Assembly (NCBI GenBank): GCA_964474975.1
Contig: CAYYUX010000001.1
Coordinates: forward strand, 465 to 64,464
Direction of reading: 5' to 3'
Source: an uncultured Thermodesulfobacteriota bacterium
GTDB taxonomy: Bacteria > Desulfobacterota > GWC2-55-46 > JADFVP01
Length of the DNA stretch: 64,000 bases
Shown: piece after piece, positions 1 to 64,000 of the stretch
How positions within the stretch are numbered: the first letter of the stretch is position 1
Layout of the letters: each line of letters opens with the position of its first letter
The notes under the pieces: model-generated
The model's database searches: none
Seen by the model: the letters and a program-made list of their open reading frames with translations, nothing else
Told to the model about the DNA's origin: nothing
Program-made: the position numbers and the translations under genes

Positions 1-15
1 CGCGCAAAAAAGGCC

Positions 16-567
16 ATGAAGGCGCTGAGGCACACCCTGCCCCTGCAGATTCTTGTGACCATGGGCTGGTGCGATGCCAATAACATTACGCTCAAGGTGC
101 TTAAGGCCCTCTCAGGGCTGAAAGACATTCAGATTACCGTTGTCCTTGGCCCGGATTACGCCTTTACGAAGACAATGGAGTCCTTTCAAACATTAAAAAA
201 TATTACATTCCGCCATAAGGTTAAGGATATGGCCCCTCTTATGGCCTCATCGCATATCGCCTTCACGGCCCTTGGCACTACGGTCTACGAGCTTGCCTTT
301 ATGGGTGTGCCGCCGATTATCATATCCAATTACAGAGATGATGAGAAGGACCTGGCGGCGCTACGAAAACTCAATGCAGGGGTGTCTCTCGGTTTTTACG
401 GGGGCGTCTCCGATGAGCTGATACGAGGCGCGGCCACGAGGTTTATTGAGGACGCATGGTACTGGCGCGAGGTCTCGTCGAAGGCGTCGAGGCTTACAGA
501 TGGGAGGGGCGCATGGAGAATCGCCTCAATCATCGCGGAACTCTATGGACGGAGGGCACGCTCATGA
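16..567 (+). CDS. Probable C-terminal part of a PseG-like UDP-sugar hydrolase (glycosyltransferase family 28 C-terminal domain); 5' end outside window, the ATG at 16 is probably internal
   Basis: Translation (…IAFTALGTTVYELAFMGVPPIIIS…LAALRKLNAGVSLG…) resembles the nucleotide-sugar-binding C-terminal half of MurG/PseG-type enzymes. Its stop overlaps the next gene's start (ATGA at 564-567). Context is a flagellin glycosylation operon ending in maf. Confidence 0.45.
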   Translation: MKALRHTLPLQILVTMGWCDANNITLKVLKALSGLKDIQITVVLGPDYAFTKTMESFQTLKNITFRHKVKDMAPLMASSHIAFTALGTTVYELAFMGVPPIIISNYRDDEKDLAALRKLNAGVSLGFYGGVSDELIRGAATRFIEDAWYWREVSSKASRLTDGRGAWRIASIIAELYGRRARS

Positions 568-1514
568 GAGGCGGCGATAACACCGCGATGGCCGTAGAGA
601 GGCTTCACAATGGCCCGTCATTGGGAGCCCATAAGGGCTACAGGGTAGTGGATTGTCTGGAGTGCGGTTTTGCGCATATTTTACCACTGCCTCCGCCTGA
701 GGAGCTTGATAGGATCTACAGGGATGAGTACTTCACTCTGGAAAAGCCTGATTTTATCCGATACGCGCGCGAGGACAGAGAGTGGTGGAATGTTGTTTAT
801 GACGAACGCCTCGATGGATTTGAATCAATGCTTTCAGGCGGCAAGAAGAGATTATTGGACGTTGGATGCGGGCCGGGTTTTTTTCTTAAGAGGGCGGCAA
901 AGAGGGGTTGGCGATGCCTCGGCGTGGAACCATCTAAAGAGGCCTCAGCCCATGCGAAAGGCCTCGGTGTAAATGTTATCAACGGGTTTTTCAATGGCAG
1001 GACCATGGGGGAAGAGGGCCTTGCCTATGATGCCGTGCATATCTCCGAGGTCCTTGAACACGTAGCCGACCCGCTGGCCGTCCTTGAGGATGTATATGGA
1101 CTCCTTGACGACGGAGGTCTTGTATGCGCCGTCTCGCCAAATGACTTCAGCCCCGTACAGAAGGTGCTACGCAGAAGGCTCGGTCATAAGCCCTATTGGA
1201 TATCCGTGCCTCATCACATCAATTATTTTTCCTTTGAGAGCATGAAGGCCTTATTGATTAGGGCGGGTTTTTCCATAGCTCGCGTAAGGGCCACCTTTCC
1301 AATGGATTTTTTTCTCCTCATGGGTAAGGACTACGTAGGTGACGATGCCCTCGGCAGGGAGTGTCATAAAATGAGAACAAGGCTCGACATCATGCTGACC
1401 GACCCCGGGCTCAAGGGCTTTAAGGACGAGATGTACGCCCTTATGGCGTCTCATAATATAGGCAGGGAATTCGTGATTTATGGAGTCAAGGGGAGAGTCG
1501 GAATAAAAGGATAA
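564..1514 (+). CDS. Class I SAM-dependent methyltransferase with an N-terminal Cys-x-x-Cys/His segment
   Basis: Motif I LLDVGCGPGFF and post-I acidic residue, plus motif II/III (LAYDAVHISEVLEHVADP, LLDDGGLV). N-terminal 'YRVVDCLECGFAHILP' resembles the small zinc-binding module of sugar C/O-methyltransferases. The start at 564 overlaps the upstream stop by 4 nt; the ORF tool's longer start at 456 lies inside the upstream gene. Confidence 0.7.
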   Translation: MRGGDNTAMAVERLHNGPSLGAHKGYRVVDCLECGFAHILPLPPPEELDRIYRDEYFTLEKPDFIRYAREDREWWNVVYDERLDGFESMLSGGKKRLLDVGCGPGFFLKRAAKRGWRCLGVEPSKEASAHAKGLGVNVINGFFNGRTMGEEGLAYDAVHISEVLEHVADPLAVLEDVYGLLDDGGLVCAVSPNDFSPVQKVLRRRLGHKPYWISVPHHINYFSFESMKALLIRAGFSIARVRATFPMDFFLLMGKDYVGDDALGRECHKMRTRLDIMLTDPGLKGFKDEMYALMASHNIGREFVIYGVKGRVGIKG

Positions 1515-1525
1515 AAGGAGGGGTA

Positions 1526-2791
1526 ATGGGGGAGGTAATAGTAATGCTGCCGGAATCACTTCCCGTGGCAATCCCGCTTGTTGAGTATGTCTTCGGCAGG
1601 GAGGGCGGCAAGGCAGTGGATTTACTGATACTTGAGAAGCAGAGGGAGACCTTTGGAGATCTTATAGGGCAGTATGCGTTCAGAAAGGTATATGTCCTTG
1701 ACGAGGAGTACTACGGCGGCCTGAAAGACCCCGCCTCCCTTGCGTTTATGAGAAATAAGGCGATAAACCCTTACGATACCTCATATTTCCCTGTTAATAC
1801 CTTCAGGGCCAACGCCTTTCTCTTCGGCTCCATCATAGCGGGCGAGGCTCTTGCCGTCAACTCATCGTTATTTAACGTGAGAGAGAGCCTCCCCGAGACA
1901 ACATGCTCCCTTAATGAAGTTAAGATGCCCGATAGCTCTATTCCATGGGCGGCTGAAATCGCTACGATTCGCGCGGTTCTCGCCGAGATTATCCATACCC
2001 TTTCCCCCATGGAGGATACGCTGAAGGTCTCGGGGGAGCGGCCGAACCTCGGCATCCTCAAGGGCTTCGGCCATGACCTTGAGATATTCATGAAGTACGC
2101 ATACGGGATAGGTCCGGCCCGCGGCGCGCGGGTCCTTGATATCGGCGGCGGGCTTGGGTACGGGTCCTATCTACTCTCAAAATTCGCCGAAGAGGTCGTC
2201 TTTCTTGACAGGTCGGCTGAGACCACGGACTTTGTGATGGGAACATGGGCCGCCATCGCGCCGAACCTGAAGGCTGTATGCGGCGAGGCCTCGGATTTAA
2301 AGGGGTCTTACGGGGAGTTTGATACTATTTTTTTAATGGACGTCATAGAGCATGTGGAAGACCCGAAAGGGCTGTTACGGGACGTCAAGTCTCTGCTGAA
2401 GCCCGGCGGCACGCTCGTCCTCAGCACGCCTGAGGAGGATTATTACCCTTACCGGGTATGCCCGGCGGAGCGGCGCGGCGAGGCCGAGGCCGCGCTCATA
2501 GGCGATGCTATCTGGCCGTGGCACATACAGGGCCTCGGAGAGGCGGCTATGATGCCCATGCTCAAGAACTCCGGTTTTGAGGTGATAGAGAAAAGCTATC
2601 TTACCTACGTAAAGGGCCATGAGATAAAGAAAAGGCTTCGTACAGCGAGACAGTGCCAAGACTCTTTCGCCCTTTTCAAGGCGGCTGAGGATATAACAAA
2701 ATGGGATGTCGATGATTTCGGCCTTACAGCCATGCGGGACCCGTGTTTCTCGGCCGCGTCATATAACGTAGTTGCTAAAAAGGAGGCATAG
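1526..2791 (+). CDS. Two-domain protein: about 170-aa N-terminal domain of unknown function fused to a class I SAM-dependent methyltransferase
   Basis: C-terminal half has VLDIGGGLGYGSYLL (motif I), FDTIFLMDVIEHVEDP and LKPGGTLVLSTP. RBS AAGGAGGGG lies 4-5 nt upstream of the ATG at 1526 (alternative ATG at 1544). Confidence 0.65.
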   Translation: MGEVIVMLPESLPVAIPLVEYVFGREGGKAVDLLILEKQRETFGDLIGQYAFRKVYVLDEEYYGGLKDPASLAFMRNKAINPYDTSYFPVNTFRANAFLFGSIIAGEALAVNSSLFNVRESLPETTCSLNEVKMPDSSIPWAAEIATIRAVLAEIIHTLSPMEDTLKVSGERPNLGILKGFGHDLEIFMKYAYGIGPARGARVLDIGGGLGYGSYLLSKFAEEVVFLDRSAETTDFVMGTWAAIAPNLKAVCGEASDLKGSYGEFDTIFLMDVIEHVEDPKGLLRDVKSLLKPGGTLVLSTPEEDYYPYRVCPAERRGEAEAALIGDAIWPWHIQGLGEAAMMPMLKNSGFEVIEKSYLTYVKGHEIKKRLRTARQCQDSFALFKAAEDITKWDVDDFGLTAMRDPCFSAASYNVVAKKEA

Positions 2792-3883
2792 GTGCGGACA
2801 AGGGCGGCCGTGCTGGAAAAAAAGGACGCTCCACTGGTTATAAGGAAGATAGAGGTGGGCCTGCCGGGACCCGATGAGGTCCTTGTGAAGATGGATATGG
2901 CGGGGCTCTGCAGGAGCGACCTTAACGCCATTACAGGGCATACAAGATACAATATGCCCCTTGTCCTCGGTCACGAGGGTGCAGGCACGGTGGTGGATAC
3001 GGGCCGTAATGTCATTGGATTCAAAAGCGGAGACACCGTGGCCCTGAGCTGGGCCGCCTATTGCGGGAGATGCTATTTCTGCGAGCGCGGTGAGTCGCAT
3101 CTCTGTCATACCGTGGCGTGGCCGCGAGGCAGGGGTTTTCTCCCCGATGGGACTACGAGGTTTCGGGGCGGGAAGGCCGAGAAAATATATCACTTTAACG
3201 GCGTATCGTCTTTTAGCGAGTATACCGTTGTACACAAGACGAGTTGTGTGCCCACCCCGAAGGCCCTGCCTCTCTACGTTAGCGCGGCAACGGGGTGTTC
3301 TGTTGTAACGGCCATTGGAGCCGTATTCAGGACTGCCGGGCCATACCTTAAGAGCAACGCCACTGTTATGGTGGTTGGAGGCGGCAGTGTTGGGGCGGCC
3401 CTGTTGCAGGCCCTGAGGCTCAGGGGCGCGGGCAGGATTATCCTCATTGAAAAAGATGAAAAGAAGTGGAAGGCCCTGCCGGCGGATTACTATGCGCCGA
3501 GTATCGTATCTTTTGATATGGAGAGGCATACGTCAGGTATGGGCGTTGATATATGTTTTGACTGCGTGGCCTCAAAGGAGACTATAGAAAGGTCCATGGG
3601 GGCCGTTAGAAGGGGCGGAACGGTTGTAATGGTCGGCGCCCCTCATCCGAACTTGAAGATAGGGCTTAAGGCCGTTGATTTTCATCTTGAGAAGAGGCTC
3701 ATTGGTTCGCTTTACGGCTCATCAAATCCCCAAAGGGATATGCCCATGGTATTTGATTTTTACAAGAGGGGACTGCTTGACCTTAATGCCTCACGCGCGG
3801 AGACATACGGCCTTGGCGATATAAACCTTGCCGTTGAATCTCTTCGGGAGAAGGGCGGTAAATTCATCATAACATTTGATTGA
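2792..3883 (+). CDS. Zn-dependent alcohol dehydrogenase (MDR superfamily), GTG start
   Basis: Catalytic Zn ligands in CRSDL…GHEGAG, structural Zn Cys cluster CGRCYFCERGESHLC, and Rossmann motif VVGGGSVGAALLQA. Start abuts the previous stop (2789-2791 TAG, then GTG). Confidence 0.75.
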   Translation: MRTRAAVLEKKDAPLVIRKIEVGLPGPDEVLVKMDMAGLCRSDLNAITGHTRYNMPLVLGHEGAGTVVDTGRNVIGFKSGDTVALSWAAYCGRCYFCERGESHLCHTVAWPRGRGFLPDGTTRFRGGKAEKIYHFNGVSSFSEYTVVHKTSCVPTPKALPLYVSAATGCSVVTAIGAVFRTAGPYLKSNATVMVVGGGSVGAALLQALRLRGAGRIILIEKDEKKWKALPADYYAPSIVSFDMERHTSGMGVDICFDCVASKETIERSMGAVRRGGTVVMVGAPHPNLKIGLKAVDFHLEKRLIGSLYGSSNPQRDMPMVFDFYKRGLLDLNASRAETYGLGDINLAVESLREKGGKFIITFD

Positions 3884-3943
3884 AAGGCGGAAGCTCCGTC
3901 ATGAGGACGGTTGATGTTTTGTTTAAAAAAAAGGAGGACTCTT

Positions 3944-4636
3944 ATGAGGTTATTTCTCGATACAGCTGATATTAAAGAGATAAAAAAGGCAAAGTCGTGG
4001 GGGGTGTTAAGCGGTATAACGACAAATCCATCTATAATCGCGAGGCAGAAAAGAGATTTTCTCTCCCTTGCGAGAGAGATATGCGAGCTTGTTTATCCCA
4101 ATCCCGTGAGCCTTGAGGTCGTGGAGCGAGAGGCCGGTCCAATGGCGGATCAGGCCAGAAGGCTCGCCGAGATTTCGCGCAACGTCGTGGTTAAGCTTCC
4201 TGCCAATCCCGCCGGCATGGAGGCCTTGAACCTTATCCGCGGAGAGTCCATAAAGACGAACCTTACCCTTATCTTTTCTCCGACGCAGGCCCTGCTTGCC
4301 GCCATGGCCGGGGCTACTTTCATCAGCCCCTTTATAGGCAGGCTTGAGGACAGGGGCTATAACGGGCTCGGACTTATACGTGAGCTTATGGAGGCCTTTT
4401 CGCACCATGATACGGAGACGGAGGTCATCGCCGCGAGCATCCGTGACCCTCATCAGATAGTGGAGATAGCAAGGGCCGGTGTTCAGATAGCCACCGTGCC
4501 CTTTGTAGTGCTTGAGAAGATGCTCCTTAACAATATGACGGATATGGACCTTGAGAAGTTTTTAAAAGACTGGGAGGAGGTGCCGGGTCGTGAGCATGCC
4601 TTTAGAGAAGATATCAGAAAGGCCGCTGGAGCTTAG
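3944..4636 (+). CDS. Transaldolase / fructose-6-phosphate aldolase family (TalC/MipB-like small transaldolase)
   Basis: MRLFLDTADIKEI…SGITTNPSI…VVKLPANPAGMEAL…TLIFSPTQALLAAMAGATFISPFIGRLED are the hallmark blocks of the about 215-aa transaldolase/FSA family. Good RBS (AAGGAGG) upstream of the ATG at 3944. The tool's 3911 start is probably an artefactual extension. Confidence 0.7.
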   Translation: MRLFLDTADIKEIKKAKSWGVLSGITTNPSIIARQKRDFLSLAREICELVYPNPVSLEVVEREAGPMADQARRLAEISRNVVVKLPANPAGMEALNLIRGESIKTNLTLIFSPTQALLAAMAGATFISPFIGRLEDRGYNGLGLIRELMEAFSHHDTETEVIAASIRDPHQIVEIARAGVQIATVPFVVLEKMLLNNMTDMDLEKFLKDWEEVPGREHAFREDIRKAAGA

Positions 4637-5639
4637 GGCGGCCGTATTTAAGGGACCCGGGGAGCTTGGCATAAGGCGATGTAGCTTCGCGGGGATTAAA
4701 AAGAACGAGGTCCTTGTCTCTATAAAGGCATGCGGTATATGCGGGAGCGACCTTAATATTTTTCACAGGGATCCTCCTGTGCCCATGTACTGGGCGGGCC
4801 ATGAGATAAGCGGCGTCGTCGCGGAGCTTGGCCCCGGTGTAAGGGGTCTTAAGCGGGGTGCCCGCGTGTGCCTGTCTCCCCTTGTGCCATGCATGAGGTG
4901 CCGTCCCTGCAGGAGCGGCCGCGATAATCTCTGCGAGAACTCCACTTTTGTTAGTTTTAACCGGCCCGGCGGGTTTGCCGATATGGTGGCCCTGTCTGCC
5001 TCCAATGTCTTTGAGATACCTGAGGGAATGGGTTTTACGGAAGCCGTGCTCGTCGAGCCCTTTGCCGACGCCCTGCACGCCATATCCGTGGCAGGGAGGA
5101 TGGCAGGTAAAAGGGCGCTCGTAATAGGTTGCGGCACCCTGGGGCTGCTTACCGTCAAGGCCCTTTGTCTTGAGGGGGCTTCGTCTGTGAGCGTGCTTGG
5201 CAGATACCCTTACCAGAGAGAACACGCCCTGTCCATGGGGGCGGATAGGGCCATGGACCCGGAAGACGCCGCCTCGGGACTGCGTGACAAGGGACCCTTT
5301 GATGTGGTCTTTGAGACTGCGGGAGGCTTTGGGAGCGACTCCATTACATTGTCCATAGAGGCCCTTGCGGGCAGAGGCATAATGGTCCTATCAGGCGTGC
5401 ACTACAATACGCCGCGCATGAACCTCAAGGACCTTACAGAGAAGGAGATTCAGATAAGGGGCGCTCAGCGTTACAGAAAGAAAGACTTTAATATGGCCCT
5501 TGCCCATTTTGCCTCTGGAAAGGTAGAGGCGCGGGGGCTGATAACCCACAGAGTGAGCCTTGAAGACATTATGGAGGGCTTTGATATCGCCTTCCATAAA
5601 AAGCAGACAAAGGCCGTAAAGGTGGTGGTATGTCCGTGA
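4590..5639 (+). CDS. Zn-dependent alcohol/polyol dehydrogenase (threonine/sorbitol dehydrogenase-like MDR)
   Basis: CGICGSDLNIF…GHEISGVV catalytic Zn site, structural Zn CMRCRPCRSGRDNLC, and nucleotide fold LVIGCGTLGLL. 5' end overlaps the aldolase gene by about 45 nt; exact start is uncertain (ATG 4590 or 4596). Confidence 0.7.
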   Translation: MSMPLEKISERPLELRAAVFKGPGELGIRRCSFAGIKKNEVLVSIKACGICGSDLNIFHRDPPVPMYWAGHEISGVVAELGPGVRGLKRGARVCLSPLVPCMRCRPCRSGRDNLCENSTFVSFNRPGGFADMVALSASNVFEIPEGMGFTEAVLVEPFADALHAISVAGRMAGKRALVIGCGTLGLLTVKALCLEGASSVSVLGRYPYQREHALSMGADRAMDPEDAASGLRDKGPFDVVFETAGGFGSDSITLSIEALAGRGIMVLSGVHYNTPRMNLKDLTEKEIQIRGAQRYRKKDFNMALAHFASGKVEARGLITHRVSLEDIMEGFDIAFHKKQTKAVKVVVCP

Positions 5640-6880
5640 ATGTAGCAGGGAAAAAAATACTTGTAATATCAGGGGGCGTAGAGGCCCTGCCCATCATTGA
5701 GAAGGCAATTGATATGGGCCTTTATGTCCTTGTATCTGACGGCGATATGTCTGCCCCGGGCCTTGCCCTTGCCCATGAGGCAATTATCGCCAGCACATAC
5801 GACGCGGAAAAGACCCTGGAGCTTGCCCGTTCCACGGACCCCAACAGGCGTATAGCGGGCGTTATATCGGCGGCCGCCGATGTGCCCCGAACCGTTGCCC
5901 TCGTGGCCGATGCCCTGGGGCTCCCGGGGCCTTCACCCCGCTCGGCGCTCCTTGCAGGCAACAAGTTTCTTATGAAGATGGCCTTTAAGGATATGGGGCT
6001 GGCCGTGCCGTGGTTTGCCATGATAAACGGCCCTGACGATTTAAAGGCCCTTACACGCGGCTCGGCCAAGGCCTTTGTTGTAAAACCCGTTGACAGCCGG
6101 GGCGCGCGCGGTGTAATTCGGCTTACGAAGGATGTTGACTGCGGATGGGCCTTTTTTGAGGCAAAAAAGAACGCGCCATCAGGCGCTGTAATGGTCGAGG
6201 AATGGATAGACGGGATACAACTCAGCACAGAGTCCGTTGTGGCCGGGGGGACCGTGGCCACACCGGGATTATCTGAGAGAAATTACGAGTATATCGAGAG
6301 GTTCGCCCCATATGTCATAGAAAACGGCGGCGACCTTCCGGCCCGTCTTGAAGAGCAGACACTCAAGGCCCTCAACGAGCTGATACTCGGCGCGGCGCGT
6401 GCCTTTGGCATTGATGACTGGACCATAAAAGGCGATATCGTCTTGAGCGATAAAGGCCCCGTCATCATAGAGGCCGCGCCGAGGCTGAGCGGCGGTTATT
6501 TCTGCACTCACACCATACCCCTCTCATCGGGCGTCGATATTGTCGAGGCGGCCATACTGCTCGCGTTGGGCATAAAAGTATCTGTAGCGGATTACAACCC
6601 CAAATTCACCAAATTCATCTCGCAGAGGTTCTGGTTCCCCGAAGAAGGGCTCGTTAAAGAGGTATGCCGAAAATCGGGCCTTGAGTCCATGGCCGGGCTT
6701 GAGATGATGAGACTGCATGTGAGAGAAGGCGATACCATCTCTCCCATGGTCTCGCATCCGTCCCGGGCCGGGATGGTTATCACATCAGGGCGCTCAAGAG
6801 AGGAGGCCGTGGCCCGGGCAAGCGATGCCATCTCCGCTGTGAAAATAATAACTGAAAAACCCATGAGGATGGCGCGGTGA
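5630..6880 (+). CDS. ATP-grasp domain ligase (carboxylate-amine ligase type)
   Basis: N-terminal pre-ATP-grasp Rossmann-like region (KILVISGG…), central ATP-grasp fold (…AFVVKPVDSRGARGVIRL…MVEEWIDGIQLSTE…) and a C-terminal substrate domain. Start overlaps the upstream stop (ATG…TGA overlap at 5630-5639). Confidence 0.65.
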   Translation: MSVNVAGKKILVISGGVEALPIIEKAIDMGLYVLVSDGDMSAPGLALAHEAIIASTYDAEKTLELARSTDPNRRIAGVISAAADVPRTVALVADALGLPGPSPRSALLAGNKFLMKMAFKDMGLAVPWFAMINGPDDLKALTRGSAKAFVVKPVDSRGARGVIRLTKDVDCGWAFFEAKKNAPSGAVMVEEWIDGIQLSTESVVAGGTVATPGLSERNYEYIERFAPYVIENGGDLPARLEEQTLKALNELILGAARAFGIDDWTIKGDIVLSDKGPVIIEAAPRLSGGYFCTHTIPLSSGVDIVEAAILLALGIKVSVADYNPKFTKFISQRFWFPEEGLVKEVCRKSGLESMAGLEMMRLHVREGDTISPMVSHPSRAGMVITSGRSREEAVARASDAISAVKIITEKPMRMAR

Positions 6881-8478
6881 TGATAAAGAGAATACTCCTT
6901 CTTCAGCCTAATATGAAGATAGCCACCTCGGGCCAGCGCATAGTCTATCCGCCCATGGGTATCCTCTATCTTGCCTCCGTGCTTGAGGTCGAAGGTTACA
7001 CTGTAGCAATACTCGATTGTCAGACAGAGGGCCTCGATAGAGATGCGCCTCTGCGCGGCGGTTATGTGGATGTAGGCATCCCCATGGAAGAGATTGGCGC
7101 GAGGATTTTAAAGTTCAAACCGGACCTTGTCGGCATAAGCTGTAATTTTTCCGTAATGGTCGGCTCCATGAACGAGACGGCAAGACTCGTCAAGGAGCTT
7201 TTGCCGTCTGCCGTAGTGGTGGCGGGAGGCAATCACCCCACTTCCATGGCAGAGGAGGTTATGGAAAACCAGGCCATAGATTTTGTCCTGAAGGGTGAGG
7301 CCGAGCTATCATTTCCCGCCCTTCTTGCCGCCATGGAAGGGGATTGCGGGGGCTGTGAAGACTGCGATTGCGGCAAGGAGAGCAAAAAGAGTAGCGGCAG
7401 TAATGAGGATAATGATAAGGATGTCAGCGAGCCTCTTGCCTATAGTGCCGTGCCGGGCCTTGTCTGGAGAGATGGCGGCGTTGTGGTAAGTAACGCTCAG
7501 GGACCTTTTATTAAAGACCTCGATTCGTTGCCCTTTCCGGCGTGGCATCTTTTTCCATACGAAAAATATTCCAGCTTCTATAAACCCAAAAAAGTCACCT
7601 GGGGTCAGCCGCAGGCCATGCCCACGGTTCTTACAACGCGGGGATGCGCCGGCACATGCGTTTTCTGCTCAGTACACAGGACCATGGGAAGAAAATTCCG
7701 GGCGAGAAAGCTTGACGAGGTCTTTCGTGAGATAAGGTTTCTTGTAGATACATACAAGATAAGAAAACTCATGATAATAGACGACAACTTCACCCATGAC
7801 AGGGCGCGGGCAAAGGAGTTCTGCGATGAGTTCAAGAGGCAGGGCTTTAATATTGAGATACACTTCATGGTTCTTGCCCTCTGGTGCATGGACGAGGAGC
7901 TTATAGATAAACTCGTGGAGATAGGATGCGTCTCAATGGGTTTTGCCATAGAGTCCGGCGTGCAGGACGTGCTTACAAAGGTTGTTAAAAAACCCCTTAA
8001 GCTTACAAGGGCCATGGAGGTCCTTCGCTACGCAAAGAAGCAGGGCGTCTTTCTTACGGGGACCTTTGTCATAGGACTTCCCGGTGAGACTAAAAAAGAC
8101 ATCAGAAGGTCGCTCTACATGGCGAACTACAGCGGTCTCTTTGATAGCAGAGAGATTTATATCGCTACGCCCCTGCCCGGCACGGAGCTCTTCGGCAGGT
8201 GTGAGAGCGAGGGGCTATTCGCCGAGGGCTTCAGCTACGATAGGCTTGAGGTGGTAAAACCCAATATCACGACAGGGGATTTTACCGCAGGTTACATCGA
8301 GACAATAGTCGAAGCCGACAGGACTCATCACCTTATAAAGTCCAACCCTGCACATGCCCCGCATTATATAGCCGACGTTTGGCGGCGAAAGAGGCCCATT
8401 TTCATGAACGTCCTTTTTGAGACATCAGGCATGTTCATAAAATACGATCTACTTAAGATGAAGGAGAGCTATCCGTGA
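6877..8478 (+). CDS. B12 (cobalamin)-binding radical SAM enzyme
   Basis: N-terminal B12-binding domain pattern (ILLLQPN…PPMGILYLASVLEVEGYTVAILDC…GISCNFSV…VVVAGGNHPT), then a radical-SAM cluster motif CAGTCVFC (CxxxCxxC). Contains an unusual Cys/Asp-rich insert GDCGGCEDCDCGKESKKSSGSNEDNDKD. ATGA overlap with the upstream gene. Confidence 0.7.
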   Translation: MMIKRILLLQPNMKIATSGQRIVYPPMGILYLASVLEVEGYTVAILDCQTEGLDRDAPLRGGYVDVGIPMEEIGARILKFKPDLVGISCNFSVMVGSMNETARLVKELLPSAVVVAGGNHPTSMAEEVMENQAIDFVLKGEAELSFPALLAAMEGDCGGCEDCDCGKESKKSSGSNEDNDKDVSEPLAYSAVPGLVWRDGGVVVSNAQGPFIKDLDSLPFPAWHLFPYEKYSSFYKPKKVTWGQPQAMPTVLTTRGCAGTCVFCSVHRTMGRKFRARKLDEVFREIRFLVDTYKIRKLMIIDDNFTHDRARAKEFCDEFKRQGFNIEIHFMVLALWCMDEELIDKLVEIGCVSMGFAIESGVQDVLTKVVKKPLKLTRAMEVLRYAKKQGVFLTGTFVIGLPGETKKDIRRSLYMANYSGLFDSREIYIATPLPGTELFGRCESEGLFAEGFSYDRLEVVKPNITTGDFTAGYIETIVEADRTHHLIKSNPAHAPHYIADVWRRKRPIFMNVLFETSGMFIKYDLLKMKESYP

Positions 8479-8508
8479 TACAGGGCTTTTTATCGGGGGG
8501 ATTATAAG

Positions 8509-10575
8509 ATGGCGGGGTTGTCTCTTTACGCTCTTTTTCACTGCAACCTTGCCTTCTCGCTTATAGGGAGAGAAGAGTTCAGGGCGGTTATCAAGAGGTG
8601 CTATCGTCCGTTGCTTGAGTTAGCCGGGGAGGGGCTTCCCATTGGTATAGAGATGAGCGCATGGACCCTTCGTCAGGTTCATCAACTTGAGCCTGATTTC
8701 ACAAGGAGGCTCAGCGATTTATGGGGGGCGAAGAGGCTGAGTTTCATCGGCTCGGGTTACGCCCAATCCATAATGCCGCTGATACCGGCAGAGGTGAACC
8801 GCTGGAACCTGAGGCTCGGCAATAAGTACTATGAGCAGATACTTGGCAGGGCCCCGAGCATTGCCCTTGTAAACGAGCAGACTTTTTCATCGGGGCTTGT
8901 AGGCCTTTATAAAGAGGCCGGCTACGAGACCATTATCATGGACTGGAATAATTCATGCCGTCATAAGAATTTTTCAAATCAAAGATTGTACTCTCCTCAG
9001 AGGGCCGCGGGAAGGTCGCCCGGTGAGGAGATAGGGCTCCTTTGGTCTCACTCCATCGCCTTTCAGAAGTTCAGTCGGTGCGTTCACGGCGAGTTTTCAC
9101 AAAAAGAATATATGGATTATCTTCTCTCCCATCATGAAGAGGGCGAGGAGAGGGCCTTTGTCGCCTACTCCAACGATGCCGAGGTCTTTGATTTTTGCCC
9201 CGGCAGAGGGGAGTCTCCGCGAGGCGACTTTGAGAGGGTAAGGGAGCTGTTAAAGGGGATAATGGACGAGAAGAGATTCGTCCTCTTAACACCTGAGGAA
9301 ATTTTAAATAAATTCAAGCCAGACCCATCTGCCGGACCCATGAGACTTGAGTCCGTTGAGACCCCCGTGGTCTCCAAGAAGCAGGAGAGGTATAACCCCG
9401 TCAGGTGGTCTGTAACGGGAAGGGACAGCGCCCATATAAACGCGCGGTGTCATACTTTGTATAAAAGGCTTGAGGCAATCTTCAGAGATGGAGGCGTAAA
9501 AGAAAAAGATATATTACGTGAAAAACTCTGCGAGTTCTGGGGCTCTGATTTCAGGACAAATACCTGCGACGACAAGCTCCGGTACTTTAACGAATCCATG
9601 GGGTGGCTGAGTCTTGAGACGGAACGCCTCCTGAGAGAGGCAGGGCTTGATGTGACCGAAGCGCTCCGCCCTTCCGAAGTATTCAGCGTTACAAAAGAGA
9701 GGGCTTCCGCGGGCATGGTCTTATGCGGCGCGGGTCTTTGCAGAGGGCCGTGGCCGGGGCAGTCTGTCAGGGGCTTTAACGCACTTGAGGTGGACGATGA
9801 TAAAAGGCGGGTGACTATCCGCGCACAAGAAGTGGAGCTGACCCTATTAAAAGACAGGGGGCTGGCCCTTTCTTCGGCGTCCTTTCCGGGGATTTCGGAT
9901 AAAGCTCTACTCGGCACCCTCGGCCACGGGTATTTTGATTCCATTGAACTCGGCGCGGATTTTTTTTCCGGCCACCTTATACATACGAGCCGGGACGGGG
10001 TAAAGACTACGGATCTTTGCCCCGCGCCTCACACTATCAGGGAAGATAGCGGCGGGCTGAGTATCTCCTCGGACATCGAGACACCCATAGGCCTCCTTGA
10101 AAAGACTTATCATATTCCGCGCCGCGGGGCGGAATTCTCCCTTACTTACAAGATAAAGGCCCCGGCCCTTCAGGCCTCAAGCCTCCGTCTCGGCATATTT
10201 ACCTTCATGCCCGAGGCATTTGATGTAGATGAGCTTTGGTTTGAAACGGTAAACGGCGGAATGGGGCCTGAGAGGTTTTATCTGAAGGGGCACAGGCTCT
10301 CTCACGACGAGCCCGTGAGCCCGGCCATCTCGGCATCGGGATGCCTCGGAGCCACAGAGGGATGGGTGGCCTTTGGCGATACAGAGAAAAGTCTTATCAT
10401 CAGCTCGGAGAGGCGTTTTGTACACACTGTACCCATGATAAATTACAGGGAATCCGGTGACAAGTTTTTCCTTCGCCTCTATCATTCCGCGGGAGAGCTT
10501 GATGATACCTCGTACTGGCTGTGGCGCGGAAGCAATGAAGTAACATTTATCATAAGGGCCAAGGGTCCGGCGTGA
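8509..10575 (+). CDS. Large (688 aa) protein with an N-terminal glycoside-hydrolase-family-57-like domain; catalytic role uncertain
   Basis: N-terminus 'LYALFHCNLAFSLIGREEFRAVIKRCYRPLLELAGE…IIMDWNN' parallels the GH57 'hNHQPxxNF…FEEAYEKCYxPxLExL…VIVDDYHF' blocks. The His-Gln-Pro signature is replaced by His-Cys-Asn. The remaining about 450 aa are unassigned. Fold similarity was judged by eye only. Confidence 0.4.
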   Translation: MAGLSLYALFHCNLAFSLIGREEFRAVIKRCYRPLLELAGEGLPIGIEMSAWTLRQVHQLEPDFTRRLSDLWGAKRLSFIGSGYAQSIMPLIPAEVNRWNLRLGNKYYEQILGRAPSIALVNEQTFSSGLVGLYKEAGYETIIMDWNNSCRHKNFSNQRLYSPQRAAGRSPGEEIGLLWSHSIAFQKFSRCVHGEFSQKEYMDYLLSHHEEGEERAFVAYSNDAEVFDFCPGRGESPRGDFERVRELLKGIMDEKRFVLLTPEEILNKFKPDPSAGPMRLESVETPVVSKKQERYNPVRWSVTGRDSAHINARCHTLYKRLEAIFRDGGVKEKDILREKLCEFWGSDFRTNTCDDKLRYFNESMGWLSLETERLLREAGLDVTEALRPSEVFSVTKERASAGMVLCGAGLCRGPWPGQSVRGFNALEVDDDKRRVTIRAQEVELTLLKDRGLALSSASFPGISDKALLGTLGHGYFDSIELGADFFSGHLIHTSRDGVKTTDLCPAPHTIREDSGGLSISSDIETPIGLLEKTYHIPRRGAEFSLTYKIKAPALQASSLRLGIFTFMPEAFDVDELWFETVNGGMGPERFYLKGHRLSHDEPVSPAISASGCLGATEGWVAFGDTEKSLIISSERRFVHTVPMINYRESGDKFFLRLYHSAGELDDTSYWLWRGSNEVTFIIRAKGPA

Positions 10576-10599
10576 CCCCCTTAAGAGACGGGAGTTGAG

Positions 10600-12516
10600 A
10601 TGAGTATATTCGAGAAAAACTACGATGTAATCGCGCAAAAAGACAGTATCCTCGCCGATAGGCTCCGTGCCTTTAGCGGCGAGAGGGCCTCTGTCGAGCG
10701 GGCCGCCAATAAAGAGTTTGTACTGCGCTTCAAGGGCCGTCTCTTTAATAGCGCTTACGGGCCATGGAAGGAGGCATCCCTGCAGGCAGAGGAGATAATG
10801 AACAAAAAAGCGGACTGTGTGGCCCTCTTCGGCCTTGGTTGCGGCTACCTGCTTCGCACCCTTTTGAAGTTGGAGACAAAAAAGATATTTATTTTCGAGC
10901 CTTCCATGGAGATACTTACAGGCGTGCTGGAAAAAATAGACCTTAGCTCTGAGCTGAAGGGGCAGAATGTTTTCCTTGCCAATTATATAGGGCCTTTTGT
11001 CTCATGGATTCAGCGCTTTACCGAGGGCTTCGATAATATCATAGGCTACCATACCATGCCTTACAGATTGACCTTTCCCCATGAGCTAAGGGATTTCATG
11101 GTTAAGATAGAGAACGCCCATACCTCGCAGAAGGTCGGCATAAAGACGGAGATAGATTCAAGGGTGGACTGGCTGAAAAATTATTTTTCCAATCTAGAGT
11201 CATTCTTTACTTATCCCTCAGTAGACGTCCTTACGGAGAGGTTAAAGGGAATTCCCATGATCATCGTAGGCGCGGGGCCGTCTCTCAGTAAAAACGCCGC
11301 CCTCCTCGCGGAAATAAAAGACAAGGCCTTTATAGTATCGGCCATTACGGCCTATAAGAGCCTCTTGAAGTTAGGCGTTGTCCCCCATGCCGTGATAGCC
11401 GGGGAAAAGGTAGACCTTGACGAGTATTTTGACGGCGGCGAGCCCGATAGAGAGATTCGTCTCATCTTATCAGAGGTCTCTCACCCGGCAATGTTCCGTA
11501 GAGAGGCCAGCGGTAAATTTATCTTTTACAGCCCCTATATAGCCCTCAGCCTCGAGCAGGCAAGCCTCTGGGGAAGCTCCTCCTTTGTATCAATAGGAGG
11601 GTCTGTAACTACGGCCATTTTTGACATGGGCGTCAAGTTCGGCTGTGACCCCATTGTTTTTATCGGACAGGACCTTGCCTTTGAGAATGGACATAGTCAC
11701 GCGTCGGGAGGTGTTTATGACGGGCAGAGGGTCGTTATTGATAAAGAAAGGGGGGTTGTTGAGGTAAGAGAACACTATATTTCCGGCCATAAGCGCACTA
11801 TGCGCCACAAGCTTCAGTGGCTTAAGGATATTGAGGGCAAACCTGTTGCGAGTAAATATGACTGGGTTACCTTTCACCAGTGGTTTGAGCGTTATATGAT
11901 TCTTCTGAAAGAGGAATACCCCGATATACGTGTCGTTAACGCCACTGAAGGCGGCGCCTTTATAAAGGGCATGGAGCATAAGCCCCTTAAAGAGGTTATC
12001 TCAAAATATATCCTTGATCCCGAGCCCGTGGAGGATATTCTTGCTTCTGCGGCGGCCATGCGTCCCGAGGTGGATACGGCAGGTCTTGTAGAGGCCTTTA
12101 AGAGACTGGAGCTGAATGTAGCCCTTGTCTCAAAACTTTCATCGCAGATTGTAGCAGAGGCGGAAAAGATGCGGACAGCCTTTCAGATGAAAGGCCTTCG
12201 CACAGAACTTGGCGATAACCTTGGGAAGATAAGAAAGAAGGAGAAAAAACTTTTTAATGCCGCCCGCAAGGTAGCTTTTCTATGGGAGGCCCTTGTGGAG
12301 TACACCTACGACCTTAAGAGCTACCTTAAAGAGGCAGTTGACCGCTCCACGGAAGATCAGTTCAGTAAAGACATCGAGCGTACGATACGCACATACACGG
12401 AGGTGAGAAAGAAATGCGATCTCTTCGCCCCCATGGTGCGTGAGGGCCTTTCGTATGTAAGGCTTCTTCATGAGAGGTCAGCTCAGGACCGGCCCGTAGC
12501 CGTTAATCATAGATAA
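10600..12516 (+). CDS. maf: Motility accessory factor (Maf family, DUF115/MptE-like) - flagellin nonulosonic-acid glycosyltransferase
   Basis: Characteristic Maf N-terminus MSIFEKNYDVIAQKDSILADRLRAF. Central MptE-like domain with the IVGAGPSL motif. About 640 aa in length, located immediately upstream of the flagellin locus. Confidence 0.75.
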   Translation: MSIFEKNYDVIAQKDSILADRLRAFSGERASVERAANKEFVLRFKGRLFNSAYGPWKEASLQAEEIMNKKADCVALFGLGCGYLLRTLLKLETKKIFIFEPSMEILTGVLEKIDLSSELKGQNVFLANYIGPFVSWIQRFTEGFDNIIGYHTMPYRLTFPHELRDFMVKIENAHTSQKVGIKTEIDSRVDWLKNYFSNLESFFTYPSVDVLTERLKGIPMIIVGAGPSLSKNAALLAEIKDKAFIVSAITAYKSLLKLGVVPHAVIAGEKVDLDEYFDGGEPDREIRLILSEVSHPAMFRREASGKFIFYSPYIALSLEQASLWGSSSFVSIGGSVTTAIFDMGVKFGCDPIVFIGQDLAFENGHSHASGGVYDGQRVVIDKERGVVEVREHYISGHKRTMRHKLQWLKDIEGKPVASKYDWVTFHQWFERYMILLKEEYPDIRVVNATEGGAFIKGMEHKPLKEVISKYILDPEPVEDILASAAAMRPEVDTAGLVEAFKRLELNVALVSKLSSQIVAEAEKMRTAFQMKGLRTELGDNLGKIRKKEKKLFNAARKVAFLWEALVEYTYDLKSYLKEAVDRSTEDQFSKDIERTIRTYTEVRKKCDLFAPMVREGLSYVRLLHERSAQDRPVAVNHR

Positions 12517-12691
12517 ATGGAAGCGGAGTCCATCAAGCCCTCCCCGCTGTCCATGAATGAGTTTAAAATTACAATGAAGGAAATCCTTGAAAATCCCGGA
12601 AAACTAAAAATCATGTTCTTATTTTTTTGTCTTCGCTAATTAACGTGGGCATTATTATGTGCTTCCATGGCAGATAAAGAAGGAGCCTGTT

Positions 12692-13297
12692 ATGACGGAT
12701 ATATACCTTGACGATACGAGGCTGGAGATAGGTGGCGCTGACGCCGCATCTACTATCGGCGATATTATTGTGGCTGTGGAAGAGGACCTTAAACCCTTCC
12801 GGCGTTTTATTCAGGAGCTATGGCTCGATGGCTTTAATGCGGGTATCGGATGGAAGGATACCGTGGCCGTCAATGAGCCTTTTGAGCTATATGGAGAGCT
12901 AAAGCTCTTTAGCGGCGATGTAGACCCCATAGTCCTGAAAGGGATTTATACGGTGAGTGAGTATATTGATTTTATTTGTACTCTCATTAACGATACCTCT
13001 TCCGCCCTCAGACGCGGTGCTGGAGAAGTAGACAACCTCCTTGGAGCGATTATCGAGAGTACCGGAGAGGTTATCAGAACCATGGATTCACTCTACAGGT
13101 GCGGTCTATCCTATGAGATAGATATATTCAGAGAAAATCCCATATCCTGTTACGAGGCAATTTTAAGGAATATGTCGGAGCTGAAAGACGCCCGTTTGTC
13201 ACGGGACAATATCCTGCTTGCCGATATACTGCAGTATGAGCTCGGTCCGCTACTGATACAGATGGAGGAAAAGGTCTTTTACCGAAAAGATATGTGA
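12692..13297 (+). CDS. Hypothetical acidic protein (about 200 aa) between maf and fliC
   Basis: Intact ORF with a reasonable RBS (AAGGAG at about 12678) before the ATG at 12692; alternative upstream ATG at 12659. No motif recognised. Sits directly upstream of the fliC sigma-28 promoter. Confidence 0.4.
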   Translation: MTDIYLDDTRLEIGGADAASTIGDIIVAVEEDLKPFRRFIQELWLDGFNAGIGWKDTVAVNEPFELYGELKLFSGDVDPIVLKGIYTVSEYIDFICTLINDTSSALRRGAGEVDNLLGAIIESTGEVIRTMDSLYRCGLSYEIDIFRENPISCYEAILRNMSELKDARLSRDNILLADILQYELGPLLIQMEEKVFYRKDM

Positions 13298-13305
13298 GCG
13301 GTAGC

Positions 13306-13332
13306 TAAAGGTTCTTACCCAACTGCCGATAA
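13306..13332 (+). promoter_or_regulatory. sigma-28 (FliA) class-III promoter for flagellin
   Basis: TAAA(13306-13309)-N15-GCCGATAA(13325-13332) is an exact match to the TAAA-N15-GCCGATAA consensus, about 120 nt upstream of the fliC start. fliA is encoded in this window. Confidence 0.6.
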
Positions 13333-13453
13333 GGTTATTAAGGGTCCGGTGGCATATATGGCGGGAAGGGGGGGTCTCATAGAGATGCCTTTTGCCATAC
13401 GGACAAATAATTATCTGGCAGGGATGCCGTAAAACACTAAGGAGGGTAAGAAC

Positions 13454-14296
13454 ATGGCTTTAATTATCAACACCAACATTGCGTCACTACTCGCGCAACA
13501 GAACATCAGTTCATCGAACGCCCAGTTGAAGATAAGCGTTCAGAGGCTATCATCTGGTCACAGGGTCAACAGCTCTGCTGATGACGCCGCGGGGCTTGCC
13601 AGGGCGGATCAGCTTCGTAGCCAGTCCAGGATGATTCAGGCCGCACAGCGGAACGTCAATGACGGCGTCAGCGCCATGGAAATCAGTGACAAGGCCGCTG
13701 AGCAGGTTACGAACATTATCACAAGGATGGGCGAGCTTGCCGCGAGCGCCTCACAGGGTACTCTCGATAGCAATACAAGAACCTTTTTCAGTGATGAGTA
13801 TGACAAACTGATCAACGAAATAGACAGGATAGCGGGTACAACAGAGTTTGGAGGTTTTAAGCTCCTTAACGGCTCCATAACCTCGCTGACCATGTTTATC
13901 GGGTTCAAAAATTCATCGGATAACCAGTTAAGCGTCAGTCTTGTAGCCCTTACAAGCGCCGGCGCTACAGGTAATGTGGGCCTCAGCCTCTCTGCCGGTG
14001 CTCTCTCAGGTGTAACGGGCGCGTTGAACGCCCTTGACGCCGTAAGCGTAGCGCTCAACAGAGTCAATAGCGCAAGGGCCGTATACGGTGCTACAACGAA
14101 CAGGCTTAACGTTGCGCTTAATAACCTTCAGGTTACATTCACTAACTTCCAGGCCGCTGAATCAAGGGTAAGAGACGCTGACTTTGCCTCTGAGACGGCT
14201 ACCTTTACAAAGAACCAGATAATGGTTCAGGCTGGTATTTCTGTTCTCGCGCAGGCTAATACACTGCCGAGAAATGCGCTACAGCTCTTGAGATAG
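13454..14296 (+). CDS. fliC: Flagellin (short, 280 aa)
   Basis: Canonical N-terminus MALIINTNIASLLAQQN…LSSGHRVNSSADDAAGLA and C-terminus …QAGISVLAQANTLPRNALQLLR. Strong RBS AAGGAGGG upstream. Confidence 0.9.
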   Translation: MALIINTNIASLLAQQNISSSNAQLKISVQRLSSGHRVNSSADDAAGLARADQLRSQSRMIQAAQRNVNDGVSAMEISDKAAEQVTNIITRMGELAASASQGTLDSNTRTFFSDEYDKLINEIDRIAGTTEFGGFKLLNGSITSLTMFIGFKNSSDNQLSVSLVALTSAGATGNVGLSLSAGALSGVTGALNALDAVSVALNRVNSARAVYGATTNRLNVALNNLQVTFTNFQAAESRVRDADFASETATFTKNQIMVQAGISVLAQANTLPRNALQLLR

Positions 14297-14320
14297 TCTA
14301 AGGGCATTCTGACCTCTCTA

Positions 14321-14365
14321 CGGGTGAGGGGGCCGCCATGGCTTCCTCACCACCCGCCTTTTATG
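14321..14365 (+). terminator. Possible intrinsic terminator after fliC
   Basis: GGGTGAGG…CCTCACC inverted repeat (about 7-bp stem, 15-nt loop) followed by CCGCCTTTTATG. Weak U-tract. Confidence 0.4.
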
Positions 14366-14440
14366 ATTATGCTGAGCTGTAAACTGTTGGGCCGAGAGGG
14401 GTAAGAGGCGCTTGCCAATTTTTTTTTAATGGAGGACATC

Positions 14441-15766
14441 ATGACAATAACCGCAACTGGCGTAATATCGGGAATTGATTCCAAGGCGATTATTCAGCAA
14501 CTTGTTAGCGTGAGGAGCCTCCCTATAGATCAGCTTGTATCTGACAGGAAAAAACTTGAGAACGTAAACTCCACATACACAACACTCGCCTCCCGTGTCG
14601 AGGACCTTAAGACCGCCGCTGACGCCCTTCGCACTACCTCCGGCTTTGCCAGTTTTACTGCTTCAAGCAGTGATACAACTATAGTTGACGCCACGGCCAG
14701 TACAACGGCCACGGCCAATTCATCTGTTATTGTCGTAAATGCCCTTGCAAAATCACATAAGATAGCCGCCGATGGCGTGGCCGCGGCAACTACAGTCGTA
14801 GCCTCTGCTCCGGGTTCTTTTAATTTTACCGTGGGTTCGGGGACCATGCAGAGCGTGGCCGTTGACGCTACAACAACGGTCACCGGGCTAAGCGATGCCA
14901 TTAACGCCCTTAACGCCGGGGTCTCATCTTCCGTGGTAAACGACGGCACATCCTACCGGCTGGTTCTTACGGCAAAATCAACTGGAACGACTAACGCCGT
15001 AACCATTAACCAAAATGATACTACCCTTGCTTTTAACACTACCCTGCAGGCCGCCCAGGACGCCTCTTTTACCGTAGACGGTCTCGCCGTAACACGATCT
15101 TCCAACACTGTAAGCGATGTGCTGACAGGTGTTACTCTAAACCTTAAGAGCGCCAACGCCTCAGCGCCAGTTACTGTAACCTCTACACGCGATGTGGGGG
15201 AGATAGAAAAAAAGGTAGTGGCTCTTGTAGACAGATACAACGCGGTCATGAGTTATATCAAGAGCAACAACCGTTATAATGTTGATACAAAGTCCGGCGG
15301 CCCCCTATTCGGCGACGCCGTCGCGAGGAGTATATCCGATGAGGTCAGCCGTATTATGACATCTCCCGTAAGCGGCCTACCCTCTACCATGAACAGGCTC
15401 CTGCAGGTAGGAGTTACAAGAGACAGCACAGGAGTCATGTCCCTTGACAGCACAAAGCTCAAGGATGCACTTAATACAAATTACAACGATGTAGTGAATC
15501 TATTCATAGAGGGTACATCGACATCAGGTTTCGGTAAAAGCATATATGACCTTGCCAGCTCCTTAGTCGACAGCGTTGACGGCAGGATTACCAAAAAACA
15601 GGAGGGGCTAACCAGCAACATAGCCTCTATTACAACGCATATAACCGATAAGGAACAGGAAATAGCCGCTTATGAGGCCTCTCTGAGAGTGCGTTTTACT
15701 TTTCTTGAGAGTACTCTCTCCGGGATTAAGGCTCAGGGTAATTTCCTGCATGCCGGCGGCTTTTAA
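14441..15766 (+). CDS. fliD: Flagellar filament cap protein FliD (hook-associated protein 2)
   Basis: N-terminus MTITATGVISGIDSKAIIQQLVSVRSLPIDQL, Thr/Ser/Ala-rich central region and conserved C-terminal block (…LESTLSGIKAQGNFL…). GGAGG RBS 5 nt upstream of the ATG at 14441 (alternative ATG at 14429). Confidence 0.85.
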   Translation: MTITATGVISGIDSKAIIQQLVSVRSLPIDQLVSDRKKLENVNSTYTTLASRVEDLKTAADALRTTSGFASFTASSSDTTIVDATASTTATANSSVIVVNALAKSHKIAADGVAAATTVVASAPGSFNFTVGSGTMQSVAVDATTTVTGLSDAINALNAGVSSSVVNDGTSYRLVLTAKSTGTTNAVTINQNDTTLAFNTTLQAAQDASFTVDGLAVTRSSNTVSDVLTGVTLNLKSANASAPVTVTSTRDVGEIEKKVVALVDRYNAVMSYIKSNNRYNVDTKSGGPLFGDAVARSISDEVSRIMTSPVSGLPSTMNRLLQVGVTRDSTGVMSLDSTKLKDALNTNYNDVVNLFIEGTSTSGFGKSIYDLASSLVDSVDGRITKKQEGLTSNIASITTHITDKEQEIAAYEASLRVRFTFLESTLSGIKAQGNFLHAGGF

Positions 15767-15776
15767 AGGGGGATAA

Positions 15777-16190
15777 ATGAAGGGTATCAAGGCATATCAG
15801 AAGGTTCATGTAATGACATCTGACGGAGTGAGGCTTGTGATAATGCTCTACGAAGGCGTCGTGAAGTTCAACAGGATGGCCGTTCTGGCAATAGAAGATA
15901 ATGATATTGAGAATAGGAGCCGTTATATCAACAGGTCCGTTGCCATTATAAGCGAACTTTGCAGCGCCCTGGATATGGAGAGGGGTAAGGAGATAGCACT
16001 TAATCTCAGGGATCTATATGGCTATTGCCTTGCAAGACTCTCTGAGGCCAATAACAGTAACTCGGCAGAAATTATTGAAGAAGTTACACGTATTTTTATT
16101 GAGGTGAAGGAGGGCTGGGACGCTCTGGCAATATCAGGTGTACAGACAGGTAAACCTCGGCTTGAGGTGGGGGCGCGATATGGGGGCTGA
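15777..16190 (+). CDS. fliS: Flagellin-specific export chaperone FliS
   Basis: About 137 aa; …GIKAYQKV…VRLVIMLYEGVVKFNRMA…YINRSVAIISEL… typical FliS four-helix pattern. Directly follows fliD. Confidence 0.85.
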   Translation: MKGIKAYQKVHVMTSDGVRLVIMLYEGVVKFNRMAVLAIEDNDIENRSRYINRSVAIISELCSALDMERGKEIALNLRDLYGYCLARLSEANNSNSAEIIEEVTRIFIEVKEGWDALAISGVQTGKPRLEVGARYGG

Positions 16191-16530
16191 GAAGACGGCC
16201 CGTATGGGCTTGCTGGAGAGATTGCTTGATATCGCGAGGGCCCAGAAAAAGCTTCTCTCAGAGAACCGTCTTGGCGAGCTTGCAAAGACCATGGCCGAGC
16301 GTGATGATGTTGTATCTCGTCTGAAGTCCGCGGGAGCCCCGGCAGGAAAGGAAGAAGGTAATATTCTTAAAAAAATACTGGATTACGACAGTAATCTCAG
16401 AGTCTCTCTTGAAGTTGAGCTTGAGGAAATCCGTCGTGAACTTGAGAAATTATCAGACTGTAATGTGGTTAATAAGGCCTACCTATCCACTCAGGTAAAG
16501 ACGGTAGAGAGGAGTTTACGAAATGGATAA
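16180..16530 (+). CDS. Small coiled-coil protein, FlgN/FliT-like flagellar export chaperone candidate
   Basis: About 116 aa, helical heptad-rich (LLERLLDIARAQKKLLSENRLGELAKTMAERDDVVSRL…), matching the FlgN pattern (LxxLLxxExxxLxxL…K…L…D…L). Position after fliS is typical for fliT/flgN. Start is ambiguous (GTG 16138 or ATG 16180). Confidence 0.4.
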   Translation: MGAEKTARMGLLERLLDIARAQKKLLSENRLGELAKTMAERDDVVSRLKSAGAPAGKEEGNILKKILDYDSNLRVSLEVELEEIRRELEKLSDCNVVNKAYLSTQVKTVERSLRNG

Positions 16531-17107
16531 TGCTAACGAAAGAGACGAGGTGATGTATATGGTCGGCATGATCTCCAATAGCAGGGAATACGTAAGGATA
16601 GATGACAGTATACCTGTTTATTACGTGCTTAAGGATGGCGCCAATATTACGGATAGCTCCGTGAATATTCGTGAATTAAGGCATTTTTCAAAAAAGGTGG
16701 AGGCCATATCCTCAGACGACCCGGAGATGTATTCCCTGCTCTTTGAGATAAACCAGAGGCTCAAGACGCTTATGACCAATGCCGCTACGGAACAATGCTT
16801 TGAGATACCCGAGGCGCGTATAGAGAACATCAGCGGCGGCGGACTTAAGATACTCTGCAACAAGAACTTCAACGAGGGCGACGAGCTTCTCATTAGGCTC
16901 TTTCTGCCAGATCATGCGCAGGATCTTGAGGTAACGGGAGAGGTCGTATGGATATGTGAGAACATCGATGGCGGATACAAGGTGGGAATAAAGTTTGTTG
17001 ATATTGATGAGAGGGCGAGAGAGAGAATAGTAAGATACATCTTCGCCTGGCAGAGACGGATGCTTAGGGCCGGCAGAGAAGCCGGTGGCGCGCAGGCCGG
17101 AAAGTAA
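16523..17107 (+). CDS. PilZ-domain (c-di-GMP-binding) protein, YcgR-like candidate
   Basis: RxxxR (REYVR) and D/NxSxGG (ENISGGG) PilZ signature motifs. Beta-barrel-like C-terminal half (…LLIRLFLPD…EVTGEVVWICE…YKVGIKFVDI…). Encoded convergently with motAB. Confidence 0.7.
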   Translation: MDNANERDEVMYMVGMISNSREYVRIDDSIPVYYVLKDGANITDSSVNIRELRHFSKKVEAISSDDPEMYSLLFEINQRLKTLMTNAATEQCFEIPEARIENISGGGLKILCNKNFNEGDELLIRLFLPDHAQDLEVTGEVVWICENIDGGYKVGIKFVDIDERARERIVRYIFAWQRRMLRAGREAGGAQAGK

Positions 17108-17136
17108 AGGCGCAGGCCGGATAATAAATACTAAGA

Positions 17137-17173
17137 TCCCCTCCCGTGAGAGCACATGGGAGGGGATCTTTAA
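17137..17173. terminator. Bidirectional intrinsic terminator between pilZ-like gene (+) and motB (-)
   Basis: Perfect 12-bp inverted repeat AGATCCCCTCCC-gtgagagcacat-GGGAGGGGATCT, flanked by A/T runs on both sides. Sits between convergent genes. Confidence 0.7.
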
Positions 17174-17220
17174 TATGGCGATATATCTCTTCAGTACGTT
17201 GATGGCTTTGCCATGTTATC

Positions 17221-18018
17221 CTATTTGAAAAGGCTTTCTTCATTTCCAAGCGAGAATTTTTTCTTTTCCACAAGGATACTCACACGCCTGTTTATGGGAT
17301 CAAAGGTATCCTTGCCGTTCAGGGGCGCTACATCGGCAAAGCTCGAGACTCGGGATATGCGCCGTTCATTAAGGCCGTCACGCACAAGCTCCCTCCTCGC
17401 GGCGTTGGCCCTCTCTGCGGCAAGCTCCCAGTTAGTATGCTCCTTGTTAGCGAACTTGAAGCTGTCCGTGTGTCCCTCTATGGCTATCTGGTTGGGCATA
17501 TCTTTGAGGGTTTCCGCAAGAACTTTTAAGACGTCTTTACCCCTCTTAACGAGCCTGGCTCCGCCGCGTTCAAACATGGGGCTGTCATCAAGGTCCACAA
17601 GCTCAAGCCTTACACCATTGGTAGTGGTAAATATGAGTATCTGTTTTTTCATACTGCTGAGCCTTGTATTAACCGTCTTGGTTATCTGTAAAATGATATC
17701 ATTATTGGATTTCTTTGTGGGTACTGGTTTGGATGAACTCTTGTTTAACATGAGGGGGTTGCCTGACATGACGGATATCCCCTTGCCGCCTCCTGCCTCG
17801 GTACCCTCGAATATGGTGTAGCTTCTGAAGTATTCGGCCATACCCTTCTTGGACTCTATGGACATCATGGCTACAAGCCAGAGAACCATGAAAAAGGCCA
17901 TCATCGCCGTTACAAAGTCGGCGTAAGCAACCTTCCATGCGCCACCGTGATGCCCTCCGCCGTGGCCTTTTTTTATTACCTTTTTTATGATTATGGGTTG
18001 TGTATCGTTGTTGTCCAA
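17221..18018 (-). CDS. motB: Flagellar stator protein MotB
   Basis: N-terminal GGHHGGAWKVAYADFVTAMMAFFMVLWLV plug/TM segment and C-terminal OmpA-like peptidoglycan-binding domain (…IAIEGHTDS…WELAAERANAARREL). Stop-start overlap with motA. Confidence 0.85.
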   Translation of the reverse strand: MDNNDTQPIIIKKVIKKGHGGGHHGGAWKVAYADFVTAMMAFFMVLWLVAMMSIESKKGMAEYFRSYTIFEGTEAGGGKGISVMSGNPLMLNKSSSKPVPTKKSNNDIILQITKTVNTRLSSMKKQILIFTTTNGVRLELVDLDDSPMFERGGARLVKRGKDVLKVLAETLKDMPNQIAIEGHTDSFKFANKEHTNWELAAERANAARRELVRDGLNERRISRVSSFADVAPLNGKDTFDPINRRVSILVEKKKFSLGNEESLFK

Positions 18019-18032
18019 CTCGAATCCTCCTC

Positions 18033-18890
18033 TTATTTTTTCTTCTGCTCCTTGATGGCGTCTTCCAGATCCTTGAAGGATGGCCGAGCGCCGCTGAAGA
18101 CGGTTCTCCTTCCGGCCTCAACGGCCATCTGCGGCGGAAGGTCTTTCGCAAAGGCGAGGAGGGCTATCTTTATGGCCTCGATATACTTCGAATCATCCCT
18201 GTTCTTGTGCTCAAGATGACTGCCGAGGGGGCCTACTACGCCGTAGCTCAGAAGTATGCCGAGAAAGGTGCCCACAAGGGCCGCCGCTACGCTATGACCG
18301 ATGACCTCCGGGCCGTCGCTCATCTTGCCCATTGTGATGACGATGCCGAGTACGGCCGCTACAATGCCGAAACCGGGCAGGGCATCTCCCACCTTGGTAA
18401 TAATCCCCGGGGTTACACCGGCCTCCTCATGGTGGCTGTCCATCTCGATATCCATGAGATCTTCCATCTCCGTTGGCTTGATGCCGATGATAAAGACCCT
18501 CAGGTTGTCGCAGAGAAAATCAAGGGCATGGTGATTCTTCATGATGAATTTATTGGCCTGAAAGATTGCGCTCTCTTTTGGATTTTCAACGTCTTTTTCT
18601 ATAGAGAGGAGCCCCTCCTTCTTTATCTTTGTGAATATGTTGTACAGGAGCGTCAGGAGCGCGATATAGTGACTCTTCTTAAGGGTACTGCCTTTTATGA
18701 TGGCTGGTATGGACTTGAAGACGTCCTTCAGCAGGTTCGATGGGCATGATACGATAAGCGACCCCAGTGCCGCTCCACCGATGGTTATTAGCTCCGCAGG
18801 CTGAATGAGAATGGAAAAGTTGCCTTCCTCCATAGTGTAACCTGCGGCAATGGCGCCGAATACTACGATGAGTCCTATTATTGGCAACAT
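18033..18890 (-). CDS. motA: Flagellar stator protein MotA
   Basis: Four-TM MotA/TolQ/ExbB architecture: MLPIIGLIVVFGAIAAGYTMEEGN…, cytoplasmic loop, and C-terminal …PEVIGHSVAAALVGTFLGILLSYGVVGPL…. Confidence 0.85.
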   Translation of the reverse strand: MLPIIGLIVVFGAIAAGYTMEEGNFSILIQPAELITIGGAALGSLIVSCPSNLLKDVFKSIPAIIKGSTLKKSHYIALLTLLYNIFTKIKKEGLLSIEKDVENPKESAIFQANKFIMKNHHALDFLCDNLRVFIIGIKPTEMEDLMDIEMDSHHEEAGVTPGIITKVGDALPGFGIVAAVLGIVITMGKMSDGPEVIGHSVAAALVGTFLGILLSYGVVGPLGSHLEHKNRDDSKYIEAIKIALLAFAKDLPPQMAVEAGRRTVFSGARPSFKDLEDAIKEQKKK

Positions 18891-19167
18891 GGCAATCCTT
18901 TTAACTTAAGATAAATTTTTATAGTTATTACGGCAGTTATCCGCGTCTGAAAGGGGCCTGTCTCTATTCACTCCCCTTCTTTTACACATCGGATGGGTAT
19001 AGCAAAACTTTATGGTAAATACCTCTCATCCATAGAAGGTAAGTAGGCACTCTTCCCTTGCCGTGTCACTAAACCGACTATTTAACCTCTCATCACATTC
19101 TATATTGACACCCACCCTCCTTTAACGTATAATTCAAACTCACCTCGAATAAATCTTCCCGTCCCAA

Positions 19168-19385
19168 GGGGCATATATTTCTTCCTGAGATTCATTTCGA
19201 TATTATTGGGGGCCTTTTTACTATTTCCGATATTCACCTCGGGCTATATTGGGGCCACGTTTTTCTTCCTGAGATTCATCTCAGCCCTTATGAGGGCTAC
19301 TTTCTTCATCCTGACATCCCCCTCGGCCTTTGTGGGGCCTCTTTACTTCCATCTTGAGATCCATACAGGAGTTGCAGGGCGGTTT
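19168..19385. repeat. Array of about 5 degenerate tandem repeats with an about 41-45 bp period in the motA / sigma-54-activator divergent intergenic region
   Basis: Units share TTTYTTCCWGAGATYCAY…(A/T)TTGGGGCC. For example, 19176-19196 'tttcttcctgagattcatttc' recurs as 19262-19282 'tttcttcctgagattcatctc'; compare 19301 'tttcttcatcctgacatcc' and 19342 'tttacttccatcttgagatccat', each followed by a GGGGCC/GGGGCCT block. The tool ORFs 19206-19541 and 19330-19566 are low-complexity artefacts of this array. Confidence 0.6.
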
Positions 19386-19537
19386 TGTCTCAACGCATCC
19401 CCCTATACTCCATGGCGGTTTTCACAGCTCAGGCTTTACAGATCTCGAAGTACATATTGCATACTCAGTTTATTGTCGAGACATACTCATCTTGATATAC
19501 ATCCTCGATATCATCTTTTATACAAAAGGAGAGATAC

Positions 19538-20938
19538 ATGAGGAAAAAAAATGTTATTTTAGTTGAGGAAGAAGGCCAGCTCACTCAATTCCTCAAAGAA
19601 AAATTTCGTGCCGAGGATTATTCCATAAACACCATTAAAAAGCCTGATGCCGCCATAAGCTACATTCGTCGAAATACTCCAAACGTAGTCATAGCGGATC
19701 TCAACATCACCGGTCTCGATGATATTGAGTTTGTGCGTTCCATCGCAGGCGCGAGTCCGAGCTCAAGCATCATAGTCATACCCCGTGACGGATCCGTAAA
19801 AAAGGCCATGGATGCCCTTAACGCGGGTGCCTTTTCCTACATAAAGAAGCCTTTTAATAAAGTAGAGGTCCTTGTGACCATTGAGAAGGCCTTTGAGGTT
19901 AGCGATCTTACGGCGGAAAATCTCAGGCTGAAACGTAACATCGGCCACAAATTGAAGGACCGTCTCCTCGGCACGAGCGACAAGATAGAGCATGTGCGGA
20001 GTATTATAGACAAGGTGGCCGATACGGACTCCACTGTGCTTATACTCGGCGAGAGCGGAACGGGCAAGGAGATAGTGGCAAAATCCCTCCACTTCGGCAG
20101 TAACAGGGCGAGCGCGCCCTTTGTCCCCATAAACTGCGGCGCCATCCCCGAAGACCTCCTTGAGAGCGAGCTCTTTGGACACGAAAAGGGAGCCTTCACA
20201 GGGGCCATAGCCACAAAGATAGGAAGGTTCGAGGCCGCGAACGGCGGAACCGTTTTTCTTGATGAGGTAGGCGATATGAGCCCCGGTCTTCAGGTTAAGA
20301 TATTGAGGGTCCTGCAGGAAAAGGAGTTCGAGAGAGTTGGCGGAAGGAAGACCATCAAGGTGGACATCAGAGTCATCGCGGCTACGAATCAGGACCTTGC
20401 CAGAGGCATAAAAGATAAAACTTTCAGGGAAGACCTCTATTACAGACTTAATGTAATACCAATAGACATGCCTCCTTTACGGGAAAGGAAAGAAGATATA
20501 CCCGTATTTATTAAACATTTTCTCAAAACCATCTCAAAGAAGAAACATAAGAATGTGACAACCATCTCCCCTGATGCCATGAGTCTTTTTGAAGAGTACG
20601 AATGGCCGGGCAATGTTCGTGAGATGGAAAATGTCATAGAGCGTATAGTGGTATTGAAGGAAAGGGGCATGGTGACGGAAAAGGACCTGCCAGACAACAT
20701 AAAAAAAGCCACTGTCCTGCTCTCAAGAAAACGCGTCAAGGGCTTTGATTATCGCGTTTACATCTCCCCCGAGGGTGTTGATTTTAATTCCGTAGTGGAT
20801 AAGTTCGAGACTGACCTCATTGTTAATGCCCTTGATATGGTTAATGGCGTAAAAAAGAACGCCGCAAAGTTCCTTAAGCTCAACAGGACAACCCTCATCG
20901 AGAAGATGAAGAGAAAGGGACTCCGCCTTGATGCCTAA
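19538..20938 (+). CDS. NtrC-family sigma-54-dependent transcriptional activator (receiver - AAA+ - HTH); FleQ/FlrA-like flagellar master regulator candidate
   Basis: N-terminal receiver-like domain, then AAA+ sigma-54 interaction domain (GESGTGKE Walker A, GAFTGA loop in '…EKGAFTGAIA…', ESELFGHEKGAF), and a C-terminal Fis-type HTH (…NGVKKNAAKFLKLNRTTLIEKMKR). RBS AAAGGAG upstream. Not adjacent to a kinase, unlike the second activator at 24438. Confidence 0.8.
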   Translation: MRKKNVILVEEEGQLTQFLKEKFRAEDYSINTIKKPDAAISYIRRNTPNVVIADLNITGLDDIEFVRSIAGASPSSSIIVIPRDGSVKKAMDALNAGAFSYIKKPFNKVEVLVTIEKAFEVSDLTAENLRLKRNIGHKLKDRLLGTSDKIEHVRSIIDKVADTDSTVLILGESGTGKEIVAKSLHFGSNRASAPFVPINCGAIPEDLLESELFGHEKGAFTGAIATKIGRFEAANGGTVFLDEVGDMSPGLQVKILRVLQEKEFERVGGRKTIKVDIRVIAATNQDLARGIKDKTFREDLYYRLNVIPIDMPPLRERKEDIPVFIKHFLKTISKKKHKNVTTISPDAMSLFEEYEWPGNVREMENVIERIVVLKERGMVTEKDLPDNIKKATVLLSRKRVKGFDYRVYISPEGVDFNSVVDKFETDLIVNALDMVNGVKKNAAKFLKLNRTTLIEKMKRKGLRLDA

Positions 20939-21093
20939 AGGTCAAGCTTTCGACACCCTTAAGATGACTATCTTATGAGGCAATCCATACTCCACACCCA
21001 TGATTCTGCCAAGGCCTTAAAAAAAGCGCATTAAAGGCTCTGACTCCCCTTTAAACAGGTTTTTTAAACACTCGTGACGCAGGGCTTGCCCTG

Positions 21094-21109
21094 TGGCACG
21101 AGTGTTGCT
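21094..21109 (+). promoter_or_regulatory. sigma-54 (-24/-12) promoter upstream of the TPR protein gene
   Basis: TGGCACGagtgTTGCT (GG 21095-21096, GC 21107-21108, spacing N10) matches TGGCAC-N5-TTGCW. It is 30 bp upstream of the ATG at 21140 and embedded in a 17-bp imperfect palindrome (21071-21104). Confidence 0.6.
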
Positions 21110-21139
21110 TCTCTTTATTACAAGGAGAGGGATCTGTCT

Positions 21140-23569
21140 ATGGTTAAGTACTTTCTATATCCCGTAATATTTGTGCTTGCCTGGGGTTTTGCCGTACCCG
21201 GTGACTGCACAGCGAGGCGGGCCGGAGTAGATATAAGGGCCGTAAGGGCGGGAAGGCATAGGGATTTTTACCGCCTTGTCATAGTGCTTCGCCGTAAGGC
21301 TATGTACAGGATTATAAAGACGAAAAAGGCCCTTGATATATATATTGTCGATGTGGACTCTCGAGGTTTGAAGGGCGGCTTTGCGGGTACTAGGCTTTTC
21401 AGGGTTAAGAATATCTCAACTTCATTAAAAAACGGCATGCCCTTTACCACAATGAATGTCGCTCTCCGTAGTCCCGTGGTTATACGCGACAAAGTGGTGT
21501 TGAGACCTTACAGGATTGTTATTGATATGTATCCTCTTAAAAAGCCGAAGCGGCCTGGCGGGAGAAGAACAGAGACCGCGGCAGGGCGTAAAAAAAAGAC
21601 TGCAGTGTTGAAGACGACTTCTGTGAAGAGACTTCGAAATAAGTCGGTACATAAAAAATCTTCGAAAAAGTCTTATCGCGGCGCAGGTCATCTTAAGGCC
21701 TTTGCCTTTAATGAAGGTTGGAGGTGGATATTCAGAAAAGAGGCTGTAAGACACCTTAAAGAGGCCTTTTACGGAAATATTCCCGACAAGGGGCTTGAGA
21801 TACTCCTCGAGTATGTGCCGATAAAGGGCGGTTCTGCATGGGACGACGGGGCCGAGGCCGACGCCTACGTGAAAGCCCTTGCAAAGCACGGTTATAAGGC
21901 AAGGGCCGCTACCCTCAAGACGATAATCGCACTTATTAAAAAAGACGGCGGCCTCCTAGTGGCGGAGCGTGTGATTATAAAGACGGCATATAACAACTAT
22001 ACGCCGATAGCGTATTTTCTTCTGGCCTCTGCCTACGAGAGAGAGGGGCTTTATCCTGAGGCAGTTGCTTACTACGGTATGGCCTATGAGGCGAAGGCAA
22101 GTAAAAAGCTCAAGGCGCGCGCCGCCCTTGGCAGGGGCAGGGTGCTGTTTTTTTCCGGGCATCTGGAGAAGTCTTTAAAGTGGTTTGAGAGGGCAAGGCA
22201 GGAGGGCTCTGCAGAGGCAGATGGTTGGCTTGCCGGGAGCCTGCTCCTGAAAGGAGAGTTCAGGTCGGCATGGGCAAGATACGGCAGACTCGGTCTCACA
22301 AAAGACCCGCTAAGCCTTATGGGCCTCGGTGATATGAAGATGATGCGAGGTGATTACAAGGGGGCGCATCTGATATTCAAAGGCCTTAAATCAAGGTTCG
22401 TGGATGAGCCTTTCCTGAGGTCTTTCTTTGCCATAAGGTCAGCTGATTCTCTGCTGGCCGCAGGCTCGGTAAAGGCGGGCCTCGCGGCCTACAAAGCAGT
22501 CAAAAAAAAATCAAAGGGTGAGGGGCTTGCCCTCTCGGAGATGGCGCTTGCCGATTATTATTCCGGAGACGGCGGCAAACTTCCAGAGGCGAAGGCACTA
22601 TACAGAGAGGTTGCCGAAAGCGGAAGCAGAGGCGCTGGTGAGGCATACATAAGGCTTGCCATAGTCCTTGAGAAGTTAAAAGAATACGGCGAGGCGATGA
22701 AAACGCTTGACGAGATATCACCTGAAAAAAAACTCTTTTCAAGAACAGATATGGCGGGCTTTCTTCGCTCCAGGATAGCCTTTAATTGGATTAAAGACCT
22801 CTATTTCAAAAAAAAGTGGCTCGATACTGCAAGGATTAATTTTCGATACGGAGATTGGATTACCTTTGGCAAGAGGGCGGGAAATTCTCTTAGGGCAGGC
22901 GAGGCGCTTATGCGTTTAGGCCTTACGCCCGACGCCGTCAAGGCCCTTAATAATGCAGTGCATATAGGAACCCCTGAGATAAAGGCGAAGGCTCTTATGC
23001 TCCTAACCCGTTTATACCTTGATCAGAGAGACGGCATTGCCGCCGCCGCTGTTCTTGAAGACCTGCGGTCTTCTTCTCCTGTGGCGGCGCGCTCGCCAAA
23101 ATGGTCTGCCTATTATATAGAGGCGCAGTACCTCAAGGGTAACTTCAAGGATGTGATACGGCTGAGCCGTAGTAAAAAATCAGGATCTGTAATGCTCCTG
23201 AGGGCCAAGGCATATCGCGGCCTCGGGATGTGGCCTGAGGCCGGAAAGTCCTACGCAAAGGCAAGGGATTTATTCAGGAAACATAAGGACAAAAAAAGAC
23301 TTCTCGAGGCCGAGACAGGATACGCCGACAGTCAATTTATCGCCCGCGGATTTACAGAGGCCATAAATGCCTACAACAGGGCTGAGGCAATGGCCGCAAA
23401 TGGCAACACAGTTACAGAGAGTTGGCTGAGATATCGCCTATCGCTTAGTTATGCCGGTGCAGGCATGAGAGGAAAGGCCGTAAAGGCCCTGAAAAACTTG
23501 AAGCACAGCGAGAGGTCTTACGGAGACTGGGCAGAGGCCCTGCAGATGGCAGAGAGAGGAGGGTCGTAG
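21140..23569 (+). CDS. Large secreted TPR-repeat protein (about 810 aa) with a lysine-rich segment; flagellum-associated scaffold candidate
   Basis: Signal-peptide-like N-terminus MVKYFLYPVIFVLAWGFAVPG. Basic low-complexity stretch (KKPKRPGGRRTETAAGRKKKTAVLK…KKSSKKSYRG). Multiple TPR-like Ala/Tyr/Leu-rich helical pairs through the rest (e.g. AYFLLASAYEREGLYPEAVAYYGMAYEA…, AKAYRGLGMWPEAGKSYAKA). The tool start at 21074 precedes the sigma-54 promoter, so 21140 is preferred. Confidence 0.7.
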   Translation: MVKYFLYPVIFVLAWGFAVPGDCTARRAGVDIRAVRAGRHRDFYRLVIVLRRKAMYRIIKTKKALDIYIVDVDSRGLKGGFAGTRLFRVKNISTSLKNGMPFTTMNVALRSPVVIRDKVVLRPYRIVIDMYPLKKPKRPGGRRTETAAGRKKKTAVLKTTSVKRLRNKSVHKKSSKKSYRGAGHLKAFAFNEGWRWIFRKEAVRHLKEAFYGNIPDKGLEILLEYVPIKGGSAWDDGAEADAYVKALAKHGYKARAATLKTIIALIKKDGGLLVAERVIIKTAYNNYTPIAYFLLASAYEREGLYPEAVAYYGMAYEAKASKKLKARAALGRGRVLFFSGHLEKSLKWFERARQEGSAEADGWLAGSLLLKGEFRSAWARYGRLGLTKDPLSLMGLGDMKMMRGDYKGAHLIFKGLKSRFVDEPFLRSFFAIRSADSLLAAGSVKAGLAAYKAVKKKSKGEGLALSEMALADYYSGDGGKLPEAKALYREVAESGSRGAGEAYIRLAIVLEKLKEYGEAMKTLDEISPEKKLFSRTDMAGFLRSRIAFNWIKDLYFKKKWLDTARINFRYGDWITFGKRAGNSLRAGEALMRLGLTPDAVKALNNAVHIGTPEIKAKALMLLTRLYLDQRDGIAAAAVLEDLRSSSPVAARSPKWSAYYIEAQYLKGNFKDVIRLSRSKKSGSVMLLRAKAYRGLGMWPEAGKSYAKARDLFRKHKDKKRLLEAETGYADSQFIARGFTEAINAYNRAEAMAANGNTVTESWLRYRLSLSYAGAGMRGKAVKALKNLKHSERSYGDWAEALQMAERGGS

Positions 23570-23576
23570 AGTCATT

Positions 23577-24407
23577 ATGGACGTTAAGGTTGATAAGGCA
23601 TTTCTCAAGAGCGCCTTCATGGACTTTGAAGCATCGTCACGAAAGCTCGAGATGCAGTACGCAAGGCTCGGCGATAAGCTCGGAGACCTTGAGAGAGAGT
23701 TCTCTGGAAAAAACCGCGCCGCCGAGAGGACGGCAAGGCTTGCCGCCATGGGTGAGATGGCCGCGAAGATAGCACATGAGATAAGAAATCCCCTTGGCTC
23801 CATGCTTATATTTTCCACCATACTCTGCCGTGAACTCGATGGGCAGAGCAGGGCTCAGACCCTTGCCGGGCATATTGTAGAGGGTATAGGAAATCTTGAC
23901 CGTATACTCTCCGACATGCTCGTATTCTCCAATCAGCCCGAGCCTTCTCTTATTCCCCTTACCATAAGAAAGGTTATAGAAGATGCCCTGAGAACCTGTT
24001 CCGGCAGTAAAGCCGTGAATATTACCATAGAAAATTTTTCAGATGAGAACGCCATGGTCATGGGAGACGAGCGGCTCCTTAAACAGCTTTTTGTCAATCT
24101 TATCTTCAACGCTTTTGACGCCATCGGCGATAAGAGCGGCGCCATAAACATATCAACTTCTCTGCGAGAGGGTCAGAACCTTGAGGTGGTTATACGGGAC
24201 AACGGATGCGGGATGGACGAGGAGACTCAGGACAGGATATTCGAGCCCTTTTACACTACGAGGCATAGCGGGACGGGCCTTGGCCTTGCAATTGTGTCCT
24301 CGATAGTCAAGGCGCATGGAGGTGACATCGAGTGCCTCTCAAGCGATGGATGCGGCACGAGCTTTATTCTTCATCTGCCATATTATGACAGGGGGTGTGA
24401 GGCATGA
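23577..24407 (+). CDS. Cytoplasmic sensor histidine kinase (HisKA + HATPase_c, no TM segments); FlrB/FleS/FlgS-like
   Basis: H-box [12 protein letters not shown]-box ([13 protein letters not shown]), G1/G2 boxes (DNGCGMD…GTGLGLAIV). No hydrophobic TM stretch. Immediately upstream of a sigma-54 response regulator. Confidence 0.8.
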
Positions 24408-24437
24408 TGGAGAGAATAATCTTAATGGAGGTTATAT

Positions 24438-25799
24438 ATGCAGGACATACTCGTTGTTGACGATGACCTTGGCATGCGGACGGCCCTTAATGAGGCGCTT
24501 TGCCGGAAGGGTTACAGAGTGGATATCGCAAGCTCCGGACGCGAGGCCCTTGATATGTTTCATGATATGAGCTACAGGCTTGTAATAAGTGATATGAAGA
24601 TGCCCGGCATGGACGGCGTGGAGCTGATGAAGGGGCTTAAGAAGATAGAGCCCACTACTCCGGTGCTTTTGATAACGGCCTTTGGAACAGTAAAAAAGGC
24701 AGTGGAGGCAGTAAAAGAAGGTGCCGTTGATTTTATCCAGAAACCCTTTGCCCTTGAGAGGCTTGAGGTGCTTGTAGATAAGACCCTCAAGGGCGCCTAC
24801 TGTCATGATGTCCCTGAAGAGGGCATAAAGGGGGTTTTTATGCCCACAAGGTCTTGCGCGATGAGCAAGACCTTGGCCTTTGCGAGGATAGCGGCTGGCA
24901 GTACTGCCACTGTGCTTATAGGCGGCGAGAGCGGCACGGGTAAAGAGCTGGTCTCAAGGTTTATTCACGAGCAGAGCGTCAGGCGTATGAGGCCTTTTGT
25001 GGCGGTTAACTGCGCATCCATACCCGATGGCCTCCTTGAGAGCGAACTCTTCGGCTTTGAAAAAGGCGCCTTTACTGGCGCGGCCACGGGAAGGGCTGGC
25101 AAATTCGAGCAGGCCCATAAAGGCACGATACTACTCGACGAGGTAAGTGAGATGGACGTAAAGCTTCAGGCAAAGCTCCTCAGGGTAATACAGGAACGAG
25201 AGGTGGAGCGCCTCGGCGGCAAAAAGGTCACTGCCCTTGATATAAGGATAATCGCCACGACAAACAGAGACATCAGACGCGAGGTATCTGAGGGGCGTTT
25301 CAGAGAAGACCTCTTCTATCGGCTGAATATCTTCCCAATCATTATACCGCCGTTACGCGATAGAAAAGAAGACATATCTCTCTTGTCAAGACACTTTATG
25401 GCAAGGTTCAGCAGAAAGTACAATCGGCACCTTCTTGATATATCCGATGAGGCCATGGCCTGCCTTGAGGCCCGTCGATGGCCGGGAAACGTCCGTGAGC
25501 TTGAAAATACCATTGAGCGTTCCGTGCTTCTCAGTAATGGCACGGTACTTTCAAAAGAACACATCCTCTTATGCAATGACGATGGCGATAAAGAGGAACC
25601 CATGACACCGGTGCCTCAGGGTTTTTCCTTTGACGGAATAACCATTAAGGACGTTGAGAGGGACCTTATATATAAGACGCTTGACGATACAGGGGGCAAC
25701 AGGACAAGGGCGGCGAGAAGGCTTGGAATATCCATAAGAACACTCCGAAACAAACTTAACGAGTATGACGCCGCCGCAACTCATCGGGCCGTTTCTTAG
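24438..25799 (+). CDS. NtrC-family sigma-54-dependent response regulator (FlrC/FleR/FlgR-like)
   Basis: Canonical receiver (ILVVDDDLGMR…VISDMKMPGMDG…LLITAFG…KP), AAA+ domain (GESGTGKE, GAFTGA, ESELFGFEKGAF), C-terminal HTH (GGNRTRAARRLGISIRTLRNKL). Confidence 0.85.
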   Translation: MQDILVVDDDLGMRTALNEALCRKGYRVDIASSGREALDMFHDMSYRLVISDMKMPGMDGVELMKGLKKIEPTTPVLLITAFGTVKKAVEAVKEGAVDFIQKPFALERLEVLVDKTLKGAYCHDVPEEGIKGVFMPTRSCAMSKTLAFARIAAGSTATVLIGGESGTGKELVSRFIHEQSVRRMRPFVAVNCASIPDGLLESELFGFEKGAFTGAATGRAGKFEQAHKGTILLDEVSEMDVKLQAKLLRVIQEREVERLGGKKVTALDIRIIATTNRDIRREVSEGRFREDLFYRLNIFPIIIPPLRDRKEDISLLSRHFMARFSRKYNRHLLDISDEAMACLEARRWPGNVRELENTIERSVLLSNGTVLSKEHILLCNDDGDKEEPMTPVPQGFSFDGITIKDVERDLIYKTLDDTGGNRTRAARRLGISIRTLRNKLNEYDAAATHRAVS

Positions 25800-25872
25800 A
25801 CGCTATGAGGCAGTTTTTTCCTTTTTAATCACGCGCTCTACAGAATACTTAAGCAAAACATGCCTGCTCCGA

Positions 25873-25889
25873 CGGTATGAATCTTGCAA
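25873..25889 (+). promoter_or_regulatory. Possible sigma-54 promoter upstream of flgBC-fliE…
   Basis: cGGTATgaatcTTGCAa: GG(25874-25875)-N10-GC(25886-25887) with a perfect -12 TTGCA but a weak -24 (CGGTAT vs TGGCAC). About 160-nt GA-rich leader to flgB. Confidence 0.35.
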
Positions 25890-26047
25890 TTATATTTCTC
25901 GGCAAAGCAATACCCGGGCAGGAGCGATAATGTGGAAGGAGGCTAAGAGGACCGGGAGGTATGAGAACTTGGGAGCAGGGGGATTAGAATCGGGCAGGGG
26001 AGTTATGGGTGTAGTAATCTTACATCCTCCCCTTCAAAGAGGTGAGT

Positions 26048-26452
26048 ATGGATTTTATATTTGACAGGACCATAGATATCCTTGCGAGGACGCTTGATCT
26101 TCGCGCCGCGGAGCATCGGGCCATAGCCTCGAATATAGCGAATAGCGAGACGCCGGGTTATCGTGCAAGGGATGTGGACTTTAGAGACGCCCTCAGCAAG
26201 GCCATGGGGGACTCTGCCTCGGAGGTAAGGCTTGCGGGTACAAATCCCGTACACTTCAGCAGTACGGCTGAGTCCGGGGAGATAAAGATGATGGAGAGGC
26301 CTGTCTCTGACCCTGGTTTTGATGCCAATACCGTGGATATCGAGGACGAGATGGGAAGATTATCAGGTAACTACATGGCCTACAATCTATCGGCAAGGAT
26401 GCTGAGAAAAAAGTTCTCCATATTGATGACAGCCATAAAAGAAGGGAGGTAG
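26048..26452 (+). CDS. flgB: Flagellar basal-body rod protein FlgB
   Basis: MDFIFDRTIDILARTLDLRAAEHRAIASNIANSETPGYRARDVDF is the conserved FlgB N-terminal rod motif (…ANxxTPGY…). RBS AAGAGG 6 nt upstream of the ATG at 26048. Confidence 0.85.
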   Translation: MDFIFDRTIDILARTLDLRAAEHRAIASNIANSETPGYRARDVDFRDALSKAMGDSASEVRLAGTNPVHFSSTAESGEIKMMERPVSDPGFDANTVDIEDEMGRLSGNYMAYNLSARMLRKKFSILMTAIKEGR

Positions 26453-26456
26453 ATAG

Positions 26457-26888
26457 ATGTTTGATGTCTTTTCGGTTATCGCCTCGGGCATGAAGGCACA
26501 GCGTGTCAGGATGAACGTTATATCAAGTAACCTTGCCAACGCCAATAGCACGGGCGGGGTCTCAGGCGGCCCATACAGGAGGAGAGACGTTGTTTTCAGC
26601 ACGGTACGTAATGCCCCGAGTTTCAAAGATGTACTCGATTCTTCAGGCGAGGGAGACTTGCAGGCCGTGCGTGTCTCTTCGATAGTGGAGGATGCAAGAC
26701 CCTTTAAGAGCGTCTATGAGCCGGGGCATCCGGGGGCGGATTCAAACGGTTATGTGCAGTACCCTAATGTGAATACAGCTGAGGAGATGGTCAATATGAT
26801 TAGCGCCTCACGTAGTTATGAGGCGAATGTAAATGCCTTCAGGGCCACAAGAGAGATGATGATGAGAGCCCTGGAGCTTATTCAATAG
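26457..26888 (+). CDS. flgC: Flagellar basal-body rod protein FlgC
   Basis: MFDVFSVIASGMKAQRVRMNVISSNLANANST… and C-terminal …VNTAEEMVNMISASRSYEANVNAFRATREMMMRALELI are FlgC signatures. Confidence 0.9.
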   Translation: MFDVFSVIASGMKAQRVRMNVISSNLANANSTGGVSGGPYRRRDVVFSTVRNAPSFKDVLDSSGEGDLQAVRVSSIVEDARPFKSVYEPGHPGADSNGYVQYPNVNTAEEMVNMISASRSYEANVNAFRATREMMMRALELIQ

Positions 26889-26919
26889 CGCTTGAATTTA
26901 TAACTTAAGACGGAGGGGA

Positions 26920-27222
26920 GTGATGGTTAATTCTATCAAGGGGGCCGCTAACATCATAACCGAGGCCAATGCCCTGAAGGCACGCGGGAGCGTCCCCGGC
27001 AAGGGCGGCTTCGAGGATATGCTCAAGGAAAGTCTTGAGAAGGTAAACGCCCTTCAGGGCGAGGCCGACAAAAACATAGAAGGCCTTGCCGCGGGCAAGG
27101 GCGGAGACCTTCATAATACGATGATAGCCATAGAAAAGGCGGACCTCTCATTTAACCTCATGGTGCAGGTGCGCAACAAACTCCTCGCCGCCTATGAAGA
27201 GATAATGCGGATGCAGGTATAG
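26920..27222 (+). CDS. fliE: Flagellar hook-basal body protein FliE
   Basis: About 100 aa; C-terminal …DLHNTMIAIEKADLSFNLMVQVRNKLLAAYEEIMRMQV is the FliE consensus. Gene order flgB-flgC-fliE. Confidence 0.85.
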   Translation: MMVNSIKGAANIITEANALKARGSVPGKGGFEDMLKESLEKVNALQGEADKNIEGLAAGKGGDLHNTMIAIEKADLSFNLMVQVRNKLLAAYEEIMRMQV

Positions 27223-27231
27223 GTGCGATAG

Positions 27232-28812
27232 ATGGCCTCAGTTGGAAAACATGTAGGCGGTATGGGCTCCATGAAGCTCACTGCCCTTGCGCTACTTGCC
27301 ATTATTACGGGAGGGGCCATAATATTTCTTGTCACGTGGAGTCAGCGCCCTGATTACGGCGTGCTCTTTGCGGGACTCGCCCCCGAGGACGCCGGGGCAA
27401 TTATCGCAAAACTCGGCGACAAGAATATCCCCTACAAGATAGACGGAGGCATTATCTCCGTACCCGTGAGCAAGGTCCATGAGACAAGGATGCTCCTTGC
27501 CGAAGACGGCCTGCCCGGAGGCGGTGGCGTAGGTTTTGAGTTATTTGATAAAAATAACTTCGGGCTTACGGATTTTGTCCAGAAGATAAATTTCAGAAGG
27601 GCAATGCAGGGTGAACTCTCAAGGAGTATAACGGAGATTGTCAGCGTAAGCTCCGCTCGTGTTCACCTTGTTATTCCAGAGAAGGGCGTTTTTCTCGATG
27701 AGAAAAAAAAGGCCCGCGCCTCAATAGTCTTGAAGCTCCGTCCCGGCGCCTCCCTTAGCGGCGATGAGGTAAGGGCAATCGTCCACCTTGTGGCAGGAAG
27801 CATCGCTGACCTCGAACCGGCGGATGTGACAATAGTGGATACCTCGGGCAAGCTCTGGACATCAAAGGGTAATGACGATAGCGCAGAGGGGCTTATGACC
27901 TCGCAGATGGATTACAAAAAACGCCTTGAGGCAAGCCTTGCCCGACGTGTGCAGTCCATGATTGAGAAGGCCCTTGGCAACGGCAAGGTCGTGGCGCGTA
28001 TCTCCGTAGACCTTGAGAGGCGCCGTGTTGACAGGACAGAAGAGATATATGACCCCGATAGTCAGGTTATAAGGAGCGAACACAGGACAAAAGAGAGCTC
28101 CGGCTCAGGTGCCGGAGCAGGCGGCGTACCAGGCGTTGTATCCAATCTTCCCGGCGGCGCCGGGAAGGCGGCCTCCAATGGCGCGAGGGCCTCTCAAAAA
28201 GACGACGAGGTAATAAATTACGAGATAAACAAGGTCGTTAAACGTATCGTAGAGCCCTTTGGACAGATTAAAAAACTCTCCGTGGCCGTCCTTGTAGATG
28301 GTGTATACACTACTGCCGAGTCAGGCGCCGATGGCGGGAGGGGCAAAAGAACTTATACCCCGAGAACCGCCGAGGAGCTGGCGAAGATATCATCCATAGT
28401 CAAAGCCACCGTGGGATTTGATGAAAAACGGGGAGATACCGTAAGTGTGGTAAATATCCCCTTTGAAGAGACTCTTCCCGTGGATAACCTTGCGCCTATC
28501 GAGCCATCTGTCTCCATGACGGATAAGATAATGCCCCTTGCGGCAAAGTATGGAAGTGTGGGGCTTAGCGTTCTTTTTCTCATATTTTTCGTAATAAGAC
28601 CCATTATCAAAAGATTGACAATCGAAAGAGTAGCCCTTGAGGCTATTGATAATAACCTTCCCGCGGCCCTGAATAGGGGCGACGACGAGCTTGCCCTCTC
28701 GTCGGGGAGCAAGAAGAGCAATGCGGATACCACGGAACGACTGAAACAGCTGGTCAGGGAGAATCCGAGGCAGGCGGCCATGGTATTAAAGGGCTGGATG
28801 CAGGAAAGATAA
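27232..28812 (+). CDS. fliF: Flagellar MS-ring protein FliF
   Basis: N-terminal TM (LTALALLAIITGGAIIFLVTW), periplasmic ring-building motifs (…NIPYKIDGGIISVPVSKVHETRMLLAEDGLP…), second TM near the C-terminus (LSVLFLIFFVIRPII) and a C-terminal FliG-binding tail. Confidence 0.9.
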   Translation: MASVGKHVGGMGSMKLTALALLAIITGGAIIFLVTWSQRPDYGVLFAGLAPEDAGAIIAKLGDKNIPYKIDGGIISVPVSKVHETRMLLAEDGLPGGGGVGFELFDKNNFGLTDFVQKINFRRAMQGELSRSITEIVSVSSARVHLVIPEKGVFLDEKKKARASIVLKLRPGASLSGDEVRAIVHLVAGSIADLEPADVTIVDTSGKLWTSKGNDDSAEGLMTSQMDYKKRLEASLARRVQSMIEKALGNGKVVARISVDLERRRVDRTEEIYDPDSQVIRSEHRTKESSGSGAGAGGVPGVVSNLPGGAGKAASNGARASQKDDEVINYEINKVVKRIVEPFGQIKKLSVAVLVDGVYTTAESGADGGRGKRTYTPRTAEELAKISSIVKATVGFDEKRGDTVSVVNIPFEETLPVDNLAPIEPSVSMTDKIMPLAAKYGSVGLSVLFLIFFVIRPIIKRLTIERVALEAIDNNLPAALNRGDDELALSSGSKKSNADTTERLKQLVRENPRQAAMVLKGWMQER

Positions 28813-28853
28813 GACAAAGAGGTGTTGATATCAAAGGCATAGACAAGGCGGCA

Positions 28854-29816
28854 GTGCTTCTAATTAACGTTGGCGAAAACCTCGCATCCGAGGTGATGCA
28901 GTTTCTGACCCATAGAGAGGCTCAGGAGGTCAGCGAGAGTATCGCGCGTATGGACTCTATACCCTCTGATGTGGGACAAGAAGTGGCGAAAGAATTTTTG
29001 TCCAGTTCAGAGACATCGGGACTCGCAGTGCAGGGCCTTGAGTTTGCCAGAAGCGTCATCGAGAGTACCTTTAGCCCGGAAAAGGCAAAGAGGGTCCTTG
29101 ACCAGATAGCCAAAGAGTCTGAGGGAGACGGAATAAAGGCCCTTGCCTATATGGACCCAAAGGTTGTCGCAAATATGGTAAGGGGTGAGCATCCGCAGAT
29201 AATTGCCCTTATCCTCGCCCTCATGCCGCCTGAGCGCGCCTCGCTCGTCCTTAAGCTCCTGCCTGAGATCCTCATGGGCGATGTCATGCAACGCGTCGCT
29301 GTTATTGACACCATCCCGCAGGCGGCCGTTAAGGAAATAGAGGCGGTCATCAGGGAGCAGGTCCTTGAATCCGAAGATTCCGCAGGAGATGTAGTCGAGG
29401 GCATCAAGGTTGCCGCAGAGATACTTAATCAGATGGAGTCGGCGACTGAGACTTCCATAATAGAGTTCATTGACAAGTCGAGTTCCGATCTCGCCACAAA
29501 GATACAGGAGAAAATGTTCGTCTTTACAGACCTCCTTGAGATGGAAGACCGCGCCATGCAGGCTATCTTGAAAGAGGTGGATACGGAGAACCTCAGCGTA
29601 GCCCTGAAGGGCGCCGATGAGACGCTCAGCGAAAAGTTCTTCAAGAATATGTCGGAGAGGGCCGCCACTATGCTGAAAGAAGACATAGAGAGCAGGGGGC
29701 CGACAAAGGTAAGCGATGTTGAGAAAGCGCAGATAGCCGTTGTGAGCGTTGCGAGAAGGCTTGAGCAGGAGGGCAAAATCATGAGGGCAGGCAAGCAGGG
29801 AGATGTTATTGCCTGA
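28854..29816 (+). CDS. fliG: Flagellar motor switch protein FliG (annotated from GTG 28854; true start probably further upstream, see findings)
   Basis: Conserved FliG features: N-terminal …KAAVLLINVGENLASEVMQFL…, middle EHPQIIALILALMPPERASLVL, and C-terminal torque helix region …MFVFTDLLEMEDRAMQAILKEVDTENLSVALKGADETL…. In-frame upstream codons (…GVDIKGIDKAA) continue the conserved N-terminus. Confidence 0.85.
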   Translation: MLLINVGENLASEVMQFLTHREAQEVSESIARMDSIPSDVGQEVAKEFLSSSETSGLAVQGLEFARSVIESTFSPEKAKRVLDQIAKESEGDGIKALAYMDPKVVANMVRGEHPQIIALILALMPPERASLVLKLLPEILMGDVMQRVAVIDTIPQAAVKEIEAVIREQVLESEDSAGDVVEGIKVAAEILNQMESATETSIIEFIDKSSSDLATKIQEKMFVFTDLLEMEDRAMQAILKEVDTENLSVALKGADETLSEKFFKNMSERAATMLKEDIESRGPTKVSDVEKAQIAVVSVARRLEQEGKIMRAGKQGDVIA

Positions 29817-29879
29817 TGGGTTTATTTTGCCAATGCTATGGCAATCCATTTGTCATAAAAAACAGGAGAAGTGTCCGGA

Positions 29880-30506
29880 ATGACATCACATATATACAAG
29901 TCCGGCGAGAAAAAAGACGGAGATGTTTCTCCCCTTATTTTCGAGAAGATAAGAGACAGGAGGGTCTCGCAGAGAAGGGCAGGCGATAAGCTCTCTGCCT
30001 CCGGGGCTGAGGGCATTTATAAAGACGCCTACATGGCGGGCTTTGAAGATGGGAAAAAGACTGCCGGAGAGGTTGTGAAAAAAGAAACGGCCATACGCTG
30101 TAGAAGGCTTGAGGAACTTATCTCCGAGATAAGAGACTTTAAGAAAGTACTTTTCAGTGAATGCGAGGCTGAGGCCGTGGAGCTATGCCTGAGCATAGCC
30201 CGAAAAGTCATTCTGCGCGAGTTTTCAATACGCGAGGATAGCGTGGTCTATGTTGTCAAAGAGGCATTAAAGGCCGCTGTAACCAATGGCAGGATTAGGA
30301 TAAGGCTTAACCCCGGAGACATGGCAATGATTAAGGAGCATGGCAAAGAACTGAAGCGCTACACACAGGGCTTTGCGGCTGTGGCACTTGATGGCGACGA
30401 GTCCCTGAAGAGCGGCGGATGTATCATCGAGACAGGCACCGGAGAGGTGGACGCCACTATTGAAGGGCTCCTTGACGAGGTGCAGGGGATCCTAAAGGAC
30501 GGCTGA
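29880..30506 (+). CDS. fliH: Flagellar export/assembly protein FliH
   Basis: About 209 aa; coiled-coil N-half, C-terminal block …AVELCLSIARKVILREFSIREDSVVYVVKEALKAA…IRIRLNPGDMAMIKEHG… typical of FliH (FliI-binding/regulatory). RBS AGGAGA before the ATG at 29880 (alternative GTG at 29871). Confidence 0.7.
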   Translation: MTSHIYKSGEKKDGDVSPLIFEKIRDRRVSQRRAGDKLSASGAEGIYKDAYMAGFEDGKKTAGEVVKKETAIRCRRLEELISEIRDFKKVLFSECEAEAVELCLSIARKVILREFSIREDSVVYVVKEALKAAVTNGRIRIRLNPGDMAMIKEHGKELKRYTQGFAAVALDGDESLKSGGCIIETGTGEVDATIEGLLDEVQGILKDG

Positions 30507-30790
30507 GAAGGGGGGGGAGGTAGCTGGGCATTGAAGTAAGTGGTAAGGGGCGGGTATGAGGAAGAAGGGCTTAAGAATATCGATTTAAGAACGGCGCGAA
30601 TGGTAAAGAGGGCAGGTGTGAAGAAGGCGGGTGTAAAGAGTGTAAACGATGGTAGAGACGGATGGGGCGAAGGCTACAAGACGGCAGAGCGGGATGAGGG
30701 GATAATGGCAAGATGGAATGATGTGAGGACGGCGAGACGGGAGAATGTGAGGATGGGGCCAAGGGGTTGCGTGGCCTTATTTTATAAATG
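30507..30790 (+). other. About 280-bp strongly purine-rich (G+A on + strand) noncoding spacer separating fliH from fliI; candidate regulatory RNA/leader
   Basis: Starts right after the fliH stop. Almost devoid of T/C for about 260 nt (gaaggggggggagg…gaggatggggccaagggg). Contains multiple GGATG/GGGATG/GGAATG motifs (about 30659, 30690, 30711, 30749). The tool ORF 30540-30812 has no RBS and a protein-unlike composition. Ends with an AT-rich stretch and RBS GAGAGAGG before the fliI ATG at 30837. Confidence 0.5.
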
Positions 30791-30836
30791 TTTTTTATAT
30801 TTCATGGTTTGAGATAGAGAGAGGTATACAGTAGGC

Positions 30837-32207
30837 ATGAAGTATTCCACGGCGCTCAAAAGTCGGCTCAAGGGTCACATAGAGGCCGTTGAGGAGATGA
30901 GGCCCGTAAGGGTTAACGGCAGGATAACGCGCGTCGTCGGACTCGTCATGGAAGGTATAGGCTTTGGCGCATCAGTGGGGGAGATATGCAAAGTCTATCC
31001 CGGCCACGGCATGAGCAATCTTGACTGCGAGGTAGTGGGCTTTGCCGGAGAGAGAATCCTCCTCATGCCCCTTGGAGAGGTCTTTGGAATAGGGCCGGGT
31101 AGCAAGATAGTGACGAAGAGAAATAGCGCCCGTGTGCGTGTGAGCGAGCGGCTCCTCGGCAGGACCCTTGATGGACTCGGCATGCCCATAGACGGCCTTG
31201 GCCCCGTAGAGGCCGATATGGAGTATCCGCTTTACTGTGCCCCTGAGAACCCCCTTAAGAGGAGGCGTATCGAAAAACCCCTTGACGTTGGCATTAAGGC
31301 TTTGAACGGACTCCTTACCGTGGGCCGCGGTCAAAGAATCGGTATATTCGCGGGGAGCGGAGTGGGAAAGAGCGTGCTGATGGGCATGATGGCAAGAAAC
31401 ACCTCCGCTGACGTCAATGTCATAGCCCTTGTCGGCGAGAGAGGCAGGGAGGTAAAGGAGTTTATCGAAAAAGACCTTGGCCCCGAGGGACTCGCGCGCT
31501 CCGTAGTGGTGGTGGCCACTTCTGACCAGCCGCCGCTTATCAGGATGAGGGCCGCTTTTATGGCCACAGCCATAGCCGAGTACTTCAGGGACAAGGGCTC
31601 TGATGTGCTTCTTATGATGGATTCCGTGACGCGTTTTGCCATGGCCCAGCGCGAGGTCGGCCTTGCCGCCGGTGAGCCTCCCGCCACACGGGGTTATCCG
31701 CCATCTGTCTTTACCATGTTGCCGAAACTTCTCGAGAGGGTAGGCACATCAAGCACGTGCGGCACTATTACCGGTTTTTATACCATCCTTGTAGAGGGTG
31801 ACGACATAAACGATCCCATCGGAGATACTACGAGGAGCATCCTCGACGGCCATGTGGTCTTGTCAAGGGCTCTTGCCTCAAGCGGGCATTATCCCGCCAT
31901 AGATGTCCTTGAGAGCATCAGCCGTGTGATGATTGATGTCGTCTCCGATGAGCATATAAGGGCGGCGGTAAAGGTTCGCGCCCTTATGGCGGCATACAGA
32001 AAGGCTTACGACCTTATAAGCATAGGAGCCTATAAAGACGGTAGTGACCCCCTGGTGGACAGGGCGGTAAGGGCGATTGCCGCGATAAATGAATTCTTGC
32101 GGCAGGGCATGGGAGAGCGTGTAGTATTTGAAAAAAGCGCAGATATCCTGATGGCCCTCGCCGATGAGTATAGCCCCGATGAGGCGCCGTCATGCGAGAG
32201 CGTATAG
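30837..32207 (+). CDS. fliI: Flagellum-specific ATP synthase FliI
   Basis: Walker A GSGVGKS(V), Walker B …LLMMDSVTR…, F1/T3SS ATPase blocks (…VGERGREV…, …GSITGFYTILVEGDD…). Confidence 0.9.
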   Translation: MKYSTALKSRLKGHIEAVEEMRPVRVNGRITRVVGLVMEGIGFGASVGEICKVYPGHGMSNLDCEVVGFAGERILLMPLGEVFGIGPGSKIVTKRNSARVRVSERLLGRTLDGLGMPIDGLGPVEADMEYPLYCAPENPLKRRRIEKPLDVGIKALNGLLTVGRGQRIGIFAGSGVGKSVLMGMMARNTSADVNVIALVGERGREVKEFIEKDLGPEGLARSVVVVATSDQPPLIRMRAAFMATAIAEYFRDKGSDVLLMMDSVTRFAMAQREVGLAAGEPPATRGYPPSVFTMLPKLLERVGTSSTCGTITGFYTILVEGDDINDPIGDTTRSILDGHVVLSRALASSGHYPAIDVLESISRVMIDVVSDEHIRAAVKVRALMAAYRKAYDLISIGAYKDGSDPLVDRAVRAIAAINEFLRQGMGERVVFEKSADILMALADEYSPDEAPSCESV

Positions 32208-32215
32208 GTGGAGGG

Positions 32216-32674
32216 ATGAAAAAATTCAGCTTTAATCTTGATTCACTACATAGGTACAGAGAGAGCCTTGAGGACATCAGCATGAGAGAGTTTTCCGCCG
32301 GGCTCAAGGCATACATGGATAAGGAGGCTGCACTGATTTCTCTTCGGGAGGAGAGGCGCCGCCTCTCCGAGGAGATAGACAAATTACGGGAGAGTGGCGA
32401 CAAAAGGCTTGAACTCGCACTGTACGTCACTTATATCAAGGATCTCAAAGAGCTTGTAACAGAGATGGAGGAGGAGCTGAAGACCCTTAAAAGAGAGCTT
32501 GAAGAGAGACGCATGGACCTTATCCGCGTAATGAAGGACCGCAAGGTCCTTGACGCGATGAAGGAAAAATCACTTGAAAAATACAGGGCAGACTCAACGC
32601 GGACAGAACAGAAGGTAATGGATGACATTGCCGGCACTATGTTCTCTTTCGGAGGGAATAAAAATGAAAAATAA
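32216..32674 (+). CDS. fliJ: Flagellar export protein FliJ (coiled-coil)
   Basis: About 150-aa all-helical protein (MKKFSFNLDSLHRYRESLEDISMREFSAGLKAYMDKEAAL…ELEERRMDLIRVMKDRKVLDAMKEK…) directly after fliI, with an overlapping stop/start region. FliJ consensus F.L..LL..R...E. Confidence 0.6.
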   Translation: MKKFSFNLDSLHRYRESLEDISMREFSAGLKAYMDKEAALISLREERRRLSEEIDKLRESGDKRLELALYVTYIKDLKELVTEMEEELKTLKRELEERRMDLIRVMKDRKVLDAMKEKSLEKYRADSTRTEQKVMDDIAGTMFSFGGNKNEK

Positions 32675-33221
32675 GGTCCTTGCCGCCCTTGTAATCCTTA
32701 AGGTATTCATCCTCGCAATATGGCTCTTTACAAACGTTATCCCCTATTCTGCCAATGATGCAGTGGCCGGAATACCGCCTCGCTCTGAGACAAGACCTGC
32801 TGATGTGGTAAAAAAAGATAATTCCTCGACGGACGATAAGGGGCTCCTTATGGCCGTCAGACGAAAGGAAGACGAACTCCGCAGGCGGGAAGAAGAACTT
32901 GTGGAGAGAAAACGTCACCTTTCCGACATACGTGGTGATATTGATACAAGAGTTAAGAAACTCAAATCCTTGCTGAAAAAGCTGAACTCGCTGAGAGGAG
33001 AGATAAATACCTTTAATGACGCGAGGATAAAGCACCTTGTCAAGATCTACGAAAACATGGCGCCCGGCGATGCCGCTACGAGGATTGAGCATCTTGATGA
33101 CGAGATGGCCGCCTCGATACTCGGGGGTATGAAGGAGAAAGTGGCAGGTAAAATTCTCGGCCTTGTTAATGTAGATAAATCCGTAAGGATAAGCCGCGTG
33201 CTTAAGAAGGAACTACGGTGA
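32664..33221 (+). CDS. Membrane-anchored MgtE_N-domain flagellar protein (YlxF/FlbB-like)
   Basis: N-terminal TM (VLAALVILKVFILAIWLF), coiled-coil Lys/Arg/Glu segment, and C-terminal MgtE-N-like block (…IKHLVKIYENMAPGDAATRIEHLDDEMAASILGGMKEKVAGKILGLV…). Sits between fliJ and fliK as ylxF does in Firmicutes/spirochete operons. Confidence 0.5.
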   Translation: MKNKVLAALVILKVFILAIWLFTNVIPYSANDAVAGIPPRSETRPADVVKKDNSSTDDKGLLMAVRRKEDELRRREEELVERKRHLSDIRGDIDTRVKKLKSLLKKLNSLRGEINTFNDARIKHLVKIYENMAPGDAATRIEHLDDEMAASILGGMKEKVAGKILGLVNVDKSVRISRVLKKELR

Positions 33222-33444
33222 CTTAAGGCCACATATGTTTTCTCTCTCCCTGCGGAACTAAGGTCATCTCTACCTGATTATACTATGCGCCCTTCGTGCT
33301 TTTCGACCCGCCTTTTATGGCCGGTAAAGATTGCCGAAGGGGTTTTTTTTGCCCGTCAAGGGCTATTTGATTACATGCTATTGGGTGGTATGTGATTAGC
33401 GTAACTATTTGTTGTCAAAGCATTTTATCTAACCTGTAAATTCA

Positions 33445-33460
33445 TGGCACGGCCGTTGCT
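33445..33460 (+). promoter_or_regulatory. sigma-54 promoter upstream of fliK-flgD-flgE
   Basis: TGGCACggccgTTGCT (33445-33460) is a perfect GG-N10-GC with TGGCAC and TTGC, about 95 bp upstream of the fliK ATG. A T8 run with flanking GC-rich dyad (about 33290-33352) upstream may terminate the preceding transcript. Confidence 0.6.
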
Positions 33461-33555
33461 TAGTATAGTTGCAAGGTCTTTGCCCACAAACTCAAGTCTG
33501 GTGGGTAGATATGTCAATCCGCGTAAAGTCACTTTTTTCCAAGGAGCCTTAGTCC

Positions 33556-34965
33556 ATGGAGAGTAGCGTTTTCACCGCAGGTAAGGTCCGCGGCGGTAAT
33601 GCCCATAAGACCTCAAATACGTCCCGCCTATCCCGCGGAGACAGCGGTTTCAAGGGCAAGCTCAAGGCCGCCGAAAAGGCAGAGGCAGGGAGAAGAAAGA
33701 TTAAAAAAACATCGCAAAAAGGCCCTGCCATGACGACAGGAGACTATGTTCAGACCATATTGGTTCCACTTGTAAGCGCCTCGGGGCATAGGCATAAAAA
33801 GTCCCTTATAGATAGTGGCGGTAAGGTAAAAGGCCTTAAAAATTCTGTTGCTCACAAAAAGACTGCCGGGAAGAGAAAGAAGGTCTTAGAGAAGATTCAT
33901 AAAGGCAATTTTCCTTTGAAAAAGGTTTCCTTCGGGGCAGTGAAGAAGATAAAAGGAGCGGCGGCGGACAAAGGCGCAAGGAGTATGGTGAAGGACGATT
34001 TTGACGGACAGATGGTCATGGGGAAAAAAATATCTCTTAGAGGCATAAGCCGCCTCAAGACCGCCGGGACTTCTACAATAAAGGGAATACCGAAAATTTC
34101 CGCAGGCGTCACCCCGAACAATATCTTAAGCCCCCTTAAGACTGCGAATATAAAGGGCGCTCTTAAAAAGGGGCAAAAGGCGGCAAAGGAGCGCAAAAGG
34201 GTAAAAAAGGGACTCCGCGCGGCCTCTGCATCTAAGCCCCGGTCTCTTATGGGCGCTAATATTTCAGAAGGAAGTGGAGCGAAGGAGGGCCGGACATTTC
34301 AGGACAAGATGAAGTCCGGTAGCGGTGACGGGGCCGTGAAAGTTGTCAGCGGTCTCCGCATTGTCTCTTCTGTTTCCGCCGGTCGCCCCCATGGTCAGCG
34401 CTCGGGGCAGGGCCGTAAAGCAGTCTTCAGTGACTCGGTCGCTCTTTTGAATGTGAGCGCGCCGGCAGAGCCTACGCAGTCTCGAAGCAGGGTTTCTCCT
34501 GCGAATTTGAAGGGAGCCGCAGAGGTCAGTGGGGGGGAGATTATTAAGCAGGCAGGGGATGGCCTTGTTATGAGCCTCAGAAAAGGAGAGAGAGAAATTG
34601 TTTTAAATCTCGAACCTGCGGAACTCGGTCATTTGGAGATAAAGGTGATGCTTCATCACGGCCTCGTAGATGCTTCCATACTTGTCGAGAACGCTGATGT
34701 CATGACCATGCTTAAGGCAAATACCGTAGTCCTTGAGGAACAATTGGCAGGTCAGGGATTTATGCTCGGTGGTCTTGATGTAGCGCTTAAGGGTTCGGAT
34801 ACGCCTCCGCGTCAAAAAGGGGAGCAATTCGGAGACAATGGAAGTCGTTACGGAAGAGGCGGCAGGGGGCTCACAAAAGCGGCCCATGCAGTCGAAGAGA
34901 TGCCTCTTGCCGTAAAGACCCTTAAGAGGCCAATGCCGAGAGGAGTCCTCGACCTTTTTATATAA
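33556..34965 (+). CDS. fliK: Flagellar hook-length control protein FliK with atypical Lys/Gly-rich N-terminal region
   Basis: C-terminal Flg_hook/FliK_C domain (…EREIVLNLEPAELGHLEIKVMLHHGLVDASILVENADVMTMLKANTVVLEEQLAGQGFMLGGLDVAL…). Positioned before flgD-flgE. N-terminal about 230 aa extremely basic and low-complexity. Confidence 0.7.
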   Translation: MESSVFTAGKVRGGNAHKTSNTSRLSRGDSGFKGKLKAAEKAEAGRRKIKKTSQKGPAMTTGDYVQTILVPLVSASGHRHKKSLIDSGGKVKGLKNSVAHKKTAGKRKKVLEKIHKGNFPLKKVSFGAVKKIKGAAADKGARSMVKDDFDGQMVMGKKISLRGISRLKTAGTSTIKGIPKISAGVTPNNILSPLKTANIKGALKKGQKAAKERKRVKKGLRAASASKPRSLMGANISEGSGAKEGRTFQDKMKSGSGDGAVKVVSGLRIVSSVSAGRPHGQRSGQGRKAVFSDSVALLNVSAPAEPTQSRSRVSPANLKGAAEVSGGEIIKQAGDGLVMSLRKGEREIVLNLEPAELGHLEIKVMLHHGLVDASILVENADVMTMLKANTVVLEEQLAGQGFMLGGLDVALKGSDTPPRQKGEQFGDNGSRYGRGGRGLTKAAHAVEEMPLAVKTLKRPMPRGVLDLFI

Positions 34966-35019
34966 GGATATAGTGTAAGGCAGTATTCAAGTGTCAATAA
35001 ATATAAGGGAGGCTCTAAG

Positions 35020-35673
35020 ATGCAGACAAATCCGGTAGGACTTAATGCCTTGGCCACAGGAGGCGGGGCCGCGGCAAAGAACACAACGGTATCATCAGAT
35101 ATGTTTCTTAATCTTCTTGTGACGCAGTTAAAGAATCAGGACCCCCTCTCTCCGACGGATAATACGGCCTTTGTCGCTCAGCTTGCACAGTTCAGCTCAC
35201 TTGAGGGCATAAATAACCTAAACGATAATTTTACCAATGTCTCAGGCTCCATGACCCAGCTCAATAACTACGGCGCTTCCGGGCTTATAGGAAAGAATGT
35301 AACTGTAAGCGGCAGTGCCTTCGGTTTTCAGGGCTCTCCCGTGCCTCTCGGCTACGAGCTTAACAACCCCGCTGATACTGTGACCTTAACGGTCTTTAAC
35401 AGTGAGGGTAAGGTCGTGGACAGCTTAAAAACGAGGAACGTGCCGGCTGGTACGCATGAGTTTATCTGGGACGGCCTTGATAGCGGCGGCTCAGCTTTGC
35501 CTGCGGGAGAGTATGGTTTCAGCGTTACTGCAGGAGACGGCTCCGGTAATGATACACCCCTTGATACCAACATAAGCGGCAGGGTTCAGGGAGTTAATTT
35601 CTTCGGCGATACGGCAAAAATCGTCATAGGAGGGACAATGTTTCCATCTGGCAACATTAAAGAGGTCTTTTAA
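35020..35673 (+). CDS. flgD: Flagellar hook capping/assembly protein FlgD
   Basis: N-terminal FlgD motif …DMFLNLLVTQLKNQDPLSPTDNTAFVAQLAQFSSLEG…; C-terminal Ig-like/FLgD_ig domain (…TVFNSEGKVVDSL…HEFIWDGLDSGG…PAGEYGFSV…). Confidence 0.85.
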   Translation: MQTNPVGLNALATGGGAAAKNTTVSSDMFLNLLVTQLKNQDPLSPTDNTAFVAQLAQFSSLEGINNLNDNFTNVSGSMTQLNNYGASGLIGKNVTVSGSAFGFQGSPVPLGYELNNPADTVTLTVFNSEGKVVDSLKTRNVPAGTHEFIWDGLDSGGSALPAGEYGFSVTAGDGSGNDTPLDTNISGRVQGVNFFGDTAKIVIGGTMFPSGNIKEVF

Positions 35674-35764
35674 TCGAATCTCCTGATAAGAGGAGGAATA
35701 GTCTTAAGAAGGCCATAATCCGAGCAGAGGGCAGATTGATTTAAAAATTTAAAGGAGGTTCACT

Positions 35765-37414
35765 GTGCAGACATCACTATTTACGGGTATAAGCGGCCTT
35801 AACGCAAACCTCGCAGAGTTATCCGTGGTTGGCAACAACATAGCCAACGTCAACACCGTTGGGTTTAAGGCGAGCAGGGCCATATTTTCGGATCTACTCA
35901 GTCAGACCCTTAACGCCGGAGGCAATCCCAAGCAGATAGGGCTCGGCGTGGATATGACGGGCGTGGAGCATCTCTTCAATCAGGGCGCCATGGAGACTAC
36001 GGGCAACGCCTTTGACCTTGCAATAAGCGGCGGTGGGTTCTTTGTCCTTCAGAACCCCTCGCTCAGTAAGCCGTCATACTCAAGGGCAGGCCAGTTTCAT
36101 ACGGATAAGGATAACTATCTCGTAAATCCCGACAACTTGAGGCTACAGGGTTTTATGGCAAACCCATCGGGGATACTCGGCAACACCGTAAAGGACATAC
36201 AACTTACGACTAATAACGTTTCTCCCAACGCTACATCAAAGATTGATCTCTCCGTAAACCTCGATTCCAACGCCCCTGTGACGGGTTATGTCTTCACCTC
36301 CGGCGTGAATGATTCATTTGTCTTTGATGTCGGGGGCGCGCCCATTACGGCGAGCCTTGTCACAGACGGCGGGCTTGCCACGGGCACGGCAAACGATGGA
36401 GGCGCCGTGGCGGCGGCGATAAAGTCGGCCCTTGAGGCCAAGAACGGCACAACTGATACCTATACAGTTGTTTATGACGGAAAGACGGGAAAGTTTACCG
36501 TAACCAATGATACGGGTAACGCCACTACCCTTGCCATTGACTGGTCAACAAGCACATCAGCGGCCCTGCTAGGTTTTAATGCCGTGGCATCAGGCCCTAT
36601 TACAGCAGGTTCATTTGATGTGAGTGATCTGGCCGGCGGCGCCTTTAGCCTTGCAAAGGCCGGCGAGACCTCAAATTTTTCCGCCCCTGTTACCATCTAT
36701 GATTCTCTGGGGAATTCCCATGTAATCACCACTTATTTCAGGAAGAATAGCATCGGCACCTCTGGCAATACATGGGACTGGTTCTCTGTCACCGACGCCG
36801 CTGACAGCACGACAGGCAACACCGAGATACAGGCCCGCGGGAGCATGGTCTTTGATACGAGCGGCGCCCTGTTTTCCGAGTCTGCCGTAACATATCCGAC
36901 AGGCGGTTTTGATTTTGCCGGCGGCGTCAATCAGAATCAGATTATTTCTTTTGATTTTGGAACAGGCACTACCGCCGGCGGCACGGGTACGGACGGCACT
37001 ACGCAGTACGGCGTTGGTTCTTCGCTATTGAGACTAAAGCAGGACGGCTTTGCCCCCGGCACCCTGCAGAGGCTTGATGTCGGCACGGACGGCATTATTA
37101 CAGGCGTATTTTCCAACGGGACAAACAGGACCATAGCGCGGCTCATGCTCGCTGATTTTCCAAATATCACGGGGCTTACCTCAGACGGCAGTGGCCTGTT
37201 TTCCGAGACTTCTGCATCGGGGCAGAGGCTTCTTAACGCCCCGGGAAGCGGCGGTGTAGGCGTGCTTAGGGCCTCTACGCTGGAGCTCTCAACAGTGGAC
37301 ATAGCACAGGAGTTTGTAAAGATGATTACGGCGCAGAGGGGTTTTCAGGCCAACTCCCGTATCATCACCACGACGGACGCTCTGCTTGCCGAACTCGTTA
37401 ACCTGAAGCGTTAA
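35765..37414 (+). CDS. flgE: Flagellar hook protein FlgE (GTG start)
   Basis: N-terminal rod/hook motif MQTSLFTGISGLNANLAELSVVGNNIANVNTVGFK and C-terminal …GFQANSRIITTTDALLAELVNLKR. Large Thr/Gly-rich variable central domain. RBS AAGGAGG upstream. Confidence 0.9.
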   Translation: MQTSLFTGISGLNANLAELSVVGNNIANVNTVGFKASRAIFSDLLSQTLNAGGNPKQIGLGVDMTGVEHLFNQGAMETTGNAFDLAISGGGFFVLQNPSLSKPSYSRAGQFHTDKDNYLVNPDNLRLQGFMANPSGILGNTVKDIQLTTNNVSPNATSKIDLSVNLDSNAPVTGYVFTSGVNDSFVFDVGGAPITASLVTDGGLATGTANDGGAVAAAIKSALEAKNGTTDTYTVVYDGKTGKFTVTNDTGNATTLAIDWSTSTSAALLGFNAVASGPITAGSFDVSDLAGGAFSLAKAGETSNFSAPVTIYDSLGNSHVITTYFRKNSIGTSGNTWDWFSVTDAADSTTGNTEIQARGSMVFDTSGALFSESAVTYPTGGFDFAGGVNQNQIISFDFGTGTTAGGTGTDGTTQYGVGSSLLRLKQDGFAPGTLQRLDVGTDGIITGVFSNGTNRTIARLMLADFPNITGLTSDGSGLFSETSASGQRLLNAPGSGGVGVLRASTLELSTVDIAQEFVKMITAQRGFQANSRIITTTDALLAELVNLKR

Positions 37415-37486
37415 TGAAATATTTTTCAGTGAAGCGATGAAAATAAATAGATGAAGACCGGGCGGTCCATTTTGCGCCCATTTCTC

Positions 37487-37529
37487 AAGAGGAGGTATGC
37501 CGGCCGAGGCATACCTCCTCTTTTTTTGC
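37487..37529 (+). terminator. Rho-independent terminator after flgE
   Basis: AGAGGAGGTATGC-cggccgag-GCATACCTCCTCT 13-bp perfect stem followed by TTTTTTT (37521-37528). Confidence 0.8.
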
Positions 37530-37652
37530 ATGGACAAGACAATGCGATGGAGGTGGCAATATTCTGACTTGCCGATAGACAGGGCTGGAGAGAGAAAGAG
37601 TTATGTCCCGCATATTGTCACGGAGGCGGGCGATGATTCATTGCCGCTTTAG

Positions 37653-37668
37653 TGGCACGGAGCTTGCA
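37653..37668 (+). promoter_or_regulatory. sigma-54 promoter for the fliL-fliM-fliN-fliOPQR-flhBA… operon
   Basis: TGGCACggagcTTGCA (37653-37668), exact consensus, about 45 bp upstream of the fliL ATG at 37715. It lies inside the tool's longer ORF 37652, arguing against that start. Confidence 0.65.
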
Positions 37669-37714
37669 CTTATTCCATGCGGAAGCTGAATCAAAAACCA
37701 ATAAGGAGACTACC

Positions 37715-38278
37715 ATGGCCGACGCGGCGGAAGAGAGTAAAGACGGACAGGGTGAGGTTAAAAAGAAAAAGAGCAAACTCATCCTTATTATCATCCCCCT
37801 TGTTATCATCCTCCTCGGCGGTGGCGGTTTTTTTGCCTATAAGACTTTTTTGGCCCCTTCAGGAGATGATGCGAATAATGCTGGTGAAGATGGCGCCAAA
37901 CACGTCAAAAATTCAAAGCACTCCAAACACGGCGAAAAATCCGGCCACGGTAAATCAGAGGGAGAGCAGGGTGACGGCCCGGCCTTTTTCAACCTCACGC
38001 CCTTTGTCGTGAATCTACAGGATAATATCGGCACACGTTACCTGAAGCTTACACTGAAGCTCGAGCTTGCAGACTCAGGCGCCGAGGAGGAGATAAAGGC
38101 TCAGCTCCCAAAGATAAAAGACGCACTTATAATCCTTCTCAGCAGTAAAAACTACGCCGAGATAGGCAGTGTCGAGGGGAAATACCGTCTGCGGGACGAG
38201 ATTCTAAAGAGGGTGAATAGATTTTTAGAGGATGAGCCTGTACTGGGCGTATATTTTACGGATTTTGTAATTCAGTAA
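37715..38278 (+). CDS. fliL: Flagellar basal body-associated protein FliL
   Basis: Lys-rich N-terminus, single TM (LILIIIPLVIILLGGGGFFAY), and periplasmic FliL domain (…FFNLTPFVVNLQD…RYLKLTLKLELADSGAEEEIKAQLPKIKDALIILLSSK…). RBS AAGGAG upstream. Confidence 0.8.
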   Translation: MADAAEESKDGQGEVKKKKSKLILIIIPLVIILLGGGGFFAYKTFLAPSGDDANNAGEDGAKHVKNSKHSKHGEKSGHGKSEGEQGDGPAFFNLTPFVVNLQDNIGTRYLKLTLKLELADSGAEEEIKAQLPKIKDALIILLSSKNYAEIGSVEGKYRLRDEILKRVNRFLEDEPVLGVYFTDFVIQ

Positions 38279-38286
38279 GAGGGAAG

Positions 38287-39288
38287 ATGGCGCAGGACCA
38301 GATACTTGATCAGGAAGAGGTAGACGCCCTTCTTCAGGGGCTCTCAGAGGGCAATATAGAGTCGGGCAAGAACTCTGCAGAGGCCGTTGACGGTGTTATC
38401 CCCTATGACTTCGTTGCCCAGAACAAGACCATAAGAGGGCGGATGCCCACCCTTGAGATGGTAAACGAGAAGTTCTGCAATCGTGTGCGCGGGCCGCTTC
38501 TGAGCATTATGAGAAAGGGTATTGAGATTGAGGCAAAGGGCATTGAGAGTGTGAAGTATGAGGAGTTTCTAAGAAACCTCACGCTCCCTTCGAGTATAAA
38601 TATCTTTACCCTGAGCCCCCTCAGGGGCCACGGCATACTGGTCATGGACCCGGCCCTTGTTTATCTCATAGTAGATAATTACTTCGGCGGCACCGGGAGG
38701 TTCTATACGCGTATTGAGGGCAGGGAATTTACCGTTGTTGAGCAGTCCGTAATAAAGAAGATTGTGGATGTGATATTAAAAACCCTCTCCGCCTCATGGA
38801 AGAGTATCTGCACTGTTGACTTCGAGTATGTGAAAAGCGAGATGAATCCGCACTTTGTAAATGTAATAGAGGCCGTTGAGATAATGATGGTCTCTACCTT
38901 TCATATGGAGATAGAGTCGTCTACGAATGACAATAAAAAGAACACCTTCTTTTTCTGCATACCCTATCTGAGTCTGGAGCCAATAAAGGAAAGTCTTTAC
39001 GGCAAATCGGGTAATGTTTCGGCAGACGCTGACAAGGGCTGGACTACGCGGCTGAGACAGCATGTCGAACACGTCCCCCTTTCAGTTGGCTCTGAGGTGG
39101 GCGTTACGAGCATAAAGCTCTCTGAGCTACAGAAGCTCAAGCTCGGCGATGTAATAGTCCTGGATAAGAAGACCGATGAACCCTTTGAGTTCAAGATAGA
39201 AGGGAACGCGATGTTTTTTGGCCGCCCCGGTCTCTCTTGCAACAACTATGCGCTGGAGATTCAATCTGTAATCAATAAAGGGGAGTGA
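38287..39288 (+). CDS. fliM: Flagellar motor switch protein FliM
   Basis: N-terminal CheY-P-binding motif (MAQDQILDQEEVDALLQG), middle CheC-like domain and C-terminal SpoA/FliN-like domain (…VGSEVGVTSIKLSELQKLKLGDVIVLDK…). Confidence 0.9.
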   Translation: MAQDQILDQEEVDALLQGLSEGNIESGKNSAEAVDGVIPYDFVAQNKTIRGRMPTLEMVNEKFCNRVRGPLLSIMRKGIEIEAKGIESVKYEEFLRNLTLPSSINIFTLSPLRGHGILVMDPALVYLIVDNYFGGTGRFYTRIEGREFTVVEQSVIKKIVDVILKTLSASWKSICTVDFEYVKSEMNPHFVNVIEAVEIMMVSTFHMEIESSTNDNKKNTFFFCIPYLSLEPIKESLYGKSGNVSADADKGWTTRLRQHVEHVPLSVGSEVGVTSIKLSELQKLKLGDVIVLDKKTDEPFEFKIEGNAMFFGRPGLSCNNYALEIQSVINKGE

Positions 39289-39289
39289 G

Positions 39290-39913
39290 ATGTCAGAGAG
39301 TAATGATAAAAATTCTGCGGAAGAGGAACAGGCCGCCATGGACGAGACTTCGGAAGATATTCCGGGGGAGGAGAGTAAAGCTGGAGGCGAAGATGGGGCT
39401 GAAGAGGCTCGGCCGGCCTCTGCTGAAGGGGCTGATGACGAGGCCACTGCAGGCGATGAAAAGGTAACAGAGGATGTATGGGCCGAGGCCATGAAAGAGG
39501 CCGAGGGCGGTAGTGATAGCGATGAGACGGTTACGGAAGATGCCTGGGCAGAGGCCATGGCCGAGGCGGCCCCTGCCGAGCAGGCGCAGGCCCCGCCCAT
39601 TGAGACTCAGCCCGCTGATTTCGCAGAGCTAAAGGGCTCTGTTACTGACTCGCTTGCAAGCATGGACATGATACTGGATATCCCCGTCACAGTATCCGTG
39701 GAGCTTGGCCGCTCCGTCATGCTTATAAAGGATATCCTGCAACTCGGTCAGGGCTCCGTAGTGGAGCTTGAGAAGATGGCCGGAGAGCCCATGGAAATAC
39801 TTGTAAACGGAAGGCTCGTGGCAAGGGGAGAGGTTGTCATGGTTAACGAGAAGTTCGGAGTTCGCCTTACGGATATCATAAGCCCTGCGGAGAGGGTAAA
39901 GAGGCTCGGCTGA
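39290..39913 (+). CDS. fliN: Flagellar motor switch protein FliN with acidic N-terminal extension
   Basis: C-terminal SpoA domain …MILDIPVTVSVELGRSVMLIKDILQLGQGSVVELEKMAGEPMEILVNGRLVARGEVVMVNEKFGVRLTDII…; N-terminal about 110 aa Glu/Asp/Ala-rich. Confidence 0.85.
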   Translation: MSESNDKNSAEEEQAAMDETSEDIPGEESKAGGEDGAEEARPASAEGADDEATAGDEKVTEDVWAEAMKEAEGGSDSDETVTEDAWAEAMAEAAPAEQAQAPPIETQPADFAELKGSVTDSLASMDMILDIPVTVSVELGRSVMLIKDILQLGQGSVVELEKMAGEPMEILVNGRLVARGEVVMVNEKFGVRLTDIISPAERVKRLG

Positions 39914-40284
39914 TGGAAGGATATTCATACATGCTTTTAAGGTCTATTTTGGCCCTTGGCCTTGTGGCGGTGCTTGTCGCAGGGGCTGTCTATGTACTTC
40001 GAGTGCTCTCGGGGCGGAGTGGCTCTGCCATGGGGTCTGCTCCCGTGAGCGTCACATCAAGGGCCTTTATTGGGCAGAAGAGCAGTATCGCAATAGTCGA
40101 TGTGGCAGGAGAGGTCCTTGTGCTCGGCGTCTCTCCCAACGCCATAAACCTCCTCCTTCGTATCGATGACCCTGAGACCCTTAAAACCCTTAGGCTCAGC
40201 CCCGCCAGAGGAGGGCTGAAGGGGCTTGGAAGGCTTATCAAGAGGACTCCTGTGAAAGTGATAAAGATGGAAAAGGGCAGTTGA
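39913..40284 (+). CDS. fliO: Flagellar biosynthesis protein FliO
   Basis: About 120 aa, single N-terminal TM (LLRSILALGLVAVLVAGAVYVL), position between fliN and fliP, start overlapping the fliN stop. Confidence 0.6.
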   Translation: MEGYSYMLLRSILALGLVAVLVAGAVYVLRVLSGRSGSAMGSAPVSVTSRAFIGQKSSIAIVDVAGEVLVLGVSPNAINLLLRIDDPETLKTLRLSPARGGLKGLGRLIKRTPVKVIKMEKGS

Positions 40285-40285
40285 C

Positions 40286-41074
40286 ATGGGCCGGCTAAAG
40301 AGTCTTGACAGTAGAAAAACTGCAAATATTACAGCCCTTTTAGGGGGAATAGTGATACTGCTTCTCGTTGTGCCTTCTATCTCTGCGGCCTCGTCGTTGA
40401 ATATGCCGTCAGTGAATCTATCCATAAAAGGTGGCACTGGCCCCGGAGGTCTCAGCGCCGCCGTAAGGATAATAATACTCCTTACGACCCTTGCCTTCGC
40501 CCCGGCAGTGCTGATTACCATGACCTCTTTTACTCGAATTGTCATCGTCTTGTCCCTTCTCCGTCAGGCACTTGGCGTTCAGCAGGTGCCGCCCAATCAG
40601 GTCATCATAGGCATGGCCTTATTTCTCACCTTTTTTGTCATGCGCCCGACCATTATGGATATAAACAAGGAGGCCGTAATCCCCTATAACAACGGAGAGA
40701 TATCCGAGACCGGCGCCATTACGCTGGCCGTGACTCCGCTACGCGCTTTCATGCTCCGCAACATCCGGTCTCATGACCTCGGGCTTTTTGTGAAGCTCGC
40801 GAAGGTATCCCCTGATGTTAAAAAGGCTGATATCCCCATATACGCCGTAATACCCGCTTTTATAACAAGCGAGCTGAAAACGGCCTTTCAGATAGGTTTT
40901 CTTATATACCTGCCATTTCTCGTTATAGACATGGTGGTGGCGAGTATTCTGATGAGCATGGGCATGATGATGCTCCCTCCGGTGATGATTTCCCTGCCCT
41001 TTAAGCTCATACTCTTTGTCCTTGTGGACGGCTGGTATCTGCTTATAGGGTCCCTTGTCCGGAGTTTTTCCTGA
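40286..41074 (+). CDS. fliP: Flagellar export apparatus protein FliP
   Basis: Signal-like N-terminus, conserved FliP core …MTSFTRIVIVLSLLRQALGVQQVPPNQVIIGMALFLTFFVM…GFLIYLPFLVIDMVVASILMSMGMMMLPP…. Confidence 0.9.
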   Translation: MGRLKSLDSRKTANITALLGGIVILLLVVPSISAASSLNMPSVNLSIKGGTGPGGLSAAVRIIILLTTLAFAPAVLITMTSFTRIVIVLSLLRQALGVQQVPPNQVIIGMALFLTFFVMRPTIMDINKEAVIPYNNGEISETGAITLAVTPLRAFMLRNIRSHDLGLFVKLAKVSPDVKKADIPIYAVIPAFITSELKTAFQIGFLIYLPFLVIDMVVASILMSMGMMMLPPVMISLPFKLILFVLVDGWYLLIGSLVRSFS

Positions 41075-41101
41075 ACTTAAGCGCGCCATTAAGGAGGCAT
41101 T

Positions 41102-41374
41102 ATGATAACCACGGAGTTTGTAGCCACAATGGGCATGGAGGCCATAAAGACGGTAATGTTTCTCTCCGCGCCCGTCTTTGTGGCCGGGCTTGTGGTGGGG
41201 CTTGTGGTAAGCATTTTTCAGGCCCTCACACAGATTCAGGAGATGACCCTTACCTTTGTGCCTAAGATTGTAGCTGTTTTTCTTGCCCTGCTCTTTTTCA
41301 TGCCCTGGATGATGAGGATTATGCTCGACTTTACAGGTAATATCCTTACAAATATTCCAACGTATATAAGGTAG
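41102..41374 (+). CDS. fliQ: Flagellar export apparatus protein FliQ
   Basis: About 90 aa two-TM protein, …AIKTVMFLSAPVFVAGLVVGLVVSIFQALTQIQEMTLTFVPKIVAVFLALLF… FliQ consensus. Confidence 0.9.
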   Translation: MITTEFVATMGMEAIKTVMFLSAPVFVAGLVVGLVVSIFQALTQIQEMTLTFVPKIVAVFLALLFFMPWMMRIMLDFTGNILTNIPTYIR

Positions 41375-41378
41375 CCCC

Positions 41379-42149
41379 ATGGACTTTATGGATATGCTCT
41401 TAAAATCAGCCCCTGCCTTTCTCTTCGTACTCGTGCGTACGGGCTCCATCATCTTCCTCTTTCCCTTTTACAGGTTTGTCTTCTTCCCCATGACCGTAAA
41501 GATAGCCCTTGTCGCCATGCTCTCCATTATCCTCGTGCCTCTTGTCGGGGCCGTACCACTGCCGACTGGGGTTTTGCCCCTTGCCCTTGGGCTTGGCAGA
41601 GAACTGCTCATAGGTTTTACCATAGGCCTTGCGACGAATTTTATCTTTACGGGCGTTGAGTTTGCAGGCCATATCATGGGGTATCAGATGGGCCTCGCCA
41701 TGGCCAATGTCTACGACCCCTCTCAGTCTGCTCAGGTCTCCATAATAGGACGGCTTCTCGGTCTCATGGCCATGCTTGCCTTTCTATCGGCAAACGGCCA
41801 TCTCCTTATAATAATGACCATAAAAAAGAGCTTTGATATTATCCCGCCTTACGGCTTTCATTTTTCTGAGGCCCTTGGAGAGGGAGTATTTGGTCTATCA
41901 CGGGAGATATTTGCCATCGGGCTTCGCCTCGCCGCTCCGGTTATGGCGGTAGTCTTTTTTCTTAATCTAACGTTGGGCATACTCTCAAAGGCGGTGCCGG
42001 AGCTTAATATGTTCGTCGTGGGCTTCGCCATAGTTATCGCCGCGGGGTTTTTTGTCCTCTTCCTGACACTGCCTATTCTTGAGGGCGGCATGGAGAAGGC
42101 CCTGGAAGTGATGTGGCAGAGCGTTTATGGACTGCTGAGGGTGATGTGA
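41379..42149 (+). CDS. fliR: Flagellar export apparatus protein FliR
   Basis: About 256 aa polytopic membrane protein with FliR blocks (…LLIGFTIGLATNFIFTGVEFAGHIMGYQMGLAMANVYDP…), following fliQ. Confidence 0.85.
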   Translation: MDFMDMLLKSAPAFLFVLVRTGSIIFLFPFYRFVFFPMTVKIALVAMLSIILVPLVGAVPLPTGVLPLALGLGRELLIGFTIGLATNFIFTGVEFAGHIMGYQMGLAMANVYDPSQSAQVSIIGRLLGLMAMLAFLSANGHLLIIMTIKKSFDIIPPYGFHFSEALGEGVFGLSREIFAIGLRLAAPVMAVVFFLNLTLGILSKAVPELNMFVVGFAIVIAAGFFVLFLTLPILEGGMEKALEVMWQSVYGLLRVM

Positions 42150-42150
42150 T

Positions 42151-43218
42151 ATGGCAGAAGACGGAGGGGAACGCACTGAACAGCCTACTTCGCGGCGGCG
42201 CGAGGAGGCGAAAAAAGACGGCAATGTCCTTGCGAGTAAAGAGGTTGCAACATTCTCTGTAATACTCGGTGGGTTTGTCATGCTTAGCCTCTTCGGCCTC
42301 TACATAACAAAGGGGCTCGCGGCCTTCATGGCAGAGTCTTTCCGTATGTCGTCATCGGCTGGAAAGGGTATGAACATCAGTGAGTTAATGATGATATTTA
42401 AGAAAAGTGCTTATGTTATATCACGCTCATTTCTACCGGTGCTTATATTGCCTGTTTTTATAGCCGCGGCCAATATACTCCTCCACGGCGTCGTCTTTTC
42501 CACTAAGCCCATGAGCCCGGACCTCGGCAAACTCAACCCCGGAAAGGGCCTTAAAAAGATGTTCTCCGTTGATTCCGTCTCTGAGCTTGTTAAGTCCTTC
42601 CTTAAGATAGGGATACTCTCATACGCCGCTATCTCTGTTCTCAGGGGCAGATGGAATGAGATAGCGGCTTTTTCAGATATGGGCATAGCTGGGCTCGCGG
42701 CGCAATCCTGGTCCATTACGCTCATTATCATCTCAAGGACGCTCTGGGTATTTGCCCTCCTCGCAGTAGCGGATTACATCTACCAGAAATGGCATTTTGA
42801 AAAGGGGCTGAGGATGACTAAAGAAGAGGTGAAAGAGGAGACAAAGACCACAGAGGGCGACCCCCTTATCAAATCGAGGCTCAGGAACGCGCAGAGGGAG
42901 ATGGCAAGGCGCAGGATGATGGAGGCAGTACCAGAGGCCGATGTCGTAGTGACAAACCCGACGCATATTGCCGTTGCCCTTAAATACGATAAGGATAAGG
43001 GCAACGCCCCTTATGTGGTGGCCAAGGGCATGGATCTTGTGGCCAGGAGGATAAAAGAGATAGCCATAAAACACGGCGTACCGGTAGTAGAGGATAAACC
43101 CCTTGCGAGAAGTATCTTCAGCGGTGTTGAGATTGGCCGCGAGATACCCGTGGAGCTTTACAGGGCCGTTGCAGGTCTGCTGGCATACGTATACAGGCTG
43201 AAAAACAAAGGGGCCTGA
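42151..43218 (+). CDS. flhB: Flagellar export switch protein FlhB
   Basis: MAEDGGERTEQPTSRRREEAKKDG N-terminus, four TM helices, and C-terminal autocleavage site NPTH (…VVVTNPTHIAVALKYD…). Confidence 0.9.
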   Translation: MAEDGGERTEQPTSRRREEAKKDGNVLASKEVATFSVILGGFVMLSLFGLYITKGLAAFMAESFRMSSSAGKGMNISELMMIFKKSAYVISRSFLPVLILPVFIAAANILLHGVVFSTKPMSPDLGKLNPGKGLKKMFSVDSVSELVKSFLKIGILSYAAISVLRGRWNEIAAFSDMGIAGLAAQSWSITLIIISRTLWVFALLAVADYIYQKWHFEKGLRMTKEEVKEETKTTEGDPLIKSRLRNAQREMARRRMMEAVPEADVVVTNPTHIAVALKYDKDKGNAPYVVAKGMDLVARRIKEIAIKHGVPVVEDKPLARSIFSGVEIGREIPVELYRAVAGLLAYVYRLKNKGA

Positions 43219-43250
43219 AAGGGGCCGGGAAAAAAGTTGAAGATGAGACA

Positions 43251-43353
43251 GGGGGATGGCAAGAGGGGGAATTACGGGGACGGGGAAAAGGATCTTGCAT
43301 CGGGTTTTCCGGTATAGAAACAAAAGACGGGGCAGGGGATGGCAAGAGGGGGA
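43251..43353 (+). repeat. Two direct copies of a purine-rich 19-20 bp element GGGGATGGCAAGAGGGGGA (43251-43270 and about 43335-43353) in the flhB-flhA intergenic region
   Basis: Direct sequence identity of the two copies, 85 bp apart. A third partial copy GGCAAGAGGGGGA occurs at 56526-56538 downstream of motB2; a related GGCAAGATGG occurs in the fliH-fliI GA-rich spacer. Confidence 0.5.
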
Positions 43354-43406
43354 CGCTCAATGTGCTGTAGCGGTGAAGTTATAAAACAAAGGGGTACATA
43401 CAGATA

Positions 43407-45494
43407 ATGGCCATATCCATTGAAAATATAGCGCGGTTCAGAAGGGGGGGAGATTACCTCCTGCCCCTTGGAGTCCTCGGCATCCTCGCCATGATGATAC
43501 TGCCCATGCCGCCTCTGCTCCTCGACATCATGCTCTCTTTTAATATTACGGCGGCCATCGTAATCCTCCTTGTGGGCATATATGTTACGAGGCCCCTGGA
43601 TTTTTCCACCTTTCCCGTAATCCTCCTTATGACGACGCTCGCGAGGCTCTCAATGAACATCGCCTCGACGAGGCTTATACTCCTCCATGGCAGTGAAGGC
43701 CCGGGGGCCGCGGGGAATGTCATCAGGAGTTTCGGCCAATTTGTCGTAGGCGGCAACTATGCCGTCGGTTTTATTATCTTTGTAATCCTCGTGATTATCA
43801 ACTTCGTTGTTATCACAAAGGGCGCGGGACGCATAGCCGAGGTATCGGCGAGGTTTACCCTTGACGCCATGCCCGGAAAGCAGATGAGCATCGACGCCGA
43901 CCTTAACGCCGGGATAATTGACAACGAGGAGGCGAGGCGCAGGAGGACGGATATCGCCCTTGAGGCGGATTTTTACGGCAGTATGGACGGCGCGAGTAAA
44001 TTCGTACGCGGAGACGCCGTTGCCGGAATCATGATTACCGTCATAAATATCTTCGGCGGCCTTGTAATAGGCGTTTTTCAAAACGGAATGCCCGTTGCCG
44101 AGGCCGCGAAAAATTACACTATACTGACTGTGGGCGACGGGCTTGTGGCGCAGGTGCCGGCCCTGATTATCTCGACGGCCGCAGGCATTATCGTCTCGCA
44201 CGTGGCCTCAAGCGGCGACCTCGGCAAGAGCATCGGCAGGCAGTTTACCTCGGATATGAGGCCCGCCATGATGGCCTCTATTATCCTATTTCTATTTGCC
44301 CTTATACCGGGACTGCCCCATCTGGCTTTTTTGACGCTATCGGCCCTTGCCGGGGGTCTTGCCTATGCAATTAAGCGTTTCGGCGGCGCAGTAGCCGGGG
44401 CAGGGGATGACGCCGGCGAATCTGACGTGCTTGAGGCCGAGGAGGTCGGTCCCTCGGAGTCTCTTGAGTATGTGCCGAGTCTTGACAGGCTTTCCCTTGA
44501 GGTGGGATACCGCCTCATACCCCTTGTAGATACCTCAGAGGGCGGAGAGCTTCTTGAGAGGATAAAGGCCATTCGCAGGCAGCTTGCCGAGGACCTCGGC
44601 ATTGTTGTCCCTCCCGTGCATATCAAGGACAATCTCGATGTCAGGCCATCTGAGTATGTCTTTCTCATAAAGGGAGTAGAGGTTGCAAGGGCTGAGCTAA
44701 TGCCCGGCAACTCTCTTGCCATAGACCCCGGTAATGCGAGGCCCGGCCTCCAGGGTGCTCCGGCAAAGGATCCGACCTTCGGGCTTCCCGCCGTATGGGT
44801 CCCCGATGAGACCGCTGAAAAGGCCCAGGTCATGGGCTATACAGTTGTGCCTCACGCGGCCATTATTGCCACTCATATAACGGAACTTCTGAAGACGCAT
44901 ACCTCTGAGATTCTTGGCAGACAGGACGTGCAGGCCCTGCTTGACAGGTTCAGCGAGACCTCGCCCAAGGTAGTCGAAGAGCTTGTCCCCGGGCTTCTAA
45001 CCCTTGGCGGGGTGCAGAAGGTCCTGCAGAACCTTCTCGGAGAGCAGATATCCATCAGGGACCTGCAGACCATACTGGAGACCCTTGCCGATTACGCCGC
45101 ATCTGTAAAGGATACGGATCTGCTTACAGAGTATGTGCGTATGAGGCTCGCGAGACAGATCACAAGGGATTGTCAGGCCGATGACGGCACACTTCGAGCC
45201 GTAGTAATAGGGCAGCAGGTAGAGGATGTGATCCTAAAGTCCCTGCGGGAGACGAATCAGGGCCTGTATCTGGCCATTGAACCGGGTTTGGCGCGCAGTG
45301 TAATGGAGAAAATTCAGGTGGCAATACAGTCTGTTACAGCCATGGGGTATAGGCCGGTCATACTTACCTCAAGGGACGTAAGGAGGTTTTTGAGAAAGCT
45401 GACAGAGAGGACCCTGCCCTCTATTCCCGTGCTTTCTCATAACGAGGTATCAACAGAGGCAAAGGTTCAGACATTGAAGGTAGTGAGGCTTTAG
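43407..45494 (+). CDS. flhA: Flagellar export gate protein FlhA
   Basis: About 695 aa; N-terminal 8-TM domain with the FHIPEP motif region (…VVGGNYAVGFIIFVILVIINFVVITKGAGRIAEVSARFTLDAMPGKQMSIDADLNAG…) and a large cytoplasmic C-terminal domain. Confidence 0.9.
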   Translation: MAISIENIARFRRGGDYLLPLGVLGILAMMILPMPPLLLDIMLSFNITAAIVILLVGIYVTRPLDFSTFPVILLMTTLARLSMNIASTRLILLHGSEGPGAAGNVIRSFGQFVVGGNYAVGFIIFVILVIINFVVITKGAGRIAEVSARFTLDAMPGKQMSIDADLNAGIIDNEEARRRRTDIALEADFYGSMDGASKFVRGDAVAGIMITVINIFGGLVIGVFQNGMPVAEAAKNYTILTVGDGLVAQVPALIISTAAGIIVSHVASSGDLGKSIGRQFTSDMRPAMMASIILFLFALIPGLPHLAFLTLSALAGGLAYAIKRFGGAVAGAGDDAGESDVLEAEEVGPSESLEYVPSLDRLSLEVGYRLIPLVDTSEGGELLERIKAIRRQLAEDLGIVVPPVHIKDNLDVRPSEYVFLIKGVEVARAELMPGNSLAIDPGNARPGLQGAPAKDPTFGLPAVWVPDETAEKAQVMGYTVVPHAAIIATHITELLKTHTSEILGRQDVQALLDRFSETSPKVVEELVPGLLTLGGVQKVLQNLLGEQISIRDLQTILETLADYAASVKDTDLLTEYVRMRLARQITRDCQADDGTLRAVVIGQQVEDVILKSLRETNQGLYLAIEPGLARSVMEKIQVAIQSVTAMGYRPVILTSRDVRRFLRKLTERTLPSIPVLSHNEVSTEAKVQTLKVVRL

Positions 45495-45495
45495 C

Positions 45496-46530
45496 ATGCA
45501 TATTAAAAAGTTCAGGGCCCGCTCATCACATGAGGCCCTGACAAAGGTAAAAAAAGAGTTTGGATCCGATGCCCTCATTGTAGAGACGAGAAGGCTTGAC
45601 GATGGCCTCTGCGAGGTTACGGCCGCACTTGACCGCGAGATAACTGCGGCCCCGCTTCTTTCTGCAGGCTCCGAGGCGCCGCGTATTATCGATGAGATGA
45701 GGGAGATAAAAGAACTGCTCTTCTCCATTACGGGCAAGAGGGAAGATGAAGGAGAGGCCTTTCGGGCTCTTAAGAGGCAGATGACGGCCAACGGCCTTGA
45801 TGCCGCCCTTACGCTAAAGCTCCTCGCAAGGGCCTCTGCAAAGGCGCAGAGAAAAGGCGGGGAAGGTGAGATTGACATTGTCTCCTTAAGGAATATGGTC
45901 AGGGCGGAGCTGAGGGAGAGTATAGCAGTGAGGGACCCTATGCAGGATGCGAGGCTAATCTCCTTTATCGGGCCTACGGGCGCAGGCAAGACTACTACTA
46001 TCGCAAAACTTGCGGCAATAACCGTACTTAAAAAAACAAAGCATGTGGCCCTTCTTACCATGGATACGCGGCGCGTCGGCGCGGCGGAACAGCTCATTAG
46101 ATACGGCAGGATAATAGGGGTCCCCGCTGGCTCTGCCTCTACAAAAGCAGAGGTCTCCGCCTTTGTAGCAAAATATAACCGCTGTAGATTCATCTTCATT
46201 GATACGCCGGGGAGCGATATGAAAAACAGGGATTATATGCGCTCTCTCCTGCGGCTTGGGTCTGTAAACCCGAAGCTGAAGTTTAATCTGGTCTTAAGCG
46301 TACGCGAGCGCGACGAGTCTCTGTATGAGTGCCTGAGAGGTTTTTCCGCTCTTGCCATAGATGCCATTACCTTCACGAAACTTGACGAGTCAAGCTCCTT
46401 CGGGCAGATGCTCAACCTATCCAATCGAGCCGGCAGGCCCATCAGTTATCTCGGCACAGGACAGAGGGTGCCCCGCGACCTTATGCCGGCTACTGTCAAA
46501 AGGGTTTTAAACTATCTTATGCCTTCATGA
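45496..46530 (+). CDS. flhF: Flagellar biosynthesis GTPase FlhF (SRP-family)
   Basis: N-terminal B-domain, SRP-GTPase G-domain with GPTGAGKTTTIAKLAA (G1) and DTPG (G3, in '…IFIDTPGSD…'). Directly downstream of flhA with a 1-nt gap. Confidence 0.85.
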   Translation: MHIKKFRARSSHEALTKVKKEFGSDALIVETRRLDDGLCEVTAALDREITAAPLLSAGSEAPRIIDEMREIKELLFSITGKREDEGEAFRALKRQMTANGLDAALTLKLLARASAKAQRKGGEGEIDIVSLRNMVRAELRESIAVRDPMQDARLISFIGPTGAGKTTTIAKLAAITVLKKTKHVALLTMDTRRVGAAEQLIRYGRIIGVPAGSASTKAEVSAFVAKYNRCRFIFIDTPGSDMKNRDYMRSLLRLGSVNPKLKFNLVLSVRERDESLYECLRGFSALAIDAITFTKLDESSSFGQMLNLSNRAGRPISYLGTGQRVPRDLMPATVKRVLNYLMPS

Positions 46531-46714
46531 TGATGAACATTAATATGAACTAAATAAGACAACTTGGTAATATTAAAAAGCTTTTTACGTACTATGGAAT
46601 ATCGAGGCAGGGGATGAATGGATGATGAGGCTAAGGATGGTGCGAAGAGAACGCATTGAAAATAACCGCATAGCGCGCCCTGAAGGGCTGGCTATGCGGA
46701 CAAAGGGGTTGGAA

Positions 46715-47602
46715 ATGAATGAGAAAATAGAGGAGAAGGAGGCCCTTTTCACAGAGGTGCGCGAAGACAAGTCCGGCTCCGGGGATTCAGTTGTGAGGGT
46801 TATATCCGTAACGAGCGGCAAGGGAGGGGTAGGAAAGACCAACTGTGTTGTTAACCTTGCTATATCACTTGCAAGGCAGGGTAAGAGGGTCTTGATACTC
46901 GATGCCGACCTCGGGCTCTGCAACCTTGATGTAATGCTTGGGCTCTCGCCTAAATACAATATCAACCATGTGCTTAGCGGGGAGAAGAAGTTACGGGACA
47001 TTATTGTCACAGGCCCGGCGGGCATAATGGTAATACCGGCGGCATCGGGGATTCAGGAGCTTACGAACCTGACGGTGGAGCAGAGGCTTGCCCTTACATC
47101 AAGCATTGAGAGCCTCGACAAGGATGTAGACATAATGATTATAGACACGGGCGCAGGGATATCGAGTAACGTCATGTTTTTTAATGCGGCGGCTCACGAG
47201 ATAATTGTAGTTGTAACGCCAGAGCCTACTTCTCTTACAGATGCCTACGCTCTGATGAAGGTGCTTATGAAAAATCATGGTGAGAGGAGCTTCAAGCTTC
47301 TTGTCAATACGGCTCGCGGTGATAAGGAAGGAAAAAACATATACAGCATTATCAGCCTTGTGGCAGGGAGATTCCTGAACATATCCCTTGAGTATCTCGG
47401 TTATGTGGCCCGTGATGAGAAGGTTCAGCGGGCCGTGCTTAACCAGCGGGCCGTGGCGGATATGTTTCCAGAGACTTCGGCGAGCCTCTGTTTTAAGGCC
47501 CTGGCCGGGAGAATTGCTGACATGCCTGTAGAGGCCCTGCCAAGCGGGGGAATACAGTTATTTTGGAAGAACATGATTAATATGCAGGATAAGACATTAT
47601 GA
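46715..47602 (+). CDS. flhG: MinD/ParA-type ATPase FlhG (FleN/YlxH)
   Basis: Deviant Walker A (VISVTSGKGGVGKTN), MinD-like body, and C-terminal amphipathic region. Between flhF and fliA as in polar/peritrichous number-control loci. RBS AAAGGGG before the ATG at 46715; tool start 46622 gives an N-terminal extension judged unlikely. Confidence 0.85.
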   Translation: MNEKIEEKEALFTEVREDKSGSGDSVVRVISVTSGKGGVGKTNCVVNLAISLARQGKRVLILDADLGLCNLDVMLGLSPKYNINHVLSGEKKLRDIIVTGPAGIMVIPAASGIQELTNLTVEQRLALTSSIESLDKDVDIMIIDTGAGISSNVMFFNAAAHEIIVVVTPEPTSLTDAYALMKVLMKNHGERSFKLLVNTARGDKEGKNIYSIISLVAGRFLNISLEYLGYVARDEKVQRAVLNQRAVADMFPETSASLCFKALAGRIADMPVEALPSGGIQLFWKNMINMQDKTL

Positions 47603-48423
47603 AAGGACAATTTAATAAAAAAAGGGTGCCTGTAGCAGGGTCTCCGAGGTCAGGGACAATGAAAAGAGCGGTCAGAAAAAAGAAGACAGTTGTGAGACAG
47701 AGCGCGGACCGTGATGCTCTCATGCTTGAGAATGTCAGGCTTGTGAAGATAATCGCCCATCATATAGCGGTTCATCTGCCGTCTCATATAGACGTTAATG
47801 ACCTTATGAGTGCCGGTTCCATAGGGCTCCTTGAGGCCATTGACAAGTTTGACGCCTCAAGGGGTATAAAGTTTAAGACTTATGCGTCGATAAGGATACG
47901 AGGGGCCATTATGGATGAACTTAGGGGCATGGATTGGATGACAAGGTCTATGCGTGAAAGGTCCAATATGCTCAAGAGGGCCTATGGGGAGATAGAGAGA
48001 CGAAAGGGCGGTACTGCCAATGAGGCCGATGTGGCCGCCTTCCTCGGTATTACCGTAGAGGCGTTGAGGGCGCTTCTTAGCAAGGTAAGCGCCTGTAGCC
48101 TTGTGAGTATCGAGGACCTCGTATACGACAAGGAACACAAGCTCGACCTCCTTGAATGTATAGAAGACCCGAAGGGGGCCGACCCCATGGCCTTTGCCAG
48201 ATTCGGCGAGCTGCAATCGACCCTTGCCAATATGATAGACGGCCTTCCCGATAAAGAGAAACTCATAGTATCGCTTTATTATTTTGATGAGCTTACGATG
48301 AAGGAGATAGGTCGCGTCATGGAGATTACGGAGTCAAGGGTCTGCCAGCTACACAGTCAGGCCATGCACAGGCTGAAGGCCCGTATGATGAGGCAGGTAC
48401 ACGAAGAAATGCGGTTGATATGA
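47599..48423 (+). CDS. fliA: Flagellar sigma factor FliA (sigma-28)
   Basis: Sigma-70 region 2 (…LVKIIAHHIA…VNDLMSAGSIGLLEAIDKFD…YASIRIRGAIMDELR…), region 3 and region 4 HTH (…LTMKEIGRVMEITESRVCQLHSQAMHRLK…). Start overlaps flhG stop (ATGA). Confidence 0.85.
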   Translation: MKGQFNKKRVPVAGSPRSGTMKRAVRKKKTVVRQSADRDALMLENVRLVKIIAHHIAVHLPSHIDVNDLMSAGSIGLLEAIDKFDASRGIKFKTYASIRIRGAIMDELRGMDWMTRSMRERSNMLKRAYGEIERRKGGTANEADVAAFLGITVEALRALLSKVSACSLVSIEDLVYDKEHKLDLLECIEDPKGADPMAFARFGELQSTLANMIDGLPDKEKLIVSLYYFDELTMKEIGRVMEITESRVCQLHSQAMHRLKARMMRQVHEEMRLI

Positions 48424-48468
48424 GCGCTATCCGCCCGCGGCGTATAGTTATTGCGAGGGAGGTAAGGT

Positions 48469-50391
48469 ATGGCAAATACAGCTCGTTTGATTGAGACATT
48501 AGGCGGCTCCGATCCCTCGGAGCGGCGGATGGCCTGTGAGGAGATAGCGGGACTTAGCCAATCCGATGAGTTTGTTTCGGCCCTCCTTACCGCGCTTGGA
48601 GACAGTGACCACGGAGTTTCCGAGGCGGCCATGAACGCACTTATGGAGATAGGCGGCAGGGCTGTAGCAGAAGCGGTAGCGCCGCTCCTGCGTGACAAAG
48701 AGGCACGGCTCAGGAATCGCGCCATAGAGATATTGATATGCACAGGGAGCGAGGCCGCGCCCCTTATGACAGAGATGCTGAACGACCCTGATGATGACGT
48801 TGTGAAGTTTGCCGTTGATATACTCGGCGGGATTAAAGACGCCTCTCCGGCGCCCGCCGTGGCAAGTCTGCTGGCGCATCCAAATGCCAATGTGAGAGGC
48901 GCGGTAGTCTTGTATATGGGGCGGGTGAGGCCTTATGGAGCCGCCGCATATATTACAGAGGCCCTTGGCGACACTGAAGAGTGGGTGCGATTCTCCGCTG
49001 TTGAGGCCCTTGGCCTACTTGGAGATATTCGATACCTTGAACCCCTTTTGAAGATAGTGCGCGCGGAAAGCGGTGTTGTGAGAGAGGCCGCCGTTGACGC
49101 CCTTGCCGGGATGGCTACTACCGCCAACTCCTATGAGATACTTATGACCCTCAATGAATTTTTAGGTAAGGAGAGAGTCCTTCCAGCGGCCCCGATAGTC
49201 AAGATACTGGAGAAGGCGGCTGTAGCGCCATGGAACCTTAATGACTTTGAAACCCTGAGGAAAGCGCTTTGCAATATCTTTGAGAGGGCCTCGGAAGAGG
49301 CGGATATTGAGACGCGGAAGATAGCTTTAAGGGGTTTTGTGCTTATCAGGGATGGGCGTGGCATTGGCCGTGCTATTGAGTTAATGGATTCAATGGAGGA
49401 GCTTGACGAGGAGACGGAGGAGTATGTGATAAAGACGCTTACAGAACTCTGCGGCGATAGGCCTCTGCCCTCTCATGTCCTTGAATACATTGAAGAGAAT
49501 AGATGCTACTCTGTTGTCCTTATAAAGGTTGCAGGGCTTCTTCGGTCCGTGGAAGCCCTGCCTGCCCTTGAGAAATCTCTTGAATGGGCCACAAAGGAAA
49601 AGGCCCGGGCCATACTTACTGCCGTTGACAATATTGGCTCTGCCGACTCAAAGGGCCTTCTCCATAAATCCCTTTACTCACATGACGGCCATGTAAGAAA
49701 AATGGCCGCAAAGACCTTTGCCAGGATTGCAGGCGAGGAAGTCATAGACGACCTTTTTGCCATGATGCTCCGCGAAAGATACCGCGATGTTATCGAGGGT
49801 ATAACAGAGACCCTTGCCGGGCTTGGCACAGAGAAGGTCCGCCTTGGTTTTGTAAACCTTATCTCAAGCAACAGGGGAGATATGAGAGAGATGGCCTGCA
49901 TGGGTCTCGGCATAATAGGCTCTCCGCTATCGGCAAAACGGCTTGTGGAGGCCACGGACGATCAAGAGTTTTCTGTAAGAAAGATGGCCTATGTCTCTCT
50001 TGCCATGATCGACGCGCCAGAGGCGGCGGAGACCGTTGTAAAGGGACTCGGCCTCGGTGATGAGGATATAAGCATAGCCATACTTGATTCTATCAGCTCC
50101 ATAGCCGCAGACGGGGTTAGAGATGCCGTGAGAGAGCGCCTTGGAGACAGCAGTCTATGGGTCCGGCATCACGCGGCGGCGCTTCTTGGAGAGATAATGG
50201 ACATGGAATCCGAGGGCGCACTCATAAATATATTAGAGAACGACGCCCCTCCGGTAAAGGCGGCGGCGGCAAAGGCCCTTGCCGGATTTGCCTCAAAAAA
50301 CGCCCTCCCGGTGCTGAAGGGCATATATGAGGGGGCGGACCCCTCGCTACGAGCTGTCATCACCAGGGCCATAGAGGAGATCCAATGTTAA
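48469..50391 (+). CDS. HEAT/PBS-lyase-type repeat protein (640 aa) leading the che operon
   Basis: About 12 or more tandem about 30-aa repeats of the pattern D…VR..A..ALG.IG (e.g. DSDHGVSEAAMNALMEIGG, ARLRNRAIEILICTG, DDVVKFAVDILGGI, NANVRGAVVLYMGRV, EEWVRFSAVEALGLLG, GVVREAAVDALAGM). No enzymatic motif. Stop overlaps the cheR start by 7 nt. Confidence 0.7.
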   Translation: MANTARLIETLGGSDPSERRMACEEIAGLSQSDEFVSALLTALGDSDHGVSEAAMNALMEIGGRAVAEAVAPLLRDKEARLRNRAIEILICTGSEAAPLMTEMLNDPDDDVVKFAVDILGGIKDASPAPAVASLLAHPNANVRGAVVLYMGRVRPYGAAAYITEALGDTEEWVRFSAVEALGLLGDIRYLEPLLKIVRAESGVVREAAVDALAGMATTANSYEILMTLNEFLGKERVLPAAPIVKILEKAAVAPWNLNDFETLRKALCNIFERASEEADIETRKIALRGFVLIRDGRGIGRAIELMDSMEELDEETEEYVIKTLTELCGDRPLPSHVLEYIEENRCYSVVLIKVAGLLRSVEALPALEKSLEWATKEKARAILTAVDNIGSADSKGLLHKSLYSHDGHVRKMAAKTFARIAGEEVIDDLFAMMLRERYRDVIEGITETLAGLGTEKVRLGFVNLISSNRGDMREMACMGLGIIGSPLSAKRLVEATDDQEFSVRKMAYVSLAMIDAPEAAETVVKGLGLGDEDISIAILDSISSIAADGVRDAVRERLGDSSLWVRHHAAALLGEIMDMESEGALINILENDAPPVKAAAAKALAGFASKNALPVLKGIYEGADPSLRAVITRAIEEIQC

Positions 50392-51242
50392 GAGCCGCCG
50401 TTAAAAGCCGTCCGCAGGTCTCCATGGAGACCTTCTACCTGCTTCGGGACCTTATCTATAAGAGGTGCGGCATCTTTTTTGCCGAGAATAAACGCTATCT
50501 CATAGAGACAAGGCTTGGCGGAAGGCTGGAGGCCCTGAACCTCAAGAACTTCGAGGACTATTATTATTACCTTGTCTACGATGGCCGTAAAGAAGATGAG
50601 GTTAACAGGCTCATCGGCTGTATCGTCACCAATGAGACGAGTTTTTACAGGGACCGTCCTCAACTTAAGAGTTTTATAGATGACGTAATCCCCGATGTCA
50701 TAAAGCGGAAAGAGAGCGATATTTTAAAAGAGATACGTATATGGAGCTCGGCCTCAAGCACGGGAGAGGAGCCTTACACGCTTGCCATAATGCTTATGGA
50801 GAAGGGTCTCCATCTGAAGGGATGGCGTATCAGCGTGACGGGTTCCGATATCAGCGATGACGTCCTGCGCTCTGCGAGGCGCGGTGTATATGACGGGTAC
50901 ACACTGCGCAATACTCCTGAGAAAATCAGGGATAAGTATTTTTGCAAATCCGGCGACACCTTCTCTGTCGTAAAGAGTGTAAAGGATCTGGTTACCTTTA
51001 AAAAGATAAATATGATGGATCGTAGGGCCATGTCTTCCTTAAGGAACGTTGATGTGGTCTTTTGCAGAAATGTCCTTATATATTTTGATGATGCCTCTAA
51101 AAAGACAGTTTTTACGCATATATACGATAGCTTAAGACCCGGCGGATTTCTTCTGCTCGGTTTCTCGGAGTCCCTGCACAATCTTACCAGATTATTCACG
51201 CCTGTTAAGGTGGGGCGCTCTCTTGTATATAAAAGATCATGA
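50385..51242 (+). CDS. cheR: Chemotaxis protein methyltransferase CheR
   Basis: N-terminal CheR helical domain, SAM-MT domain with …ETSFYRDRPQLKSF…IRIWSSASSTGEEPYTLAIML…DISDDVLRSARRGVY…VFCRNVLIYFD…. Confidence 0.85.
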   Translation: MLRAAVKSRPQVSMETFYLLRDLIYKRCGIFFAENKRYLIETRLGGRLEALNLKNFEDYYYYLVYDGRKEDEVNRLIGCIVTNETSFYRDRPQLKSFIDDVIPDVIKRKESDILKEIRIWSSASSTGEEPYTLAIMLMEKGLHLKGWRISVTGSDISDDVLRSARRGVYDGYTLRNTPEKIRDKYFCKSGDTFSVVKSVKDLVTFKKINMMDRRAMSSLRNVDVVFCRNVLIYFDDASKKTVFTHIYDSLRPGGFLLLGFSESLHNLTRLFTPVKVGRSLVYKRS

Positions 51243-51616
51243 CGGGGGGGATTATGGAACAGATTCTTGTTGTCGATGATTGCGGAGTAACAAGAAAATT
51301 ACTCTCATTCATGATTAAAGGCGGAGGGTTCAGGACTACGCAGGCAGGCAACGGAGTGGAGGGCCTTGAAAAACTTGCGACAATGGATGTTGATCTTATA
51401 GTAACGGATCTGAACATGCCGCTTATGGATGGCCTTGAGTTTTCCATGAATGTGCGCTCTATCGATGCCTATAGACATATACCGATAATCATGCTCACCA
51501 CGGAAGCGGGCGAGGAGGACAGGAAAAAGGGAGAGGAAGCGGGTGTGAGCGTTTACCTTGTAAAACCCGTTCTGTCTGCAACGCTTTTAGAAGAGATTAA
51601 AAAACTTATTCAATAA
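51239..51616 (+). CDS. CheY-like single-domain response regulator
   Basis: Receiver residues: DD (VVDDCG), phospho-Asp (IVTDLNMP), Thr (MLTTEAG), Lys (YLVKP). ATG 51239 overlaps cheR stop; alternative ATG 51254 behind a G-rich RBS. Confidence 0.8.
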   Translation: MTGGIMEQILVVDDCGVTRKLLSFMIKGGGFRTTQAGNGVEGLEKLATMDVDLIVTDLNMPLMDGLEFSMNVRSIDAYRHIPIIMLTTEAGEEDRKKGEEAGVSVYLVKPVLSATLLEEIKKLIQ

Positions 51617-51630
51617 CTTGCCCTTCGGTC

Positions 51631-51655
51631 TCAAGGAGGCATTGATGTTTTTCTG
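51631..51655 (+). terminator. Small hairpin + T-tract between the two cheY genes (possible attenuator/partial terminator)
   Basis: GATGTTTTT-ctg-AAAACATC 8-9 bp stem followed by TTTTAAAAA. Intra-operonic position suggests at most partial termination. Confidence 0.3.
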
Positions 51656-51683
51656 AAAACATCTTTTAAAAAGGAGAATGAAG

Positions 51684-52067
51684 ATGGCTGACGGGAATAT
51701 GAAGATACTTGTAGTAGACGATTTTGGAACCATGAGGAAGATAATAAAAAATCTACTGAAGGAGCTTGGCTACACCAATGTAGATGAGGCAGAGGACGGG
51801 GCGATGGCGCTGGCAAAGCTGAAGGAAGGCGGTTTCAACTTTGTCATAACTGATTGGAATATGCCGAATATGCCAGGTATTGAACTACTGAAGGCTATAA
51901 GGGTTACTGAGGGCATAAAGGATATGCCCATACTTATGGTTACGGCAGAGGCGGAGAAGGAGAAGGTAGTGGCCGCGGTTCAGGCCAAGGTAAATAATTA
52001 TGTGGTCAAGCCCTTTACTGCCGCCGTGCTGAAAGAGAAGATAGACGCTATATTCGATAAGTTATAA
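51684..52067 (+). CDS. cheY: Chemotaxis response regulator CheY
   Basis: Near-canonical CheY: [20 protein letters not shown]…[23 protein letters not shown]…[15 protein letters not shown]…[25 protein letters not shown] 7 nt before the ATG at 51684. Confidence 0.9.
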
Positions 52068-52112
52068 TTTTTAAGAGAGACCGTGGCCGAGGGCCGCGGA
52101 AAGGATGGTGAG

Positions 52113-53885
52113 ATGGATCTCCCCTCAAATGAGATGGATGAGATAATAGACGAGTTTGTAGTCGAGTCCGAGGAATCGCTTGAGTCCCTTGATCAGATGT
52201 TCGTTGCCCTTGAGAAGGACCCCGGCAACAAGGATCTGCTTAACGAGATATTCCGTTGCGCCCATACGATAAAGGGGGCCGCCGGGTTTCTCGGCTTTCA
52301 GCGGCTCGTGGAGATTGCCCATGTAAGCGAGGACGTGCTTAACAAGCTCAGAAAGGGAGAGCTTATAGCCACCCCCGAAGTAATGGATGCCGTCCTTAAG
52401 GCCATGGATATAATTAAAGAAATGCTCGCAAATATCAAGACTGAGCGCAAGGAGGGGATAGACCCCTCCATTGAGTTCATGCAGAGTATCCTTGATGGGC
52501 AGGCAGGTGCGGCCGGCAAGGGCGAAGAAGAAAAAAATGCTCCCGCTGAGAAGGATGGCCCGGCAGATACAGAGGAGGAAAAAAAATCCGAGCCTGAGAC
52601 AAAAGCGGTAAACAGGGAAGATGCGGCAGTAAAGAATTCTGTCGGGAAAAAAACGGTTCCATCTGTACACAGGGATAGGGAGCATAATATCAGGGTGGAT
52701 ATCGCAAAGCTAGATGACGTCCTTAACCTTGTCGGCGAGCTTGTATTGTCACGCAACAGGCTAATGCGCCTCGGTACTCAGCTTAACGATACGAGACTCG
52801 ATGATGAGATATTTGCGCATACCGACGAGGCCATAAGCCAACTCGACCTTGTAACATCAGACCTTCAGCTCGCCGTGATGAAGATGAGGATGCAGCCTAT
52901 TGCCAAGGTCTTTAACAAGTTCCCGCGCATGGTGAGGGACCTTGCGCGTCAAAGCGAGAAGGAGATAGACCTCAAGCTCATCGGAGAAGATACAGAACTT
53001 GACAAGACGGTCATAGAGGAGATAGGCGACCCGCTAATTCACCTTATAAGGAATTCAGTAGACCACGGCATTGAGAGCCCCGCAGACCGTAAGGCCGCGG
53101 GGAAATCCTCATGCGGCGTAATATCGCTATCGGCCTCTCAGGAAGGTCAGAATATAGTCGTCTGCGTCGAGGATGACGGAAAGGGTATGGACCCGGAAGC
53201 CATCAAGGCCTCTGCTGTAAAAAAAGGTGTGATCACCGCTGAAGACGCCAACAAGCTTTCTCGTAAAGAAGCCCTTGACCTTATCTTCAGGCCCGGTTTT
53301 TCCACTGTCAAGAAGGTAAGCGATATATCGGGACGCGGTGTGGGAATGGACGTGGTAAAGACGGGTATCGCCAACATTAACGGCCATATTGCCATTGATT
53401 CAAAGGTGGGTGAGGGTACGAGGATAATCCTTCGCCTTCCCCTTACGCTGGCTATCATACAGGTGCTTATCGTAAAGTCCGGTGAAGAGATATACGGTAT
53501 ACCCCTTGCCAATGTTATTGAGAATGTAAGGGTAAAAAAAGAAGACGTCAAGTCCATTGAGGGTAGGGATGTTATCCGCATAAGAGAGAGAGTCCTGCCT
53601 GTTGCAAGGCTTGATGTCATGGTGAGGGACTCTTCGGCCGCGGATTCCGGGACGAGTGAGAATATCTTCATCGTTGTAATAGGAGTAGGAGAAAAACATT
53701 ACGGCCTCCTTGTTGACGAGCTATGCGGTCAGGAGGAGATAGTCATGAAGTCCATGGGAGAGTTTTTGAAAGGCACTGTGGGCGTTGCCGGGGCAAGTAT
53801 TACGGGAGACGGCAAGGTGGTGCTTATACTGGACGCGGCCTCGGTTATTGCAACACAAAACATGAGGCGCGCCATAGCCTGCTGA
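52113..53885 (+). CDS. cheA: Chemotaxis histidine kinase CheA
   Basis: P1/HPt domain with phospho-His (…FRCAHTIKGAAGFLGF…), acidic linker, P3 dimerisation, P4 HATPase (…DDGKGMD…GRGVGMDVV…), P5 CheW-like C-terminus. Start ambiguous (GTG 52083 vs ATG 52113 with RBS AAGGATGG). Confidence 0.85.
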   Translation: MDLPSNEMDEIIDEFVVESEESLESLDQMFVALEKDPGNKDLLNEIFRCAHTIKGAAGFLGFQRLVEIAHVSEDVLNKLRKGELIATPEVMDAVLKAMDIIKEMLANIKTERKEGIDPSIEFMQSILDGQAGAAGKGEEEKNAPAEKDGPADTEEEKKSEPETKAVNREDAAVKNSVGKKTVPSVHRDREHNIRVDIAKLDDVLNLVGELVLSRNRLMRLGTQLNDTRLDDEIFAHTDEAISQLDLVTSDLQLAVMKMRMQPIAKVFNKFPRMVRDLARQSEKEIDLKLIGEDTELDKTVIEEIGDPLIHLIRNSVDHGIESPADRKAAGKSSCGVISLSASQEGQNIVVCVEDDGKGMDPEAIKASAVKKGVITAEDANKLSRKEALDLIFRPGFSTVKKVSDISGRGVGMDVVKTGIANINGHIAIDSKVGEGTRIILRLPLTLAIIQVLIVKSGEEIYGIPLANVIENVRVKKEDVKSIEGRDVIRIRERVLPVARLDVMVRDSSAADSGTSENIFIVVIGVGEKHYGLLVDELCGQEEIVMKSMGEFLKGTVGVAGASITGDGKVVLILDAASVIATQNMRRAIAC

Positions 53886-53942
53886 TGATCTCGGCTACAT
53901 TGCGCTCTGATACATAGATACGACAAAAGGAGAGATATTCAT

Positions 53943-55001
53943 ATGCGTAAGATCAGGCTCCTGATAGTAGATGATTCCTCTTTTATGAGGAGTATTATAA
54001 AGCGGATGTTGAAAAGTCATGAGGATATCGAGGTAATAGGCACGGCAAGAGACGGCGTAGATGGCATTGAAAAAGTTTTGGAGCTTAAGCCTGATATAGT
54101 GACCATGGATATAGAGATGCCGAGGATGAACGGCATAGAGGCGACAGGGCATATTATGTCTCAGCACCCTGTGCCTATCATTATGGTTAGTTCCATCTCC
54201 CTTGACGGGGCAAAAGCAACCCTGGACGCCCTTGAGATGGGCGCTGTCGATTATATATCCAAAAATATCGATAATTCGGCCCTCGACGTCATGGAGATAG
54301 AGAAGGACCTTGTGCAGAAGATACGGACCTTCGCGCGGTCCGGGAAAAAAGTCCTGCCTTCGAGAAGGGCCTCCGCAAGGACGGTAAAACCACTCGAAAT
54401 ATCCAAGACCCACCGTATCTTTACTACGCAGAACATAAAGACTGTGGTAATAGGCGCATCAACAGGCGGGCCGAGCGCCGTTCAGAAGGTACTTGCCGGT
54501 CTCCCCGCAGGGCTTAAGGTATCTTTTTTAGTTGTCGTGCATATGCCGGCTCAATTCACTACCGCCTTCGCGGAGCGCCTCAATGGTATATGTCAGCTCT
54601 CCGTAAGAGAGGCGAAAGATAAAGATGAGGTCTTACCCGGGCGCGTACTCATCTGTCCCGGCGGTCTCCAGACAAGATACGTAAGAGAGGGCGTAGCCAG
54701 GGTCCATGTGCAGATAAACAATGAGCCCGCCCGCTCTCTTTACAAGCCCGCCATTAACGAGTCCATTAAATCCGTGGCGTCTTGTTTTAATGGCAGGACT
54801 ATGGGCGTGATACTTACGGGCATGGGCGATGACGGCATGCTCGGCATGCGCGAGATAAAACGCTGTGGAGGTAAAACCCTTGTGCAGAACGAGTCGTCAT
54901 GCACTGTCTACGGTATGCCAAAGGCCGTTATCGGCGAGGGCCTCGCCGATAAGGTCGTGCCTCTTGATATGATAGCCGCCGAGATAGTTAACATGATATG
55001 A
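53943..55001 (+). CDS. cheB: Chemotaxis methylesterase CheB (receiver + esterase)
   Basis: Receiver (RLLIVDDSSFMR…IVTMDIEMPRMNG…), catalytic domain with Ser-His-Asp context (…VIGASTGGPSAV…, …ILTGMGDDG…, …VQNESSCTVYGMP…). Confidence 0.85.
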   Translation: MRKIRLLIVDDSSFMRSIIKRMLKSHEDIEVIGTARDGVDGIEKVLELKPDIVTMDIEMPRMNGIEATGHIMSQHPVPIIMVSSISLDGAKATLDALEMGAVDYISKNIDNSALDVMEIEKDLVQKIRTFARSGKKVLPSRRASARTVKPLEISKTHRIFTTQNIKTVVIGASTGGPSAVQKVLAGLPAGLKVSFLVVVHMPAQFTTAFAERLNGICQLSVREAKDKDEVLPGRVLICPGGLQTRYVREGVARVHVQINNEPARSLYKPAINESIKSVASCFNGRTMGVILTGMGDDGMLGMREIKRCGGKTLVQNESSCTVYGMPKAVIGEGLADKVVPLDMIAAEIVNMI

Positions 55002-55041
55002 CCTCCCCGCCCTGGAGATAAAAAGGAGTTTCCATTATCTC

Positions 55042-55818
55042 ATGGATATTCTCACAATAGCAGGCATATTCATTGGAATCGCGGCATTGCTCTCAGGTCA
55101 GATACTTGAGGGAGGCTCCATATATTCCATCCTTCAGCCCACGGCGGCCATAATAGTCTTTGGGGGTACCCTTGGGGCTGTCTTAATCAGTCATCCCTTC
55201 GGAACCTTTGTGCAGGCCGTGAAAGACCTTAGAAAGGCCTTTTTTAATAGCGGGCCGAGAGCCGCATCGATGATAAGTTATATCTCCGTCCTTTCAGTTC
55301 AGTCCAAGGCCCATGGCCTGCTCTCCCTTGAGAATAAGCTGAAGGATATCCATATCCCCTTTTTTGTCAAGGGGCTTCAGCTCGTTATAGACGGCGAGGA
55401 GCCTGATAGGATAAGGGAGGTTCTGGAGATAGAGCTGATGTACTCGGAAGAATACTCCGAGGCATCGGCGGGCCTCTTTGAGAGCGCCGGAGGATTTTCC
55501 CCTACCATAGGTATACTTGGCGCCGTCCTCGGCCTTATTCAGGTCATGGAGAATCTCGCCGAGCCCGATAAGCTCGGCGCCGGTATTGCTGTGGCATTTG
55601 TCGCCACTGTCTATGGCGTCGGCGCGGCAAACCTCCTATGGCTTCCCCTCGCGGAAAAGATAAAAAAGAGGGTGCGCGAGGAGAGTATTATGAAAGAGCT
55701 TATGATAGAGGGTTTTATCGGGCTCTCGGCAGGCGAAAACCCGAGAAGGCTGAGAGAGAAACTCGATGGTTTTGCCAGGCGTCCCGCATTGGCCGCGAGA
55801 GATGCAGAGGCCTCATGA
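55042..55818 (+). CDS. Second stator A subunit (MotA/PomA-like, MotA/TolQ/ExbB family)
   Basis: Four-TM topology (MDILTIAGIFIGIAALLSG…, …AIIVFGGTLGAVLISHP…, C-terminal …PTIGILGAVLGLIQVM…GAGIAVAFVATVYGVGAANLLWLP…). Co-operonic with cheB; stop overlaps the next start. Confidence 0.75.
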   Translation: MDILTIAGIFIGIAALLSGQILEGGSIYSILQPTAAIIVFGGTLGAVLISHPFGTFVQAVKDLRKAFFNSGPRAASMISYISVLSVQSKAHGLLSLENKLKDIHIPFFVKGLQLVIDGEEPDRIREVLEIELMYSEEYSEASAGLFESAGGFSPTIGILGAVLGLIQVMENLAEPDKLGAGIAVAFVATVYGVGAANLLWLPLAEKIKKRVREESIMKELMIEGFIGLSAGENPRRLREKLDGFARRPALAARDAEAS

Positions 55819-56522
55819 GGGGCCGCAGAAGGAGGAAGAAAAAGTCGGAAACAAACCGCGAGAGATGGCTTGTCTCTTACGCGGACTTCATAACCCTGCT
55901 CTTTGCCTTTTTTACAAGCATGTACGCCATCTCTTCTATTAACGAGGGAAAGTTCAATTCCCTCAGCGGAGCGCTCTCCGATGCCTTCAGCACTTCGTCG
56001 AATAATTCCGTTATAAACCTCATAGAGCCCTTGGCAAGGCCCGGCAGGAGCCGATCCAGATCCATAGAGTTCATAAAAAAGTTTTCCCAGAGATATCAGA
56101 GAATAATGCTCTCCATAAAGAAGTCCCCGGTCATGAAGGGCATAGGTCTTCATATGGAAAAAGACCGTATCGTCATTAGAATCCCGGGCGGAACGCTATT
56201 TACCTCAGGCGGCGCCGCGCTTGTGCCGGGCGCCGAGGCAGTTCTTGATGAGCTTGCGCGCACCCTCAAGGGTATTGATGGGAGTATGAAGATTGAGGGC
56301 CACACGGATAACGTACCCACAAGGAATAGCAACTTCAGCTCAAATTGGGATCTCTCAAGCGCACGGGCGATTACTGTTCTGAAGTTCTTTGTGAATCGTC
56401 ATGGATTTGACCCCGCCATGATTTCGGCTACGGGGTATGGCGAGTACCGGCCTATTGATTCAAATGACACACCTTACAGCAGAAGGATTAATAGGCGTCT
56501 TGATATAGTCCTGAAGCGTTAG
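55815..56522 (+). CDS. Second stator B subunit (MotB/PomB-like, OmpA C-terminal domain)
   Basis: Arg/Lys-rich N-terminus, plug/TM (WLVSYADFITLLFAFFTSMYAI), OmpA-like domain (…IEGHTDNVP…NWDLSSARAITVLKF…). ATGA overlap with the preceding gene. Confidence 0.75.
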   Translation: MRGRRRRKKKSETNRERWLVSYADFITLLFAFFTSMYAISSINEGKFNSLSGALSDAFSTSSNNSVINLIEPLARPGRSRSRSIEFIKKFSQRYQRIMLSIKKSPVMKGIGLHMEKDRIVIRIPGGTLFTSGGAALVPGAEAVLDELARTLKGIDGSMKIEGHTDNVPTRNSNFSSNWDLSSARAITVLKFFVNRHGFDPAMISATGYGEYRPIDSNDTPYSRRINRRLDIVLKR

Positions 56523-56694
56523 GCCGGCAAGAGGGGGAGGAGGGGAAGAGGACGATGTATGTTGCAACTTATGATGCTTGGTATTATGATTATCCTGCAA
56601 CATAATGATTTATATTGATATTAAAGATGAACTACGTTTGGCGTAATGGGTCCCGTAAACTGGATTTACCGAGACCATCAAGATGTGTCGAGCC

Positions 56695-57570
56695 TCAGGA
56701 ACACTCTTTTAACTTCATCTCTTCGACACGTTCTTTTACCTCTTCGAGTATATCGAATATCTTATTTCCCATTCCTATTGACTTCAGTACCCAGGCGTGA
56801 TTCTGCGAGGCCTCGCAGTCGCTGTCAATGCCGTCGCTTACATCGGAGACAATAAAATCAGCGAGATACACGACATGAGGCAGGTACTCCATGGCCGGGT
56901 CTGTCTTGTCCACGGGACACTCAGTAGGGTTGTGATGATAGGTTATGGACCTTACGCATGCCTCTGGGAGGTTTATCCTCTCGGCCAGCCAGCCGCCCAC
57001 CTCGGGGTGTGTGGCGCCGTAGGTTTTTTTCTCTCGCATAAGCAGTCCGTCACGGCTCTTGCCTGATACCTTAAGGTATTCACTGCCAAAGAGCTGGAAG
57101 AGAACGACACGGCCTATATCGTGAAGAAGCCCTGTAATAAAGGCCGGTTCATTATCTACTACCATACTCTCCTTGGCGATTAGCCCCGAGGCCATGCCCA
57201 CAATAAAAGAGTGATCCCAGAGTGCGTTGACGGAACGTGCGTTCTCCGAGGAAAGACCTGAAAAGATGGATGTGGAGACAGCAAGTGTCTTTACCATGTT
57301 GAAGCCGAGGACGAGTATGGCCTGGCTTACGCTGTTTATTTGCCTCGGGAACCAGAAGTATGCGCCGTTGGCCATGCCGAGAACCTTTGATACTATGACT
57401 GGGTCCCGCTCTATAACGGCCTTGAGGTCGCTTACAGAGGCATGCTCGTTCTCGGCTACGGACATGATCTTTCTGAAAATATCAGGGCTTGTAGAGCCTT
57501 GCATCATCTTGTCTACCCTATTTTTAAGTGCTGTTTTTTTATCCTCGTTCATGATATCTCCGTCTTCCAA
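56695..57570 (-). CDS. HDOD-domain signalling protein
   Basis: HDOD signature blocks (…LKAVIERDPVIVSKVLGMANGAYFWFPRQINSVSQAILVLGFNMVKTLAVSTSIF…GLLHDIGRVVLFQLF…). Downstream of the HD-GYP gene on the same strand. Confidence 0.7.
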   Translation of the reverse strand: MEDGDIMNEDKKTALKNRVDKMMQGSTSPDIFRKIMSVAENEHASVSDLKAVIERDPVIVSKVLGMANGAYFWFPRQINSVSQAILVLGFNMVKTLAVSTSIFSGLSSENARSVNALWDHSFIVGMASGLIAKESMVVDNEPAFITGLLHDIGRVVLFQLFGSEYLKVSGKSRDGLLMREKKTYGATHPEVGGWLAERINLPEACVRSITYHHNPTECPVDKTDPAMEYLPHVVYLADFIVSDVSDGIDSDCEASQNHAWVLKSIGMGNKIFDILEEVKERVEEMKLKECS

Positions 57571-57711
57571 TGTTTATTGCTCGCAAGGCCCTTGACGCTG
57601 TTATAACGCCGTTTAAGTGTCCTTTATGCCCGATAAGAGCGGTGCTTCTTATTCGTTGAGGCCCTATATCTATAACGGCAAAAGAGTCCTTTTAGTTAAG
57701 AGCTTAAACAA

Positions 57712-60700
57712 TTATCTGATGGTAGATAGAAATGCGCTCACCACATCGGGGTCAAACTGCGTCCCCGAGCACCGTTTCAGCTCCGCTACAACTTCTTCTA
57801 TGGACTTGCCTTTTCTGTAGGGACGGTCTGCGCTCATTGCGTCAATGGTATCTGCCACGGCGAGTATGCGGGCGAAGGCCGGAAGGGCCTTGCCGCTAAT
57901 TCCTTCATTCGGGTAGCCCCCTCCGTCGTACCAGACGTGGTGGTATTTTACGCCGGGGATGATATCCTTGAGTTCTTTTAGCGGAGACAGTATATCGGCG
58001 CCCTTTACGGGATGCTCCTGTATCTGTTTATACTCTGAGGAGGTAAGTCTGCCTGCCTTGTCCAATATCCCTTCGTAGGTGGCTATCTTACCGATGTCAT
58101 GGAGAAGCCCGGCCAGCTCAAGGTCCCGTAACTCCTCATTCGAAAAGCCTATTACCCTCGCTATTCTTATTGATATCTCTGTAACCCTCTCGGAGTGACC
58201 GCGCGTCCAGGGGCTTTTCGCGTCAATGGTCTTTGAGAGGGTGCGCACGGTGCCGAGGAAAAGCCCCTCAAGGTCGCTTATGAGTCGCGCGTTCTCAAGG
58301 GCGACGCCTATGTGGGCGGAGAAGTGCTCCAGCGTGGAAAGATCCTCGGAGCTGAAGGCCGATACACGGCGCGAAGATACGTTGAGCATGCCCTTTATTT
58401 CGTCTTTCACCATAAGCGGTATTATTATGACGGAGTTAAGGCCCTTTGACTTAAAGTTTTTTTCAATGCCTTCGGGGATGGTTATCTCCCTTGTATCACT
58501 GCTTGTAAAGGGCATGGAATCATTGATTACCCTGGAAAAAATGGTTTTTCCGATATCAAAACTCTCTCCCCTCACGGCGAGTGTACGGCCATAGCCTGTC
58601 GTGTATACGATGCGCTCGTCTTTTAATACCCAGACATCCGCGCCGTCGCATTGCACGAGGTGCGATATCATCCTCGCCGAGGTCTCCAGTATCTCGTCTG
58701 TGCTTACAGATGATAGTATGGAGCGGTCTATCTCGTTGAGCATCTTTATGGTCAATATCTTTCTTGAGAGATCCATGGTCCTGTTAATAGACTCTTTGTA
58801 TAGACGGGCCTCGTCTATGGCCACGGAGGCCTGACTGGCAAAGCCGCGCATGAGGTCAAGGTCGCGTTTCTTCAGCTTACGGGCCTTTATGTTGCTCTCT
58901 CTGTACGCGGCTATGATAATACCGAGATACATGCCTCTGTATGTAATGGGGATAAGGGCTATGGACGCCAGGCCTTCAAGAGACTCGATAAATCTGTTGC
59001 CGTGAAAGACCTGGTGCAGTTCACTGCGGTTATCTGCCGGTATGAGAGTTACCTCTCCCCTCTCAAGAGCTCTTATGATGATGTGGCTCTTGCCGTCTAT
59101 GTGCGAGTTTTTGAAGATTGCCTGCGAGATACGGTCTATGCCCGCGCCCTGAGAGGGTATAAAGCTCTTTGTCTCCTCATCGCCGAGGTAGGCCGCCACT
59201 ATATCGGCGGAGAGTATCTCCTTTACGCAGGAAACTATCTCTTTGAGGAGTATATCTATATTGGTGGTCTTGGAGGTGGCCTCGGCTATTTTCAGCAGTT
59301 GGCGGTTAACGGACACCTCCTGCTCTATGCGCATGAGATTTTTTTTCTCTTCGCTGATATCCTCCATGAGGTGTAGCGAGTATGTAAAGGCCCCGCTATT
59401 GTCCCTGAGGGGAATGTACCTCAGTCTGAAGGTGCTGTCTTCCCCGAGGGTTATCTCTTCTTCCTCAACCCTGCAGTAGCCCTCCTTTTCCTTGGCGCAT
59501 ATCGCAAAGGGGCCTTTCATCAGAGGGTAGACCTCATAGTAAGGTCTTCTTATAATATCCTGAAATGGACGCCCCGAGAGCTTCTGGTAGGCCCTGTTGC
59601 ATTTGATAACCCTGAACCCATCGTCATGGATAAAGATGGGATCCGGTATGCTGTCGAAGGTATCTTCCCATTCTTTTTTGCTTATCTCCACGTCGTCCAA
59701 CAGCTCTAAAACAGCTTTTTTAGAGTTCTCAAGGTCGATTATCGAGAGTTCGAGGGCGGATGTGCGTTCTTTTACCTTTTGTTCGAGTTCAACGGTATAT
59801 TCCTCACGGACCTTTTCAAGGGCCGCGCGCTCCGAGATGTCCCTCATGAAGCAGAGTACAAACTCGCCGTCATTAGTCTCTACACGTGAGGCGGTGATAT
59901 CCACGGGAACCAATTCTCCGCCCTTTTTCTTTATGAAGGCATTTTGACGTTCCTCTCTGTCTCCGCATGTCAGGAGGGAGAATACAGCGCCGCAGTCTCC
60001 CTCAAAGCACGTGGGGTGAATGCTGTCAATGGACAGTCTTAAGAGAGCTTCGCGTGAATAACCTGTCAGAAAAGCCGCGGCGTCATTGGCCTCTACTATG
60101 GAGCGAGCCGGCGGGGCAAGAAGAAAGACGGCATCAGGGGCCGTGTAGATAAGACGCCGGTACCTGTCGGCCGACCTTTCGAGTTTATCGCAGGTCTCGC
60201 CGAGGGAGCGTCTCATGGCGTTGAAGGCCTTTGCGAGCCCCTCAAGTTCATCTCCCTGTCTTACCTCGATGGGACCTGAGAGTCTGCATCTTGTAATGTC
60301 CTCTACCTGCCGTTTCATTGATCTTATCGGGGCGGTAATAAACCCTGCGAGGAGGTGGCTGAGATATAAACCGAGAGATACAAAAAGCAGAACCGCTATG
60401 GCCATAATCTTCCAGGCATTTTGCCACGCGCCTTTTGCGGAGACGGCGTTTCTGTCGAGTTCATCCATCTCTATATTGTGCCACTTCTTGATGGCGCCCG
60501 TTACGGCCTCTTTCCATATTTTGCCCATTTCCTCAGCTACTGCGGCCGCTTCCATGTTTACCGCAGGTCTCTCAAACTCGAATATTTTTGCTGAGAGGCC
60601 TCTTATCTCTGCCCATGCACGTGATATCGTGGCTAAAAGTATCTCCTCTGCCACGGCCTTTTTCTTCTCGGGCTCATTGACAGTGGGGTAGCGGGCGGCG

Positions 60701-60981
60701 GCCATATCATTAATAAGGCCCTGCACGGCATCTGATTTCTTGATGAAATCATCGTGATACACGGGTTTTCCTGTCCTCACATATTTTTTTATTGTTATCA
60801 GTGCGCCGTAGCCGAGCGTCGAGAGTTTTGTGACGGACTTTAATTCCTTACGTATGGTCTCGCCCCTGTCAATGCTTTTGTAAATAATGCTCTGGTTGTA
60901 AGTGGCCATGACAACGGAAAAGGCGAGTAGAATGGCGAGGATAGAGGAAAAGGCCAGAAATATTTTTGTTTGAATCTTCAT
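57712..60981 (-). CDS. Multi-domain membrane sensor with C-terminal HD-GYP c-di-GMP phosphodiesterase (TM - HAMP - PAS - coiled-coil - PAS - GAF - GAF - HD-GYP)
   Basis: N-terminal TM (IFLAFSSILAILLAFSVVMA), second TM plus HAMP (…ITAPIRSMKRQVEDI…), PAS-like segments, two GAF-like segments, and C-terminal …LLHDIGKIATYEG…HHVWYDGGGYPNEG…AVADTIDAMSADRPYRKG = HD…GYP catalytic signature. Confidence 0.75.
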   Translation of the reverse strand: MKIQTKIFLAFSSILAILLAFSVVMATYNQSIIYKSIDRGETIRKELKSVTKLSTLGYGALITIKKYVRTGKPVYHDDFIKKSDAVQGLINDMAAARYPTVNEPEKKKAVAEEILLATISRAWAEIRGLSAKIFEFERPAVNMEAAAVAEEMGKIWKEAVTGAIKKWHNIEMDELDRNAVSAKGAWQNAWKIMAIAVLLFVSLGLYLSHLLAGFITAPIRSMKRQVEDITRCRLSGPIEVRQGDELEGLAKAFNAMRRSLGETCDKLERSADRYRRLIYTAPDAVFLLAPPARSIVEANDAAAFLTGYSREALLRLSIDSIHPTCFEGDCGAVFSLLTCGDREERQNAFIKKKGGELVPVDITASRVETNDGEFVLCFMRDISERAALEKVREEYTVELEQKVKERTSALELSIIDLENSKKAVLELLDDVEISKKEWEDTFDSIPDPIFIHDDGFRVIKCNRAYQKLSGRPFQDIIRRPYYEVYPLMKGPFAICAKEKEGYCRVEEEEITLGEDSTFRLRYIPLRDNSGAFTYSLHLMEDISEEKKNLMRIEQEVSVNRQLLKIAEATSKTTNIDILLKEIVSCVKEILSADIVAAYLGDEETKSFIPSQGAGIDRISQAIFKNSHIDGKSHIIIRALERGEVTLIPADNRSELHQVFHGNRFIESLEGLASIALIPITYRGMYLGIIIAAYRESNIKARKLKKRDLDLMRGFASQASVAIDEARLYKESINRTMDLSRKILTIKMLNEIDRSILSSVSTDEILETSARMISHLVQCDGADVWVLKDERIVYTTGYGRTLAVRGESFDIGKTIFSRVINDSMPFTSSDTREITIPEGIEKNFKSKGLNSVIIIPLMVKDEIKGMLNVSSRRVSAFSSEDLSTLEHFSAHIGVALENARLISDLEGLFLGTVRTLSKTIDAKSPWTRGHSERVTEISIRIARVIGFSNEELRDLELAGLLHDIGKIATYEGILDKAGRLTSSEYKQIQEHPVKGADILSPLKELKDIIPGVKYHHVWYDGGGYPNEGISGKALPAFARILAVADTIDAMSADRPYRKGKSIEEVVAELKRCSGTQFDPDVVSAFLSTIR

Positions 60982-61339
60982 CTCTTATGAAAACCCCTGC
61001 AATGGTTTTGCGCCTTCACTGTTTTTTGTCAAGTTCTGAGATGGTGCATCTTAATTCACCGCGTAATCGTACCCACTTACACGGATTGGTGCCGGTCTAT
61101 TGTGATTCGGCGTAAACAGGGCAAAACTTTAAGCCCCTTGAGGCTCACTACGGGATATTATCCTCTTTTTCCGCAAGATTACCGCAGGGCGGAACTCCTT
61201 GGAAAATAAAATGTTTACGTAAATTAAAGTTTTGTCGTTGCCTCTCCGAATAAGGTGTAACAGCGCTCATTGTGTAAGAGCGATGCACGGTATAGCCATA
61301 GCAATACGAATATTCAGGACATTTAAAAGGAGGGGGGGT

Positions 61340-61834
61340 ATGACTCAAAAGAGAGAGGGTGATGCAAGTGATGTGCTACAGCTTGTAACATTCAGGCTTG
61401 GAAATGAGGAGTTCTCCGTGGATATTCTGAAGGTTCAGGAGATTATCAGGGACATGGAGCTTACGAGGGTGCCGAGGGCGCCGGATTTTGTGGAAGGTGT
61501 CATAAACCTTCGAGGCCGGGTAATACCGGTAATAGACCTTCGAAAAAGGTTCGGCTTAGAGTCCTCTGAGAAGACTGCGGAGACGCGTATAATAGTTATT
61601 GACGTAAACGACAGAACCGTTGGCCTCAGGGTAGACGGCGTATCAGAGGTTCTGAGGCTTCCTGTCGATACAGTTGAGCCCGCGCCCTCGCTTGTAACTG
61701 GTTCGGGTTCGGATTACATAAGCGGTGTCGGCAAGGTTGAAGAGAGGCTGATAATACTCCTTGATGTAGGTAAACTCCTCTCAGATAGTGAGCGTGACGC
61801 CCTTGGCGATGTATTGAACTCCACTGCCGCATAA
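61340..61834 (+). CDS. cheW: Chemotaxis coupling protein CheW
   Basis: About 165 aa; …LQLVTFRLGNEEFSVDILKVQEIIRDMELTRVPRAPDFVEGVINLRGRVIPVIDLRKRFG… is the canonical CheW core. RBS GGAGGGGGGG before the ATG at 61340. Confidence 0.85.
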   Translation: MTQKREGDASDVLQLVTFRLGNEEFSVDILKVQEIIRDMELTRVPRAPDFVEGVINLRGRVIPVIDLRKRFGLESSEKTAETRIIVIDVNDRTVGLRVDGVSEVLRLPVDTVEPAPSLVTGSGSDYISGVGKVEERLIILLDVGKLLSDSERDALGDVLNSTAA

Positions 61835-61891
61835 TCCACCTCTTTTTATAGGGGTGTGAATTTAAAACATATCTTTTTCAGGGAGGTAATT

Positions 61892-63988
61892 ATGAATTTC
61901 AGCTCTTTAAAGGCAAGATTTTCAATCAGTTTTCTCGTACTGCTGGTGTTTTTCCTTGTGCAGATACCCATAGTCTACACCCTTGTTACTTCCATGGGGA
62001 CAGGGCTAAAGACAGTTGATATCTCTGGAGGGCTAAGGAAGAGGGTAGTTGAGATAAGTTTTCTGCTTACTCGCCACATACTCACCAACGACGAGTCCCT
62101 GGAGCCAATCTTTCAGGCCAGGAAGCAGGACTTTGAGAAGGTTCTAAGAGGACTTAAAGAGGGCTCCGCAGAGATACCTGCCTTGACAGGAGCCGAACAG
62201 CTGGCACAGCTGAAGGAAGTGGAGCAGAAGTGGAAGACTACGAACAAGGCCTTTAACTGGGCCATGGACTACGGAGACGGCCTTACCGAGGGCATGACAG
62301 CACTCGACGCACAGATACCTGTAATGATAGGCAGGCTCAACAAGGCGATAAAGGCCTTTGTAAAGCTGAACAATCCCTTGTATGGCCGTAGTATCAACCT
62401 CGCCGGCCTTCAGCGCATGAGGACAGTAAAGCTCGGCTACCTTACCCATCGGTACTTCTCTGCCTTTGACAATAAGACCAAGGTCAAGCTTGAAGGGGCT
62501 ATAGAACAGACTATCTCCAATTTTGAGGAGACACTCATGGGGCTTGAGTTCGGCTCAAAGGAGCTGGGGCTTAGAAAACCTGTTCCCGGAGAGGTCGTAG
62601 CCGCCATGGGGCCCGTTAAAGAGCTATGGAAGACCAGAAAGGCCACTATCCTCAATGTAGTAGAGCTTAAGGATAAGTTTGATAAGCAGATGAGCTCTAT
62701 CGCAAACGAACATACTGCCGCTATAGTGACAGCCGCTACTGCCCTTAATCAAGGTATCGCCTCTGCGGCCAACGCGCAGGCAAGGCACGTACTTACATTA
62801 ATGATAGTCATGGTATGCCTTTCCGCAGTCCTTGTCATCTTTTTCCTCTTCAGGACCACACGCCTCGTAATAGCTCCCATAGAGCAGGTGGAGAGGATGG
62901 TGAAGAAATTCGCAGATGGCGATCTTACTGGCAGGGTGCAGGTAAATCACAAGTCCTTTGGCAAGGTGATTAAGGACGAGGTATACAGCCTCGGCACAAG
63001 CGTAAACGCCATGGCCGACTCTATGAGCGACATAGTCGGTAAGATAGGCAACTCTTCAGTAAGCCTTGGTTCCTCATCAAGCCAGCTTGCATCGTCATCA
63101 TCGAATATGAACGAGGGTGTAAACAGGCAGTCCGCCCAGACCGCTCAGGTGGCAACTGCCATGGAAGAGATGAATGCCGCTGTCATCGAGGTTGCGCGTA
63201 ACTCTCACAGCGCTACGGAGACGGCGAGAACGGCACGCGATATCGCGACAAAGGGCGGAGACGTCGTAGGCCAGGCCATTAATGCCATGAAAGACGTGGC
63301 AGAGTCCACAGACGTAACGGGTACGACCATAAAGAGCCTCGGCAAGAGTTCCGAGGAGATAGGCACTATCATCTCTGTTATTAACGACATAGCCGACCAG
63401 ACAAACCTCCTTGCCCTTAACGCGGCCATTGAGGCGGCCCGCGCCGGTGAGCAGGGCAGGGGTTTTGCCGTTGTGGCCGACGAGGTGAGAAAACTCGCCG
63501 AGAGGACTACTAAGGCCACAAAAGAGATAAGCGAGATGATAAATACCATTCAGGATGAGACGGCTCAGGCCGTCAACGCCATGGAAGAGGGCACTCATAA
63601 GGTGGAGAACGGAGTAAAGCTTGCCAATGAGGCCGGAGAGGCCCTCTCGCAGATAGTCACGGGCGTCGAGGACGTCAACGATATGATAGGGCAGATAGCC
63701 ACCGCCGCCGAGGAGCAGAGCGCCACGGCAGAGGAGATAGCCCGAAACATGGAGAATATCTCCGAGGCCGCTCAATCCAATGTAGACGCCATAAACGACG
63801 TATCAAGCGCCTCGGGCAGTGTCGCCGATATTGCTACGGAGCTTAAAAGCCTTGTAGGCAGGTTCGTCATTACGAGCCGCGGGATCGAGGAAACCCCTGA
63901 GCTGAAACTCATTCATGGCAGCGGCGGACAGGCCCCGGAGAGCGCCGGATCTGATAACCCCTTCGACAAGGCTGTGCAGGGCTTATGA
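61892..63988 (+). CDS. Methyl-accepting chemotaxis protein (TM - periplasmic ligand-binding domain - TM - HAMP - MA signalling domain)
   Basis: TM1 ([18 protein letters not shown]), about 270-aa periplasmic helical domain, TM2 ([20 protein letters not shown]), HAMP (…[23 protein letters not shown]…), and highly conserved MA hairpin core (…[40 protein letters not shown]…). RBS GGAGG before the ATG at 61892. Confidence 0.85.
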
Positions 63989-64000
63989 TGGTATGCCGCG

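Follow-up and report, generated by a model that had tools for sequence, protein, structure and literature searches.

The 64-kb window analysed here, that is, the whole stretch of DNA, holds a large polar-flagellum cluster in which the gene of a probable PflA-type protein of 809 aa (21140..23569, + strand, ATG to stop with the stop codon counted in) is embedded, with a sigma-54 activator upstream and a histidine kinase and a second activator downstream. That the flagellum is polar is indicated by the presence of FlhF and FlhG in the window, which also holds two MotAB sets. The upstream neighbour (19538..20938, + strand) combines a receiver, a sigma-54 AAA+ domain and HTH_8 (Pfam, NCBIfam). Downstream lie a short soluble histidine kinase of the FlgS/FlrB-like kind (23577..24407, + strand; 276 aa, HisKA and HATPase_c in Pfam) and a second receiver and sigma-54 activator, FlgR/FlrC/FlbD-like by Pfam and NCBIfam (24438..25799, + strand), after which come flgB, flgC and further flagellar genes. 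These domain assignments agree with the first-pass annotation, which had placed the gene between a FleQ/FlrA-like activator and an FlrB/FlrC-like pair. The kinase gene begins 7 nt past the stop codon of the 809-aa protein gene, and the two are probably co-transcribed.

The sole perfect sigma-70 consensus of the window, TTGACA-17-TATAAT at 19105-19133, is located upstream of the first activator gene. The leader at 18900-19540 bears an exact 17-nt repeat; tandem and direct repeat finders reported none there. The open reading frame orf111 (19206-19541) gave no family hits and was treated as non-coding, as were those at 17213-17821 and 18000-18749, which likewise gave no family hits and overlap motA/motB on the opposite strand.

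Directly 3' of fliJ, the cluster encodes a putative FlbB/FlgY/MotE-type protein (32622..33221, + strand, with ATG 32664 as the likely true start) that consists of a TM helix, a coiled coil and an MgtE_N-like head. Its matches to Pfam MgtE_N (E 1.9e-4; 22.3 bits, below the 25.9-bit cut-off) and to NCBIfam collar_FlbB (E 6.4e-9; 35.9 bits, where the cut-off is 110) make it a candidate E-ring partner of a PflA-type spoke. The flgY gene of C. jejuni likewise adjoins fliJ (PMC11870540, Supplementary Table 3), as does the candidate E-ring gene of the FlgY/FlbB type here.

Start codon, promoter and gene order

The uninterrupted translation from ATG 21140 to the stop at 23569 gives 809 aa; the open reading frame itself had been correctly recognized, while the 810 aa ascribed to the protein included the stop codon. 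The mechanical open reading frame opens upstream, at GTG 21074. ATG 21140 is the sensible start because the extension to the GTG would include the promoter and because a Shine-Dalgarno-like element, AAGGAGAGGG (21122..21131, + strand, read from the sequence), precedes the ATG; AAGGAG/GGAGG-like motifs are likewise present in orthologous upstream regions. A protein 100% identical to the 809-aa protein was found on a 181.6-kb JGI metagenome contig.

A sigma-54 (-24/-12) promoter, TGGCACgagtgTTGCT, lies at 21094..21109 (+ strand), where TGGCACGAGTGTTGCT is an exact fit to TGGCAC-N5-TTGCW and the exact TGGCAC-N5-TTGCT ends 30 nt 5' of the start codon. Exact matches to TGGCAC-N5-TTGCW occur three times in the 64-kb window, all on the + strand and each preceding flagellar genes, namely at 21094, at 33445 (preceding fliK) and at 37653 (preceding fliL). 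With at most one mismatch allowed there are five sites in the window where 1.5 are expected, a number reached in 0 of 100 shuffles. The element is kept upstream of the orthologues: the orthologous loci of Thermodesulfobacteriota have TGGCAY-N5-TTGC 23-44 nt 5' of the start, and one Nitrospiraceae locus has a weaker GGCAT-N5-TTGC, 15 nt 5' of the start. The -24 GG/-12 GC spacing, the placement, the conservation and the two flanking sigma-54 activators are all, at the level of sequence, those of a sigma-54 promoter, and the earlier claim that the gene has its own consensus promoter is borne out by the exact match, its conservation and its enrichment over shuffles. Overlapping this promoter is a conserved hairpin or palindrome, AACACTCGTGacgCAGGGC-tt-GCCCTGtggCACGAGTGTT (21067..21106, + strand, read from the sequence), whose 3' arm includes the -24 element and the spacer. 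RNAalifold, applied to seven orthologous upstream regions, returned 13 consensus pairs for it, five of them with compensatory double changes. The hairpin probably serves the activator gene upstream of it as terminator or insulator.

A search for related loci with the close alignment found six close MAG loci and three Nitrospiraceae loci, and a word-index protein search with the broad alignment added only unrelated TPR proteins. Gene order is maintained in orthologues of 47-62% identity and in Nitrospiraceae, and the same order of TPR gene and kinase gene recurs in orthologous loci across phyla; at one locus (L014) the activator directly follows the TPR gene, with no kinase placed between them. 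Slot and promoter recur in all the orthologues examined, including those with <30% identity and those from other phyla. The family falls into size classes of ~800 aa with the N-terminal domain and ~700 aa without it, and many members, though wholly without this domain, retain both the TPR arm and the place in the flagellar cluster.

Domain architecture of the protein

The order of domains is a predicted signal peptide, an AMIN-fold beta-sandwich (residues 30-132), a disordered Lys/Arg-rich linker (133-189) and TPR (190-805). A Sec-type signal peptide is predicted, from hydropathy and from reading the sequence, at residues 1-25 (21140..21214, + strand): MVK is followed by a 16-residue hydrophobic core, YFLYPVIFVLAWGFAV, and by the polar stretch PGDCTA. 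The AlphaFold2 model predicts a helix at residues 2-16, and comparable N-termini are found across the homologues, including those without the N-terminal domain. Reading Cys23 as that of a lipoprotein was rejected, because a canonical lipobox is lacking and several orthologues do not have the Cys.

The N-terminal domain (21227..21535, + strand) is, in a domain-only AlphaFold2 model (pLDDT 89.1, pTM 0.82) compared by Foldseek, an eight-strand beta-sandwich of the AMIN fold, with its strands at residues 32-132. Its top Foldseek matches are the AMIN domains of AmiC (4bin, E 1.9e-4, TM 0.67) and PilQ (3jc8, TM 0.71), and the PflA chains 9hmf_K and 9leq_A rank fourth and tenth, both at TM 0.46. Matches to Pfam AMIN PF11741 (16.3 bits, below the gathering score of 20.5) and to AMIN-like PF24837 (13 bits, below that of 27) recur below threshold across the family N-domains, in 9 of 10 for PF11741 (best E 4.8e-5) and in all 10 for PF24837 (best E 1.4e-5). 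The domain thus shares its fold and weak Pfam AMIN and AMIN-like matches with AmiC and PilQ, where AMIN is carried on an amidase or a secretin, whereas here it is carried on a TPR arm. The Pfam family DUF7494 (PF24323), which the PflA family members looked up carry, matched neither the full-length protein (E limit 0.01) nor the N-domain of any of 10 family members (E limit 10), and hhalign of the N-domain against the PflA N-domain (Prob 0.07%) found no homology. As modelled, the N-domain has a canonical AMIN fold that is nearer to the AMIN domains of AmiC and PilQ than to the N-domain of PflA, and it may bind peptidoglycan.

The linker (21536..21706, + strand) is disordered by its low pLDDT (25-42 in the AlphaFold2 model); its residues 133-190 comprise 24% K and 12% R, with a net charge of +20 and a pLDDT of about 26. 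It sits where the PflB-binding loop of PflA (residues 126-163) sits. The Lys-rich segment that had been singled out as unusual is real, and the family comparison presents it as a flexible, clade-specific linker and not as a conserved functional motif, with a length of 25-96 residues among family members and a basic character confined to the close clade. Basic charge as a conserved functional feature was rejected, since family pI spans 5.2-10.6 and distant members have linkers that are not basic.

The TPR superhelix covers residues 190-809 (21707..23566, + strand; Pfam, AlphaFold2 model, hhalign) and opens with a nearly invariant FNxGWRWxYRK motif. The earlier description of a TPR-rich protein was well founded, given the Pfam matches to TPR_12, TPR_2, TPR_16 and others and an AlphaFold2 model in which residues 194-805 form a superhelix of ~35 helices in ~17 pairs.

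Relationship of the TPR arm to PflA

PflA was long held to be a speciality of Campylobacter and Helicobacter motors. Comparison of the full model with 350,542 PDB chains by Foldseek gave as best match 9hmf_K (E 1.6e-11, 859 columns), the 'Paralyzed flagella protein PflA'. When a 29-sequence family alignment was compared by hhalign with a 15-sequence PflA alignment, 510 collinear columns were aligned (Prob 97.5%, E 7.8e-12, score 107.9), and a strict 47-sequence family alignment gave Prob 95.5%, E 1.5e-8 and a score of 80.8; the collinear columns number 494-510 across the two broad family alignments, and the comparison pairs residues 227-799 of the 809-aa protein with PflA 239-780. PflA profiles shuffled in TPR-sized blocks scored 26.6-49.0 and reversed profiles 15.6-19.1, so that a collinear match well above the controls joins the best PDB match in bearing out the proposed likeness to PflA. 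Seven AMIN/TPR proteins, positional orthologues of other lineages, serve as a bridge: their match to the family of the 809-aa protein has E 1.7e-63, and their match to PflA, which extends over PflA 177-788, has E 1.1e-26. The three that were checked all occupy the same slot, followed by a histidine kinase and/or sigma-54 regulator and by flgBC-fliEFGHI. Taken by itself, the close 10-sequence alignment yields E 0.005 against PflA, inside the range of the shuffled controls, and single family members score weakly against the PflA profile (median 26.5). The case for homology accordingly depends on the broader alignments together with the bridge sequences. In HMMER searches of all PDB sequences with the single protein and the 10-sequence profile, PflA was absent even at E up to 10, and nothing was returned but TPR proteins of designed or eukaryotic origin and a weak match to the AMIN domain of PilQ. 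Judged by these profiles, the TPR arm is truly homologous to the spoke arm of PflA.

The 788 aa of PflA comprise a beta-sandwich of four antiparallel strand pairs, a loop (residues 126-163) and 16-17 TPR (PMC12222027, PMC11870540). The PflA proteins of C. jejuni and H. pylori (9HMF chain K, 9LEQ chain A) share with the 809-aa protein an eight-strand beta-sandwich, a flexible linker and a TPR arm, and its predicted signal peptide would make it secreted as they are; both the size and the layout asserted earlier hold, with 809 vs 788 aa and the same domain order. However, similarity at the HMMER level is lacking, the N-domain here is canonical AMIN-like and not DUF7494, the linker is Lys/Arg-rich where that of PflA is hydrophobic and acidic, and the mature protein has a pI of 10.2 vs 5.3 for PflA. 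PflA binds PflB via its N-domain and linker, whereas the 64-kb window encodes no PflB partner. A further difference is that the gene has its own sigma-54 promoter and its place among regulators here; C. jejuni pflA barely changed in a regulatory-mutant RNA-seq table (log2 fold changes of -0.51 and +0.05; PMC11870540).

Proteins of this kind have been listed before. Feng et al. (bioRxiv 2025; PMC11870540) describe 'potential PflA homologues' (TPR-1), and their Supplementary Table 5 pairs one FlgY with one TPR 'potential PflA' of 617-810 aa in Thermodesulfobacteriota/Nitrospirota species, most Thermodesulfobacteriota having a single TPR protein. Examples are Desulfotalea psychrophila WP_011189893.1 (804 aa), Geoalkalibacter subterraneus WP_144402043.1 (807 aa), Geobacter metallireducens WP_011366145.1 (700 aa) and Nitrospira inopinata WP_062485174.1 (723 aa). 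The set was nominated by gene proximity and predicted structure only, and PflA is held there to be without conservation at the sequence level (PMC11870540). Compared by description, the locus resembles this set in having one long TPR protein near flagellar genes, in the same phyla and the same size classes, paired with one FlgY homologue, which here is a candidate. Other TPR partners of FlgY/MotE/FlbB are CC_2058 (Caulobacter), MotC (Sinorhizobium), MotK (Cereibacter) and the Borrelia collar proteins FlcA/FlcB, which are, like the protein predicted here, periplasmic TPR proteins proposed to link the E-ring with the stator region (PMC13023049); again by description, they differ from it in that they vary in size and membrane anchoring.

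A probable motor spoke and its rivals

Taken together, the Foldseek and hhalign results, the synteny, the promoter and the E-ring-like gene support the original suggestion of a PflA-like periplasmic motor scaffold, and we consider it probable that the 809-aa protein is distantly homologous to PflA, which forms the periplasmic spokes of the scaffold that braces the flagellar motor in Campylobacter. The response-regulator-type activator encoded at 19538..20938 would then be the presumed activator that switches on the sigma-54 promoter at 21094, and the PflA-type gene would be transcribed at an early stage, along with the genes of the kinase and the second activator, whose products in turn would activate the rod and hook operons. 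Once exported by way of its Sec signal peptide, the 809-aa product would lie in the periplasm as a spoke, its superhelix of ~17 TPR radial around the MS-ring and its C-terminal TPR end directed inward, to an E-ring of the FlbB/FlgY-like protein encoded 3' of fliJ. At the outer end, the AMIN domain would sit on its flexible basic tether and most likely grip peptidoglycan or another partner at the rim or stator, by which stator units could be positioned and stabilised.

The AMIN domain can also be taken to mark a flagellum-associated, peptidoglycan-directed assembly factor of the periplasm and not a stator-positioning spoke; the domain would direct the protein to peptidoglycan at the nascent basal body, leaving the TPR arm to recruit or control enzymes of wall remodelling or the assembly of the P/L rings. 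The canonical AMIN fold, closest to the septal-peptidoglycan-targeting domain of AmiC, speaks for such a role, as do a weak TPR similarity of the YbgF/CpoB type, which in the Nitrospiraceae orthologue reaches 103.7 bits and passes the YbgF cut-off, and the JGI label 'TolA-binding protein' on some homologues. We nevertheless hold this to be unlikely, as many family members are without AMIN yet retain the TPR arm and the flagellar slot, and as PflA, to which that arm shows collinear homology, is a structural spoke. Still less probable is that the protein serves the adjacent two-component system as a signalling partner that reports envelope or assembly status to the kinase controlling the next tier of flagellar genes. 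The kinase gene is only 7 nt away and the order of TPR gene, kinase and activator is conserved across phyla, but the kinase, with HisKA from residue 58 of its 276 aa, has no predicted membrane or periplasmic part, and a secreted TPR protein could therefore not contact it directly; moreover, the TPR gene of locus L014 adjoins the activator with no kinase between, and the homology indicates a structural protein.

It is very improbable that the protein is a generic or non-flagellar one with TPR (akin to PilF/PilW of the type IV pilus, to BcsC or to Tol-Pal) and stands in the flagellar cluster by chance, given that all the orthologues examined, down to <30% identity and in different phyla, keep the position and the promoter, and that the PflA match lies well above the shuffled controls. 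Nor does any curated non-flagellar family match the 809-aa protein above its cut-off: searches of Pfam and NCBIfam for homology to an unrelated TPR family returned no match to BcsC or another named TPR family, and the sole NCBIfam match, tol_pal_ybgF, scored far under its cut-off (26.5 vs 90.1 bits, over 63 residues only).

The further suggestion that the gene points to an elaborated high-torque motor is not shown to hold, because no homologue of PflB, FlgP or FlgQ is found in the 64-kb window, and the locus alone does not demonstrate a wide motor of that kind. The window likewise holds no second long TPR or TM-TPR gene. An E-ring with PflA-like spokes is regarded in the literature as an ancient and widely distributed arrangement, and not as a sign of high torque (PMC11870540, section 10). 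As the PflA-type TPR class of Thermodesulfobacteriota has already been reported as potential PflA homologues, the locus is a further example of that class and not a new motor part. What is new here is the sequence-profile evidence, with controls and bridges, for the PflA homology of the flagellar-cluster TPR protein of Thermodesulfobacteriota and Nitrospirota, and the recognition of its N-domain as a canonical AMIN domain on the modelled fold. The locus also adds a conserved sigma-54 promoter and a fixed slot beside FlgS/FlgR-like regulators, by which such genes are easy to find, and it offers a well-defined target for genetic and cryo-ET work in relatives that can be cultivated, e.g. Desulfotalea and Geobacter. 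The conserved unit of TPR gene, kinase and activator could tie spoke production to the flagellar assembly checkpoint. Tentatively, the E-ring, the TPR spoke and a peptidoglycan-binding AMIN domain that anchors it directly to the wall beside the stators, on a long basic tether and with no PflB rim, might represent the ancestral scaffold, with DUF7494 and PflB as later elaborations of the Campylobacterota. If that were so, the fusion of AMIN and TPR would be older than the Campylobacterota and would not have been taken from the type IV pilus machinery in that phylum.

The TPR gene and its promoter

The gene at 21140-23569 on the plus strand starts with ATG at 21140, ends at the stop codon at 23569 and encodes 809 residues. 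The sequence TGGCACGAGTGTTGCT at 21094-21109, 30 nt 5' of the ORF, matches the sigma-54 consensus exactly, and a ribosome-binding site of the AAGGAG type lies between it and the ATG. The window contains three exact matches to this consensus, all on the plus strand and each ahead of flagellar genes, including sites 5' of fliK (33445) and fliL (37653), and the motif is enriched compared to shuffled sequence. TGGCAY-N5-TTGC was found upstream of every Thermodesulfobacteriota orthologue examined. The first-pass annotation described a sigma-54-driven gene for a secreted TPR protein among flagellar regulators; the ORF, the sigma-54 site and the flagellar-cluster setting show that it described the sequence correctly. 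A strong hairpin or palindrome (21067-21106) overlaps the promoter, its 3' arm being formed by the -24 element and spacer, and the same hairpin is present upstream of the orthologues in six related loci (L004 to L009). Where the spacer differs between lineages (GAGTG versus GTTTG), the 5' arm is altered to match, and across the window and the orthologous upstream regions 5 of the 13 consensus pairs show compensatory changes. Possible functions are termination or insulation of transcription reading through from the activator gene upstream, or binding of a regulator.

The flagellar cluster and its regulation

In the large flagellar cluster, a flagellin-glycosylation-like block is followed by fliC, fliD, fliS, fliT, a gene for a PilZ protein, and a minus-strand motA and motB. 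Next is a gene for a receiver and sigma-54 activator (activator 1, 19538-20938), which immediately precedes the TPR gene, while a soluble histidine kinase of 276 aa (23577-24407) and a second receiver and sigma-54 activator (activator 2, 24438-25799) are encoded after it, all on the plus strand. Then come flgB and flgC, identified by family search, five ORFs named fliE, fliF, fliG, fliH and fliI only by order and matching genes in orthologous loci, and a presumed fliJ, named by order alone because among the related loci fliJ was called only in L001 and L014. An FlbB-like gene (32622-33221) is followed by fliK, flgD, flgE, fliL, fliM, fliN, fliP, flhB, flhA, flhF, flhG and fliA, after which come che genes and another motA-motB pair. 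The two separate stator pairs, one at 17221-18890 (minus strand, divergent from the regulator block) and one at 55042-56522 after the che genes, suggest dual stators. A 640-aa protein of HEAT/PBS-lyase-type repeats without a signal peptide is encoded between fliA and cheR (48469-50391). The region upstream of fliC (16-13297) looks like a flagellin-modification island, encoding a Maf/MptE-like protein (10600-12516), two methyltransferases, a B12-binding radical SAM enzyme, an ATP-grasp ligase, dehydrogenases and a GH57-like protein; its conserved 212-aa ORF at 12659-13297, also present in L003, gave no family match.

Only one perfect sigma-70 consensus, TTGACA-17-TATAAT at 19105-19133, occurs in the window, about 400 nt 5' of the activator 1 gene. 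A sigma-54-like site, CGGTATgaatcTTGCA, lies at 25872-25887, about 155 nt 5' of flgB, which would fit the rod and MS-ring operon having a sigma-54 promoter of its own. Solely from such promoter motifs, a cascade is suggested in which sigma-70 would drive activator 1, activator 1 would induce the sigma-54 operon of the TPR protein, kinase and activator 2, and activator 2 would in turn induce the sigma-54 rod and hook operons, followed by FliA. Within the region 19105-19537, the long leader of activator 1 contains the 17-nt sequence TTCTTCCTGAGATTCAT twice, at 19179 and 19263, as an exact direct repeat; a 111-codon ORF called in this leader matches no family and is unlikely to be a true gene.

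The order activator, TPR protein, kinase, activator, flgBC-fliE-fliF is kept in orthologues from Thermodesulfobacteriota MAGs (47-62% identity). A Nitrospiraceae locus (L010) has the same order, with a secreted 709-aa TPR protein that lacks an AMIN domain and aligns to the target family (hhalign Prob 92%, E 5.4e-7). A representative-library search yielded 45 clusters at E < 1e-30, divided by size into proteins of about 800 aa that have the N-domain and proteins of about 650-700 aa that lack it. L010, L014, L015 and L016, which represent distant lineages, have in common the unit TPR protein, (kinase), sigma-54 response regulator and flgBC-fliEFGHI; their TPR proteins range from 709 to 1103 aa, with an AMIN-type N-domain present or absent. 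In L016 a YkuD-type L,D-transpeptidase and a peptidase are encoded just upstream.

Relation to the PflA spoke

The spoke protein PflA of C. jejuni is a secreted protein of 788 aa with three parts: an N-terminal beta-sandwich resembling the AMIN domains of PilQ, a flexible loop at residues 126-163 wrapping around PflB, and a radial spoke of 16-17 TPR, the inner end of which meets the FlgY E-ring (PMC12222027; PMC11870540; PMC13023049). The full-length AlphaFold2 model of our protein, built on ten homologues (mean pLDDT 70.9), has a hydrophobic N-terminal helix (residues 2-16), eight beta-strands (32-132), a disordered stretch (135-188, pLDDT about 26) and about 35 helices (194-805). Its top Foldseek match in the whole PDB is 9hmf_K (E 1.6e-11, 859 columns), with eukaryotic TPR scaffolds ranking behind at about 1e-9. 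The identity of 9hmf_K as PflA was confirmed by searching the PDB sequences with the PflA alignment from the PMC11392913 supplement, copied by OCR; this search also yielded the correct PflA sequence. A 29-sequence family alignment matched a 15-sequence PflA alignment (Prob 97.5%, E 7.8e-12, score 107.9) over 510 collinear columns, equating residues 227-799 with PflA 239-780, and a strict 47-member alignment did so with Prob 95.5%, E 1.5e-8 and score 80.8. As controls, PflA profiles shuffled in 34-column blocks scored 26.6-49.0 and reversed profiles 15.6-19.1. The gap is bridged by seven TPR proteins of greater divergence, of which five carry an AMIN-type N-domain: aligned together, the seven match the target family (E 1.7e-63, 761 columns) as well as PflA (E 1.1e-26, over PflA 177-788). 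All three bridge proteins with fetched loci occupy the same slot, 5' of a kinase and/or sigma-54 regulator, then flgB, flgC and fliEFGHI. The profile matches, controls, and bridge sequences and loci together lead us to regard the TPR arm as a true homologue of the PflA spoke, in support of the initial guess of a PflA-like scaffold.

Modelled on its own, the beta domain is confident (pLDDT 89.1, pTM 0.82) and best matches the AMIN domains of PilQ (3jc8, TM 0.71) and AmiC (4bin, TM 0.67), with the PflA N-domain at ranks 4 and 10 (9hmf_K, 9leq_A; TM 0.46). Pfam AMIN-like was found in 10/10 and AMIN in 9/10 family N-domains, all with sub-threshold scores. Profile comparison found no sequence-level similarity between the N-domains of the target family and PflA, and DUF7494, the Pfam marker of PflA family members carried by the PflA N-domain, did not match the target, whose N-domain is structurally nearer to AmiC/PilQ AMIN. 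The two N-domains share fold class and position only. The linker (24% Lys, 12% Arg) varies from 25 to 96 residues in the family and is basic only in the close clade, family pI ranging from 5.2 to 10.6; we interpret the Lys-rich stretch as a flexible tether, not as a conserved motif. The TPR arm starts with FNxGWRWxYRK (21707-21740, residues 190-200), a motif nearly invariant in the close and broad family alignments (A1 and A3), with W194, R195 and R199 conserved in at least 90% of 29 sequences. Members without the AMIN N-domain keep this motif too, and it falls outside the PflA-aligned region.

Proposed role and place among known TPR proteins

The best reading of the protein is a periplasmic spoke; its export, location and contacts, and any effect on torque, are inferred. 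The TPR arm would lie radially in the periplasm, its inner end meeting an E-ring of the FlbB/FlgY-like protein encoded after the presumed fliJ, and its outer end held near the stators by the AMIN domain, plausibly on peptidoglycan. The candidate E-ring protein (32622-33221) combines a TM helix with a coiled coil and an MgtE_N-like head, and matches NCBIfam collar_FlbB (E 6.4e-9) and Pfam MgtE_N (E 1.9e-4), both below cut-offs. Its gene has the position of flgY in C. jejuni, directly after fliJ, but the product is membrane-anchored like Borrelia FlbB, whereas FlgY is secreted. Less likely, the AMIN-bearing protein is a wall-directed assembly factor, or, being encoded next to the kinase, a signalling partner of it; an unrelated TPR protein is likewise less likely, given the homology of the arm to PflA. 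Nothing resembling PflB, FlgP or FlgQ was found within the 64-kb window, and the wide Campylobacter-style high-torque motor raised by the first-pass annotation is therefore unsupported by the evidence at hand.

Feng et al. (bioRxiv 2025; PMC11870540) report FlgY in 66% of the 1,365 flagellated species they surveyed and, in about 52%, flagellar-cluster TPR proteins, for which they use the term 'potential PflA homologs'. Supplementary Table 5 of this study lists one FlgY and one TPR protein of 617-810 aa for Thermodesulfobacteriota species, and TPR proteins of 611-723 aa for Nitrospirota (PMC11870540). A 2026 review restates the idea (PMC13023049). The class is therefore already known, and the protein described here is a new, uncharacterised member of it from an uncultured bacterium (JGI metagenome contig Ga0256727_1000002). 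To this class we add controlled sequence-profile evidence for homology to PflA, which Feng et al. deemed out of reach, the finding that the N-terminus carries a canonical AMIN domain, and a conserved sigma-54 promoter and regulatory slot of the gene.
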